A DNA stretch of 64,000 nucleotides from a virus: IMG/VR virus record IMGVR_UViG_3300020220_003261, one strand, 5' to 3'. The translations under genes and the position numbers were made by a program. The notes beneath the pieces were generated by a model. The model had not been told where the DNA came from, made no database searches, and worked only from the letters and a program-made list of their open reading frames with translations. Shown piece after piece: positions 1 to 64,000 of this stretch (within the stretch, counting starts at the first letter, position 1; every line of letters begins with the position of its first letter).

Positions 1-1
1 T

Positions 2-106
2 TTTATGGATGCCAATTTAGGTCAATTCAGAATTTACAAATCATTAAGAACTACATCTGAAATTTTAGATGAATATAATAATACAAAATCAAGATACGGT
101 CTCTAA
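2..106 (+). CDS. C-terminal fragment of a LamG/concanavalin-A-like domain protein (runs off the window start)
   Basis: Not in the ORF track. Frame from base 2 reads FMDANLGQFRIYKSLRTTSEILDEYNNTKSRYGL*, resembling the phage LamG C-terminal pattern G.vrIYnraLs..EI.qnYna.k.RfGl. Confidence 0.6.
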   Translation, partial: FMDANLGQFRIYKSLRTTSEILDEYNNTKSRYGL

Positions 107-131
107 TTCAACCATAAAATTAGAGTGAGTA

Positions 132-884
132 ATGAAAATATTATTTTCATCTGTAAGTGTTATAAATTTTAATATAAATGAATTAAACTTACTTTATAAT
201 TCTGCGAAAAAATTTTTTTTACAAAACCATACTTTAGATTTTGTTTTATTTTCTGACATTGATATTAATATAGGTGGTGTCAGGACTATTAAAATAGATA
301 CTCCACATATACAATCTACAAATTTTTATCAGTTTTTAAAAGTTTTAACTTTAAATGAAATTGATATAAATGTATATGATTATATTTTTGTTAATGATAA
401 CGATCAAATGTATGTAAACTATGTTGAGGAATCTGATATTTTAACAAATGAATTATGTATACTATCTCATTTTTATCCCTCAGTAAAAACAAAAGATCAA
501 ATAATTTTATGGTCTGATATTGTTGAGATAAATGATCCGAACAAACAACATACTATGGGTAATTTTTTTGGTGGACCTAAATTTCTTATGCAACAATTTT
601 TAAACTTTTGTAATAATTTTTGGGAAACTCATAAAGATTATAGTTTCAATGGGACTGGAATTTTTTCAGTATATCCTGAAGAAGTTTTATTAATAAAATT
701 TTTAATAGATAATAATATTCAAGAAAAAAGGTTAATATCACAATTACATTTTGAAAATAAAGGATTTATGACTAATATAAACGCCTACGGGAATCTAATT
801 GAAAACATAAAAAACTTTAAGTTAATCCACAATACAAAACACGATTTAGATTTTTCACAAAAAATATTTGATTTAGTAAACTAA
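132..884 (+). CDS. Glycosyltransferase, GT6-like
   Basis: LYNSAKKFFL..FVLFSD, DYIFVNDNDQ (DXD), MGNFFGG and YPEEVLLIKF align with the GT6 motifs SAxKxF..FTD, DxDQ, GGFFGG and WHDESHLNKY. Confidence 0.6.
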   Translation: MKILFSSVSVINFNINELNLLYNSAKKFFLQNHTLDFVLFSDIDINIGGVRTIKIDTPHIQSTNFYQFLKVLTLNEIDINVYDYIFVNDNDQMYVNYVEESDILTNELCILSHFYPSVKTKDQIILWSDIVEINDPNKQHTMGNFFGGPKFLMQQFLNFCNNFWETHKDYSFNGTGIFSVYPEEVLLIKFLIDNNIQEKRLISQLHFENKGFMTNINAYGNLIENIKNFKLIHNTKHDLDFSQKIFDLVN

Positions 885-976
885 TTTTTTTTATTCAAAT
901 AATTTTTGTTATTATTGTAATATAAGACAAACTGTAATTAAGTTTACAAGCTAATAGGTCACATTAAAATTATAAC

Positions 977-3874
977 ATGAAAGAGATTATTTCTCAAGAA
1001 GTTATCGAAAACTTCTTAAATGGTGCCGATGCAGAAGAGTTCATTGTTGGTGTTGAATATGATTATCCAACAAATAAAATTTACAAAATTATACAAGATC
1101 CTGTTCAAGGAAAAATTATTAAACAAGATTCATTTATTCCGTTTCTTTGGGTTAGTGATTTAAGTGGTTTGAATTTTTATAAAAATTCGAAATCATTACA
1201 AAAGAAAAAAATGAATGAACATGGTATTATAATTGAAAAATTAGAAACCAAAGGTAATGAACGTTTAGAAAATGGTTTAAAGTTTTTAGTAAAAAGTATT
1301 AAGAGTTATACAAACCTTACAAGTTTTTTTAGGGAAGGTGGTTTAGATCCGTGGGATGATAAATATAGACAATACTTTCAGGTTTTATCACCCGTAGAAC
1401 AATATTTGATAGATAAAAAGAAAAGACTTTTCAAAGGTATAGATGACTATTCTGATGTTTATAGATTTGTATTTGATATTGAAACGACAGGTTTAGAACC
1501 TGAAACCAATAAAATAATTTTAATTGGTGTAAAAGATAATCGAGGTTTACAAAAAACAATTTCTGCTTTTGGTGAAGATGGTGAAAAAAAATGTATAGAG
1601 GAATTTTTTGAAATAATTAAAGAACAAAAACCTACAATTATAAGTGGATATAATTCAGCATTTTTTGATTGGCCATTTATTTTGAAAAGAGCAGAAATAC
1701 TTGGTGTTAATGTCCAATTATTGACAAGTATTTTTACAAGTAAAGGAATTATCGAAAAAGAGGGAGTTTTAAAACTAGCAAACGAAATTGAACCTTATAC
1801 ACAACATGTTATATGGGGTTTTAATATCATAGATATTGCTCACGCTGTTCGTAGAGCACAGGCAATTAATTCAGAAATTAAATCTTGGGGATTAAAATAC
1901 ATAACAAAATATTTGGAAAAAGAAAAACCAAATCGTGTTTACGTTGATGGTGCATGGATTTCAAAAATTTATCTTGATAATGAAAGTTATTATATTAATC
2001 CAAAAACTGGAAATTATAAAAAAATTGGTGAACCGGGAACTGAGGGTTTACTTGAAAAATTTCCTGGCAAATACGAAATATGGCCTGGCAGAAAAATTGT
2101 AGAACAATATTTGGATGATGATTTGTACGAAACTATGATTGTTGACGATTCGTTTTCACAATCTACATTTTTACTTTCTAAATTAGTTCCGACAACATAT
2201 GAAAGAATTGCAACAATGGGAACCGCAACATTATGGAAGATAATCATGTTAGCTTGGTCATATGAAAATAATCTAGCGATACCATGTAAAGATGAAAAAC
2301 GCGCAATTACAGGAGGTTTATCAAGATTATTAAATGTTGGTTACTCAAAAAATATTGTCAAATTTGACTATGCATCTCTTTATCCGTCAATTCAACTTGT
2401 TTATGATGTGTTTCCTGAATGTGACGTAATGAGTGTACAAAAGTCGATGTTGAAATATTTCCGTGACATTCGTATCAAATATAAAAGACTTGCTGGCGAA
2501 CTTACAAAGACAAATCCTGTTGAAGCGGAAATGTATGATCGTAAGCAATTACCAATTAAAATTTTTATTAATGGATATTTCGGTTCACTATCCGCGCCAC
2601 AAGTATTTCCTTGGGGTGATATGAATATGGGTGAAACAATTACATGCACAGGTCGTCAATGTCTTCGTATGATGATTATGTTCTTTATGAAGAAAGGATA
2701 TAAACCTCTTGTAATGGATACAGATGGTGTCAACTTTGAAATGCCTCTAAATGTTGAAAATACTATTTATGTTGGTAAGGGAAATAATGAATTAGTGGAA
2801 AAAGATAAAGAATATTGGGGTGTTGAAGCGGACACTGCCGAGTTCAACGACATATTCATGAGAAATGAAATGGGGTTGGATATTGACTACTTTTCTTCAG
2901 CGAGTATTAACGTTTCTCGTAAGAACTACATCATTAAGTTGTTAAAAAAAGGTAAAGAAAAAATCAAATTAACAGGTAATACTATTAAATCAAAAAAGTT
3001 ACAACAATACGTTGTTGAATTTTTAGATGAAGGTTTAAAACATTTATTGAATGGTGATGGAGTTGCATTTATAGAATTATATTATGAATATGTTAATAAA
3101 ATATTTAGTAAAGAAATTCCATTATCCAAAATTGCAAACAGGGCTCGTGTTAAACAATCAATCGAAGATTATAAAAAACATATAAAAAAAACAACTAAAG
3201 CGGGATCATTAATGTCAAGACAGGCACATATGGAACTTGTAATATTAAATGATTATCCGGCTGGTTTAGGTGAAACAATTTATTATATTAATAATGGAAC
3301 AAAAAAGTCATCAGGAGATGTTCAAAAAATTTCTAAACCAACAAAAAAACAACAAGAAGAATACTTACAAAAATATAATAAACAAATACCAAATGATTTC
3401 ATTGAAATAAATTGTTACATGATAATGGAAAAGGAAATTCAAAATAATCCCGATATGACAGGTGATTATAATGTTCCTCGTTACATGAATATTTTTAATA
3501 AAAGAATTGAGTCATTGCTTTGTGTTTTTAAACCAGAAATTAGAGACGAAATATTAATTGAGGATCCAAAAGATAGACAATATTTTACTAAACTACAATG
3601 TGAATTAGTAAATGGTTTTCCACTAAAAGAAGGTGGTCAAGATAAATTTGAAGAGGTGATGACACTTTCAGACTCTGAAGTTTTATTTTGGAATAGGGTA
3701 AAAAAAGATCCATTCTTTATGTATGTTGATAATAGTTTAGATTTAGTTGATAAATATTGGGTAGATCACAATAGAAAAGTTGTATCATTACAAGCAAATA
3801 GTACAATAAGTAATGAAGATGAAATTATTGAAAGTAATGGAAACGATTTTGCTTATCATGCGGTAGAAATTTAA
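977..3874 (+). CDS. polB: Family B DNA polymerase with 3'-5' exonuclease
   Basis: ExoI DIETTG, ExoII GYNSAFFDW, ExoIII YLDDDL; polymerase motifs FDYASLYPSI, KIFINGYFG, MDTDG. Confidence 0.97.
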   Translation: MKEIISQEVIENFLNGADAEEFIVGVEYDYPTNKIYKIIQDPVQGKIIKQDSFIPFLWVSDLSGLNFYKNSKSLQKKKMNEHGIIIEKLETKGNERLENGLKFLVKSIKSYTNLTSFFREGGLDPWDDKYRQYFQVLSPVEQYLIDKKKRLFKGIDDYSDVYRFVFDIETTGLEPETNKIILIGVKDNRGLQKTISAFGEDGEKKCIEEFFEIIKEQKPTIISGYNSAFFDWPFILKRAEILGVNVQLLTSIFTSKGIIEKEGVLKLANEIEPYTQHVIWGFNIIDIAHAVRRAQAINSEIKSWGLKYITKYLEKEKPNRVYVDGAWISKIYLDNESYYINPKTGNYKKIGEPGTEGLLEKFPGKYEIWPGRKIVEQYLDDDLYETMIVDDSFSQSTFLLSKLVPTTYERIATMGTATLWKIIMLAWSYENNLAIPCKDEKRAITGGLSRLLNVGYSKNIVKFDYASLYPSIQLVYDVFPECDVMSVQKSMLKYFRDIRIKYKRLAGELTKTNPVEAEMYDRKQLPIKIFINGYFGSLSAPQVFPWGDMNMGETITCTGRQCLRMMIMFFMKKGYKPLVMDTDGVNFEMPLNVENTIYVGKGNNELVEKDKEYWGVEADTAEFNDIFMRNEMGLDIDYFSSASINVSRKNYIIKLLKKGKEKIKLTGNTIKSKKLQQYVVEFLDEGLKHLLNGDGVAFIELYYEYVNKIFSKEIPLSKIANRARVKQSIEDYKKHIKKTTKAGSLMSRQAHMELVILNDYPAGLGETIYYINNGTKKSSGDVQKISKPTKKQQEEYLQKYNKQIPNDFIEINCYMIMEKEIQNNPDMTGDYNVPRYMNIFNKRIESLLCVFKPEIRDEILIEDPKDRQYFTKLQCELVNGFPLKEGGQDKFEEVMTLSDSEVLFWNRVKKDPFFMYVDNSLDLVDKYWVDHNRKVVSLQANSTISNEDEIIESNGNDFAYHAVEI

Positions 3875-3912
3875 ATTATTTTATAAGTGACATTTACTCT
3901 TGTAATTTAATA

Positions 3913-5031
3913 TCAAATTACATTAAATGGTGATTGCATTGGTCTATATTTCAATGACTTGTTTAGATTTTCTGCTTCGTTACCTTTTCTTTCAAGTATT
4001 TTTTCAGGACGAAGTCTCTCAAGTCTTTGCATTAATTCTTCGATAAGTTTTGATCTTTCATCTTTTGCTTCAGTAAGTAAAGTTGAATAATCAAGTTTAA
4101 TTGTGCTATCGGGAACCTGTAGATCACCTGAAAATTTACCCCATATTCTGGCCAATCCTTCTTTTGCAAATGTTATAAGATATTTTCTAACCCAGTTTTG
4201 TGCTGGTCTATTTAAAATGTCCCATGTCAACATTTCTGTTTCAACGTCTGATGGAAGTTTGACAACATCAGCATTTTGTTCTAAACACGTATCTCTATCG
4301 AATGTATCATAATACCAATACCAAACTTTGAAATTGTTATTTGTTATTGAAGCAAAGTCAAATCTCCCTCCTGGAACGTTGTATAAATGAACATTTTTTG
4401 TTCCATTTGGACCCGCCGTAATCCTGTAAGTTAATTCACCACCAATTAATCTGTTTTTAAGATTTCTATCTTGCATTCTTAACAATAAATCAAATGCCGG
4501 TAAAAGAAAATATGATCCTGAAGAACCAACTTGTGCAAATCCACCAACACCACCAAATCCAACGCCACCAAGACCACCAAAACCACCTAAGAACGGATCA
4601 ACTATTGAGTCTGTTAATTCTGATCTCGTAAACCATAATAATTCATTAATTTCTCTGCCAGCAGGTATTGTGTAGTTTTGGACTCCTCTTGTTAATTCAA
4701 AATAATCTTTTTTAAGTTCCCAAGGTCCGTTTGATTGCAAACCAACAATTTTAGAATATGAATAGGAATATTGAGTTTCATACTCTAAACTTCTTGTTGT
4801 AAAAGCTCTTGAAAGAGACTGAGCATCAACATCCAAACCAACTAAAGCGGACCACTGAGATTCGATTAACCAATCATTTACATACTGTTCGTATTCTGAC
4901 ATGGATAATTCTAAAAAAGTGTCCATTTGTTCCTCTGTAAGTTCAATACCTCTAACTGGCATACCTAAAAGGTGGAAAACTTGTGTATATAGTTTATCTT
5001 TTTGATCCTGTGTGATTATTGTCGCGGACAT
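3913..5031 (-). CDS. Neck/head-tail adaptor protein (T4 gp13-like)
   Basis: N-terminal ELTEEQMDTFLE and C-terminal WVRKYL..AKEGLARIWGKFSG..VP..TIKLD..LLTEAKDE pattern. ATG at 5031 preferred over the track's TTG at 5088 because a TATTTAT motif lies between them. Confidence 0.72.
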   Translation of the reverse strand: MSATIITQDQKDKLYTQVFHLLGMPVRGIELTEEQMDTFLELSMSEYEQYVNDWLIESQWSALVGLDVDAQSLSRAFTTRSLEYETQYSYSYSKIVGLQSNGPWELKKDYFELTRGVQNYTIPAGREINELLWFTRSELTDSIVDPFLGGFGGLGGVGFGGVGGFAQVGSSGSYFLLPAFDLLLRMQDRNLKNRLIGGELTYRITAGPNGTKNVHLYNVPGGRFDFASITNNNFKVWYWYYDTFDRDTCLEQNADVVKLPSDVETEMLTWDILNRPAQNWVRKYLITFAKEGLARIWGKFSGDLQVPDSTIKLDYSTLLTEAKDERSKLIEELMQRLERLRPEKILERKGNEAENLNKSLKYRPMQSPFNVI

Positions 5032-5073
5032 AATTTCTTTGTATATTCTAATAAATAGTTTAGATTTGTGAAT

Positions 5074-6060
5074 ATGATAAGAGACCAATTTGTGGAAATA
5101 TATAATAAAAAAAAGTTGGTTAGGGATTTATTAAAAAATACCCTAAACGAAGTTTTACCTACAGTAGATTTTTCAAATACTGCAAAGTATAGATATAACA
5201 AGATTAAAGGTGGAATAGAAATAAATTTGTCTGGTTGTTGGGTTTGGTCTTGGATGAACACCTTAAACACAAATTATTCATGTTTATATTTGTTGATTGA
5301 TGAAATTAACAGAATTGAACCAAAAAAAATTTTAGGTGATTATTTAGAAAATAATACGGAAATCACTATAGAATATTTTAAATCGTGTTTGATAAAACAT
5401 AAACAGGTTTTTTTTACTCGTGGTTCTAATATTTTTAGAGACATGTTTTTTATTACACAAATGACATGGAATAAAGGTCTTATATCGGTTATATCAGGTT
5501 TAATAACATTTTCAAAAAATTTTAAAATTGAAAATTTTAATGTTGATTACAAAAGAGGTCAAATAGATGATATGACCAAAGGATGTGATTTAGAAATATT
5601 CTTCGATGGTAGAAAAAATAAATGCCAACACAAAATTTCCAAACTATATGATAAAGGTGGTTTTTTCATTTCAAATAATTTTATATATAGTGAAGAAATA
5701 TATAGAAAACATGTAGATTTAATTTCGATAGAGTCAGACGAAAAAATTTATTTGTTTCATAATTCAAAAGATAAAAATTTATGTGGAACAGATGAAAGAG
5801 GTAATTTTAAAATATATAAATCAATATTAATACATCCACCAATGTATAAAGAAAATCAAGAGGTAACAAAGTTTTTAACAATGTTAAATCAACATTGTTT
5901 TACTAAAAAAATCATATTTGAATTTGAAAAGGGAGATGTTTTGGAAAATTATTTCGAGGATGTAACAAATAATAACGTGAGAATAATCAAACTTTTTTTA
6001 AATAATTTTGATGACGACAATTTAGTAGAAAAAATTAAAAATCAAATAGACAAACTATAA
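5074..6060 (+). CDS. Hypothetical protein with a weak PD-(D/E)XK-like motif
   Basis: Long ORF (ATG 5074; GTG 5068 alternative). Segment DDMTKGCDLEIFFDGRKNKCQHK resembles a D..G.D....QxK nuclease core. Confidence 0.45.
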   Translation: MIRDQFVEIYNKKKLVRDLLKNTLNEVLPTVDFSNTAKYRYNKIKGGIEINLSGCWVWSWMNTLNTNYSCLYLLIDEINRIEPKKILGDYLENNTEITIEYFKSCLIKHKQVFFTRGSNIFRDMFFITQMTWNKGLISVISGLITFSKNFKIENFNVDYKRGQIDDMTKGCDLEIFFDGRKNKCQHKISKLYDKGGFFISNNFIYSEEIYRKHVDLISIESDEKIYLFHNSKDKNLCGTDERGNFKIYKSILIHPPMYKENQEVTKFLTMLNQHCFTKKIIFEFEKGDVLENYFEDVTNNNVRIIKLFLNNFDDDNLVEKIKNQIDKL

Positions 6061-7797
6061 CAACTCCTTAATTAAATCTTTACTAAATGTTTCAGAATAT
6101 TCTCCATCACCCATAACCTGATCAATTATATTCTTTTTCTTCTGTAGTATATTGTATATTACCTTTTCAATCGTATTTTCAAATACAGGATAAAAAACTA
6201 AAACACTATTTTTTTGTCCGTATCTATATGCTCTGTCTTCCGCCTGACTATGATGTGCCGGAACAAAAGATAAATCGTTCATTATAACTGTTTCCGCTGC
6301 TGTCAGCGTAATACCAACTCCACCCGCAACTATATTAGAAATAAATATTTTTACCTTGTCTTCGTTTTGAAATCTGTCAACCGATTCTTGTCTACGTTCT
6401 TTATTCATTCTACCATCAAGAATAACCGATTGTTTTTTGTATTTTTCGTGTAACATATCTAAGGTCATTGTGAAATTAGTAAACACAATAACTTTTTTAC
6501 CTTGTTCCAAACAACGATCAATCAGTTCGCATGTATAGGGTATTTTTTCATATGAAATAAGTTGCCTCACTTTCATGAGACGATTTAATGTTACACTTAC
6601 AGTATCAGTTTCTTTATTTTCTTTACTTATTCTAGTAAATTCTTCTAATTCTTCATCGTACATTTTTGAATTTAATTCAACAAAAATTGGTGTTACAATT
6701 TTTTCAGGTAAATCAAGAATATCTGTTTTCATTCTTCTCAAAACAACATTTTTTGTTCTCTCTCTCAGTTCGTCTAAATTACTTGCGCCGCTTGTATTCC
6801 AAACTTTTCTATTACCAACCCTAAATTGAAATCCTTTACAATATCTTCTTACATATGTTTGCCAATTTAATGTAAGCGGTGACCCAACAATTTTTAATAA
6901 ATTGAAATAATTTATTGGTCGTGATGTCATAGGGGTTCCTGTTAATAACCAAACTTTTTGTATTGTGTTCAAAACATCATTTAAAAGTCTTGTTCTATTT
7001 GCAGTTGTATTAGAGATATAGTGTGCCTCATCTACTATTGCAATATCAAATTTTTCATTAACCAATAATTTATAATCTTCACTATCTTCGCTTTTATCTG
7101 TTGTATGATAATTTTTTAATATATCATAGTTTATAATATAATAATCAAAAGTAGATCCCCATTTTCTACCTTCCACAATTAAAATTCTTTTATCTGAATA
7201 GTTTTCAATCTCTCTTTTCCAATTTATTTTCAAAGAAGCTGGACATACAATCAAGACTTTTTTTACACTACACTCTAAAGAAGCTATTACCGCGGATGTA
7301 CTTTTACCCAAACCCATATCGTCAGCAAGAATAAACTTATCATTGGCCAATAATTTTTCTATTGCAAACTTTTGATGTTCCATCGGTGGCCGATTTGAAT
7401 ATATTGAATAATCAATTTCTCTATTTAATTTTTTTTCGGGTTGAACAACCGCAGCTTTTGGTAACCAAAATGCACTATTATGTTCCGAATCTAAAATTTT
7501 ACCCCAAATATGATATGCCTTTTCGGTTTCACACAATAATTTTTCACACCATATTTGTATAGGTGGAATTGGTAGTAATTTATCTTCCTGAATTTTTTCA
7601 CCAAATGTTGAAACTATTTGTATATGCTTTCTCGCAACTTTAGGTGTTGTTTCTTTATATTTTAAAACATATTCGGCTTGAGGTCTTGTTAATTTAAAGT
7701 TTTTTAAATCAATAAATTTACGTTTCCATTCTAATAGTTGATTATTAGAACCGTCATATGTTGACAATATTTCTCTTGCTTCTATTTCCGGTATCAT
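6055..7797 (-). CDS. SNF2-family (SMARCAL1/HARP-like) helicase/ATPase
   Basis: LADDMGLGKST, VCPASLK.NW, DEAH, LTGTP, GITLTAA, QAEDRAYRYGQ. Confidence 0.95.
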   Translation of the reverse strand: MIPEIEAREILSTYDGSNNQLLEWKRKFIDLKNFKLTRPQAEYVLKYKETTPKVARKHIQIVSTFGEKIQEDKLLPIPPIQIWCEKLLCETEKAYHIWGKILDSEHNSAFWLPKAAVVQPEKKLNREIDYSIYSNRPPMEHQKFAIEKLLANDKFILADDMGLGKSTSAVIASLECSVKKVLIVCPASLKINWKREIENYSDKRILIVEGRKWGSTFDYYIINYDILKNYHTTDKSEDSEDYKLLVNEKFDIAIVDEAHYISNTTANRTRLLNDVLNTIQKVWLLTGTPMTSRPINYFNLLKIVGSPLTLNWQTYVRRYCKGFQFRVGNRKVWNTSGASNLDELRERTKNVVLRRMKTDILDLPEKIVTPIFVELNSKMYDEELEEFTRISKENKETDTVSVTLNRLMKVRQLISYEKIPYTCELIDRCLEQGKKVIVFTNFTMTLDMLHEKYKKQSVILDGRMNKERRQESVDRFQNEDKVKIFISNIVAGGVGITLTAAETVIMNDLSFVPAHHSQAEDRAYRYGQKNSVLVFYPVFENTIEKVIYNILQKKKNIIDQVMGDGEYSETFSKDLIKELL

Positions 7798-7853
7798 AAT
7801 TGAACAATTAAAATATAAATAATTTAAATATAATACTAAACTATTTACATAAG

Positions 7854-8420
7854 ATGGGTGCCAAGTTCTATTCAGAATCTATTTTAATATTCCAAAAGTG
7901 TGGAACTAGGTTTTTTAAAAAAACTGAACCATATTTAGGATTACCCAAAATCGTATCTCCTTTTTACAATTCAGAGTTTGATTGGAACAAAGTCAAATAT
8001 GTGATTGTAAGACCTCCAAGTGACGTTTTTTTATCTTCATTACATACAGAATACTTTAATATTAAAAGAATTGGTGGATCTGAAATTATAATAAATAAAA
8101 TGTTGGATGTGGTTGAAGGAGGTGGTCATTTTCATCCAAAACAAAACGAATATCTTTACCATTATTGGTGTGATTATAATTTCAAAACTATTGATATCTC
8201 TAATTTAAGTTTGTTTACAAAATTAATGACAGGAATAGAAATTTCTATTGAAAATTCAGATACATATTTAGAATTTTCAAAAAATATTACAAAAGAAAAA
8301 ACATTTAATTTTTTTAAAGAAAAATATCTAAAAAAAATAGAAAAATTATTACGTTTGGTTGAAGAAGATAATATTTGGTATAAAAGGTTATTGGAAAAAT
8401 CAAGACTGACTTCTTTTTAA
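7854..8420 (+). CDS. Putative sulfotransferase-fold protein (degenerate)
   Basis: QKCGTR (5'-PSB-like KxGxT), VIVRPPSDVFLSSL (3'-PB-like RxPxxxxxS), HFHPKQ (HxxPQ-like). Confidence 0.4.
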   Translation: MGAKFYSESILIFQKCGTRFFKKTEPYLGLPKIVSPFYNSEFDWNKVKYVIVRPPSDVFLSSLHTEYFNIKRIGGSEIIINKMLDVVEGGGHFHPKQNEYLYHYWCDYNFKTIDISNLSLFTKLMTGIEISIENSDTYLEFSKNITKEKTFNFFKEKYLKKIEKLLRLVEEDNIWYKRLLEKSRLTSF

Positions 8421-8435
8421 ACTATTTATTAGTAT

Positions 8436-8948
8436 ATGGATAATAAACTACCAATTACCAGATTGTCAAAGTTTTTTTCGAAAGAAGACTTTGATGTGAA
8501 CATAGAAATGGGTCAAGAATATCTTCATGGTGATCTTAACATGAAGTTGGTTCTTTATCGTGTAGATAAAACAAGCACGGATACCGACGCAATATATGCT
8601 GAGGTTGGTAAAGATGAAATAAAATTTTTTCCTCCTATAGAATTTAATGCTTTGGTTAAAATTGATGAACCAAAAAACTCCACTTATAAAAATGGATTAG
8701 TTAGGTATAATGAACCAGGAAATTTGACAATATCTGTATATATAAAACATCTCGAAGATCTTAAAATAGATATAAAATATGGTGATTTTATTGGCTATGC
8801 AGATTCTGAAGATAAATTAAGATTTTATACTGTTGTAAATGATGGTAAAATAACTTCAGATAATAAACATAAAATGTTTGGATATAAACCACATTATAGA
8901 ACTGTGATTTGTGTCTCAGCACAACAATCAGAATTTAGAGGAATTTAA
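8436..8948 (+). CDS. Neck/head-closure protein (T4 gp14-like)
   Basis: 170 aa, VLYRVD..IYAE..KFFPP..GDFI pattern; lies directly upstream of the tail terminator and has a TATTTAT motif. Confidence 0.55.
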   Translation: MDNKLPITRLSKFFSKEDFDVNIEMGQEYLHGDLNMKLVLYRVDKTSTDTDAIYAEVGKDEIKFFPPIEFNALVKIDEPKNSTYKNGLVRYNEPGNLTISVYIKHLEDLKIDIKYGDFIGYADSEDKLRFYTVVNDGKITSDNKHKMFGYKPHYRTVICVSAQQSEFRGI

Positions 8949-8949
8949 G

Positions 8950-10203
8950 ATGGGTATACCTAAAAGAAAAAATAATATTGATGTTTACGGAGGTAAAGAA
9001 TATTACAGAGGTAAACAATTACTAGACAGGAGACAAGAATTATTAGATAGAATAACCAAATCCGATTCTTTTCTACCTGATTCCATTTTACATGATGATT
9101 TAGATAGTGGTATGTTAGATTTTATTAAGAAAAACTTTGTAGTTGTATCTGACGGTGAGAAAATTCCTATTGTACCAAAAATATTAACTGTCCAAAGATG
9201 GGGGGAATTTACAAATACGTGGCAATTTACTGATGAAGATGAAAATATAAAATTACCATTTATTGCAATAATTAGAAAACCAGATGTTCAACCTGGAACA
9301 AATCCCGTTACACAAAGAACAATACCAGATAGAAGCACTTTTTATTACGCATCTGTTCCTACATGGAACGGAACACAAATGGGTGCGAATATATATAAAA
9401 TTCCACAACCAGTTGCCGTTGACATTTCTTTTGAGGTAACAATTGTCTGCACGAAATTTAGAGACTTAAATAGATTTAATAAAATTGTTTTACAAAAATT
9501 TTCATCAAGACAAGCCTATACTACAGTTAAAGGACACTATATTCCTATTGTATTAGATAGTATTGAAGATAATACACCCATGGATACTATGGATGGTCGT
9601 AGATTTTATCTTCAGAACTATAAATTTACTATGTTAGGATTTTTGATTGATAGTGAGGAATTTGAAGTTAAACCAGCGGTAAGTAGATTATTTCTTATGA
9701 ATGAATTTATACAGAGTAAAGCGTATCAAAAAAAGTATATAAATAAATCAATTGATACTACGGTTGCCACATTTATTGCAGATGGAATACAAACAGCTTT
9801 CAGTGTTGGTGAGAGTATAGGAATATTATTTAGTGGTGCTGTAAATGGATTATTACAAGAAAGAGATTTGGATTATTACCATGTTGCTTTAACATCAAAA
9901 ATAACATTTGTAACTCCACCAGTAGAAGGTAGTGTTATATCCATAAGTTATTACAAAGGAAGAAATAATGTTTTTATAGACAACTATGGTAAACCCATTT
10001 TTGTGGCCACAGAATATTTCACATATGACGGAAGTTCACTAAGTTTTAATACTGTCAATGCGATTAATAGTGTAGTTAGTTTTGATATTAATGGTCTTAT
10101 AGAAGAAGAAGGTACTGGGTTTGATATTACGGGTAGTAACGAAATAACCTTGAATTTTTCTCCTGTAATAAACTCGAGAATTGGTGTAATTTATTTGTAT
10201 TAA
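8950..10203 (+). CDS. Tail terminator/completion protein (gp15-like) with two C-terminal Ig-like repeats
   Basis: LPFIAI, PQPVAVDISFEVTI, RRFYLQNYKFTMLGF; C-terminal DG..T.F / NGL.Q..DY / ITF..PP..GS.I.I.Y repeated twice. ATG 8950 is in frame with the track's GTG 8911. Confidence 0.55.
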   Translation: MGIPKRKNNIDVYGGKEYYRGKQLLDRRQELLDRITKSDSFLPDSILHDDLDSGMLDFIKKNFVVVSDGEKIPIVPKILTVQRWGEFTNTWQFTDEDENIKLPFIAIIRKPDVQPGTNPVTQRTIPDRSTFYYASVPTWNGTQMGANIYKIPQPVAVDISFEVTIVCTKFRDLNRFNKIVLQKFSSRQAYTTVKGHYIPIVLDSIEDNTPMDTMDGRRFYLQNYKFTMLGFLIDSEEFEVKPAVSRLFLMNEFIQSKAYQKKYINKSIDTTVATFIADGIQTAFSVGESIGILFSGAVNGLLQERDLDYYHVALTSKITFVTPPVEGSVISISYYKGRNNVFIDNYGKPIFVATEYFTYDGSSLSFNTVNAINSVVSFDINGLIEEEGTGFDITGSNEITLNFSPVINSRIGVIYLY

Positions 10204-10365
10204 TTATTCCCCATACAGGTCTTTCTTTTTTTGTTTACAATTTTCTTCAATCCACTTTTCCAAAAGTTTATATATTTTTAATCCGTTTTTTTCACAATAC
10301 GATTTTAATATATCGTGATATTTTTCACTGATTTTTACGTTTTTAGTTTTTGTTATTTCACTCAT
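10204..10365 (-). CDS. Ribbon-helix-helix (Arc/CopG-like) DNA-binding protein, 53 aa
   Basis: Not in the ORF track. MSEITKTKNVKISEKYHDILKSYCEKNGLKIYKLLEKWIEENCKQKKKDLYGE*: alternating strand KNVKI, helix A, G turn, helix B. Confidence 0.72.
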   Translation of the reverse strand: MSEITKTKNVKISEKYHDILKSYCEKNGLKIYKLLEKWIEENCKQKKKDLYGE

Positions 10366-10441
10366 AGATAAAAAAAGATATTTTAAGATAAATAACTATC
10401 TTTTTAAAAAAAAATACGGAAATCTTTGGTAAAATCAAAGA

Positions 10442-20700: not shown

Positions 20701-22492
20701 ACAACCTACAGAAAGTAATAAAAATAATGTTCCACCAATAGAAGTTCCTAAAACAAGATTAGAACCAATACCCGATTCTGATAAGCCTGGACAAAGAACA
20801 AAAAAACCACCGATAGATGTTTTAAAAAGAATAATTATGAAAACATTATCGGAGTGTTATTATTTTAAAAAATTAGAAGAGGACTCACCAGTATCATTTA
20901 AATCTTTGAAAGAAAAATTAAGATATTTTCATCCAGGTTTTCATTCAACAACACCAGAAGGACTTAATAGTAGGTTGACCTTTTTACAACAATGTATCAG
21001 ACCGGGTGATACTATTCCAATAAAAGGGATATCGGATATAAGTGATTTACCTGCAAGAAACACAACATTTGGTCCTCCACCTATTTGTGTTTTGAGAATT
21101 GGTGATTTTTATCATTCTAAAATTGTAATTAGAGATGTAAACATTTCTTATGATGAAAATGTATGGGATTTAAATCCTGAAGGTATTGGTGTTCAACCTA
21201 TGATTGCAAGCGTTCAATTACAAGTAAACTTTATAGGTGGACAAGGAATTGAAAAGCCGGTCGAAAGACTACAAAACGCCCTATCTTCTAATTTCTATGC
21301 AAATACAGAAATGTATGATGAAAGATCAATTTCAACAAACACACTAATTGGTGGTGAATCAACAAGTGGGTTTACTAAAAGTTTCTTAGAGGATTTACAA
21401 AAAATTAATGATGTTTCACCATCCGCAATTAATGACGCGGGCAATTCTGAAAATACTATTAATGGAAAATATATTGGTGATTTCAACCAATCAACAAGTG
21501 GATTTACATATACAAATATTGTAAAAGATTTATTTAAGAATACTGACGACTATTTTAAAAAATATCCATCATCTTTTAATATAATTTATAAAAAATACGG
21601 ACCAATTATTACAAGTGTTGTGTTTTCTGAAAATTATAGATCAATAAAAAATTTAGAAGTCAATACAAATGGTGTAGGAGGGACAAGGACAATATCTTTA
21701 ATGGGTCTATATAGAGAACCAAAAAGTTTAAGTTCTTTAATTGAAAAATTTTTACCAGTAATATCAACGGAAATAGAAAATCAAGATATAACCACAATGT
21801 TAAATTTTGACAATGTTTTAAAAAATTCAGAAATTATAAATAAATCAAATACTCTTTTAAAACCTTTTATTAAAGATTATATTAAAACAGAATTAAATAA
21901 TTTAGTTGTATCAAAAGAAATTAAAGATTTGGAAGATGTTAGAAATAAATTAATAAGTTCAGTAGATAAATTGAACTATATTGTAAAAAATGGGTATGAT
22001 TCAAAATTAGATAAAAAGGAAAATACAAAAGCAAATTTAAGTGGATTCACATCTAATTTATTGTACGATGAATATGATCACTGTTTAGATTACATTGAAA
22101 AAAATCAACCAAAACTTAATGATTATGATGATAATTCTATTGATTTTAATTCACCAACAATAAGTTTATCAACACTCAAGCACATATTACAAGTTTTATT
22201 GAAAGAACAAAAACAAAATATATTAAAACTTTATGAAGTTGATAAAACTCTTTTTACTACAAGTGATTTAGAGAAAATGGGTAATAAATTTGATAAGTTT
22301 ATTGAAACAATTAAAGAGAAAAAATTTAAAAATTCTAATTTTAAAAATAGAAAAAACGATAAAGAAATTTCATTTGGTGTGTCTACTTTTCAACCTCTAA
22401 CCGATAGTACCGCAACAACTGAAATAAGTAAAATAATGAAAAAGAATAAAGTTCCGGCTGAAAACAATAAGTTAAATTTCTATAAACCATGA
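17741..22492 (+). CDS. Large baseplate/tube-initiator protein with an inserted OmpA-like domain
   Basis: Tube-fold segments WFPPYDL..W....FLGRPEPIYTY..TER and FGPPPICVLRIGDFYHSKIVI..VNISY; OmpA-like YNLNLSVRRSNSV. Confidence 0.65.
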   Translation: MPSYLDFNSTKKLREDVLKKNLKVQNGPLSQTNSNYQVRGLNNYSVIDQANVEVERGKQLTETNKVNIYKPTEYFIQEKLNVFSRRANLRLYYSSGSPYFLPRKHNLFSIVNGEDYSRESELFKFASNYIKTAENGPFKARIRQNLEANTLGKVRLLDALNGNTATAVNLLTGKEPLIEKNYKITVAKTVPGKVVDFLQTVAGVEFPFTEIPGNYLSNPINPVNFRPEAQTVIGRGIQDVTGVLGSLVGIQRRPTRSFKPSDIFIDFMGEGQRQILFDHLLFSRYAPNYTTSARSQQSTKLFSFVDRVGGLGKTLLGLEAPRGQAYIGDDRGNDVRYATSDFNDRIVRSNYYTSYLFDPIQAELFKKDKNIGEGGPIAGRLTWISKKSNNKLGEHNKEFSAEKSLLEDTLSKNLNFREDSILAETQRILDSMPSDGGAARSHVANVIDQTSRVFREGDVMLSKGSAVKYVDKFTGEETGVEFGRVWTKDRPYMNYSDTMKRTTNIRKFDSSVMTTPWNLNYAPMSNGKKGFDGSSNIARKGDGFYAKKYMFSLENLAWKLSNRQGFRVSDLPFCERGPNDGRIMWFPPYDLKVTENNSARWESNTFLGRPEPIYTYQNTERSGQISFKVVVDHPSILNLLVREHFKNMSDEEADNYINAFFAGVEELDFYNLIRLYTTLDADDVKNIKAYLDSNKDPETIKKYRVVTDDIKLPVPNTSPDPNSGKPKKLSVSLNFPNDYPLGNTELTSTQKYNDIYNYYNGNSSKQISDFNTAADTLLKKSSNNNKNVKNDKLVIFGKEDIPSSETGTTLTTQTTELTNSFSKLQTNFTEYSNKITELKNDISGKTIQEIKITLYSTSSSIADEKYNLNLSVRRSNSVVQDIFDKISNGKTPDIKSKWIKSVVGLETSGAKFSNEFTFKEFGYDNDGKIIIESQNFGEKFKGTINGQQNVDCNGKEVYTDKILKRTAPITFYCRQTTVKFEYTPKVIQPTESNKNNVPPIEVPKTRLEPIPDSDKPGQRTKKPPIDVLKRIIMKTLSECYYFKKLEEDSPVSFKSLKEKLRYFHPGFHSTTPEGLNSRLTFLQQCIRPGDTIPIKGISDISDLPARNTTFGPPPICVLRIGDFYHSKIVIRDVNISYDENVWDLNPEGIGVQPMIASVQLQVNFIGGQGIEKPVERLQNALSSNFYANTEMYDERSISTNTLIGGESTSGFTKSFLEDLQKINDVSPSAINDAGNSENTINGKYIGDFNQSTSGFTYTNIVKDLFKNTDDYFKKYPSSFNIIYKKYGPIITSVVFSENYRSIKNLEVNTNGVGGTRTISLMGLYREPKSLSSLIEKFLPVISTEIENQDITTMLNFDNVLKNSEIINKSNTLLKPFIKDYIKTELNNLVVSKEIKDLEDVRNKLISSVDKLNYIVKNGYDSKLDKKENTKANLSGFTSNLLYDEYDHCLDYIEKNQPKLNDYDDNSIDFNSPTISLSTLKHILQVLLKEQKQNILKLYEVDKTLFTTSDLEKMGNKFDKFIETIKEKKFKNSNFKNRKNDKEISFGVSTFQPLTDSTATTEISKIMKKNKVPAENNKLNFYKP

Positions 22493-22815
22493 GTAGACAA
22501 TACTATAATAGGTATCAAAATTTTGTAAGTGATGGTAGTTTTAGGATAGTTCCTGGTATAGAGATACCTATAAAGTCTTCTGACAAATATATTCAGTTTA
22601 AAAAAAATAAAGACAGGTTAGATAAACTATCACAAGACCACTATGGTTCACCGTTATACGGATGGTTGATTATGTCAGCTAATCCATTATTGGGTAGTGT
22701 GGAGTTTGAGATCCCTGATAATTCATATTTAAGAATTCCATTTCCTTTAGTAGAATCTTTACAAGATTATAAAAGGGGTGTAGAATTATATAGTTTATAT
22801 TATGGGGAACAATGA
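22489..22815 (+). CDS. LysM-like baseplate protein (gp53/tail X-like)
   Basis: DRLDKLSQDHYGSPLYGWLIMSANP....LRIP; ATGA overlap with the upstream gene. Confidence 0.8.
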   Translation: MSRQYYNRYQNFVSDGSFRIVPGIEIPIKSSDKYIQFKKNKDRLDKLSQDHYGSPLYGWLIMSANPLLGSVEFEIPDNSYLRIPFPLVESLQDYKRGVELYSLYYGEQ

Positions 22816-25800
22816 TTTATCGAATAGTGAAAATATATTAGTTAAGGTCGATCAAAACAATTTGATATACATAGACCCTAACAGTGTTATTGATGAAAAT
22901 GGTGAAATACAACCAAGAGGAATTAGACAGGAAAATCTTGCAATGTATGTAAATCTTGAGGCGGATTTAATACCAAGAAGTGTATTAATTGCTGATGGAG
23001 ATAAAACAACATTAACATCAATAGCAAAAGGAACACTCAACTTAATGAAAAACGGAAAAGTTGACAGTGATCGAGACGGTGTTCCTGATGGTGATTTTGA
23101 TGCAACATGGACTGATACTTATTTACAATATGCCGAAAACCCAAGCATCAAAGGTGAATTTATACAGTCAGACCCAACCGCACAATCATTTGGTATTGAT
23201 TCAATATCAATAAATGTTAAAGGGGGTAATTTTATTCCACAGGTGACAATTAATTTTATTGATGTTAGAGGTAAAACATTATTTGAATCACCAGAAAATT
23301 CACCTTATAAAGCATTTTTTCATTTACCATGGCCAATTTTTTATTTGACGGTTAAGGGTTATTATGGTAAGGCAATAAGATATAGATTACACCTTGTAAA
23401 ATTTAATACAACATACAACCAATCAAATGGAAATTTTGAAGTTAATACGACTTTTGTTGGATCGACTTATGCATATTTAAACGATATACCATTGAGTGGT
23501 ATTTTAGATGCTCCTTACATGTTTATGATTGAAAGTAACAAGGATCCTAAAAAGTTTAATGAAAAAACACAGAAGTATGAAAAGAAAGTATCTAAATCTT
23601 CGAAGGGTTATGCTATACTTAAATCTGTATATGATGAATATAAATCTAAAGGATTAATACCTCAAAACTTTCCTGTTAGAACTTTACGTGAATTAATAAC
23701 AATTGCACAAACATTAGATAAAACATTGGAAAGAAAAATCTTTGACCAAGTTGTAGATATGAAAATATTTGCAGGAGTCAAAGATTTTGAAAAAAGAATA
23801 CAAGAATTTGAAACTGCAGTTAGAACATGGTCTTCTCAAAGACTTTCTGAAGAAATAGAAGTTATAAATAACAAAAATTATTATTTACAAAAAGGTTTAG
23901 AAAAAGATAAAAATAGTTTGAATTTTATTACTGGTGCAACTATTACGGGAACATTAGAAAAAATTATGGTTGCTTATGTTGATGAATTAAAAAAATCTAG
24001 TCTATTTGCAAATGATTTAATTGAAAAGGGAGGAAAAGAATTTAGAAATACAACTTTCAATTTTGTTAATACGGTTGGAAACATAAAAGATTATTATGAA
24101 ATAAAAAATGGAAAAGTTGTTGTTGCCGTAACCGAATTGATAGAAAAAATATTAGATATTCAAAAATCTTTTGTTGAACAAAGAAACAAACTTGAGGACA
24201 AGGTTGAACAAGAGATGAATAATATTATAAAAGATCCAAATAAAGGTATCGGGTTTGAACCTACAGTAAGAAACATATTCGCAGTAATTTTAGCGTGTGC
24301 CGATACATACATAAGATTATTAAAGGATGTTCATTATAAAGCGTTTCAATCTGCAGAGAGAAGAAAAAATATTATAAAAGGTCAAAGTGATGAAACAGAT
24401 GGTGAAAACATATATCCTTGGCCTGAAATAAAAAAACAAACAGCAGGAAATAAACAAAAAGTAATTGCATATCCTGGAGATCCTGATTTATTACAAAAAT
24501 TAAAATCATTTGATAAATCTTTGTGGCCCGAAGTTGACTTTTTAGAGACATTTAAAAGTGTTGCAACAAAAAGAGTAGATCCTTTAGATGATAAAGAAAA
24601 CACTACAAGTAAAGTTAGTTTTATTTTTGAATCGGATACGATAGAATATCAAACCAACAACATCGGTTCATATGGTATAATAACTAAATTATTACCATAT
24701 ACCGATAAAATAATTGCTAATATATTGTATGAGATTTATGAGCGATCAAAATACACTACATTTTTTGATTCATTTAATAACAAATCACTTAGGGAATTAG
24801 CGTTAATAGAATTCCAAAATTTATCTAAATCAATTCAAGAAGATTTTGATATTATTGATATATTAAAAAGCGGTATCAAAAATGAAGATAATTTAAAAAG
24901 TTTGATGTTATCTTTTTCGACTTATGATAGATATCCATATTATAAAGATCAGTTACCTACAGTTTCATATTTCAAACAGATATTAAGTAAATCACATAAA
25001 CTTGAATACTATATACCTGGTGATAATTCTAAAACTAATAACGATAAATTATATAGTGAATTAAAAGAAAATTTAAAAAATTATAAAGTAGAAGATTATA
25101 GAAAAAATATATATCCGTTTAATTCTAATACATATATTTCTTATTTAGACACAAAATTAAATAAAAAAACAAAACTAGTAGATAACGATTTTAATTTTAA
25201 TGGAATATTAAACATTGATACATTAAATGGTTTGATTTGTTCTCCAATAAATCCAAACTCATGGGTTAAATCAGGTTATACTGAAAATTTGTTTTCACAA
25301 AATTTAGAAGTTTCAGGAAAAACTTTTAATATTCTTAATACTCCATATTTTCATAAACAATTATATACAGATTTTACAAATCAAACACCATATGGAAAAT
25401 ATGTTGGATCTGCATATCTTTTTTTAAATTCATTACCGTTTGTCGATTTAGAAGATTATATAAACTTCCCTTTCAAAGAATTAAATGGCACAACATCTAG
25501 CACTCTTTTATCTTCTATATTCAGAGAGGTTGGATCAACTCATTTTATTCCATATCATTTAATATTAAAGTGGGGATCAATATACCATAGGTATAAAAAA
25601 TATATTATAGATAATGTTGATATTATAAGTGGAGTCACGACCTCAATTGATACTGATAATTTTTTTGATAATAATTCGGGTATAACTTTTACAGTATCAG
25701 GAACAAGTGTTCCATATTCAGGAACAACTGACGTTGGAATTCATCCATATTATCAAAACATATTTCACCAAATTATTCAAGATTATTCTTTTTATTCAAC

Positions 25801-28546
25801 AAATTCTGGAAATACGTCGTATTCGGCAACAACAGTAAATGGTAAAAATATTTCAAGAAGTAGAACAAAAAATTCATTCAATTTATGGACATCACTTATT
25901 GATAATTCTAAATTTTATGATAGCCAATTAACATATACGTTATTACCTTGTGATGGAAATGGCACATTTTCGGGAATTACATCTTTCAATGATTCGAAAC
26001 AAACAAATTTTAGGATTGTTTGGGATGACGATTCTAATGTAAATGAATTTACATTTAGTGGAAGAACATTTCCTTCTTATAATGAATATAATAGAAGATA
26101 TATCACAGGATCAACGGAAGACAACAAATATTCCATTACGGGAAATTATAGAAAAGTATTAGATTTAATTGCCACTTTTAATCCATCTATATTAGAAGAA
26201 TTTGAAACGGCGTTTTTAGAATTTAGTTCTGAGAATTTACAAGTAGAAATTCCTTATCGTAGATATGAAAGAGTAATAAGTAAAAATGATAAAACCGAAA
26301 CTTATGGTGTAAAACATTATAATTTCCAAACCTTATTAAAAGAAATTGTTACAGTTGAAAAAATCAAAGGTGACCCCACAGATAATTTTGAAATAATTAG
26401 ATTGGCTACCGTAAGACAAAAAGATAAATTAAAATCTTTGACTAATGATATTTTAAGTAATGATAATTTATTAAAATTAACTATATCTAATCCTAAAGAA
26501 TTGGACCCATATGTTTTAGGAGGGTTTACAAATACAGATGTTATAAATTTTGCTTACAATACATATGATTCTGTTGGACAAGCAGCAAATGTGAAATACA
26601 TTTCACTTTATTTGGGTGAAGATGTTGACGGATATTATTTAGATTTCTTTGATTATAATAATGTTGAATTAAGTGAGGATAATGTGATATTGTTAAGACC
26701 GATCATTCAAATGTATGCCGGATACATTAAAAATGGCGAAACAAATACAAAAAGTGAGTTCATAAAATATTTGAAAAACAACATTATAACAAAAAGTTCA
26801 GGAGACACTTTAGGATCTTCAAATAGATTATCATTATTCTTATCAATATTTTTAGGTGAGTTTGGAAATTTAAAACCATTAAAGGAATCAAATAGGTTAA
26901 CAATTTATAATGGATATAATGACACTCCTTTAAAATTAGAATTATACAATTTCTTTAAATCCTTCAATGATAAATGGATTGCAGGTAATTCAATAGGACA
27001 AAGACTTTTAATGGAGGAATTTTTATTTTTGGATAAAGCAAATGTTGATATAGGAAGTAAAGTTTTTATGAGTTTAGAAAAATTGATTCCTTTAGAAGAT
27101 GATAGAAACGCTAAGCAAAATTTATATGGAGTAATAGGTATCTTAATAACCGGAACAGGATTTGACATGAGACCGTTACCGGCATATGTTAATTTTTATG
27201 GAACAAATTTTTCCAACAAGGTAAGACTAACACCATCAAAAAAAGTGGCCAGCAATATTTTTGGAACATTTTTAGAAGTTGATTATCAAGAAGCTTCACC
27301 TAAAATAATATTACAATATGTGGGACCAACATCTAAACATTTGGATATGAAAGAAATCAATCAGAAATACAAATATTTGAATGATAGTTTTAATGTTGGA
27401 AACCCTAATAAAAATCCATTGATTATAACAACACCACAAATTTTTAAAACAGACGAATTAGCTCAATCAAATAAAGTTGTTGCCTTCGAAGTAAGTTTTG
27501 GTGACCAAAACCAAGGAATTTTCAAGGGTGTTCAATTAGATCAATCTTCAATTAGAAATACCACAGAATCTTTTATTGCAATGGAAAATTTAGGTAGATC
27601 TGAGTCGGGTGCAGGAGTATATCAAGTTGATGTAGGATTATATGACATTTACAGACAGGCATCATACACTTGTGAAGTTACTTGTATGGGAAATGTAATG
27701 ATACAACCTACAATGTATTTTTATTTGAAAAACATACCTATGTTTAGAGGAACATATTGGATAATGGAAGTAAATCACTCCATTAAAGGAAATAGTATTG
27801 TAACGTCTTTCAAGGGTACAAGAATACCAAACGCATCATTGCCTGATCCAAAAGATTCCTTCTTATCAAGTTATAGAGTGCTATTTGATAAAGTTACGAA
27901 TACCGCGATTGCCAGAATTAAACAAGAAAGTAACACTTTGAGTGGAGCAACAAAAACTGAAGTTGTAAAAAGTTTTGATAACGGAAGTTATAGTATAGAT
28001 ATGGGAACAGACGATAAAAAAGTTCAAGGTGAAGTTTTAGTTGATGAAAGTGGTATAACTGAATATGGTATTCCATATAATGGATTTAGAGGTGAAAAAT
28101 ACATACAGAAAGTAAATTATGAAAATAGGACATGGTTAAGAGCACAAGCTGTAGAAATGGGTGGTAAAAATTATCCGATAGAAGATAATATTGCCATGAG
28201 TATAATTAATCAAGTTACAGAAATAAAAGGGTTTCCTGTTAATATAAGTGATAAAGTGACATGGTCTAAAATTAAAGATAACAAAGACAGTTGGTTTTTC
28301 TCAACAAAATATGCTCTTGATGTTTCTTCACCCAATAAAATAATCAAACCAACGACATATTTTAAAAATCCTAATGATAAAAATGGATCAATTGTTATTG
28401 TTCAACCATTAGAATATATAACATCACCTAAAGGTCCGATTAATATAGGACCGAAAGTTACGGGTTATGGTATTGGATTATCTTCAGCATTGATGAAAGA
28501 ATTGAAATTAAAAGATGGGGATGTTGTTTATTTTTCAAATGAATAA
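22802..28546 (+). CDS. Giant baseplate hub protein (gp27/gpD-like ends with large insertions)
   Basis: N-terminal FGIDSISI..VTINFIDVRG..FYLTVKGYYG; C-terminal SYTCEVTCMGNVMIQPTMYF.L..IPMF.GTYWI.EV.H. Confidence 0.65.
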   Translation: MGNNDLSNSENILVKVDQNNLIYIDPNSVIDENGEIQPRGIRQENLAMYVNLEADLIPRSVLIADGDKTTLTSIAKGTLNLMKNGKVDSDRDGVPDGDFDATWTDTYLQYAENPSIKGEFIQSDPTAQSFGIDSISINVKGGNFIPQVTINFIDVRGKTLFESPENSPYKAFFHLPWPIFYLTVKGYYGKAIRYRLHLVKFNTTYNQSNGNFEVNTTFVGSTYAYLNDIPLSGILDAPYMFMIESNKDPKKFNEKTQKYEKKVSKSSKGYAILKSVYDEYKSKGLIPQNFPVRTLRELITIAQTLDKTLERKIFDQVVDMKIFAGVKDFEKRIQEFETAVRTWSSQRLSEEIEVINNKNYYLQKGLEKDKNSLNFITGATITGTLEKIMVAYVDELKKSSLFANDLIEKGGKEFRNTTFNFVNTVGNIKDYYEIKNGKVVVAVTELIEKILDIQKSFVEQRNKLEDKVEQEMNNIIKDPNKGIGFEPTVRNIFAVILACADTYIRLLKDVHYKAFQSAERRKNIIKGQSDETDGENIYPWPEIKKQTAGNKQKVIAYPGDPDLLQKLKSFDKSLWPEVDFLETFKSVATKRVDPLDDKENTTSKVSFIFESDTIEYQTNNIGSYGIITKLLPYTDKIIANILYEIYERSKYTTFFDSFNNKSLRELALIEFQNLSKSIQEDFDIIDILKSGIKNEDNLKSLMLSFSTYDRYPYYKDQLPTVSYFKQILSKSHKLEYYIPGDNSKTNNDKLYSELKENLKNYKVEDYRKNIYPFNSNTYISYLDTKLNKKTKLVDNDFNFNGILNIDTLNGLICSPINPNSWVKSGYTENLFSQNLEVSGKTFNILNTPYFHKQLYTDFTNQTPYGKYVGSAYLFLNSLPFVDLEDYINFPFKELNGTTSSTLLSSIFREVGSTHFIPYHLILKWGSIYHRYKKYIIDNVDIISGVTTSIDTDNFFDNNSGITFTVSGTSVPYSGTTDVGIHPYYQNIFHQIIQDYSFYSTNSGNTSYSATTVNGKNISRSRTKNSFNLWTSLIDNSKFYDSQLTYTLLPCDGNGTFSGITSFNDSKQTNFRIVWDDDSNVNEFTFSGRTFPSYNEYNRRYITGSTEDNKYSITGNYRKVLDLIATFNPSILEEFETAFLEFSSENLQVEIPYRRYERVISKNDKTETYGVKHYNFQTLLKEIVTVEKIKGDPTDNFEIIRLATVRQKDKLKSLTNDILSNDNLLKLTISNPKELDPYVLGGFTNTDVINFAYNTYDSVGQAANVKYISLYLGEDVDGYYLDFFDYNNVELSEDNVILLRPIIQMYAGYIKNGETNTKSEFIKYLKNNIITKSSGDTLGSSNRLSLFLSIFLGEFGNLKPLKESNRLTIYNGYNDTPLKLELYNFFKSFNDKWIAGNSIGQRLLMEEFLFLDKANVDIGSKVFMSLEKLIPLEDDRNAKQNLYGVIGILITGTGFDMRPLPAYVNFYGTNFSNKVRLTPSKKVASNIFGTFLEVDYQEASPKIILQYVGPTSKHLDMKEINQKYKYLNDSFNVGNPNKNPLIITTPQIFKTDELAQSNKVVAFEVSFGDQNQGIFKGVQLDQSSIRNTTESFIAMENLGRSESGAGVYQVDVGLYDIYRQASYTCEVTCMGNVMIQPTMYFYLKNIPMFRGTYWIMEVNHSIKGNSIVTSFKGTRIPNASLPDPKDSFLSSYRVLFDKVTNTAIARIKQESNTLSGATKTEVVKSFDNGSYSIDMGTDDKKVQGEVLVDESGITEYGIPYNGFRGEKYIQKVNYENRTWLRAQAVEMGGKNYPIEDNIAMSIINQVTEIKGFPVNISDKVTWSKIKDNKDSWFFSTKYALDVSSPNKIIKPTTYFKNPNDKNGSIVIVQPLEYITSPKGPINIGPKVTGYGIGLSSALMKELKLKDGDVVYFSNE

Positions 28547-28585
28547 AGAATAATAACAATTTTTGGGATATTTATAATAAAAACT

Positions 28586-28789
28586 ATGGAAAACTCAAAT
28601 TTATACGGAGTTGTTGATCAGTTTTTGAATCCAAAAAAATACAGAACAATTTCTGACGACGGAAAGAGTCAGGAAGTGTGTGATTTACAAACGGGTGAAT
28701 GTTATGTAATAAGATCCAAAGACGGAATTGTTGAAAGAATTAATAAAAAATATATAACCGAAGACGGTAGACAACTTTTACAAGATTAA
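28586..28789 (+). CDS. Small hypothetical protein (67 aa)
   Basis: Clean ORF with TATTTAT at 28569-28575; contains VCDLQTGEC. Confidence 0.7.
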   Translation: MENSNLYGVVDQFLNPKKYRTISDDGKSQEVCDLQTGECYVIRSKDGIVERINKKYITEDGRQLLQD

Positions 28790-28793
28790 AATT

Positions 28794-29447
28794 ATGGAAC
28801 TAGAAAAAAAACTACAAGAGGAATTAAATCGTTATAGAGCTATTAATAAATATACTAAAACGATGGTTATGGAACAAGAAATTCCACCTCCCCCCGCTGA
28901 TCCTGCTGCCGCACCTCCAGAAGGAGGACTTCCACCTGATCCAGGTGCGCCTGCAGATGCTGGTGCATTACCTCCACCCCCACCTGCGGACGCGGGTATG
29001 GGATCACCAGTAGGAGGAGACACCACAGAAGAAATAGATATTACAGATTTAGTTGATATGGTTAAAAGTATCAAAAAAGATCAAGATGATTCTAAAGGAG
29101 ACACTGGAGATGTTATGGGACAAATGGATGCAGTATTTACTAAATTATCAGATTTAGAACAAAAGTTATCTCAAATGGATAGTGTTCTAATGAAAATTGA
29201 TCAATTAGGAAGTAAAGTTGAATCAATGAGAGAGAAAACTCCACAAGAAAAATTAGAGATGAGATCTTTGGATTCTTATCCTTTTAGTCAAAATCCTCAA
29301 GAGTTCTTCTCTCAAAAACAAGGAGAAATGAAAGCAAGTGGTAAGAACGAATATGTTCTTACAAAACAAGAAGTTAACGATTATTCAAAAGATATGATAA
29401 AAAACACCTTTAATCCTGAAGTAGATCAAGATGAATTTAAATTCTAA
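28794..29447 (+). CDS. Acidic, Pro-rich coiled-coil protein (possible scaffold)
   Basis: PPPPADPAAAPP tract followed by a heptad region LSDLEQKLSQMDSVLMKIDQLGSKVE. Confidence 0.55.
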   Translation: MELEKKLQEELNRYRAINKYTKTMVMEQEIPPPPADPAAAPPEGGLPPDPGAPADAGALPPPPPADAGMGSPVGGDTTEEIDITDLVDMVKSIKKDQDDSKGDTGDVMGQMDAVFTKLSDLEQKLSQMDSVLMKIDQLGSKVESMREKTPQEKLEMRSLDSYPFSQNPQEFFSQKQGEMKASGKNEYVLTKQEVNDYSKDMIKNTFNPEVDQDEFKF

Positions 29448-29802
29448 TATTAACTTATTTTTGGGACTACACGCTCAATTAAAAGTTTTTCATTGGCAAA
29501 CTAAAGGGTTTTCTAGACATAAATCGTTTGCAAAAACAAGAGATACTTTAGAGGATTTGATGGACGAATTTGTTGAACAAGCAATGGGTCAATATGGTAG
29601 ATTTGAACTTGATGATGAAACAAAAAGTATTAGCTTAATTAATTTATCTGAAGCCAAACCTTCACAAATGGCAGAAACAATATGTGAAGCTTTAGTTCAG
29701 ATGACTGATCAAATTGATGAAAAGGACACTAATCTTTTGAATTTAAGAGATGAAATATTGGGACTTGTTCAAAAGTTAAAATATCTTTTGACTTTAGAAT
29801 AA
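29431..29802 (+). CDS. Ferritin/Dps-like four-helix protein (DUF5856-like)
   Basis: QLKVFHWQTKG..RH..F....D.L..L.D.FVE..MG and LLNLRDE......KLKYLLTL. Confidence 0.8.
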   Translation: MNLNSNINLFLGLHAQLKVFHWQTKGFSRHKSFAKTRDTLEDLMDEFVEQAMGQYGRFELDDETKSISLINLSEAKPSQMAETICEALVQMTDQIDEKDTNLLNLRDEILGLVQKLKYLLTLE

Positions 29803-29826
29803 AAATAATTTTTGAAAAAAAAGTTT

Positions 29827-29855
29827 AAGCCGAATTTTACTATTCGGCTTTTTTT
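29827..29855 (+). terminator. Intrinsic terminator
   Basis: aagccgaat-tttact-attcggctt perfect 9-bp stem plus T-run. Confidence 0.85.
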
Positions 29856-29866
29856 GTGTATATTTT
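29836..29866 (+). promoter_or_regulatory. Host-type promoter TTTACT-N17-TATATT(TT) for the SSB-RecA operon
   Basis: Exact repeat of the 14856 spacing; the upstream box is the loop of the 29827 hairpin. Confidence 0.55.
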
Positions 29867-29893
29867 TTTATATAACAATTAAATTTTTATTTT

Positions 29894-30736
29894 ATGTCAA
29901 CATTTGATTCAGTTCTCGCTCAGTATGAGAAAAACAAACAAGCCACAAGTGGCAACTCAAACAAAGTATCCTTAGAGGATAGAATGAAAAAGTATTTTAC
30001 TACTGTCCTTGCTAAAGGAACTAAAGGTGAAGAAAGAAGAATTAGAATTCTACCTACAAAAGATGGTTCTTCTCCTTTTAAAGAAGTATACTTTCATGAA
30101 ATCCAAGTGGATGGTAAATGGGTTAAACTTTATGATCCAAAACAAGAAGGTAAAAGATCTCCACTAAATGAGGTTAAAGAAGGATTAGAAATGACGGGTT
30201 TAGATTCTGACAGAGAGTTAGCTCGTCAGTATAGAAGTCGTAAATTCTATATTGTAAAGGTAATTGATAGAGATCATGAAGCAGATGGTGTTAAATTTTG
30301 GAGGTTTAAACACAATGCAAAACAAGATGGTATTTTGGATAAGATATTTCCAATTTTTCAAAAAAAGGGAGATATTACCGACATACAAAAAGGTCGAGAC
30401 TTAATACTATTTTTGACATTAACAAAATCTGGAACAGGAAAAGAATATACCACAATTAACTCTATCATACCTGAAGATGCATCTCCTTTACATCAAGATG
30501 AGAGTGTATCTAAATTATGGGTTGAAGATGAATTGATGTGGTCAGATGTATATTCTAAAAAACCAGAAGAGTATCTCGAAATGGTTGCTAAAGGGGAAGT
30601 TCCACGTTGGGATGTGGAAGGAAAAAAATGGGTATCTAATTCTCAATCAGAAGAAACAATTGGATCACTGAAAAAATCAACACAAATAGACGACCCCCAA
30701 GATGAGGAGGGATCAAGTGACGATTTACCATTCTAA
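29894..30736 (+). CDS. Single-stranded DNA-binding protein (T4 gp32-like)
   Basis: IRILP..DGSSPF.EV.FH, RKFYIVKVIDR, DI..GRDL, acidic tail ending DDLPF; adjacent to recA. Confidence 0.85.
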   Translation: MSTFDSVLAQYEKNKQATSGNSNKVSLEDRMKKYFTTVLAKGTKGEERRIRILPTKDGSSPFKEVYFHEIQVDGKWVKLYDPKQEGKRSPLNEVKEGLEMTGLDSDRELARQYRSRKFYIVKVIDRDHEADGVKFWRFKHNAKQDGILDKIFPIFQKKGDITDIQKGRDLILFLTLTKSGTGKEYTTINSIIPEDASPLHQDESVSKLWVEDELMWSDVYSKKPEEYLEMVAKGEVPRWDVEGKKWVSNSQSEETIGSLKKSTQIDDPQDEEGSSDDLPF

Positions 30737-30751
30737 TTAATGGTTTAACAA

Positions 30752-30785
30752 GGGGTTTGGAGATAACGTCAAAGGCCCCATTTTT
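30752..30785 (+). terminator. Imperfect hairpin/possible terminator after SSB
   Basis: ggggtttg...caaaggcccc followed by attttt. Confidence 0.4.
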
Positions 30786-30797
30786 CAAAATAATATT

Positions 30798-31784
30798 ATG
30801 GCAATTAAGAAAAATAGTTTTGACGCGATAAAGAAAAAGTTCTCTAAAGAAGCTGAATATAAACCAGATAGATTTTTGGATTTGGGTGATGCATTTTTAG
30901 ATGCAACGGGTATACCTGGTCCAGCAATAGGACATATCAATATGTTATTAGGACATAGTGACACCGGAAAAACAACAGCTTTAGTTAAAGCAGCCGTAGA
31001 TGCACAAAAGAAAGGTATTATTCCTGTTTATATTATTACAGAACAAAAATGGAATTGGGATCATGCGGTTTTAATGGGTTTTGATAAAGATTCAGACTAT
31101 CTTTTTAATAGTGATTTTGAATATATTGAACAAATTACAGATTATATTAATCAAGTATTAGATGCACAAGATAAAGGAGAAATAGATGCCGATCTTTTAT
31201 TTCTTTGGGATTCTGTTGGATCTGTTCCATGTAAAATGACGTGGGAAGGTAAAGGTGGTAAACAACATAATGCATCTGTGTTATCTGATAAAATCGGAAT
31301 GGGAATCAACCAACGTATCTCAGGATCAAGAAGAGCAGATAAAAAACATACCAATACTTTGATTATTGTTAACCAACCATGGGTTGAATTACCTGATAAT
31401 CCATTTGGACAACCAAAAATCAAAGCCAAGGGTGGAGAGTCAATTTGGTTGAACTCAACTTTAGTTTTCCGTTTCGGAAATGAAAAAAATGCGGGAACAA
31501 CAAAGATAAAGTTGACAAAAAATAAAAGAGAAATCAATATTGCTACAAGAACTAAAATTACCATCATGAAAAATCACGTTAATGGTTTGGGGTTTGCGGA
31601 TGGTAAAATTATGGTCACACCACATGGATTTATGATGGCAAAAGATAATATCGAAGAAAAGGCGTCAAGAGAAATTTACATTAAGGACAACTTGGATTAC
31701 ATCAGTAAATTATTTGGTGAACAAGTTTCAGATATTAGTGAACTAGGATTTAAAACAGAAACCTCATCAGAAGATGATGAATAA
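30798..31784 (+). CDS. recA: RecA/UvsX-like recombinase
   Basis: Walker A GHSDTGKTT, TEQKW, Walker B FLWDSVG, IVNQ, KGGESI, KNHV. Confidence 0.9.
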   Translation: MAIKKNSFDAIKKKFSKEAEYKPDRFLDLGDAFLDATGIPGPAIGHINMLLGHSDTGKTTALVKAAVDAQKKGIIPVYIITEQKWNWDHAVLMGFDKDSDYLFNSDFEYIEQITDYINQVLDAQDKGEIDADLLFLWDSVGSVPCKMTWEGKGGKQHNASVLSDKIGMGINQRISGSRRADKKHTNTLIIVNQPWVELPDNPFGQPKIKAKGGESIWLNSTLVFRFGNEKNAGTTKIKLTKNKREINIATRTKITIMKNHVNGLGFADGKIMVTPHGFMMAKDNIEEKASREIYIKDNLDYISKLFGEQVSDISELGFKTETSSEDDE

Positions 31785-31795
31785 ACAAAGTATTA

Positions 31796-32815
31796 ATGTC
31801 TGTATTATTAGTAGATGGAGATAATTTACTCACGATTGGTTTTTATGGTCTCAAAAATTATTTCTTTAAAGGAAAGCATATTGGAGCAATTTATCATTTT
31901 ATTAATACTCTTAGGAGAGCGTTTGAAACATATCATTTAGATAAAATAGTTGTTTTTTGGGACGGAGAAGATGGGTCTCAATCAAGGAAAAAAATCTATC
32001 ACCTTTATAAAGAAAATAGAAAATCAAGATTAAGAACAGACGAAGAGATCGATTCATATAATACTCAAAGAATAAGAGTAAAACAATACTTAGAAGAATT
32101 ATATGTTAGACAAGGTGAGTTTCCTTTGTGTGAAACAGATGATTGTATTGCATATTATATTCAACAATCTCCTAATGAAAATATAACAATATATTCTGCT
32201 GATGGAGATTTAACTCAATTAGTTTCTGAGAATATTCAGATATATAATCCCTCCCATCAAAAAGTCTACAAAAAAAACGACACAATTTTATACGATCACC
32301 AAGAAATTAAAGTTGAAAATATTAAAATAGTTAAAATTCTTTGTGGAGATCCATCTGATAATATTTCTGGAATTAAAAATTTGGGTATTAGAAGATTACT
32401 ATCACTTTTTCCCGAATTGAAAGAAAGAAAAGTGACCTTATCAGAGATTAAAGAAAAATCCAATTTGTTGTTTGAAGAAGATAAAAACAATTGGTTAATT
32501 AAAAATCTTTTGACTGGTGTAACCAAACACGGTGTATTTGGTGAAGAGTTTTTTTACATAAATGAACGTATTGTTAGTTTGGAAGAACCATTCTTAACTG
32601 ATGAGGCAATGAGAACAATTTTAGAATTAATAAATGAAAACTTGGACCCCGAAGGTCGATCATATAAAAACACTATGAAAATGATGATGGAAGACGGTTT
32701 GTTTCAAATATTACCGAAATCCGATGATGCTTGGATAAACTTCCTGAATCCATTTCTTAGATTAACAAGGAAAGAAAAAAATAAAAGAATAATTAAAATT
32801 AAAAACTATGAGTAA
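31796..32815 (+). CDS. 5'-3' exonuclease / T4 RNase H-like flap endonuclease
   Basis: LLVDGDNL, VFWDG, YKENR, ETDDCIA, SADGDL.QL, GDPSDNISGI..LG. Confidence 0.93.
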   Translation: MSVLLVDGDNLLTIGFYGLKNYFFKGKHIGAIYHFINTLRRAFETYHLDKIVVFWDGEDGSQSRKKIYHLYKENRKSRLRTDEEIDSYNTQRIRVKQYLEELYVRQGEFPLCETDDCIAYYIQQSPNENITIYSADGDLTQLVSENIQIYNPSHQKVYKKNDTILYDHQEIKVENIKIVKILCGDPSDNISGIKNLGIRRLLSLFPELKERKVTLSEIKEKSNLLFEEDKNNWLIKNLLTGVTKHGVFGEEFFYINERIVSLEEPFLTDEAMRTILELINENLDPEGRSYKNTMKMMMEDGLFQILPKSDDAWINFLNPFLRLTRKEKNKRIIKIKNYE

Positions 32816-33254
32816 CCAAGAAAACGTAACCAAATTTGAATTTTTATTAACATTAGATGGTCACATTGTTTGTCAAAGATACTTCAATGTGAAAGAACAT
32901 GTTGTTCAGTCAAGAAGATCCATGGATCTTCACGAATATGTAAAAAATATTTGTGAAGAAATTGCTTACGATTTGAAAATAAAAAGTTCCAATTATCTAT
33001 GTGAGAATCAAAATTTTTTCCTAAATTCTGATGTTGTGGAAGAAACAAAAGTTGCCGAAAAAGAAGAATTTTTATTGCAAATTAAGCTAGGCGATGACGT
33101 ATTTATTTCTAGAATATTTCCTGCATATTACTATCATCCTAAAGTTAGGTATACGGTAGATATTCGCCCAAAACTTAAGAGAATTTTGTCAGAATTGACT
33201 GACATTTTATCATCTGAAGAATTGGAAACAACTTATTTACAATACGAATTATAA
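32808..33254 (+). CDS. Hypothetical protein in the replication operon
   Basis: 148-aa ORF overlapping the exonuclease stop; no motif recognised. Confidence 0.7.
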   Translation: MSNQENVTKFEFLLTLDGHIVCQRYFNVKEHVVQSRRSMDLHEYVKNICEEIAYDLKIKSSNYLCENQNFFLNSDVVEETKVAEKEEFLLQIKLGDDVFISRIFPAYYYHPKVRYTVDIRPKLKRILSELTDILSSEELETTYLQYEL

Positions 33255-33279
33255 AAATAGAACATATATATTAAATTTT

Positions 33280-34659
33280 ATGCAAGAAAGAAATTTTGGA
33301 CAATTAGGATTTTCATTTCAACAATCATTAATTAAGGCAATTATCGAAGATAAAAAGTATGGTGAAACTATTATTGATGTATTAGAAAGTAAGTATTTTG
33401 AAAATAACTCTTTTAAATTTATCATGGAAAACATTAAAGAGTTATTCAAACAATTTAATAAAATCCCCGATTATAATACCGTAGCACAGAAAATTATGTC
33501 GGAGAATGGTAGTAGAGACAACAACTCAAATGTTCACATTGACACCCTTGAAAATATAAAACTGTCAAACAATGATATTGAATTTCCAAAGGTGACGGCA
33601 TTAAATTTTTGTAAACAACAGAATTTAAAACGTGTGTTGAAAAATGTCCAAAGTATAATCGAGAATGGTGAATTCGAATCTTATAACACAATTGAGGAAG
33701 AAATAAAGGGGGCATTACAAGTTGGTGTAACTAACGAAGAAGCTTTTGATGTTTTCCATAATATTGATGAAGCATTAGAAAAAGAAAATAGACATCCGAT
33801 TTCTCTTGGTGTTACAGGTTTGGATAACTTATTAAATGGTGGTTTAGGAAGAGGTGAATTAGGTGTCGTGTTAGCACCAACTGGAACAGGTAAAACAACA
33901 CTTTTAACAAAATTTGCAAACACCGCTTTTAATTTAGGTTTCAATGTCGTTCAAATATTTTTTGAGGACAATTCTGGTAATATTAAAAGAAAACATTACA
34001 CAATTTGGTCAGGTGTTCCATCGGATCAACAACCTTTTTTAAAAGAAGAAGTTAAAGAAAAAGTCGACCAAGCACAAAAAAGATCAAAAGGTTCTATTAA
34101 ACTTCTTAAATTACCTTCAGACAATGTGACAATTTCTGAAATTAAATCAAGACTTAGAAAGATGATTTCAGAAGGTTTTAAGATAGATCTCCTTATCATA
34201 GACTACGTAGATTGTATTAGTCCTGAGAGAGTCGCTTTCGGTGAAGAATGGAAAGGAGAAGGGTCAATTATGAGAAGTTTGGAGGCTATGACGGGTGAAT
34301 TTGATATAGCAATATGGACAGCAACTCAAGGTAATCGTGAATCAATATCCTCTGATGTAGTTACAGGTGACCAAATGGGAGGATCAATCAAAAAGGCACA
34401 AATAGCTCACGTAATTGTTTCTATTGCAAAATCTTTGGAACAAAAAGAGAATAATATCGCAACATTGACACTATTGAAATCACGTATAGGTAAAGATGGT
34501 GTAATATTTACTAATTGTAAATTTAACAATGAATTATTGATAATTGATACAGATATACAAACAACATTACTTGGTCACGAAGAACAAAAAGTTCAAAAAA
34601 ATGTGAATAGAGCCACAGAAGCATTCCATAGAAGACAACAAGTAATTAATAATAAATAA
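33280..34659 (+). CDS. dnaB: Replicative DnaB/gp41-like helicase
   Basis: GGLGRGEL, Walker A APTGTGKTT, IIDYVD, WTATQGNR, KSRIG. Confidence 0.95.
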   Translation: MQERNFGQLGFSFQQSLIKAIIEDKKYGETIIDVLESKYFENNSFKFIMENIKELFKQFNKIPDYNTVAQKIMSENGSRDNNSNVHIDTLENIKLSNNDIEFPKVTALNFCKQQNLKRVLKNVQSIIENGEFESYNTIEEEIKGALQVGVTNEEAFDVFHNIDEALEKENRHPISLGVTGLDNLLNGGLGRGELGVVLAPTGTGKTTLLTKFANTAFNLGFNVVQIFFEDNSGNIKRKHYTIWSGVPSDQQPFLKEEVKEKVDQAQKRSKGSIKLLKLPSDNVTISEIKSRLRKMISEGFKIDLLIIDYVDCISPERVAFGEEWKGEGSIMRSLEAMTGEFDIAIWTATQGNRESISSDVVTGDQMGGSIKKAQIAHVIVSIAKSLEQKENNIATLTLLKSRIGKDGVIFTNCKFNNELLIIDTDIQTTLLGHEEQKVQKNVNRATEAFHRRQQVINNK

Positions 34660-34678
34660 AATATAAAAAAAAGTAGAA

Positions 34679-36940
34679 ATGCAGAAAGGAAAAAAGTTTC
34701 TAAGTGATTTAAAGTTACACTCGGATTATTTTAAATGGTTAGAAGAAAAGGGTAGGTATGAAACATGGGATGAAGCGTGTGAAAACATAATAGATGGTCA
34801 TAGAAAAAAATATGTTGATTATTCGAAAGAAATTGAACCATACTTACAATCTGCTTTAGAAAGTATAAAAGACCAAGCTGTTTTGGCCTCCCAAAGAAAT
34901 CTACAATATAGACATGAACAAATAATGAAACATAACACGAGAATGTTTAATTGTACATCTGGTCAGATTACTCGTAATAGAGTGTTCCAAGAAATTTTTT
35001 ATTTGTCTCTAAGTGGATGTGGTTTCGGTGGTGGATTATTGATTCCATTTGTAAATAATTTAAGTAAACTACAAAGAAGAACGAAAGGAACAAAAACTTT
35101 TGTTATACAAGATAGTATAGAGGGTTGGGCAGATTCGTTGGGTGTATTAATGTCTTCTTACTTTGTTAATGATCAACCTTTTCCTGAATATGCAGGATAC
35201 GCGGTTAAATTTGATTATTCACAAATTAGAGAAAAGGGTTCATTTATAAGTGGTGGATTTAAAGCTCCCGGTCATGAAGGTTTAAAACAATCTTTAGAAA
35301 AAATTGAAACTTTAATTGAAAAGTGGATTACAAATGAAGGTGAAAAAATTAGACCAATTTTGGCATTTGACATTATTTGTCATTCTTCAGATGCGGTATT
35401 ATCAGGTGGTGTAAGACGTTCGGCACTCAATATGATCGTCGATCCTAATGATGATGAAATGATACATGCTAAAACTGGCAACTGGTTCACTGAAAATCCA
35501 CAAAGAGGTAGAAGTAACAATTCAGTTTTACTTTTAAGAAGTGAAGTAACAAAAGAACAATTTGATTACTTAGTAAAATTGAATGATGGTGCAAATGATA
35601 TTGGATTTGTTTTCGCAAATAGTTGGTTTGATATGTTTAATCCATGTTTTGAAATTTTGAAAATTCCTGTATTAGACAATATAGATTTTTCAAAAATACA
35701 CTATGATGATATCGAATTATATGTAAAAAAGAATAAAAATAAATTTGGAATACAAGGTTGTAATTTGACAGAAATAAATGCCGAAAAATGTTCAACTAAA
35801 GATAAATTTTTGAAAGCGTGTAAAGACGCATCTATTTTAGGAACATTACAAGCGGGATATACAAATTTTCCATATTTAGGTGAAACGTCTAAAAAAATAT
35901 TCGAAAGAGAGGCTTTATTAGGTGTTAGTATTACTGGTTGGATGAATAATCCTAAATTATTTAACGAAGAGTTATTAGAAGAGGGTGCACAAGTAGTTAA
36001 GGAAACCAATAAAGAGGTTGCATTTTTAATTGATATAAATCAAGCAGCAAGAACTACATGTGTTAAACCATCGGGTAACGCGTCGGTTGTTTTAGGTACA
36101 GCATCAGGTATACATCCAGAACATTCTGAGAAGTATTTTCGTATTATGCAGTTAAACAAAGAAAGTAATACTGCTAAATGGTTAACAGATAATATGTCGT
36201 TTTTACTCGAAGAAAGTGTTTGGTCATCAACAAAAAGTGATTATGTTGTTTTCGTACCAGTTGAAAATCCTAAAAATGGATTATTCAAAAAAGATATGAA
36301 GGGTACTAAACATCTTGAGTTAATCAAGTTAGTCCAACAACATTGGGTTAATGCGGGAACAAATCCTGAGTTATGCACATATAGTCCTGTAAATCATAAT
36401 ACTTCTTGTACTGTTATTATTGACGATAAAGATGTAATTGTTGATTACATATGGGATAATATAAACTTTTTTACCGCGGTAAGTTTTATATCTGATTATG
36501 GTGATAAAGATTTCAATCAAGCACCATTTACATCTGTTTTGAATCTTGATGAGATTGTTGCATCATATGGTAAGGGATCAATTTTAGCTTCGGGTCTCGT
36601 TGTGGATGGGTTACATTATTTTAATAACAATTTATGGTCGGCATGTGATCATCTGTTAGATAACACTATTCCAATAACAGGTAATAGAGAACAAGTGTTA
36701 TTGAAAAAATATTGGATAGAAAGAGCTAAAAAGTTTGCGAAAAACTATTTTAAAGGTGATTTGAAAAAAATGGTTTATTGCTTAAAAGATGTTCATTTAT
36801 TCCATAAATGGGAAACAGTAACACGTCAGTTTAAAGAAGTTAATTTTGGTGAAATTTTAGATAAACCACAATATAAAGATGTAAGTGATTTTGCATCTAT
36901 GGCTTGTAGTGGAGGATCTTGTGAAATTACTAAAATATGA
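34679..36940 (+). CDS. nrdJ: Class II (B12-dependent) ribonucleotide reductase
   Basis: FNCT, RRSA, GRSNNS, NPCFEI, CNLTEIN, TTCVKPSGN, C-terminal ACSGGSCEI; no small-subunit gene adjacent. Confidence 0.88.
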   Translation: MQKGKKFLSDLKLHSDYFKWLEEKGRYETWDEACENIIDGHRKKYVDYSKEIEPYLQSALESIKDQAVLASQRNLQYRHEQIMKHNTRMFNCTSGQITRNRVFQEIFYLSLSGCGFGGGLLIPFVNNLSKLQRRTKGTKTFVIQDSIEGWADSLGVLMSSYFVNDQPFPEYAGYAVKFDYSQIREKGSFISGGFKAPGHEGLKQSLEKIETLIEKWITNEGEKIRPILAFDIICHSSDAVLSGGVRRSALNMIVDPNDDEMIHAKTGNWFTENPQRGRSNNSVLLLRSEVTKEQFDYLVKLNDGANDIGFVFANSWFDMFNPCFEILKIPVLDNIDFSKIHYDDIELYVKKNKNKFGIQGCNLTEINAEKCSTKDKFLKACKDASILGTLQAGYTNFPYLGETSKKIFEREALLGVSITGWMNNPKLFNEELLEEGAQVVKETNKEVAFLIDINQAARTTCVKPSGNASVVLGTASGIHPEHSEKYFRIMQLNKESNTAKWLTDNMSFLLEESVWSSTKSDYVVFVPVENPKNGLFKKDMKGTKHLELIKLVQQHWVNAGTNPELCTYSPVNHNTSCTVIIDDKDVIVDYIWDNINFFTAVSFISDYGDKDFNQAPFTSVLNLDEIVASYGKGSILASGLVVDGLHYFNNNLWSACDHLLDNTIPITGNREQVLLKKYWIERAKKFAKNYFKGDLKKMVYCLKDVHLFHKWETVTRQFKEVNFGEILDKPQYKDVSDFASMACSGGSCEITKI

Positions 36941-37152
36941 GTAAATTAATTGTGGGTGAAGATTATACAATAGAGGAGAAGTCGGGATTATTGGTCCTGA
37001 CTTCTTTTTTTTTGACTAAAAGAGGATATTGTTGTGGTAATAAATGTATAAATTGTCCATATAAACCCGAATCAATGAACGGTAATAAAATATTGGGTAA
37101 CCCTGATTTATTTAAGGATAGATTAAATACACCCAAGACTCGACAATATTAA
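36937..37152 (+). CDS. Cys-rich small protein (DUF5522-like)
   Basis: LTKRGYCCGNKCINCPY; ATGA-coupled to the RNR stop. Confidence 0.75.
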   Translation: MSKLIVGEDYTIEEKSGLLVLTSFFLTKRGYCCGNKCINCPYKPESMNGNKILGNPDLFKDRLNTPKTRQY

Positions 37153-37209
37153 GGGTGAATATCGAGTCACTATTTATTACAATTTTTTCAATCTTTATAT
37201 TTATTTCAT

Positions 37210-37662
37210 ATGGCTACAACATATGGAATAGATTTTCCCTTTAGGGATAGTAAAACAGGACAATATCTTTCTTTAACGAATACTCCCGAAAGAGAGGTTA
37301 GGGCCAATCTCATACATCTACTTTTAACAAAAAAGGGAAGTAGATATTTTTTACCAAATTTTGGAACAAGAATATACGAATACATTTTTGAACAAAATGA
37401 CATAGTTTCTTTTAACTTAATAGAAGATGAAATTAGAGAGGGAGTTAGAAAGTTTATACCGAATTTAGACATAAATTCAATTACCATAAACTCAGCGGAA
37501 TTGGATCCTGAACAAGATAGAACATTTTCTCAAGAGGAAGATGAAAGATTATTTAGAGTTTCAGATTTTTCAAATAAACCATATACCGCAAAAGTTAGAA
37601 TAGATTACACAGTAAATAACGCCGCCTTTTCTTCTTCTGATTTTATAATTATTAATATATAA
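37210..37662 (+). CDS. Baseplate wedge subunit (gp25/GPW-like)
   Basis: GIDFPF, NLIHLLLTKKGSRYFLPNFGTRIYEYIFE; TATTTAT at 37198-37204. Confidence 0.9.
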   Translation: MATTYGIDFPFRDSKTGQYLSLTNTPEREVRANLIHLLLTKKGSRYFLPNFGTRIYEYIFEQNDIVSFNLIEDEIREGVRKFIPNLDINSITINSAELDPEQDRTFSQEEDERLFRVSDFSNKPYTAKVRIDYTVNNAAFSSSDFIIINI

Positions 37663-37663
37663 A

Positions 37664-39496
37664 ATGGCAAAAAAAATATCATACGCAGTAAGGGACTTCG
37701 CAGGATTAAGACAAGAATTGGTTAATATGACCAAAGAATATTATCCTGATTTAGTAAAAAATACAAATGACGCATCAATTTTTTCAGTATTGTTGGATTT
37801 AAACGCCGCTGTAACTGATAATCTACATTTTCATATTGATAGAGTTTGGCAAGAAACAACACTAGATTTCGCACAACAAAGACAATCATTGTTTCATATT
37901 GCAAAAACATATGGTATGAAAATTCCTGGTAATAGACCATCAGTATCTTTAAGTGATTTTTCAATAAATGTTCCTGTCTCGGGAGATAAGGAAGATGTTA
38001 GATATTTAGGAGTGTTAAAGGCTGGTGCACAAGTATCAGGTGGAGGACAAGTTTTTGAAACAATTGAAGATATTGATTTTTCAAGTCCATTTAATTCAAA
38101 AGGAGAAGTAAACAGATTAAAAATTCCAAATTTTGACGCAAACGATAGATTAATATCATATACTATTACCAAGAGAGAAGCGGTTGTGAATGGGGTTACA
38201 AGAATATTCAGAAGAGTTATTACTGAAATTGATCAAAAACCATTTTTAAAACTTTATTTACCTGAAACGAATATTTTAGGAATAGTCTCAGTCATTCATA
38301 AAGATGGAACTACTTTTGCGGGTAATCCAACTTCCACTGAATTTAATACAAGCTCGAATAAATGGTATGAAGTTAAATCGTTAATAGAAGATAAAGTTTT
38401 TGTTCCAGATTCAACATCAGCATCAGATAGAGATAATTTTAAATCCGGTAATTACGTTAGAGTTACTAATAAATTTATAACAGAATACACACCTGAAAGT
38501 TTTTTTTCATTGACATTTGGATCAGGAAACATTGACCCAATGAGTAATTTAGATGATTTTATGTCAGGAGATTTAAAAGTTAATTTGTCAACTTATTTAA
38601 ATAATATATCATTAGGTAGTTTACCTAAACCTAACACAACAATTTTTGTAAAATATAGAATCGGTGGTGGTAAAAATTCTAATTTAGGTGTTGATGTAAT
38701 AACAAGTATTGATGATATTGAATTCGAAGTAAATGGACCACTATCAAATGTTAATACACAAGTTGTCAATTCTTTAACAGTAAGAAATGTTACACCGGCA
38801 ATTGGAGGTTCTGATCAACCTACAATAGAGGAGATTAGAAATATGATCGCATACAACTTTGCAGCACAAAACAGAGCGGTAACATTAAATGATTATAAAT
38901 CATTAATTGAAACAATGCCGTCAACTTATGGTGCACCAGCTAAAGTAAATGTATTGGAGGAAGATAATAAAATTAAAATTAAATTATTGTCTTATGACGA
39001 TAAAGGTAATTTAACTGATGTAGTATCAAATACTTTGAAAAACAATATTTTAAATTATCTTTCAGAATTTAGAATGATAAATGATTATATTGAAATACAA
39101 AGTGGTGAAGTAATTGATTTAAGTTTAGAAATTGATTTAATTATAGATAAAAATGAATCAAGATCTGATGTAATTAGAGAGACAATAAACAAAACATCAC
39201 AATTTTTTGCAATAGAAAAAAGAAAAATGGGTGATCCTTTGTTTGTTGGTGATCTATCGAGAGAAATTGGTAATGTCGGTGGAGTAACAAATGTTGTAGA
39301 AATAAGAGTTTTTAATAAAATAGGTGGCGAATATTCATCATCACAAGTTACCCAACAATATAAAAATCCTGTGACAAAAGAAATTTTACAATCTGACATG
39401 ACTATTTTTATGAAAGCAAACCAAATTTATCAAATTAGGTTTCCTAATGTAGATATTAAGGTTAGGGTTAGATCCTTAGGTTCAACTACATTTTAA
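37664..39496 (+). CDS. Baseplate wedge subunit (gp6/baseplate J-like)
   Basis: RDF..LR..L, AQQRQSL..IA...G, FG.G, YRIGGG...N, AQNRAVT..DY. Confidence 0.9.
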   Translation: MAKKISYAVRDFAGLRQELVNMTKEYYPDLVKNTNDASIFSVLLDLNAAVTDNLHFHIDRVWQETTLDFAQQRQSLFHIAKTYGMKIPGNRPSVSLSDFSINVPVSGDKEDVRYLGVLKAGAQVSGGGQVFETIEDIDFSSPFNSKGEVNRLKIPNFDANDRLISYTITKREAVVNGVTRIFRRVITEIDQKPFLKLYLPETNILGIVSVIHKDGTTFAGNPTSTEFNTSSNKWYEVKSLIEDKVFVPDSTSASDRDNFKSGNYVRVTNKFITEYTPESFFSLTFGSGNIDPMSNLDDFMSGDLKVNLSTYLNNISLGSLPKPNTTIFVKYRIGGGKNSNLGVDVITSIDDIEFEVNGPLSNVNTQVVNSLTVRNVTPAIGGSDQPTIEEIRNMIAYNFAAQNRAVTLNDYKSLIETMPSTYGAPAKVNVLEEDNKIKIKLLSYDDKGNLTDVVSNTLKNNILNYLSEFRMINDYIEIQSGEVIDLSLEIDLIIDKNESRSDVIRETINKTSQFFAIEKRKMGDPLFVGDLSREIGNVGGVTNVVEIRVFNKIGGEYSSSQVTQQYKNPVTKEILQSDMTIFMKANQIYQIRFPNVDIKVRVRSLGSTTF

Positions 39497-39550
39497 TTAG
39501 ATTTTTATTTATAATAATAGAAATTTCCATGCTTTCTATTTATTATAAGA

Positions 39551-42500
39551 ATGATACAAAAACATAGAATTGCGACAAATATAGGGGTAGACCAAAAAGT
39601 AATTGTAGAATTGAAACAAAACTACGATTTACTAGAAATCTTGTCTTTAAAATTTAGTCAAAAACAAACCTATACTTCACTATGTTCCGATTATGGAGTT
39701 GTTTGTGGTAGAATTTCGGTAAATAATGGATTTGGAATACCGAATGCAAGAGTTTCAATTTTTATTCCTTTGTCAGATATGGATGAAAACGATCCGGTTG
39801 TATCTGCATTATACCCATACAAATCCCCAACAGAAAAAAATGACAATGGTTTAAGATATAATTTATTACCAGAAAGGAAGCAACATGGTGGACATGAACC
39901 TGTTGGTTCTTTTTTTGATCAGAGTGACGTTTTGAATAATGAGTCAAAATTAGAAGTGTTTGAAAAATATTATTCATATACGGTAAAAACAAATGATGCT
40001 GGTGATTTTATGATTTGGGGAGTTCCAATAGGACCACAAATATTACATGTTGATATTGATTTGTCCGATATAAGTTGTTTTTCACTTAGGCCCGATGATT
40101 TTATAAGACAAGGTATTGGAGTAGACCAATTTAAAAACACATATACTTTTAAGTCATCAACAGATTTATCTACATTACCACAAATAGTATCTTTTGACAA
40201 ATCAATTGAAGTTTTCTCTTTTTGGGGAAATGTCGATTTATGTGAAATTGGAATTACTAGAACTGATTTTGATTTATCCGATGAGGGGGTAAAGGTTGAA
40301 CCTAAAGCTTATTTACTTGGTTCAGTATTTTCAGATCAAGGTAACAATTCTGTTAATAAAAACTGCACACCAAAAAACACAATGGGATATAAATGTAATT
40401 TAACATCGGATCCCGCAGTTATTGAGGTATTGAGATTCACAAGTAAAAAAGATATAAATAACAGACCAATACTTGAACTCTATGAAATTAATGAAGATGT
40501 AGATGATAGTGGATCATTTGTATTAACATTACCAATGAATATGGATTATGTTTACACAAATGAATTTGGCGAAAATGAAATAACTAATGATCCTAATAAA
40601 GGTATACCAACATCAGGTTGTTATAGATTTAGAATATCAACAAAAAACGAATCAGTAGGTAGAGTAAGAACAACCGCGTCTTATTTGGTACCTAATATAA
40701 GAGAATTTGAAAATGAAATAGATAAATCATATGCGTGGTCAACAGATTGGAGTGATTATCCAATAGGTGCAACAAATAATTCAATTATTTTTTATAGTGA
40801 AAATGGGAGATATTACCCTAAAGATTATTTTTATCGATTGACTTATAATAAAGTATATTCTGTATCATCTTTCATGGGTTCATATTTTAGCTCAAGTGGT
40901 GGTGGGAGAGATACTTTCTTAGGAATAAAAGAAATTTCACCAAAAAAAGAAGATGATTGTGAAGAAAACGTTGTTACACCACCAATAAATTTTGGTATAG
41001 AAAAATTCACATTTGCAATTCTTATTGCAACCATTTTGAATATATTTGAGAGATTAATATATTATGCTTTTATTGCTGCTGTTCAAATTTTAATAATACC
41101 ATTTCAAGCTTTATATAATTTTAGAATTAGAATAAGAGCATTTCGTGTCACAATAATTGATTGGAGACCATTTGAATTTTTAGATAGAGCGGTAATAGAA
41201 CCATTACAAAGATTTGGAACTGTTAGATTAGGTATAGCAATTTATCCGGATTGTGAAACTTGTGATAATTTAGATTATGTAAATGAACTCCCCAATACAA
41301 ACGAAGACCCCGCATTACTATTTACCGAGATTGCAAGTGGAACTGCAATACCTGACAATTATATGGTAACATATGGATGTGCAGGATATACAGACGATGA
41401 TCCTTCATTGACTAGACTTTATTTTGTAATACCTGGTGGAACATGTTCGCCAGCATCAGATGTTGAACCAACGTTTTTGGCTTCATATAATTTGACTATG
41501 TTAATAAACGAACCATCAAGATTTGTTGTCAAATTCAATAATAGTCAACTTTATGATACCTTAGTGTTGAATCAAGAAATTATTAATGGTATAACTACAC
41601 ACTATTTTGATGATTATGTTAAATGTTCATATACAAATAACAGGTTAAATGAACCAACAGAACCAATAACATATAAAATATATGATAAAAACTCTTTATT
41701 ATTAGGTGGAAGTGGTGGAAGTGGTTTACAAAGTGAACTTCAAGGCGGTTGTCAACAATACGTTTCAGTCTATAGAGAAAATATTGTTAGTCATAGTTAT
41801 TGTGTTGTAGATCCATCGATATCATATAATTCACTTACTACGTCAAATTTAGTTTTAGGATCATCATGTCCACCTGATAAAATTAATGTTGGACAAGTTA
41901 TTAGAAATGTAGATGCAAATCCGTGTGGTACGTGTGGAACCAAAAGTGGGTATTCTGAATTTAGATTTGGTTTGTTCACTATTATTCCAGCAGCGAGTAC
42001 TAGAAATTGGGGTGTAAATTTTGACGCTATAACCGAATATGCAATAAGAAAACTTGTTGCCAAGTTATTTTGTGAGGGATATGTAAACTATTCATTTATT
42101 GACAACTGGTTGACCGGTGCATTATATATATTTCCATTTAAATCAAAAGTTAGATGGGATAATGAGGAAGAACTTGATTTAAATTATAGAAGAACAAAGT
42201 ATTGTGATAATTTAGTTTATTACAAAGTAGGAACAATAAATAATCCTGATAAAAGATTTTATTATAGATCTACAAAATATATTTCGGGTAAATTTAACAG
42301 AAGTATTAAAAATACATTAGGTCATCCGACAACTATAGTTGATTTGGGACCAAGAGATGAATTTATTAAAGAAATTTGTGTAGATGCATCTGTAGATCCT
42401 AATTGTTCTATTGTTAGAAGTATAGGCCCCACATCATATCAAAATTTTAAAGAATTACTAGGACTTTATATAAATTATAAACTTGATTATTTGGGCCCTG

Positions 42501-43384
42501 ATGGTGGTATTAAATCATTTTTTAAAAATAATGGATTTAATACAATATTACCAAACAAATTAGATGGAAGAGTTTTAAACGGTGATATTTTACAATTGAT
42601 ATCTATAAATAATGAAACCGGTATTGAAGAATTTGATTTACAAAATAGAAATTATGCCGTTTATAGTCCACAGATTTTGGATGTAGAAAGTTATCCAACA
42701 TTGTTAGATGGTGGACCCATGCCGATAAATTTTGTTTTAGATGGGACGAGTAATGTAACGGGATCTGTGTTTGATGGTGAAGGTTTTAGAGTTAGAGCAT
42801 GTTTGAATGAGATAGGTAGATTGACTGAAGCATCACAAGACGTTCCTTTCTTTTTATGGGATAAAGGAGGAGATGGATTTGGTTCTGGTACAAATCATCA
42901 TTGGGATTATAATAACATAGAAGTTCAACCGCTACAAGGTATGACTAAGGAATATAAATATACTGGTGATTCTACACATAAGTATATTTTATTTCCGATG
43001 ACTAAATTATATAGTGGAAATACATTTACATACCCAAGTATTCAATTTAATGATATAATAGCGGATGTTGTGAGTACAAGTGCGGTTCATACAAACTATG
43101 ACATGCAAGAAGAGGGATTTAGTGTTTTAGAATGTGATGATGAAGATAACCCGACAACAGGAAATTTATATATTAGAACTGGTGATACAGCAAACTGGGC
43201 AACAATATCTTGGACAAATACAACAGATTTCCTTATAAAACCAACAACAACAAATTATAATGGAAATCAACAAATTTTATCAACACCATTTTTATTTTAT
43301 TTTGGATTGAGACCGGGCAAAACTGCGGTTGATAAATTTATGGAAAGATTCGGGCCGAAAGGTGCTTTTAAATCTGCTGAATAA
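39551..43384 (+). CDS. Large baseplate-associated structural protein with an N-terminal carboxypeptidase-regulatory-like beta domain
   Basis: GVVCGRI....GFGIPNARVSIFIP, KTNDAGDFMIWGVP.G; follows gp6; tandem TATTTAT at 39506 and 39537. Confidence 0.55.
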   Translation: MIQKHRIATNIGVDQKVIVELKQNYDLLEILSLKFSQKQTYTSLCSDYGVVCGRISVNNGFGIPNARVSIFIPLSDMDENDPVVSALYPYKSPTEKNDNGLRYNLLPERKQHGGHEPVGSFFDQSDVLNNESKLEVFEKYYSYTVKTNDAGDFMIWGVPIGPQILHVDIDLSDISCFSLRPDDFIRQGIGVDQFKNTYTFKSSTDLSTLPQIVSFDKSIEVFSFWGNVDLCEIGITRTDFDLSDEGVKVEPKAYLLGSVFSDQGNNSVNKNCTPKNTMGYKCNLTSDPAVIEVLRFTSKKDINNRPILELYEINEDVDDSGSFVLTLPMNMDYVYTNEFGENEITNDPNKGIPTSGCYRFRISTKNESVGRVRTTASYLVPNIREFENEIDKSYAWSTDWSDYPIGATNNSIIFYSENGRYYPKDYFYRLTYNKVYSVSSFMGSYFSSSGGGRDTFLGIKEISPKKEDDCEENVVTPPINFGIEKFTFAILIATILNIFERLIYYAFIAAVQILIIPFQALYNFRIRIRAFRVTIIDWRPFEFLDRAVIEPLQRFGTVRLGIAIYPDCETCDNLDYVNELPNTNEDPALLFTEIASGTAIPDNYMVTYGCAGYTDDDPSLTRLYFVIPGGTCSPASDVEPTFLASYNLTMLINEPSRFVVKFNNSQLYDTLVLNQEIINGITTHYFDDYVKCSYTNNRLNEPTEPITYKIYDKNSLLLGGSGGSGLQSELQGGCQQYVSVYRENIVSHSYCVVDPSISYNSLTTSNLVLGSSCPPDKINVGQVIRNVDANPCGTCGTKSGYSEFRFGLFTIIPAASTRNWGVNFDAITEYAIRKLVAKLFCEGYVNYSFIDNWLTGALYIFPFKSKVRWDNEEELDLNYRRTKYCDNLVYYKVGTINNPDKRFYYRSTKYISGKFNRSIKNTLGHPTTIVDLGPRDEFIKEICVDASVDPNCSIVRSIGPTSYQNFKELLGLYINYKLDYLGPDGGIKSFFKNNGFNTILPNKLDGRVLNGDILQLISINNETGIEEFDLQNRNYAVYSPQILDVESYPTLLDGGPMPINFVLDGTSNVTGSVFDGEGFRVRACLNEIGRLTEASQDVPFFLWDKGGDGFGSGTNHHWDYNNIEVQPLQGMTKEYKYTGDSTHKYILFPMTKLYSGNTFTYPSIQFNDIIADVVSTSAVHTNYDMQEEGFSVLECDDEDNPTTGNLYIRTGDTANWATISWTNTTDFLIKPTTTNYNGNQQILSTPFLFYFGLRPGKTAVDKFMERFGPKGAFKSAE

Positions 43385-45156
43385 TGGAAAAGAGAGAAAT
43401 ATTATTACCAAGTAAATTATTTAAAAAGGCAAATGATGCGGATTTAAATATAAGAGTTGGATTAGATGAATCTGAAGCGTTATTAAGGAATGGCGATAGA
43501 GACATTGTGCTAGATCTTGCAGAATTATTTAATAAAGAAAGACAAGATAGTAAAAATTATAAGATACATGGAAAAATAAAAATGGTTTTTAGAAACATGT
43601 ATAGTGGATCAACAACGTACCCGTATTTAGAAGAACGATTATATTTAAATGGTGACGGTAGTAATAATAATTTTGATGGATTTTTACCTTATAATGAATT
43701 TGCTTTTTTGAGAAATGATGTTGTAAGGGAAGTAACCTTACCGACATCCGTTAGTGGGTCTACTTTAGGAATATACACCCCAACTAGAATTATAACTGGA
43801 TCAACTGGTCACACAACAATAACAACAGCATCGGCACCATATCATAATTGGAACATTTATCTTTCTTATGCATACACTGGAATAACAAATTATCCCATGG
43901 TATATACATTATCGGGTTCACCAAAAACTGAATTTAGTAATATTGTTCATTTTACAAGTGGTGACGGAATACCATTTAGGTGTCAACAATCTGATAGATA
44001 TTATATTTTTACAAGCCCTGTTAAGCACGGAATGTCTGCTGGAGAGTTTATATCATTTTCAGGAACGTCTATTACCGGAAATGTTTCGGGAAGAACATAC
44101 ACAATTAATAGTGTCGGTAACGAAACATTTGATTCTGAAAATTATGTAATTAATATTTTGAAATCACAATTCAAAACGGGAACAACAATTAGTGGAATTT
44201 ACTTAGGTAAAAGGTGTTTAGATAAAAGAAATATCAGTGGTACCACTTCACAATATTATGTTCATAAATTAAAAACACTTAGAGAAACTAAAGATTATAT
44301 TTTAGATAAGATTGGGTTTGAAAGCCCAATATGGGAGGACGAAAAAAAATTATTGTTTGAAAATAGTGCCGGTACTAATGATGTATTAGTTGTAAGAAAT
44401 AGAATGGAATCTTTGATATATGATTTTAAAGAACCATTTGTTCTTTCTGGAATAACTAATAATTTAGGATTTACTCCTACCGATGTATATGTTTCAATTT
44501 TATTTAGGAATGGAAATGGTTATTTTATTAATCCACCAAAAGTTGGTTTCAAATTTAATCTTCATGATACGTGGATAGATGAACACTTTTCAGGAAATAC
44601 CTCGAATGAGTTATCAATGAGCGGTGTTACTATTTTTAGTGGTGCAACTGCAGGGTTTTCTTTTTCTGGTGGAACATCACTACAAACAGGAACAACACTT
44701 GTCGGGTCGTTTGTTGAATATAACAGAAAAGAATTAAAGGAGAGAATAATATCGGAATCAATACATAAAATTATTAATCCATTATCAATATTTGATTATG
44801 AACAAAATAATTCTTCAGTTTTTTCTGGTTCAACAACGGATAATCCGTTTGGTTTGATATATCAACCACATTATAGAGTCAAATTAAGAGAATTATCTCC
44901 ATATACTGAATTTTCAAATACAAACGAAATTTATAATTTACCTGAAAATACAAAATATGATAGTGAAGATAATGTGTGGAGATGGAGAGATCTTTATGAT
45001 CATGGTAATATTGATCCTGATGGATTTGGAACAGATTTTTCTTTTATTAATAATATTCACTACGTAAAAAGAGATATAAATTTCTATTTAAGAAATGAAG
45101 CATATTATATGAATAAGTTAGATGGCTTAGCCAAATTTAAATCTCCTAAATGTTAA
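43384..45156 (+). CDS. Putative virion structural protein
   Basis: TAATG-coupled, Ser/Thr/Gly-rich, within the baseplate operon. Confidence 0.55.
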   Translation: MEKREILLPSKLFKKANDADLNIRVGLDESEALLRNGDRDIVLDLAELFNKERQDSKNYKIHGKIKMVFRNMYSGSTTYPYLEERLYLNGDGSNNNFDGFLPYNEFAFLRNDVVREVTLPTSVSGSTLGIYTPTRIITGSTGHTTITTASAPYHNWNIYLSYAYTGITNYPMVYTLSGSPKTEFSNIVHFTSGDGIPFRCQQSDRYYIFTSPVKHGMSAGEFISFSGTSITGNVSGRTYTINSVGNETFDSENYVINILKSQFKTGTTISGIYLGKRCLDKRNISGTTSQYYVHKLKTLRETKDYILDKIGFESPIWEDEKKLLFENSAGTNDVLVVRNRMESLIYDFKEPFVLSGITNNLGFTPTDVYVSILFRNGNGYFINPPKVGFKFNLHDTWIDEHFSGNTSNELSMSGVTIFSGATAGFSFSGGTSLQTGTTLVGSFVEYNRKELKERIISESIHKIINPLSIFDYEQNNSSVFSGSTTDNPFGLIYQPHYRVKLRELSPYTEFSNTNEIYNLPENTKYDSEDNVWRWRDLYDHGNIDPDGFGTDFSFINNIHYVKRDINFYLRNEAYYMNKLDGLAKFKSPKC

Positions 45157-47619
45157 ATGAAAATAAGAAGAAGTTCTGAAGATTTAAATTTTATTTTTAA
45201 TGGTGATACTTCATTCAAAGCAGACGCTGGATGGGAAGAAAATTTAAGAGACTTTGAAAAAGAAACTCTTACTTCAATTATTAATCCAGCTGAAAACTAT
45301 GAAACGGTAAGATATATTCATAAGGAATATAATTGTGGTAGTGGTATAACACAAAATGACATTTGGTTTTATTTTTATTTTTTAGATAACACAAATAATT
45401 ACACAAATGGATTAGACTATAGTTTAGTAGATATAACACCTAAAGAAAATGCACAAATGTTGGCGCAATCTACAAATAGTTTCTTTAGGTTAGAATTTTA
45501 TAAAACACCAAACAATACTCCACCTGATAGATCTAATAGAAAACTTGCTTTTGCTAAAAATCTTTCATTACCAAACGGTGAAAAATATTTTTATACAACT
45601 TTAAATGATTACATATTTGTTCCTGTATTCACTGGATCTAATTATAGAAACTCTGAAAACATGTATTTGTATTGGTTTCAGGATGATTCCGTTTTAGGTG
45701 ACACAACATTATCTGGTAACACATTTTGGATGACTGCTAGATTTTTTAATGCTAAAGATGGATCAATATCTAATTTTCATAATAGAGTATTAACACCAAA
45801 CCACGAATTTATTGAAGAAGAAGATTTTTATTATAGAGTAACATTTGATAAAAGTTTACACACTTATGAAATATGTTCATATAGTGGTAATACTTTATTT
45901 GGTCCATGTAATACTAATGATGTTAGAGGTAAAGTTTGTAACTCAGTCAATTTTTATCAAAGTTACACACCATCAACAACTACAATTCCACAAACAACGA
46001 GGACGCCCACACCAACAATTAGTGTAACCGCAACCCAAACAATTACACCAACACCAACTAGAACACCAACAAAAACGGCAACACAGACTCCTACACCAAC
46101 TCCAACAAGAACACCATTTTCTACCTTGACACCAACACCTTCAATTACTGCCTCTCCAACTACAACACCTACACCTACTCAAACATTAACGTCAACACCT
46201 ACGCCAACTCCAACTCCAACACCTACTCAAACATTAACACAAACAGTTACACCAACGCAAACACTTACACAGAGTGTAACGGCAACTTCTACGCCAACAC
46301 CAACACCTACGCAAACTGAAACAGCAACGCTAACTCCAACTCCAACACCAACGCAAACATTAACACAGAGTGTAACGGCAACTTCTACGCCAACTCCAAC
46401 ACCAACGCAAACACTTACACAGAGTGTAACGGCAACTTCTACGCCAACTCCAACACCTACGCAAACTGAAACACCTACACAAACACTTACACAGAGTGTA
46501 ACAGCAACGCCAACGCAAACTCCAACACCTACGCAAACTGAAACAGCAACGCTAACTCCAACTCCAACACCAACGCAAACACTTACACAGAGTGTAACGG
46601 CAACTTCTACGCCAACTCCAACACCTACGCAAACACTTACACAGAGTGTAACGGCAACTCCTACGCCAACTCCAACGCAAACACTTACACAGAGTGTAAC
46701 AGCAACGCCAACACCAACTCCAACACCTACTCAAACATTAACTCAAACAGTTACATCTACACCTACACCTACGCCAACGCAAACACTTACACAGAGTGTA
46801 ACAGCAACTTCTACGCCAACCCCAACGCCAACGCAAACATTAACACAGAGTGTAACGGCAACTTCTACGCCAACTCCAACGCAAACACTTACACAGAGTG
46901 TAACGTCAACTTCTACGCCAACCCCAACACCAACGCAAACATTAACTCAAACAGTTACATCTACACCTACACCTACACCAACGCAAACACTTACACAGAG
47001 TGTAACGGCAACTTCTACGCCAACACCAACACCTACGCAAACTGAAACACCAACGCAAACATTAACACAGAGTGTAACGGCAACTTCTACGCCAACTCCA
47101 ACGCCAACGCAAACATTAACACAGAGTGTAACGGCAACTTCTACGCCAACACCAACACCAACAAGAACTGTTACACCAACAAGAACTAATACGCCTACAC
47201 CAACACCAACAATAACTCCTACACCAACAAGAACTAATACGCCCACACCAACACCAACGCAAACATTAACTCCAACACAACCATGTAATTGTAAGTATCA
47301 TGACATATATGTAAATCAAAATGATATTGATGATTCTGATAATCAGGCAGTATACTTTGAATATTATGATTGTATAACTGGATTGCTTGAAACACAGACA
47401 AGAGGTGCAGCAGGAACGATTGAAGATGCATTCTGTCATAACATAAATGCGGGTAATACATCTGTATATTATATAAAGGACGGCAATAATGTGGCAGCTC
47501 AAAGTACCATAACAAATACATTTGTTGATTGTTGTCCCGGTTATTTTGATTGCGGATACGGATGTCAATATTATGAGGAAAATCCGGGATGTTCACCTTG
47601 TGATCCTTCTAGTCTCTAA
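45157..47619 (+). CDS. Putative virion protein with a long Thr-Pro linker and Cys-rich C-terminal module
   Basis: ~275-aa globular N-terminus, ~430-aa TP-rich repeat, ~110-aa tip with 10 Cys. Confidence 0.7.
45995..47283 (+). repeat. Coding tandem repeat, unit ~[18 protein letters not shown] (~54 nt)
   Basis: The core acacagagtgtaac occurs 13 times between 46261 and 47130, with variable numbers of TP dipeptides between copies. Confidence 0.95.
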
Positions 47620-47630
47620 AAATTAATATA

Positions 47631-48767
47631 ATGAAAAATAAATATGAAATATTAAAAAAAACTATTACAAGTGGTTCACTTATATCTGAAATCAGTCAAA
47701 ATTGGTATGATTCTTTCGGTCAAGTAATTCCTTGGTCTGGTAGTGTTTATATTGGACCTAATCAAAACGATATAATATATAACACAAATGTTACAGGATC
47801 TTTAATTGAAGGATATTATAAATGGACTGGAACAACATGGAATTTAATAACATCGGGTTCAGCATACGATAACTACAACATACCAATATTTTTGACTGCG
47901 ACAAATGATGAAATGGGTGTTATGGTTGGTTTTGATGGAGATATCGAACAAGTAGAACAACTTGTAAATTTTTCATATTCAGGTGTTACAGGAACTTCTA
48001 CCGTTACGATTTATAATACAGTTAACACAGATAGATTAAGAACAATAACAGAGGCGACATATACAATAAATTGGGGGGATAATTCAACAGCTAATTTATC
48101 GATATCACCAACAGGACCTTTATCATCAGAAACAAAAACCTATATTAATTCTGGTGAATATAAAATTTCTGTTACCATGAGCACACCATGGACAACCAAT
48201 AAAGTTGAAAAAATTATTAAGATTCCATTTGACGCAACAGTTACAAATCATTTAGGAACATTTACAGGAACAACTGTACCAGCGTATTCTAATATGACTG
48301 GACAAAGCTTAAATTATTTAAATGACTATGATTACACAAATGTCACAGGAACAACAACAGGGTTCACTTATTTAGCAATAGGTAACAGCAGTTTGTCTCA
48401 AAAATTAAAATATGGTCAAAATCCTAATTTGATAATATCTTACAGTGGAGTTACAACTGGAACAGATACTATAGGAAACTATACAGGATATACGATTGGT
48501 GATTTATATTATAAAGATTATCCCAATAAATATACTATGATTACAGGGACTACTGTGGGAATTACAAAAGAAGAGGTTTTTAACCGTGTCTTAACAAGAA
48601 ATGAACATTTTTTAGGTTTTGTTGATGAACCTGTAATTTTTTCAGATGTTTTTGTGGAAAGAGGAAAACAATCTGTAATGGAAAAGAATCTAAGATTAAT
48701 TGAAATAGATAGTATGGGAGAACTTAGTATATATGGAAATGGATTTTATAATATCAGAAAACAATAA
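47631..48767 (+). CDS. Putative virion protein with a PKD/Ig-like domain
   Basis: YTINWGDNS...Y...GEYKISVT PKD-like pattern; rich in TGxT. Confidence 0.55.
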   Translation: MKNKYEILKKTITSGSLISEISQNWYDSFGQVIPWSGSVYIGPNQNDIIYNTNVTGSLIEGYYKWTGTTWNLITSGSAYDNYNIPIFLTATNDEMGVMVGFDGDIEQVEQLVNFSYSGVTGTSTVTIYNTVNTDRLRTITEATYTINWGDNSTANLSISPTGPLSSETKTYINSGEYKISVTMSTPWTTNKVEKIIKIPFDATVTNHLGTFTGTTVPAYSNMTGQSLNYLNDYDYTNVTGTTTGFTYLAIGNSSLSQKLKYGQNPNLIISYSGVTTGTDTIGNYTGYTIGDLYYKDYPNKYTMITGTTVGITKEEVFNRVLTRNEHFLGFVDEPVIFSDVFVERGKQSVMEKNLRLIEIDSMGELSIYGNGFYNIRKQ

Positions 48768-48791
48768 AAATTATATTTATTAATAAAAGTT

Positions 48792-49712
48792 ATGGCAGTT
48801 GGAAGTTATGGTATAGTTAGACCGGCGGACGTTTCTCCAAATGACGTTGAGATTCTCTTACATTACGTTTCAGGTAGAACTGCAAATTCTCCTGTTACCT
48901 TAACAAAATTAGACGCAGGAGACATCTTAAGTCCAATTATACACAATGAAGATACCACAGATGACACTACTCAACAAAACATAGAGATCATTGGTGGTCT
49001 ATATAATTTGAAATTAGAATCATCTAATTTTTCGGAGTTGGGTATATATACTGTTCACATCAGACCAAAACAAATTAGAACAACTATAACGGATTGTGGA
49101 ATATTGGCATCTTTACCATCAGTAAGGGGTGTTATAATTGATTTAACAAATGTTCCATCTGAAGATAGGAATAAATTTACACCACAAGGTTTAGTGGGGT
49201 ATAGAATAGAATATATAAATAAAACAACAAAACAAAAAATACCTAATTTCTATAGAATAGTAACATCTAGCTTTTATTGTGTCCCAATCCAATCGAATTT
49301 AACAAATTCAATACAAAGAGCAATTAGATATCAATATTCAGATACCGCAAGTAACTTAATGTTTTTAACCGTAACACCATCATCCGCACCAACAAATAGA
49401 CCAAATACAGTTCCATTTATAGGAGAACCTTCACAAAAAATTATTTTAACTAATACTTTTTTCAACCCAACAACTATTGAAATAGAAATGGTCGAACATG
49501 ATTCTTCAACATTGGCACACGCTCTTTACGGTAATCAAAGTAAGGCAATATCTTCTGGTATCTACACAATTTATGACAATAACAACAATATCTACAAACA
49601 ATACAATCTTTACGAAATCAAAGATGAACTTAACGAAACATTATATGAGATACGTGAAGAAAAAACAGATATTGATGAAACATTAAATTTAGAAGATATT
49701 ACTAACGTATAA
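48792..49712 (+). CDS. Putative baseplate structural protein
   Basis: 306-aa ORF with TATTTAT at 48774-48780, TAATG-coupled to the next gene. Confidence 0.55.
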
Positions 49713-52700
49713 TGGCAAAGAGAAAAGTTCCAAGTCAGGCGGCTAGTGGTGAAGAAACATTTAGTGATAGTTTAGTCGGTAGACAAATTACCGATGGATC
49801 AAGCTCTTTGACTAATACTGTCTTTAGTATTGATAGAACATTACCAGAAAAAGATAGTAAAAAATTTCAAACATCGCCATTCTCGGATTTTTTTTCTTTA
49901 AATGATTTGAAAGAAGAAAAAGATACACCATCATTGTTATCCGCTGAAGAAAAGAAAAAAAATATAAAATTCAGAAATGGTAAAGATGATGCCTCTAGAT
50001 CTTTGTATGGGTCATTAAGAAGTAGAATTGGAAATTCAATACAAAAAATTATAAAAAAATTTCCGGCCGGTGTTTTAGTAGACGCGACAACACCTGTAAG
50101 AACAAGTAACAATACAGCAAAAAATATAACTTACAGTCCAATATTGAAATCAACACAACTTGAAATTGATGTTTCAATGTTGTATAACACGTTTGGAATT
50201 GTTTTTAAAAAACCATCATCACCTGAAAAGGTAAATAAAGAAAATCCATTAAGAGATTTTTTTTCTTCTTATACAAAATATGTAATTGAAATAAGTGGAT
50301 CAACATATAATTTGGTTGGATACACAGAACCAAATTCATCAAATACTATTACTTTAAATGTATCTGGACAACCATTTACAGGATCAACATATTCTGAATC
50401 TTTTTTGATAAGACCAAACAATGGTACAATTGAAGAGTTTCATAATGGTCTTGATGATTTAGAAGAATTATTATTAGATAGACAAAGTAATCCAAAATAC
50501 GAAGCAAAGTTTAAAGTCCCAAAAGATAGTTTTGACGGATCCTCAACTGATATTGTAACAGTAGAAATTAACTGGCCAATTTCAAAAGATAATTGGAATC
50601 CACAAATTGTAGGATTAGACTACGAAGAATATCTAACAAAAATAAATTCTTTAGCAGAAGAAATTGACAATTATAAATCTAATTTAATATTAAGATTTTT
50701 AACTTCAGGTCAGTTATTTGAATATGATACTTTAGAAAAAAAAGGTGAAACAATTTTTCAATTGTATGGTCAATCTTTTGATAAAGTAAAAAAATATATT
50801 GATAACATTGCTTTAATGAGAAATGTTACATATGACGGAATAAATAATTTACCAGATATTTTACTAAAAAATCTTGCAAACACTTTAGGTTTAGATACAG
50901 TCAATCTATTTGATGAAAATAATTTAGAACAATCATTATATACAAGACACCAATCTAATTATTCTGGTATTACTACATCTTTTAATGTTGTTGATGCCGA
51001 ATATGAATTTTATAGAAGATTACTTGTTAACCTTGCCTTTATCTATAAATCAAAGGGGACAAGAACAGCAATAGAATTTTTCTTAAAATTTTTAGGGGCA
51101 CCCGAACCATTAATTAAAATTGATGAATATGTTTATAAAGTAAAAACATTACCGAAAAGTAATGATATAGAAGATGACATTTATGATGCAATACAAGGTA
51201 ATAAAATATCTTTTGTTGTTACAGGATTTACAGGAACAACATATTCGTATTTAACAGGAACAACAAGATCTTCTATAACTTATAATAGAGACAACTATCC
51301 AGTAGATGAAGATAGTGGATTACCAAAATCAACAACTAACACATCTGAAGATACATTCTTTCAGAAAGGTGCTGGTTGGTATGATGTGACATTATCTCAC
51401 AGAGCACAAATGGTTTTAGATGAGGAAAATTCAATAACTACTGGTAGATCAAGGACTACTGTAACTAAAATTAAACCTTATACTTACGGAGAAGATTATT
51501 TTGACTTGTATAGAACATTGCCAGGATTAGATACAGGATATGAATTATTAGGAAATATTGATAATTTTAAAGGGTCCGTAGATAATACAGAATCTTTATT
51601 CACACTAAACAGAAAAAATTTAAGTGTATATCTATCTTCAGCACAATCATTAGATTACGATATATACAGAAAATCAAGAGAATTAGAAGTTGTTATTGGT
51701 TTATTACCAATACAAACGGGTTTTACATTTAGTGAATTCTTAGATAGTGTTTATAATCAAGTAATTCATAATTCCAATGTCATTAGATTTAAACCTAATT
51801 ACATTCAATTAGAAGATTTATATTCAAAATATTTGTCATTGACAGGTGTAACTCATTATGATTACTTACTAACAAATGAGTTTATAGAAAAAATGTCACC
51901 GTATTGGGTTCAGATATTGGAACAAATGGTACCGGCAACTACGTTGTGGACTGGTGGTAATTTAATTGAAAATGGAAGAATAAAAAGATCAAAATACAAA
52001 TACACAAAACCGTGTCAAGTATTGGAAATTATTGATGATTTATATCCCGATTTTGTGCAACTTATAGGAGATGAACAAAATGATGGTGAAGTTGGTATAG
52101 GTGATGATGACCCCGATAAAGATGGTGTATTAAGAATATATCCAGCTTTTGAAATTAACGGTGTTTTATATTCAGGTGAGACAAACAATTTAAATCATTT
52201 TGTTCAAATTTTAGGAACATCAACAGTTTCAGGAGTTAGTGCAAGGTTATATAACCCTTCACCACCTTATGTTGTTGATCCCGATTATTCAGAAATTAGA
52301 ACACAATGGTCGGCAAAAACGATAAATGTTATTAATTATATAAATGCTAACTCAACAATTTTTATTGATTTGAGTGGAACAAGTAGTACGTATACAGGTT
52401 ACACAAGTCAATCTGGAATTACTACAGGAACAACAATGGTTCCTTACTTTACTTACGAGTTTTTCACTAACGACGCCAACCAAGAAAAAATTAAATTTAT
52501 TTCATCTAAATATGGATTTAATAAATGCACTGTGGATAAATTCAATTTCAAATATGTAACAATCGAATATAGTTCACCACCGCCAACACCAACACCTACA
52601 AGAACTCCTACGCCTACACCAACACCAACAAGAACTGTTACACCAACAAGAACTCTTACGCCTACACCAACACCAACAAGAACTGTTACACCAACAAGAT

Positions 52701-53602
52701 CTCTGACACCCACACCTACACCAACTAAAACATTAACATCAACTGTACCTTCAACAGCAACACCAACACCTACGCAAACTGAAACAGCAACACTAAATCC
52801 AACTCCAACACCAACACCTACACCAACAACAACTGATCCTGCAACAACCCCTACACCCACAGCTACACCAACTCCAACACCAACACCTACACCACCAACA
52901 GAGTATTGTATTCAGTATACTATAAATTATGATGTTAGCCAACCTGCATCGTCTTGTGGAACTGGATTATATGATAGTGTGGATGAGATTACAGTAACCT
53001 TGTACGATAGTCCTGGAGGTTCTCCAATTAATGCTACAGAAAATATCACCATACAATTTAGTGGAAGTGAAATGATGGATTGTTCAGGATATCCTTTCAC
53101 TGTATACCCTGTATCTGTTGTAATTAATTCGGGATCATCAAGTGGTTTTTCAACATACACACAAAGTGGTTATAGAATATGTGAACAAGATTCACTTTGT
53201 AAGGCTTTCTCTATAAATGATTTAACAATATATAGTATTACACCTTCTTCATATGAGGTTTGTGTAATTCCGACATTAACTCCTACCCCTACGCCAACTC
53301 CAACACCTACACCGAGTTGTGTGTGTCATAGTATGACATATAATGATGGACAATTGCCGGGTGATTTATATGTAAGATACCGTTCTTGTGGTAGTGGAGT
53401 TGTAACGGAATTGATAAGTGAACTTTTAACAGATGATAATGGAGATGGAACATATACCGCACATATTTGTGTTGATGTGACCGGAAGTTATAATAATCCT
53501 ATTTGTGTTCAAGATGGTAATGAAGTATTATGTCCAAACGGTCTTTCATGGTCATCATCTTTACAAAACTGTAGTAGCCCATTTGATTGTAATGTAAGTT
53601 AA
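49712..53602 (+). CDS. Baseplate wedge protein (gp7/P2 gpI-like) with appended Thr-Pro linkers and two Cys-rich modules
   Basis: [37 protein letters not shown] wedge motif; TP tracts at 52577-52900 and 53270-53314. Confidence 0.7.
52577..52900 (+). repeat. Coding Thr-Pro repeat
   Basis: [13 protein letters not shown].. repeats; shares near-identical DNA with 46295-46352 and 47149-47212. Confidence 0.95.
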
Positions 53603-53628
53603 AAATTAATTCAAAATATTTATAACAT

Positions 53629-55752
53629 ATGAGTTTTTTAGACAGTAATATATCAGAACATTTAACGGCTAGATTGACCCAAAAGGGAAGAAACGCAATT
53701 TCAAAAGGAAACTTTAATATAACAAATTTTGTAATTGGTGATTCGGAATTTGATTATAGAGACCCATTTTCTGGTTTAACGACTTCCACAACTCATCAGA
53801 AAGTATTTGCACCATTTGATAAGAACTCACAAGTTAAATATCCCATTAAATTCAGTGGAGTTGATTTGAGTGGAACCACAATATACGGTGTTCCAATTCA
53901 AGCTTCTGAAACTGAAACATTAAGAAATGTGATGGGACCAGCTGGATTTGTTTCAGATTACAAACCTTTTAATTTATCTTCTGAAACTGGAACTACAATT
54001 GGTTGTATTTCAGGAATAGTAGATTTATCCTCAATAAGTGGAACAACATTAATTACTGCAAAAAAACCAAGTAGTGGTGTTACATACACAAATTGTGACA
54101 CCATAACAATATCTTTCAATAATTTATATAGTGGATCAACAGGTGATTATTTTGTTACTGGTGACACACATAGTTTAGTATACAAAGTTATATCTGTAAC
54201 AACAGGTTTGACATCTGATGTGATTACATTAGACAGAAATACTCCTGATTTATCTTCATTATCAGGAAAAGCTGCAATAATTTGTAATAGGTGTGAAATG
54301 GAATTTGAGACTGTTAGTGACGTTGATAATACGTGTATCCCTCAATTACCTGAAACAACCGAACAACAAAATCCATGGAAACTTAATTTAGTTTGGGATC
54401 AGAAACCAATAGGAATGCAGTCAAGTGATAGAGCGTTACAATTTTATAAAGGTAATAGACACACATCAACTAAAGAGTTGTTAGGTTATACAACAAATTC
54501 TGGTCAAACATTTACAAATTATACAGGAGGAACAATTACAGGTACTTCATATGTTAATGCATCGGGAACAGAAGTTTTAGTGAAAGCCAGTGAACAAAGA
54601 TGTGTTGCAATCATACATTTTTCAGAATTGGGTGATATAACAAATTATCCTGAAAGATTTTTTAAGTATGATGACTACATTAGTAGTTTAACAGGAACAA
54701 CTGATACAGTTGCAACGGATATAACAGGCGGAACAATAAGTGATTTAGATTATTTTGAAGTTTATATTCCATTCTTACTTTATCATAGATCGACAGGATC
54801 AACAATAGGTGAAGTATTTCATATGGATTCAGGTAATGTAAAATATATTAAATCATCCGTCAATGGAAAGTATATATTAAAATATAAAGATTTACTTGAT
54901 AGTCTGAATAAAAAAGTTGGTAAAGTATTTGTTGATTTAAAAACAATTGTTTTTGATGATCAAGAAATTGTGGCAGCCTTAGATTATAGATCAAATAGAC
55001 ATCATACATTACCAGCACCAAAAGTCGGGTTAGCCAATTCAGACACATCAGCATCAACATCAATTTTATCAGGTGCCACCAATCAAGTTGTTTGGGTAAC
55101 CTATTCATTAGATTATAGTTCAGATGCGTCAATTAATAGTTTACCATGTAATTATTTTGTATCAGTAACAGGGTCATCTACCCCAAGCAATGTTACGGTC
55201 AAATTCGAGGACACAAATTCATTTTCAAAACTTTCAACATCTTTATCAGACATAAAAGACTCATTTGTTGCTAATAAATTTCACATATATGTTCAAACAG
55301 GGACAACAAGTAATTCGACACCGAGTTCGGATGATTGGATAAAAATGGATTTTACAACTGAGGCCGGGGGATCAGGATTAACAACACTTACGGGAAAAAC
55401 ATTTACAATAAGTTATAATTCATACACTGGAGGAACATTATTTAATTTAGGAACACATTTAGATAACACAACACTAACAGGAACAACAGGATCTTATTTT
55501 GGTGATGACCAATATTTTCCTGGTAGTATAAAATTAGTTAGGGCTTCAGATATTGAAGTTTTGAATTTCTTAGTTAATCTACCAAGTGGTAAATTTACAA
55601 CGTCACAAAATCCAACATGGAAGTTTGGAAATCCAAAAATTACAGAAGTTGCTTTATTAGATTCTAATAAGGAACCGTTAATAGTTGCTAAAACTGCAAA
55701 ACCAATTACAAGAACGGGAACACAAGTTTTTTCTATCAAGTTGGATTTCTAA
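53629..55752 (+). CDS. Baseplate wedge/tail-collar protein (gp8 or DUF3751-like fold with a large insertion)
   Basis: N-terminal LTQKGR..I..GNF.IT.F.IGDSE.DY and C-terminal ITEVALLD....L.VAK...P; TATTTAT at 53617-53623. Confidence 0.6.
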   Translation: MSFLDSNISEHLTARLTQKGRNAISKGNFNITNFVIGDSEFDYRDPFSGLTTSTTHQKVFAPFDKNSQVKYPIKFSGVDLSGTTIYGVPIQASETETLRNVMGPAGFVSDYKPFNLSSETGTTIGCISGIVDLSSISGTTLITAKKPSSGVTYTNCDTITISFNNLYSGSTGDYFVTGDTHSLVYKVISVTTGLTSDVITLDRNTPDLSSLSGKAAIICNRCEMEFETVSDVDNTCIPQLPETTEQQNPWKLNLVWDQKPIGMQSSDRALQFYKGNRHTSTKELLGYTTNSGQTFTNYTGGTITGTSYVNASGTEVLVKASEQRCVAIIHFSELGDITNYPERFFKYDDYISSLTGTTDTVATDITGGTISDLDYFEVYIPFLLYHRSTGSTIGEVFHMDSGNVKYIKSSVNGKYILKYKDLLDSLNKKVGKVFVDLKTIVFDDQEIVAALDYRSNRHHTLPAPKVGLANSDTSASTSILSGATNQVVWVTYSLDYSSDASINSLPCNYFVSVTGSSTPSNVTVKFEDTNSFSKLSTSLSDIKDSFVANKFHIYVQTGTTSNSTPSSDDWIKMDFTTEAGGSGLTTLTGKTFTISYNSYTGGTLFNLGTHLDNTTLTGTTGSYFGDDQYFPGSIKLVRASDIEVLNFLVNLPSGKFTTSQNPTWKFGNPKITEVALLDSNKEPLIVAKTAKPITRTGTQVFSIKLDF

Positions 55753-55790
55753 GCTTTACAATACAACTTATATTATTTATATATTATTAT

Positions 55791-56402
55791 ATGGATCATA
55801 AATTAAAAAATAAGCCTAAAATATTGGGTTTAGATATATCTACAAAAACAATTGGTTGGGCATTATTTGATATAACAGGTTCTAAACTTTTGGAATTGAC
55901 ACACTTTAGTCCAAAGATAAAACCACAACCAGAAGATAAACTAGAGGAACTAATAAAAAAAGCAGATGCTTTTAAAAAACATGTTGATGTTTACAAAGAC
56001 ATGGGAATTGTTAGAGTTATTATTGAGGAACCATTATTAAATTCAAATAATATCTATACTGTTGGAACACTTTTAAGATATAATACAATGGTTTGTAAAT
56101 GTATTTATGATACATTAGGTATTGTTCCAACTTTTATTTCTACATATAATGCTAGAAAATTTGCATTTCCAAGCTTAGTGGGACCAAATGATAAAGGAAG
56201 AAATGTTTTATTTGGTGGTTATCCAAAAGATATCGATAAAAAACAAGTCATATGGGATCATGTTAATTCTGTTTGTCCAGAGGTAAAATGGTTATACGGA
56301 AATAAAGGGGGGTTGAAAAAAGAAAATTTTGATATGGCTGATGCAGCATGTGCCGTTATAGGATACATCAACATGATTAAATTAGAAAAAACCGGCAACT
56401 AA
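55791..56402 (+). CDS. RuvC-like Holliday junction resolvase
   Basis: ILGLDISTKTIGWA, IIEEP, FDMADA acidic tetrad. Confidence 0.85.
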   Translation: MDHKLKNKPKILGLDISTKTIGWALFDITGSKLLELTHFSPKIKPQPEDKLEELIKKADAFKKHVDVYKDMGIVRVIIEEPLLNSNNIYTVGTLLRYNTMVCKCIYDTLGIVPTFISTYNARKFAFPSLVGPNDKGRNVLFGGYPKDIDKKQVIWDHVNSVCPEVKWLYGNKGGLKKENFDMADAACAVIGYINMIKLEKTGN

Positions 56403-56405
56403 TAT

Positions 56406-56436
56406 TTTACATTATTATATTTCGAGTTTATATTTA
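56406..56436 (+). promoter_or_regulatory. Host-type promoter TTTACA-N17-TATATT(TA), overlapping a TATTTAT motif
   Basis: Third copy of this spacing; points at the GC-rich 56442-56511 element. Confidence 0.55.
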
Positions 56437-56441
56437 TTTAT

Positions 56442-56511
56442 AGGACGGGACGTGTAGAAATATACGTTTGGTTGGTGTTCCCCCGGTTTGGTGTACCGGG
56501 GGATTTTTTTT
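56442..56511 (+). ncRNA. Candidate small structured RNA or attenuator leader
   Basis: GC-rich island with a GAAA-capped stem (ggacgtgta-gaaa-tatacgttt) and a terminator, directly downstream of a promoter motif. Confidence 0.45.
56479..56511 (+). terminator. Strong intrinsic terminator
   Basis: tcccccggt-ttggtgt-accggggga perfect 9-bp stem plus 8 T. Confidence 0.9.
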
Positions 56512-56538
56512 ATCCTTAATTTTTATTATATTTCACAT

Positions 56539-57477
56539 ATGTCATTTAATGCAGATTACGAACCTATAGTTGAGATATTGGAGGATATATTTGGATTACC
56601 TAAATTACATAACGATAATAAAGGTCAAATATCTTTTGATTGCCCTGTTTGTTCATATGAGATTAAGGGGCTTGACAATGGAGATGGTAAAGGTAATTTA
56701 GAAATAAATTATAAATACAAAGTTTATAAGTGTTGGTCATGTGCGGAATCACATGAAACTCATGGATCCATTTTTAAGCTTGTAAAAAAGTATGGAACAC
56801 CAAAACAGAACAAAAAGTTTTTATTACTACTACCTGAAGAAAATGAGGAAGTCAAAAGAGTGCATAAACAAGTTAGATTACCTAAAGAATATATGTCATT
56901 TGATAATATATCATCAGGTATGAAACTAACTTCATTTTTTAAACAGGCTTGGAATTATATAAAGAAAAGAAACATCACAGATTCAATAATAAAAAAATAT
57001 AAAATTGGATTTTGTTATCAAGGACCGTATGAAAATAGAATTATTATTCCTTCTTATGATAAAAATGGTTATCTTAATTATTTTGTAGCAAGATCTTACT
57101 TAACAAAAACTAAATTTAAATATAAAAACCCCGAGGTTCAAAAAGAAATAATAATATTTAATGAAAATTTAATTAATTGGGATGAAAGAATATATATTGT
57201 TGAGGGTGCTTTCGATAGTATTTTCCTTCATAATTCTATACCTATGTTAGGAAAATATATGTCAGATTTTTTATTTAAAACAATTTATGAAAATGCAAAA
57301 AATGATATTGTGATTATATTAGATCCTGATGCGTGGTCTGATTGTGAAAAATTATATCATAAATTAAATTGTGGAAAATTGATGGGCAAAGTTTTTGTTG
57401 TTAAATTAGAAGGAAATGAAGATATCGCAGATCTTAAAGGTGACATAAGTAATTATAAAATAAAACAATTAGATTAA
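56539..57477 (+). CDS. dnaG: DNA primase (Zn finger plus TOPRIM)
   Basis: FDCPVC..CWSC, RIIIPSYD, KYKN, IVEGAFD, LDPDA. ATG 56539 preferred; the track's TTG 56488 lies inside the terminator loop. Confidence 0.9.
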   Translation: MSFNADYEPIVEILEDIFGLPKLHNDNKGQISFDCPVCSYEIKGLDNGDGKGNLEINYKYKVYKCWSCAESHETHGSIFKLVKKYGTPKQNKKFLLLLPEENEEVKRVHKQVRLPKEYMSFDNISSGMKLTSFFKQAWNYIKKRNITDSIIKKYKIGFCYQGPYENRIIIPSYDKNGYLNYFVARSYLTKTKFKYKNPEVQKEIIIFNENLINWDERIYIVEGAFDSIFLHNSIPMLGKYMSDFLFKTIYENAKNDIVIILDPDAWSDCEKLYHKLNCGKLMGKVFVVKLEGNEDIADLKGDISNYKIKQLD

Positions 57478-58358
57478 TGAATTTAAAAGATATTTCTAAA
57501 GAAATTAATGAACTATTAGAACAAAGAAGAAAAGAACTTGATATATCATTTGTTGAAGAAGAACACATTTATTATATGAGAGATACTGAAGGTGTGTTAA
57601 GAAAAACATTTCCTTCAGTATCTAAACTTGTAAAAAAGTTTCATAAATCATTTGATGCCGAAGGAAAGTCTCTTGAAATGTCTAACGGTGATCCCATTGC
57701 TGCCGCTGAACTTCAGGAACAATGGAAAAAAGCTGGAAGTTATGCTACTAATTTAGGAAGTAGAGTTCACTACAAATTAGAAATAGAGGCACTTGCGAGA
57801 AATGGTAACTATAAAGATGTTAGACAACCAATATTTGAATGTGATCAAACACAGATGGATAAAAGTGAAAAAATGATACTTGCTGGATTAAATTTTTTAA
57901 AATTAATGGAAGAAAGAGGTGCTATCTTGTTAGATACCGAAATAATTCTTGGTGATAATGAATTAGGTTATACCGGTCAACCAGATAAATGTTGGTTAAT
58001 GTTAAACAAAGAAAAAAATGATATCGGTTTAGTTATTACAGATTGGAAAACAAACCAACCAAAAAATTTCGAGGTTCATCATTACACTGGTAAAATGTAT
58101 TCACCATTTCAAGAATATCGTGATACATCTTTAAGTCATTATTATTTACAACTACCTTTTTACGGAAGATTATTGATGAAAATGTTGAAAGGGACTAAAT
58201 ACGAAAACTTGAAATTACTAGGTTGTGTTGTTGTTCTATTGAAAGATGACGGTTCTTTTCAGGAATATAAAGTCCCATCAGATGTAATATACAGAGTAAT
58301 GGAATTAGATTTATCAAAATATATTAATTATGGTAAAAAAACTTATACATATCGCTGA
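57477..58358 (+). CDS. PD-(D/E)XK exonuclease (RecB/Cas4-like fold)
   Basis: LGSRVH, TGQPD, ITDWKT, YYLQL.FY. Confidence 0.85.
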   Translation: MNLKDISKEINELLEQRRKELDISFVEEEHIYYMRDTEGVLRKTFPSVSKLVKKFHKSFDAEGKSLEMSNGDPIAAAELQEQWKKAGSYATNLGSRVHYKLEIEALARNGNYKDVRQPIFECDQTQMDKSEKMILAGLNFLKLMEERGAILLDTEIILGDNELGYTGQPDKCWLMLNKEKNDIGLVITDWKTNQPKNFEVHHYTGKMYSPFQEYRDTSLSHYYLQLPFYGRLLMKMLKGTKYENLKLLGCVVVLLKDDGSFQEYKVPSDVIYRVMELDLSKYINYGKKTYTYR

Positions 58359-59136
58359 TATTCATATCAGAACATTTCAGTTACATGATTTATATAGAAA
58401 TCAATTTGAAATCCTTATTCAAAATTTAAAAAAAGAAACAAAAGAATACAATTATGAAGAAATAAGAGTTGTAATTGTCGGAGATATTGCGCATCAAAAA
58501 ATTAATATATCCAATGAACAAATGATGTTAACATCTTGGTTCATAACACAAATTATAGTTCACATTGGAAAAGTTGTTATAATACCAGGCAATCATGATT
58601 TTTTGGAAAACAATACTCAAAGAATAGATAGTATTACACCAATCGTTGAATTATTAAATCGTGAAGAAATACAATATTATAAAGATAGTGGTGTATATGA
58701 AGATGAAAATATAAATTGGGTAGTGTATTCTTTATATCAACATAATCAAAGACCAGATTTCAAAAAAGAAGAGGATAAATTATACGTTGGTTTATTTCAC
58801 GGAGTAATTCAGGGGATGTCAACTGATATCGGATTTCAATTTGAAGATGGTTATAATAAATTAAATTTTGTTGATTTAGATTTGCTATTATGTGGGGATA
58901 TTCACAAAAGACAACAATTTGAACTACCAAATGGAGGTAAAGGGGTTATGGTAGGATCATTAATTCAACAAAATTTTGGTGAAACGGTAAAACATCATGG
59001 ATATGGTATTTACAATATTGAAACTGACGAATATAAATTTCATGATTTAGAAAACTTGCAACCTTTTCTACATTTTTCAATTAATGATATTACAGATATA
59101 GAAAATGAAAAAGAAAAACTACTTAATGTTGGATGA
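58330..59136 (+). CDS. sbcD: Mre11/SbcD/gp47-like metallophosphoesterase nuclease (short, 268 aa)
   Basis: HIADIH, VGDIAH, PGNHD, LFHG, GDIHK, GSLIQQNFGE. Confidence 0.9.
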   Translation: MVKKLIHIADIHIRTFQLHDLYRNQFEILIQNLKKETKEYNYEEIRVVIVGDIAHQKINISNEQMMLTSWFITQIIVHIGKVVIIPGNHDFLENNTQRIDSITPIVELLNREEIQYYKDSGVYEDENINWVVYSLYQHNQRPDFKKEEDKLYVGLFHGVIQGMSTDIGFQFEDGYNKLNFVDLDLLLCGDIHKRQQFELPNGGKGVMVGSLIQQNFGETVKHHGYGIYNIETDEYKFHDLENLQPFLHFSINDITDIENEKEKLLNVG

Positions 59137-59596
59137 TGAATTTATTTTATATTGTCAATTAAATAAAATTGATGATGTAGAAAAATTGGCAAAAGAAACT
59201 TTTGATAGAGGATTTTCGTTGTTAAAATATCCTGAAACACCTATTGGGGTCAGGAATGAAAAAATAATAGAAAAGGAAATAATAAAAGAAATTCCTATTG
59301 AAAAAATTGTAGAAGTAGAAAAAATAATTTATAAAGATAAAATAGTTGAAATACCAGTAGAAGTTGTAAAAGAAGTTCCTATTGAAGTTAAGGGTAAAAC
59401 AAAAGTAATAACTAAAGAAATTGTAAAAGAAGTTCCTGTTGAAAAAATTATAATTGATACCGAAGAAGTTGATAAGTTAAAAAAGATAAATAAAGAACTT
59501 ACCGAAGAATTAGAAAATATAAAATCATCACTTAATAAATTTAATAAGGGTAAGTTTCTTAAGAACAGTGATCTTGGTAGTTTATATTCAGAATAA
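59105..59596 (+). CDS. Hypothetical protein with EKIVEV/KEVP repeats
   Basis: KEIPIEKIVEVEKIIYKDKIVEIPVEVVKEVPIEV..KEIVKEVPVEKII followed by a coiled coil. Confidence 0.65.
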   Translation: MKKKNYLMLDDEFILYCQLNKIDDVEKLAKETFDRGFSLLKYPETPIGVRNEKIIEKEIIKEIPIEKIVEVEKIIYKDKIVEIPVEVVKEVPIEVKGKTKVITKEIVKEVPVEKIIIDTEEVDKLKKINKELTEELENIKSSLNKFNKGKFLKNSDLGSLYSE

Positions 59597-59658
59597 GTAT
59601 CGGCAATACTCTTTTTTTTGTCCCATATTTTGTTTATTATTTATTAAAATATTTTAAT

Positions 59659-59970
59659 ATGAACATATTATTTCTGTGGATTTTTATGGCATATGGAATG
59701 ACATCTGTAATTGTTTGGGGTTCCATATTTGAAAAACAAAGAGAATGGGTAAAAAATAACTCTAAATTTTTTGGTGATCTTATTAGTTGCACATTATGTA
59801 CAGCAACATGGGTTGGTTTTTTTATCTCATTAATTTTAGGAGGACTTTCAGAATCTTTATTAGGTGTTAATTGGATTTTATCTATTTTTTTTGATGGAAT
59901 GTTTACCGCTGGTTCAGTTTGGGCTTTAAATGCAATAATCGAGTTCTTTGAAGAGAGTAGATTAAAATAA
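59659..59970 (+). CDS. Small membrane protein with CxxC (DUF1360-like)
   Basis: Three hydrophobic stretches; GDLISCTLCTATWVG. Confidence 0.65.
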   Translation: MNILFLWIFMAYGMTSVIVWGSIFEKQREWVKNNSKFFGDLISCTLCTATWVGFFISLILGGLSESLLGVNWILSIFFDGMFTAGSVWALNAIIEFFEESRLK

Positions 59971-59974
59971 AATT

Positions 59975-60508
59975 ATGCCATTTTTAAAAAACACAAGTTT
60001 TGATGACACACTTGTTAGAAAAGCCGTTATAAAATTTTTTGAAGAAAATTTTAATACGTTACTAAAAGAAACACCGCAAGAAATGAAATTAATTGACTTG
60101 ACAGGTGTAACTGAAACCAAATTAGGAGTCGAAGTCGAAAGAGGAGGTTGGACAAATTGTTTTTGGAATAACGAAAAATATTCTTTAATATCTAAACTCG
60201 GATTTAAAACCATAAACATTCCAATGAGAAAACAAAAATATTGGCTTGACGAATATTATTATTATGGTAAATTAAAAATAAATCCATCTTCAAAAGACAA
60301 TATATTTGTTAGAACAAATAAAGATTTTACACAAATTATTGTAATTAGACCCGAAACAATCAGAAATGATAAAAAAGTAATTCAAACCGAATTTAAACCA
60401 AACAATAGTGATGAATTTGAAGAGTGGTTATGTTTTAGAAGAGAACATGTCGAAACTTATAATTTAATTGATAATGTTTGGTTTTTAGATGAAAATTATG
60501 AAATATAA
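59975..60508 (+). CDS. Hypothetical protein, possible PD-(D/E)XK-type nuclease
   Basis: IDL......LGVEVE motif; otherwise unrecognised. Confidence 0.45.
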   Translation: MPFLKNTSFDDTLVRKAVIKFFEENFNTLLKETPQEMKLIDLTGVTETKLGVEVERGGWTNCFWNNEKYSLISKLGFKTINIPMRKQKYWLDEYYYYGKLKINPSSKDNIFVRTNKDFTQIIVIRPETIRNDKKVIQTEFKPNNSDEFEEWLCFRREHVETYNLIDNVWFLDENYEI

Positions 60509-62840
60509 TAATCCGTTTATTAAAGTTACTTGGGAAGACAACCCTGAAAATTTTACATCTGAAAAAATTAAAAGAGTAAAGGCGTATTTTCAAGACAAGT
60601 ATAAAACTAAAAATATACAAGTCATTACAAAAAGTCTTGCCAATAATACAGATATTAAATTAGATTCTTTAGAGGCTTCCGATAGTATACTTGATCATCA
60701 TTACCAAAAAAAATTGATGAAAGATTTTATCAACGAAAATGATATTAGAACTAAGTGGGATTTAGTAGACAGGTTGGATAATAAAGTTAATATTCAATTT
60801 GATAAGATTAATCAAAATAAAATTCGTTATAACAAGTGGTATATAAAGAAAGTTGAGTTTTCTAATTTTTTATCTTTCGGAGATAATAATATAATCAATT
60901 TTATAGATTTAGAGGGTATAACAGTAATAGAATCAATCCCTAAAAACTTTGGTGGTAAATCAACATGCTCTGTGGACCTTCTTATGTTTTTATTTTTCAA
61001 TACAACAACTAAAACAAAAACTGCCATAGAAATATTCAATAAGTTTACTGATAAGGATGAAGTTGTTGTTAAAGGTGATATTACAATAGATGGTGACGAT
61101 TATGTTATAGAAAGAAAGTTATCGAGAAAAAAAACAAAATATGGTGAATATAATGTAACAAACAGGTTAGAGTTCTATAGAAAAAATGAAGATGGAACAA
61201 TTCAAAATTTGACTGGTGAACAAAGAAGAGTTACAGAGACTTTTATATCTTCTGCAATTGGATCAGAAGAAGATTTCTTGACAACTATTATGACAACAGG
61301 AAATAATTTAGAACAATTAATAGAATCCAAACCAACAGCAAGAGGACAAATTTTAGTAAAATTTTTGGGTTTAGAAAATTTAAAAACAAAAGAAGAAATT
61401 GCAAAAGAAATTTATAATGATTGGAGTAAAAATTTGGTTTCAAATACACATAATGTTACACAGCTTGAAATTGATAATGTAAAATTTAAAGACAGTATCA
61501 TAAATTCACAGAACGAAATTGAAAGAATAGAAAGAGATTTAACTAACTTTGAAAATGAACTTAAAAAATTAGAAATAAAAAAAGATAATTTATTGTCTTC
61601 AAAAAATAATGATGTAGATCAAGATCTAATAAAAACAAATCCTACTTTATTAAAAAAAGAAATAGATGAGTTAATTAAACAAAGAGACTTATCAAAAACA
61701 AATGCCGAAAATATAGATGTTAAGGAACCGTCATTATATTACAATGAAGATGATCATGGTAAACTTAAAGAAAAATTGGGTGAATTTTATTCAATTGAGG
61801 TTGCAATAAAATATGAAAGGACAGAAAAGGAAAAGAATTTAAAGCAATTAGAAGAAGGGACTATATGTCCAACGTGTAAAAGATCACTTGAAGATGTAGA
61901 CCATACTGACGAAATTGAAAAAATAAAAAAAGAAATAAAGATTATTGAAAAAGACATTTCCAATAACAAAAAAGAATTTGATAAGATAAAAAATAAATCA
62001 GATAAATTAGAATTATTAAAAATAGAGTTGGAAAATTATGAAAAAAATAAATTAAAGAAGGCAAGGTATGAATTAGAAGTCGATCAAAAACAACTTGAAA
62101 TTGACTCGAAACAAATTAAAATAGACAAATACGAAGACAATAAAAAAAAGTTAGTGGAAAATCAAAAAATAGATGGGGAAATTATTGCGGTTAGAACTAA
62201 AATAGAAACGACTAATGCCAACATCAAACAATCAACCAAGGTAATTGAAAATTACAATTCGAGTATTCTTTTGATGAAACAAAAGGTTGAAATTAACAAT
62301 GAACTAATTAAAAAGATTAGATCTGAAGAAGAACTTAGTTCTATATTCAAAGTTTATCTCACAATTTTTGGTAAGAATGGTATATCTAAGATCATAATGA
62401 AAAATATGATACCATTACTTAACCATGAATTATATAGACTTTTAGTGGATAGTTGTCATTTCATTTTAGAACTAAATGTAAATGATAAAAACGAAGTTGA
62501 ATTTGTAATGATTGATACTGAAACAAGAATTATAAAATCGTTAAATTCAGGTTCAGGATACGAAAGAACAATATCTTCATTGGCATTACGTAGTGTATTA
62601 ACCAAAATTTCTTCATTACCAAAACCAAACATAGTAGTTATGGATGAGGTTTTCGGAAAAATAGCAGATGAAAATTTAGACATGGTAGGTGAGTTTTTCA
62701 AAAAAATCAAAGAATATTTTGAACATATTTTAGTAATTTCTCATAATCCACTTATAAGAAATTGGTCAGATAACATTATCATGATTAAAAAAGAGAGTAA
62801 TATTTCTCATATAGATTATATTACCACAAAAATTTCTTAG
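60489..62840 (+). CDS. sbcC: Rad50/SbcC/gp46-like ATPase with an N-terminal extension
   Basis: VEFSNFLSFG, Walker A NFGGKST, zinc hook CPTC, signature SGSGYE, Walker B VMDEVFG, ISH. Confidence 0.93.
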   Translation: MKIMKYNNPFIKVTWEDNPENFTSEKIKRVKAYFQDKYKTKNIQVITKSLANNTDIKLDSLEASDSILDHHYQKKLMKDFINENDIRTKWDLVDRLDNKVNIQFDKINQNKIRYNKWYIKKVEFSNFLSFGDNNIINFIDLEGITVIESIPKNFGGKSTCSVDLLMFLFFNTTTKTKTAIEIFNKFTDKDEVVVKGDITIDGDDYVIERKLSRKKTKYGEYNVTNRLEFYRKNEDGTIQNLTGEQRRVTETFISSAIGSEEDFLTTIMTTGNNLEQLIESKPTARGQILVKFLGLENLKTKEEIAKEIYNDWSKNLVSNTHNVTQLEIDNVKFKDSIINSQNEIERIERDLTNFENELKKLEIKKDNLLSSKNNDVDQDLIKTNPTLLKKEIDELIKQRDLSKTNAENIDVKEPSLYYNEDDHGKLKEKLGEFYSIEVAIKYERTEKEKNLKQLEEGTICPTCKRSLEDVDHTDEIEKIKKEIKIIEKDISNNKKEFDKIKNKSDKLELLKIELENYEKNKLKKARYELEVDQKQLEIDSKQIKIDKYEDNKKKLVENQKIDGEIIAVRTKIETTNANIKQSTKVIENYNSSILLMKQKVEINNELIKKIRSEEELSSIFKVYLTIFGKNGISKIIMKNMIPLLNHELYRLLVDSCHFILELNVNDKNEVEFVMIDTETRIIKSLNSGSGYERTISSLALRSVLTKISSLPKPNIVVMDEVFGKIADENLDMVGEFFKKIKEYFEHILVISHNPLIRNWSDNIIMIKKESNISHIDYITTKIS

Positions 62841-62883
62841 ATTTAATTTTTTTATCTATATTTGAGATTAAACAATATTAATT

Positions 62884-64000: not shown

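Follow-up and report, generated by a model that had tools for sequence, protein, structure and literature searches.

The sequence examined is a 64,000-nt window (the whole stretch of DNA analysed) from IMG/VR record IMGVR_UViG_3300020220_003261, an uncultured virus, and its source is an uncultured freshwater jumbo myophage. All data were metagenome assemblies, which are weak in repeats. L-numbers denote loci or contigs of relatives or of the same phage, while P-numbers denote relatives of the tip domain of gene A.

Anchors, linkers and tips of genes A and B

By position, genes A and B are putative virion (baseplate or fibre) proteins, since they follow immediately on the gp25-like and gp6-like wedge genes; sequence and fold searches gave nothing decisive. 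The following features were identified in the window:

30798-31784, plus strand: UvsX/RecA-like recombinase, generic (phrog_97)
37210-39496, plus strand: gp25-like and gp6-like baseplate wedge genes (phrog_261/43 and phrog_219/6), at the head of the gene block with A and B
45157-47619, plus strand: gene A, 820 aa, with anchor, Thr-Pro linker and Cys-rich tip (open reading frame and translation)
45157-45966, plus strand: anchor domain of A, aa 1-270, where most orthologues end
45967-47286, plus strand: linker of A, aa 271-710, Thr-Pro tracts alternating with 12-residue units, in tandem arrays with periods of 54, 102, 204 and 222 nt
46295-46352, plus strand: second shared patch in A, 19 encoded residues
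47142-47275 (core 47149-47212), plus strand: B-like patch in the linker of A, in some strains only
47290-47532, plus strand: tip domain of A, about 85 aa, a seven-strand beta-sandwich predicted by AF2, with a CxC...C...C...CC pattern
47545-47616, plus strand: C-terminal Cys knot of A, 18 residues, disordered in the AF2 model
49712-53602, plus strand: gene B, 1296 aa, with a large conserved N-terminal part, a linker and two Cys modules (open reading frame)
49712-52567, plus strand: conserved N-terminal part of B, aa 1-952 (alignment A2, mean column identity 58%)
52568-52912, plus strand: linker of B, aa 953-1067, with a 48-nt tandem array and the two patches that it shares with A, at 52609-52742 and 52758-52815
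52913-53260, plus strand: module C1 of B, aa 1068-1183, Cys-containing
53261-53326, plus strand: second, short Thr-Pro linker of B
53327-53599, plus strand: module C2 of B, aa 1206-1296, CxC-type, of a family also found on a different gene in L004
55791-56402, plus strand: RuvC-like resolvase, generic (phrog_159)
58330-62840, plus strand: SbcD-like and SbcC-like nuclease genes, generic (phrog_100 and phrog_77)

Orthologues of the A anchor occurred in at least 24 genome clusters, and in most relatives a stop codon follows within a few residues of the anchor, at about 270 aa. The anchor model (pLDDT 66) was a generic beta-sandwich without a clear PDB match; Foldseek returned no match and VIA-align gave only generic beta-sandwich matches with Z of about 5. 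Profile searches with the anchors of A and B against PDB sequences gave zero hits, and neither gene was assigned to a Pfam or PHROG family except for a low-complexity match to phrog_15511. The linker of A stretches over 440 aa between the anchor and the compact module, and the length of the gene is polymorphic, with 728 aa in L097 versus 820 aa in the window.

AF2 predicted an isolated beta-sandwich for the tip of A; pLDDT exceeded 94 over the tip residues and was 82 for the whole tip model, for which neither a PDB nor a Foldseek match was found. In total, 23 relatives of the tip domain were detected among 1.84 billion representatives, mostly within Thr-Pro-beaded proteins. The Cys-knot motif also forms the C-terminal end of the B orthologue in L081, lies within the F2-anchored gene of L062/L064, and adjoins poly-Thr in P0010, P0014, P0015 and P0021.

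Gene B had 120 relatives in IMG/VR at about 50% identity, while its N-terminal part had no Pfam, PHROG or PDB sequence match. Its Thr-Pro linkers comprise 115 and 22 aa. Module C1 had no relatives among the loci fetched, and hhalign found no homology between it and the A tip. Module C2 resembled the A tip weakly by hhalign (E 0.0034, probability 9.5%) and was 53% identical over 62 aa to module F46 of L004 o2.

Mucin-like O-glycosylation of the Thr-rich linkers would call for an associated glycosyltransferase gene; the neighbouring genes at 47631-48767, 48792-49712 and 53629-55752 had no Pfam match at E <= 0.01. No cultured relatives were found among 50,697 GenBank phage records by megablast of 43000-56000 or by tblastn of the N-terminal part of B; the sheath C-terminus alone matched cultured phages such as Microcystis phage Mel-JY01 and Flavobacterium phages, at no more than 39% identity. 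Within the window, genes A and B alone contain Thr-Pro tracts. A complete 335.6-kb relative had the (TP)4 DNA pattern 9 times at this locus, twice in a second beaded gene and nowhere else, always on the same strand.

Linker DNA shared between A and B and its strain polymorphism

A preliminary description of this DNA had claimed that two otherwise unrelated genes share near-identical linker DNA, in each case ahead of a Cys-rich module. Both matches were present exactly as claimed, at 62/64 nt between 47149-47212 and 52616-52679 and at 56/58 nt between 46295-46352 and 52758-52815. The N-terminal parts of A and B are unrelated (hhalign probability 0.2%), and Cys-containing modules follow the linker in both genes. 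The first pair extends without gaps to 47142-47275 and 52609-52742 with 118/134 identical positions. The two patches occur in opposite order in A and B and hence do not belong to a single collinear block but are separate.

Counted from the respective start codons, the two members of each pair share one codon phase (0/0 and 1/1), and where the residue is the same the codon is identical at 20/20 positions in the first pair and 16/18 in the second. Under pooled linker codon usage, the probability of all same-residue codons matching was about 10^-6.3 and 10^-6.0, respectively. The longest in-phase match with at most two mismatches was 64 nt, compared to 31.8 +/- 3.4 nt (maximum 47) when peptides were fixed and codons redrawn in 500 runs, and 22.5 +/- 2.2 nt when the codons of B were shuffled. 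In the per-genome codon-redraw null, the A/B linker pair reached a z of 12.6. The identity hence goes beyond codon bias, and the similarity between the A and B linkers is real homology.

It is hardly credible that the similarity is an artefact of codon-bias convergence with slippage or of an assembly chimera between repeats. Such a reading draws on the low-complexity, tandemly repeated sequence and on short-read contigs that break within the tracts, as L102 and L103 end at window position 52638 and L098, L100 and L101 start within the linker of A. However, the codon-redraw and shuffle nulls were far exceeded, the region was reproduced in nine contigs from other samples at 98.5-100% identity, and the B-like patch reappeared in the independent contig L101. 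In addition, the patch in A bears private variants that B lacks, so that reads from B could not have produced it. Misassembly is unlikely on these grounds; codon bias, chance and misassembly were rejected, and the artefact reading is largely refuted.

The B-like patch in A was carried by the window and L101, while L097, L098 and L100 had an A-native allele between identical flanks in its place. The window patch aligned at 63/83 positions to the B linker versus 34 to A's own repeats; the alternative allele showed the reverse preference, with 45 of 55 positions matching A repeats versus 27 matching the B linker. The B copy of the patch was present in every assembly covering the B linker (L097-L100). 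The polymorphism looks like a recent gene-conversion-like transfer between linkers, with an inferred direction from B to A; about 70-130 nt of the B linker would have been copied non-reciprocally into the end of the A linker. It offers a rare natural snapshot of linker-to-linker transfer.

Two known diversification mechanisms were rejected. No reverse transcriptase was matched among the scanned window ORFs of at least 100 aa, and the few patch mismatches (AA/CT, G/A and C/A) showed no adenine-specific pattern, unlike a diversity-generating retroelement. An invertase shufflon or an invertible tail-fibre segment of the Gin, Cin or Min type was discarded as the shared patches lie in direct orientation, both on one strand; PHROG scans of the window ORFs of at least 100 aa contained no serine or tyrosine invertase.

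Tip modules and linker breakpoints across relatives

Across 37 related genome clusters, 14 module families were found on at least two different N-terminal anchors. Module F8 occurred on five anchors, and F17, F20 and F24 on both A and B. In total, at least 10 anchors and about 107 module families were distinguished. The N-terminal part was kept in orthologues of B, but their tails ranged from 141 to 1730 aa and ended in modules of 25 different families. Relatives of A with tails numbered 245 in the database; among the best 120 of these, 108 had a Thr-Pro tract starting near residue 276, and at least 30 module families came after the tract. Orthologous N-termini thus carry different tip modules in relatives, and modules recur on different genes. 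Among strains of this phage, anchor/tip pairings were fixed, with invariant tips in nine assemblies; fixed pairing across strains is a pattern that the preliminary description named as counter-evidence.

Close relatives (94-98% nt identity) showed tip replacements with the 5' breakpoint inside the linker. L072 and L076 were 94-97% identical through B and the whole linker, wholly different in the tip, and 98% identical again from the next gene. Three tip alleles occurred in the L072 cluster, and each comparison that isolated the tip broke in the linker of both partners. On the right-hand side, the breakpoints lay outside linkers, in the conserved gene that follows. In L062/L064, linker breakpoints were found on both sides, with all four positions in Thr-Pro tracts of two different genes. 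Between L005 and L006, a tail of A was gained or lost at the stop codon, and the tail-less partner had no linker. Ends of high-identity segments fell in Thr-Pro tracts in 74/197 cases versus a coverage of 8.4%, an enrichment of which part must come from repeat-number indels and assembly breaks. Swaps were seen only at a background divergence of at least 2-6%.

Linker DNA was more similar within than between genomes, as the preliminary description had proposed to check, with best matches 6.4 nt longer within genomes (permutation p 0.002). Among relatives, 8/79 within-genome linker pairs exceeded all 30 codon-redraw simulations, and the median z was 0.15. Since most within-genome pairs had no excess, DNA sharing between linkers is sporadic.

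These patterns could also arise if linkers were only permissive domain borders. Recombination would then be illegitimate, or would depend on homology elsewhere, in the conserved genes alongside; selection would retain only in-frame joints in unstructured linkers, and shared linker DNA would be a by-product of modules carrying part of their linker, not the cause of exchange. Linker breakpoints are also expected from selection for in-frame, foldable products after illegitimate recombination, and the stop-codon change in L005/L006 with its linker-less shorter form, the right-hand breakpoints of the L072 cluster and the many linker pairs without excess identity fit this account. The four of four breakpoint positions in L062/L064 argue against it, as does the linker-only patch that moved between the window genes without a module, a homology-type event inside linker DNA. 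We consider this account unlikely.

A dedicated, selected diversification system, in which linker cassettes are evolved recombination sockets used at high frequency by the phage's own recombinase and nuclease set, is very improbable. In its favor are the restriction of Thr-Pro DNA to few genes on one strand, the number of anchors and module families, the higher within-genome linker similarity and the presence of recombination genes. However, no dedicated enzyme associated with the linkers was found among the window genes, the tips of this phage do not vary among its assemblies, and swaps were seen only against background divergence. The UvsX-like, SbcCD-like and RuvC-like genes belong to the equipment for replication and recombination that is standard in large myophages, and no evidence connects them with the linkers. 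The claim that the phage's own recombination machinery serves the linkers was not supported. Of the tip-module shuffling proposed, linker homology, the patch move and linker breakpoints stand, while a distinct "system" is not supported.

Probable passive linker exchange and its precedents

The explanation that we regard as probable is that a linker patch was copied from B to A, and that the same linkers are junctions for tip swapping across the lineage, passively and with no dedicated machine. Genes A and B, in the baseplate-distal gene block, encode unrelated proteins built alike: a conserved anchor comes first, then a flexible Thr-Pro linker, then small tip domains of disulfide type. The linkers are low-complexity, in-frame DNA written in one common dialect. 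Through this dialect, genes that are otherwise unrelated share near-identical stretches of tens of bases, on which general homologous recombination and replication slippage would act. Lineage-wide, the replacement of tip modules and their movement between anchors would use linkers as the proximal homology arm or junction. The pattern of tip exchange and its breakpoints are observed; the enzymology is inferred. Judging by position and architecture only, the tips are probably adhesins or decorations that bind receptors. On this view, the linker architecture favors evolvability passively and is no dedicated machine for diversification.

The usual explanation for host-range evolution in tailed phages is exchange between homologous fibre genes. 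In this lineage, which is abundant in lakes and from which no phage has been cultured, what moves is a small domain carried on a flexible linker, and it passes between putative structural genes that are not homologous. If linkers act as homology arms, this explains how proteins normally ending at a fixed C-terminus gain tips, and provides a simple natural template for modular display. As no new enzyme is needed, the conceptual advance is moderate. A stronger version, which we hold to be doubtful, is that Thr-Pro linker DNA was selected in this freshwater jumbo phage lineage as a common in-frame socket. General recombination would then move at least 100 small disulfide-type adhesin domains among at least 10 baseplate or fibre anchors and append tips to normally tipless proteins, while linker-to-linker gene conversion would keep the sockets compatible. 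If true, this would amount to a genome-wide plug-and-play display architecture.

The preliminary description knew of no such system. Word searches of open-access text found no description of Thr-Pro or PT linkers in phage fibres, but the concept has precedents in Cellulomonas fimi and in T-even adhesins. Warren et al. 1986 (Proteins 1:335) reportedly described "region shuffling" at the Pro-Thr box of C. fimi CenA and Cex, where two genes of the same genome that otherwise differ have a conserved Pro-Thr linker in common, which is said to have been read as a shuffling joint. As in CenA/Cex, whose linker lies between domains that fold independently and are arranged in different ways, a Pro/Thr-rich linker lies between such domains in A and B, its DNA is conserved between unrelated genes beyond composition, and the same domains have different partners with junctions at the linker. 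CenA and Cex, however, are enzymes secreted by a bacterium, and each has a single short linker; the present case concerns a phage baseplate-region locus with at least 10 anchors, about 100 module families, linkers of up to hundreds of residues and population evidence of recent linker-to-linker transfer.

At the distal tail-fibre locus of T-even phages, recombination between gp37 His boxes and gp38 glycine-rich motifs reportedly swaps adhesin specificity (Tetart et al. 1998). The likeness lies in short, conserved in-frame motifs as crossover points flanking variable receptor-binding segments and in T4-like general recombination. A and B have no sequence relation to gp37 or gp38, however, and no PHROG or Pfam family matched them beyond the low-complexity match, so that an assignment to this adhesin cassette was rejected. 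Unlike in T-even phages, the motifs are low-complexity Thr-Pro linkers between whole domains, and exchange also crosses non-homologous genes. A phage receptor-binding protein with collagen repeats likewise has repetitive linker-coding DNA bordering variable domains that determine host range, but with a Gly-X-Y repeat, in a single gene, and in a siphophage of a Gram-positive host. The linker shuffling described here is a variant of known shuffling by recombination at conserved motifs, as at the Cellulomonas PT box and the T-even His boxes, and an unusual form of ordinary tail-fibre domain shuffling.

Linker DNA shared by genes A and B

The window is a portion of a large myophage genome and encodes the tail sheath, tube, and hub as well as a prohead protease, a DNA polymerase, helicases, a UvsX-like recombinase, an SbcCD-like nuclease, a RuvC-like resolvase, and a primase. 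Genes A and B, each consisting of an N-terminal anchor, a Thr-Pro linker, and one or more Cys-containing tip modules, lie within a co-oriented gene block downstream of the baseplate wedge genes, a position that suggests that both encode virion proteins:

37210-39496, gp25-like and gp6-like baseplate wedge proteins
45157-47619, gene A, 820 aa
49712-53602, gene B, 1296 aa

The IMG/VR contigs with relatives measure 200-335 kb. No cultured relative was found among GenBank phages, and the tail sheath shares at most 39% identity with that of any isolate. The sheath protein (10486-13362, 958 aa) is matched by known sheath families only over its last ~300 residues, and PHROG gave no match for the 650 residues at its N-terminus. 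Neither anchor was matched in Pfam, PHROG, or PDB sequence searches, and the A anchor was modeled as a generic beta-sandwich (pLDDT 66) with no convincing fold match. The two anchors are unrelated (hhalign probability 0.2%), in agreement with the preliminary description of otherwise unrelated host genes. No Pfam or PHROG match was obtained for the three genes that lie between A and B or next to them (47631-49712, 53629-55752), and no glycosyltransferase was recognized near the linkers.

The window contains only two Thr-Pro-rich coding tracts, those of A and B, and both shared stretches lie inside them. As previously described, 47149-47212 matches 52616-52679 at 62 of 64 nt (pair 1) and 46295-46352 matches 52758-52815 at 56 of 58 nt (pair 2), with equal codon phase in both pairs. 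Ungapped extension of pair 1 reaches 47142-47275 against 52609-52742 (118/134). The order of the patches is opposite in A and B, so they represent two separate patches. Where the same residue is encoded, the codon is identical in 20 of 20 positions in pair 1 and 16 of 18 in pair 2, while the chance of all same-residue codons agreeing is ~10^-6 per pair under pooled linker codon usage. Codon bias was weighed by keeping both peptides and redrawing every codon in 500 runs. With up to 2 mismatches allowed, the longest match in phase reached 64 nt in the actual sequence, compared to 31.8 ± 3.4 nt (maximum 47) in this null and 22.5 ± 2.2 nt when the codons of B were shuffled, so that bias does not account for the match.

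Strain polymorphism in the linker of A

Contigs of the same phage were located in several other samples by an exact match to the 306-aa product of a gene between A and B; they are 98.5-100% identical to the window. These strains are polymorphic at the end of A's linker, where ...[30 protein letters not shown]... is found in the window and L101, while L097, L098, and L100 have ...TQTLTRTVTS... at the same site between identical flanks. In alignments, the window allele was closer to the linker of B (63 of 83) than to the repeats upstream in A itself (34), and the alternative allele showed the reverse, with 45 of 55 for A's repeats and 27 for B's linker. B's copy of the patch was present in 4 of 4 assemblies covering B's linker (L097-L100). 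In the simplest reading, the B-linker patch was recently passed to A's linker, non-reciprocally and, we infer, in this direction. An assembly chimera built from B's reads is excluded as the source by the variants that the patch in A has of its own.

B's tail and both tips are constant across all these strains. Pairings of N-terminus and tip, which the preliminary description took to speak against exchange if fixed, are thus fixed among the strains of this phage but varied among its relatives. The length of A's linker (45967-47286) also differs by strain, with A comprising 820 aa in the window and 728 aa in L097 (L097:6642-8828), which fits either active expansion and contraction of tandem repeats or assembly collapse. 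Short-read contigs often terminate in Thr-Pro tracts. The independent short-read contigs L102 and L103 both end at window position 52638, which falls within the shared patch (52616-52679), and three further contigs begin within A's linker; shared repeats evidently interrupt assemblies.

Modules, anchors, and breakpoints across the lineage

The 95 loci of A and B relatives, together with the window, formed 37 clusters at 85% nucleotide identity. B orthologues keep the N-terminal part and carry tails of 141 to 1730 aa made up of Thr-Pro linkers and differing modules. The majority of A orthologues end a few residues past residue 270, and those of ~10 clusters extend into a linker and module. A collection of 5.8 billion proteins yielded 245 tailed A-family proteins; among the best 120 of these, 108 have a Thr-Pro tract from near residue 276, with at least 30 module families past it. 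When all linker-bearing ORFs were cut at their linkers and the pieces clustered, 107 module families were obtained downstream of linkers, 14 of them on at least two different anchors. For example, family F8 was shared by five anchors and F9 and F3 by four each, and F17, F20, and F24 were common to the anchors of A and B. Orthologous N-termini carry different tips, as had been anticipated, with 25 terminal modules on B's anchor and 9 on A's. Some relatives bear linker-plus-module tails on orthologues of the window genes at 39551, 43384, and 47631; among the three genes next to or between A and B, it is the 378-aa gene whose orthologues bear Thr-Pro linkers and modules in L056, L079, and L080. 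The knot of the window's A tip forms the end of a B orthologue in L081, and the family of C2, the second Cys module of the window's B, is carried by another gene in L004; in this way, the window's own parts take part in the module exchange of the lineage.

The first part of A's tip, 85 aa long and with a CxC...C...C...CC pattern, is predicted to fold into a beta-sandwich of seven strands (pLDDT above 94) and had no PDB match. Its relatives, 23 among 1.84 billion representative proteins, are mostly single beads of multi-bead proteins on Thr-Pro linkers. A Cys knot ([18 protein letters not shown], 47545-47616) forms the second, terminal part; it recurs elsewhere beside poly-Thr and may be a small independent domain in its own right. 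The knot [17 protein letters not shown] was found in the unrelated metagenomic proteins P0010, P0014, P0015, and P0021, where its flanks are poly-Thr, not Thr-Pro, and its C-terminal position is not constant.

Hits of the (TP)4 DNA pattern in a complete 335.6-kb relative were confined to this locus (9) and one other beaded gene (2), on one strand throughout. In this relative, an ORF distant from the baseplate locus (L096:4225-7566; G002, ~238-241 kb) is open for 1114 codons and has at least seven small Cys-containing modules on Thr-Pro linkers. A 115-codon open frame bearing the same linker lies upstream of it.

Close relatives allowed the borders of exchange to be placed. L072 and L076 are 94-97% identical over the N-terminal part of B and the entire linker, their tips are unalignable (96 and 113 aa), and identity returns to 98% from the next gene. 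Three tip alleles occur in the L072 cluster, and every pairwise comparison isolating the tip placed the left breakpoint in the linkers of both partners. L062 and L064 are 97.5% identical until a point within B's linker and resume at 93% within the linker of the next gene, with 4 of 4 breakpoint positions in Thr-Pro DNA. Taken together, Thr-Pro tracts ± 15 nt contained 74 of the 197 internal ends found for high-identity segments, compared to a coverage of 8.4%, an enrichment that must be partly due to repeat-number indels and assembly breaks. Between the close relatives L005 (1041-1112) and L006 (7321-8127), a clean tail indel lies at A's stop codon (...ERDVQ* and ...ERDVQNGIV followed by linker and module). 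Since Thr-Pro DNA is absent from the shorter form at the indel, gain or loss of a tail does not require linker homology.

Linker homology and known parallels

Best linker matches were longer within genomes (median 29 nt) than between them (24 nt), and the difference, corrected for length, was 6.4 nt (permutation p 0.002). This bears out the expected closer similarity within genomes, although most matches stay inside a codon-redraw null with fixed peptides, computed genome by genome: 8 of 79 within-genome pairs exceeded all 30 simulations, with a median z of 0.15, and the window A/B pair was the most extreme (z 12.6). Linker DNA sharing is therefore sporadic and not kept up everywhere. The proposed role of linkers as homology cassettes is partly supported by the breakpoints and the patch transfer in linkers, but is limited by this sporadic sharing and by the L005/L006 indel. 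No specific association was seen between the phage's own recombination genes and the linkers, and a dedicated module-swapping system was not supported. Reverse transcriptases and invertases were not matched among the scanned window ORFs, consistent with a process that uses neither. In the best-supported account, general recombination and slippage would act on in-frame low-complexity linker DNA, which would provide short homology between unrelated genes and mark tolerant junctions, resulting in occasional linker-to-linker conversion and tip replacement.

Word searches of open-access literature did not find Thr-Pro linkers in this phage role, in line with the earlier statement that no description of such a system was known. 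Recombination of this kind would work like the region shuffling at Pro-Thr boxes in Cellulomonas fimi CenA and Cex, reportedly described by Warren et al. in 1986, and like the motif-mediated adhesin swapping that Tetart et al. are said to have described for T-even phages in 1998. It would also be comparable to the case of the antireceptors of S. thermophilus phages, whose domains, including the host-range region VR2, are separated by collagen-like repeats (PMC5601072). We rate the linker exchange seen here as a variant of already known linker- or motif-based shuffling.
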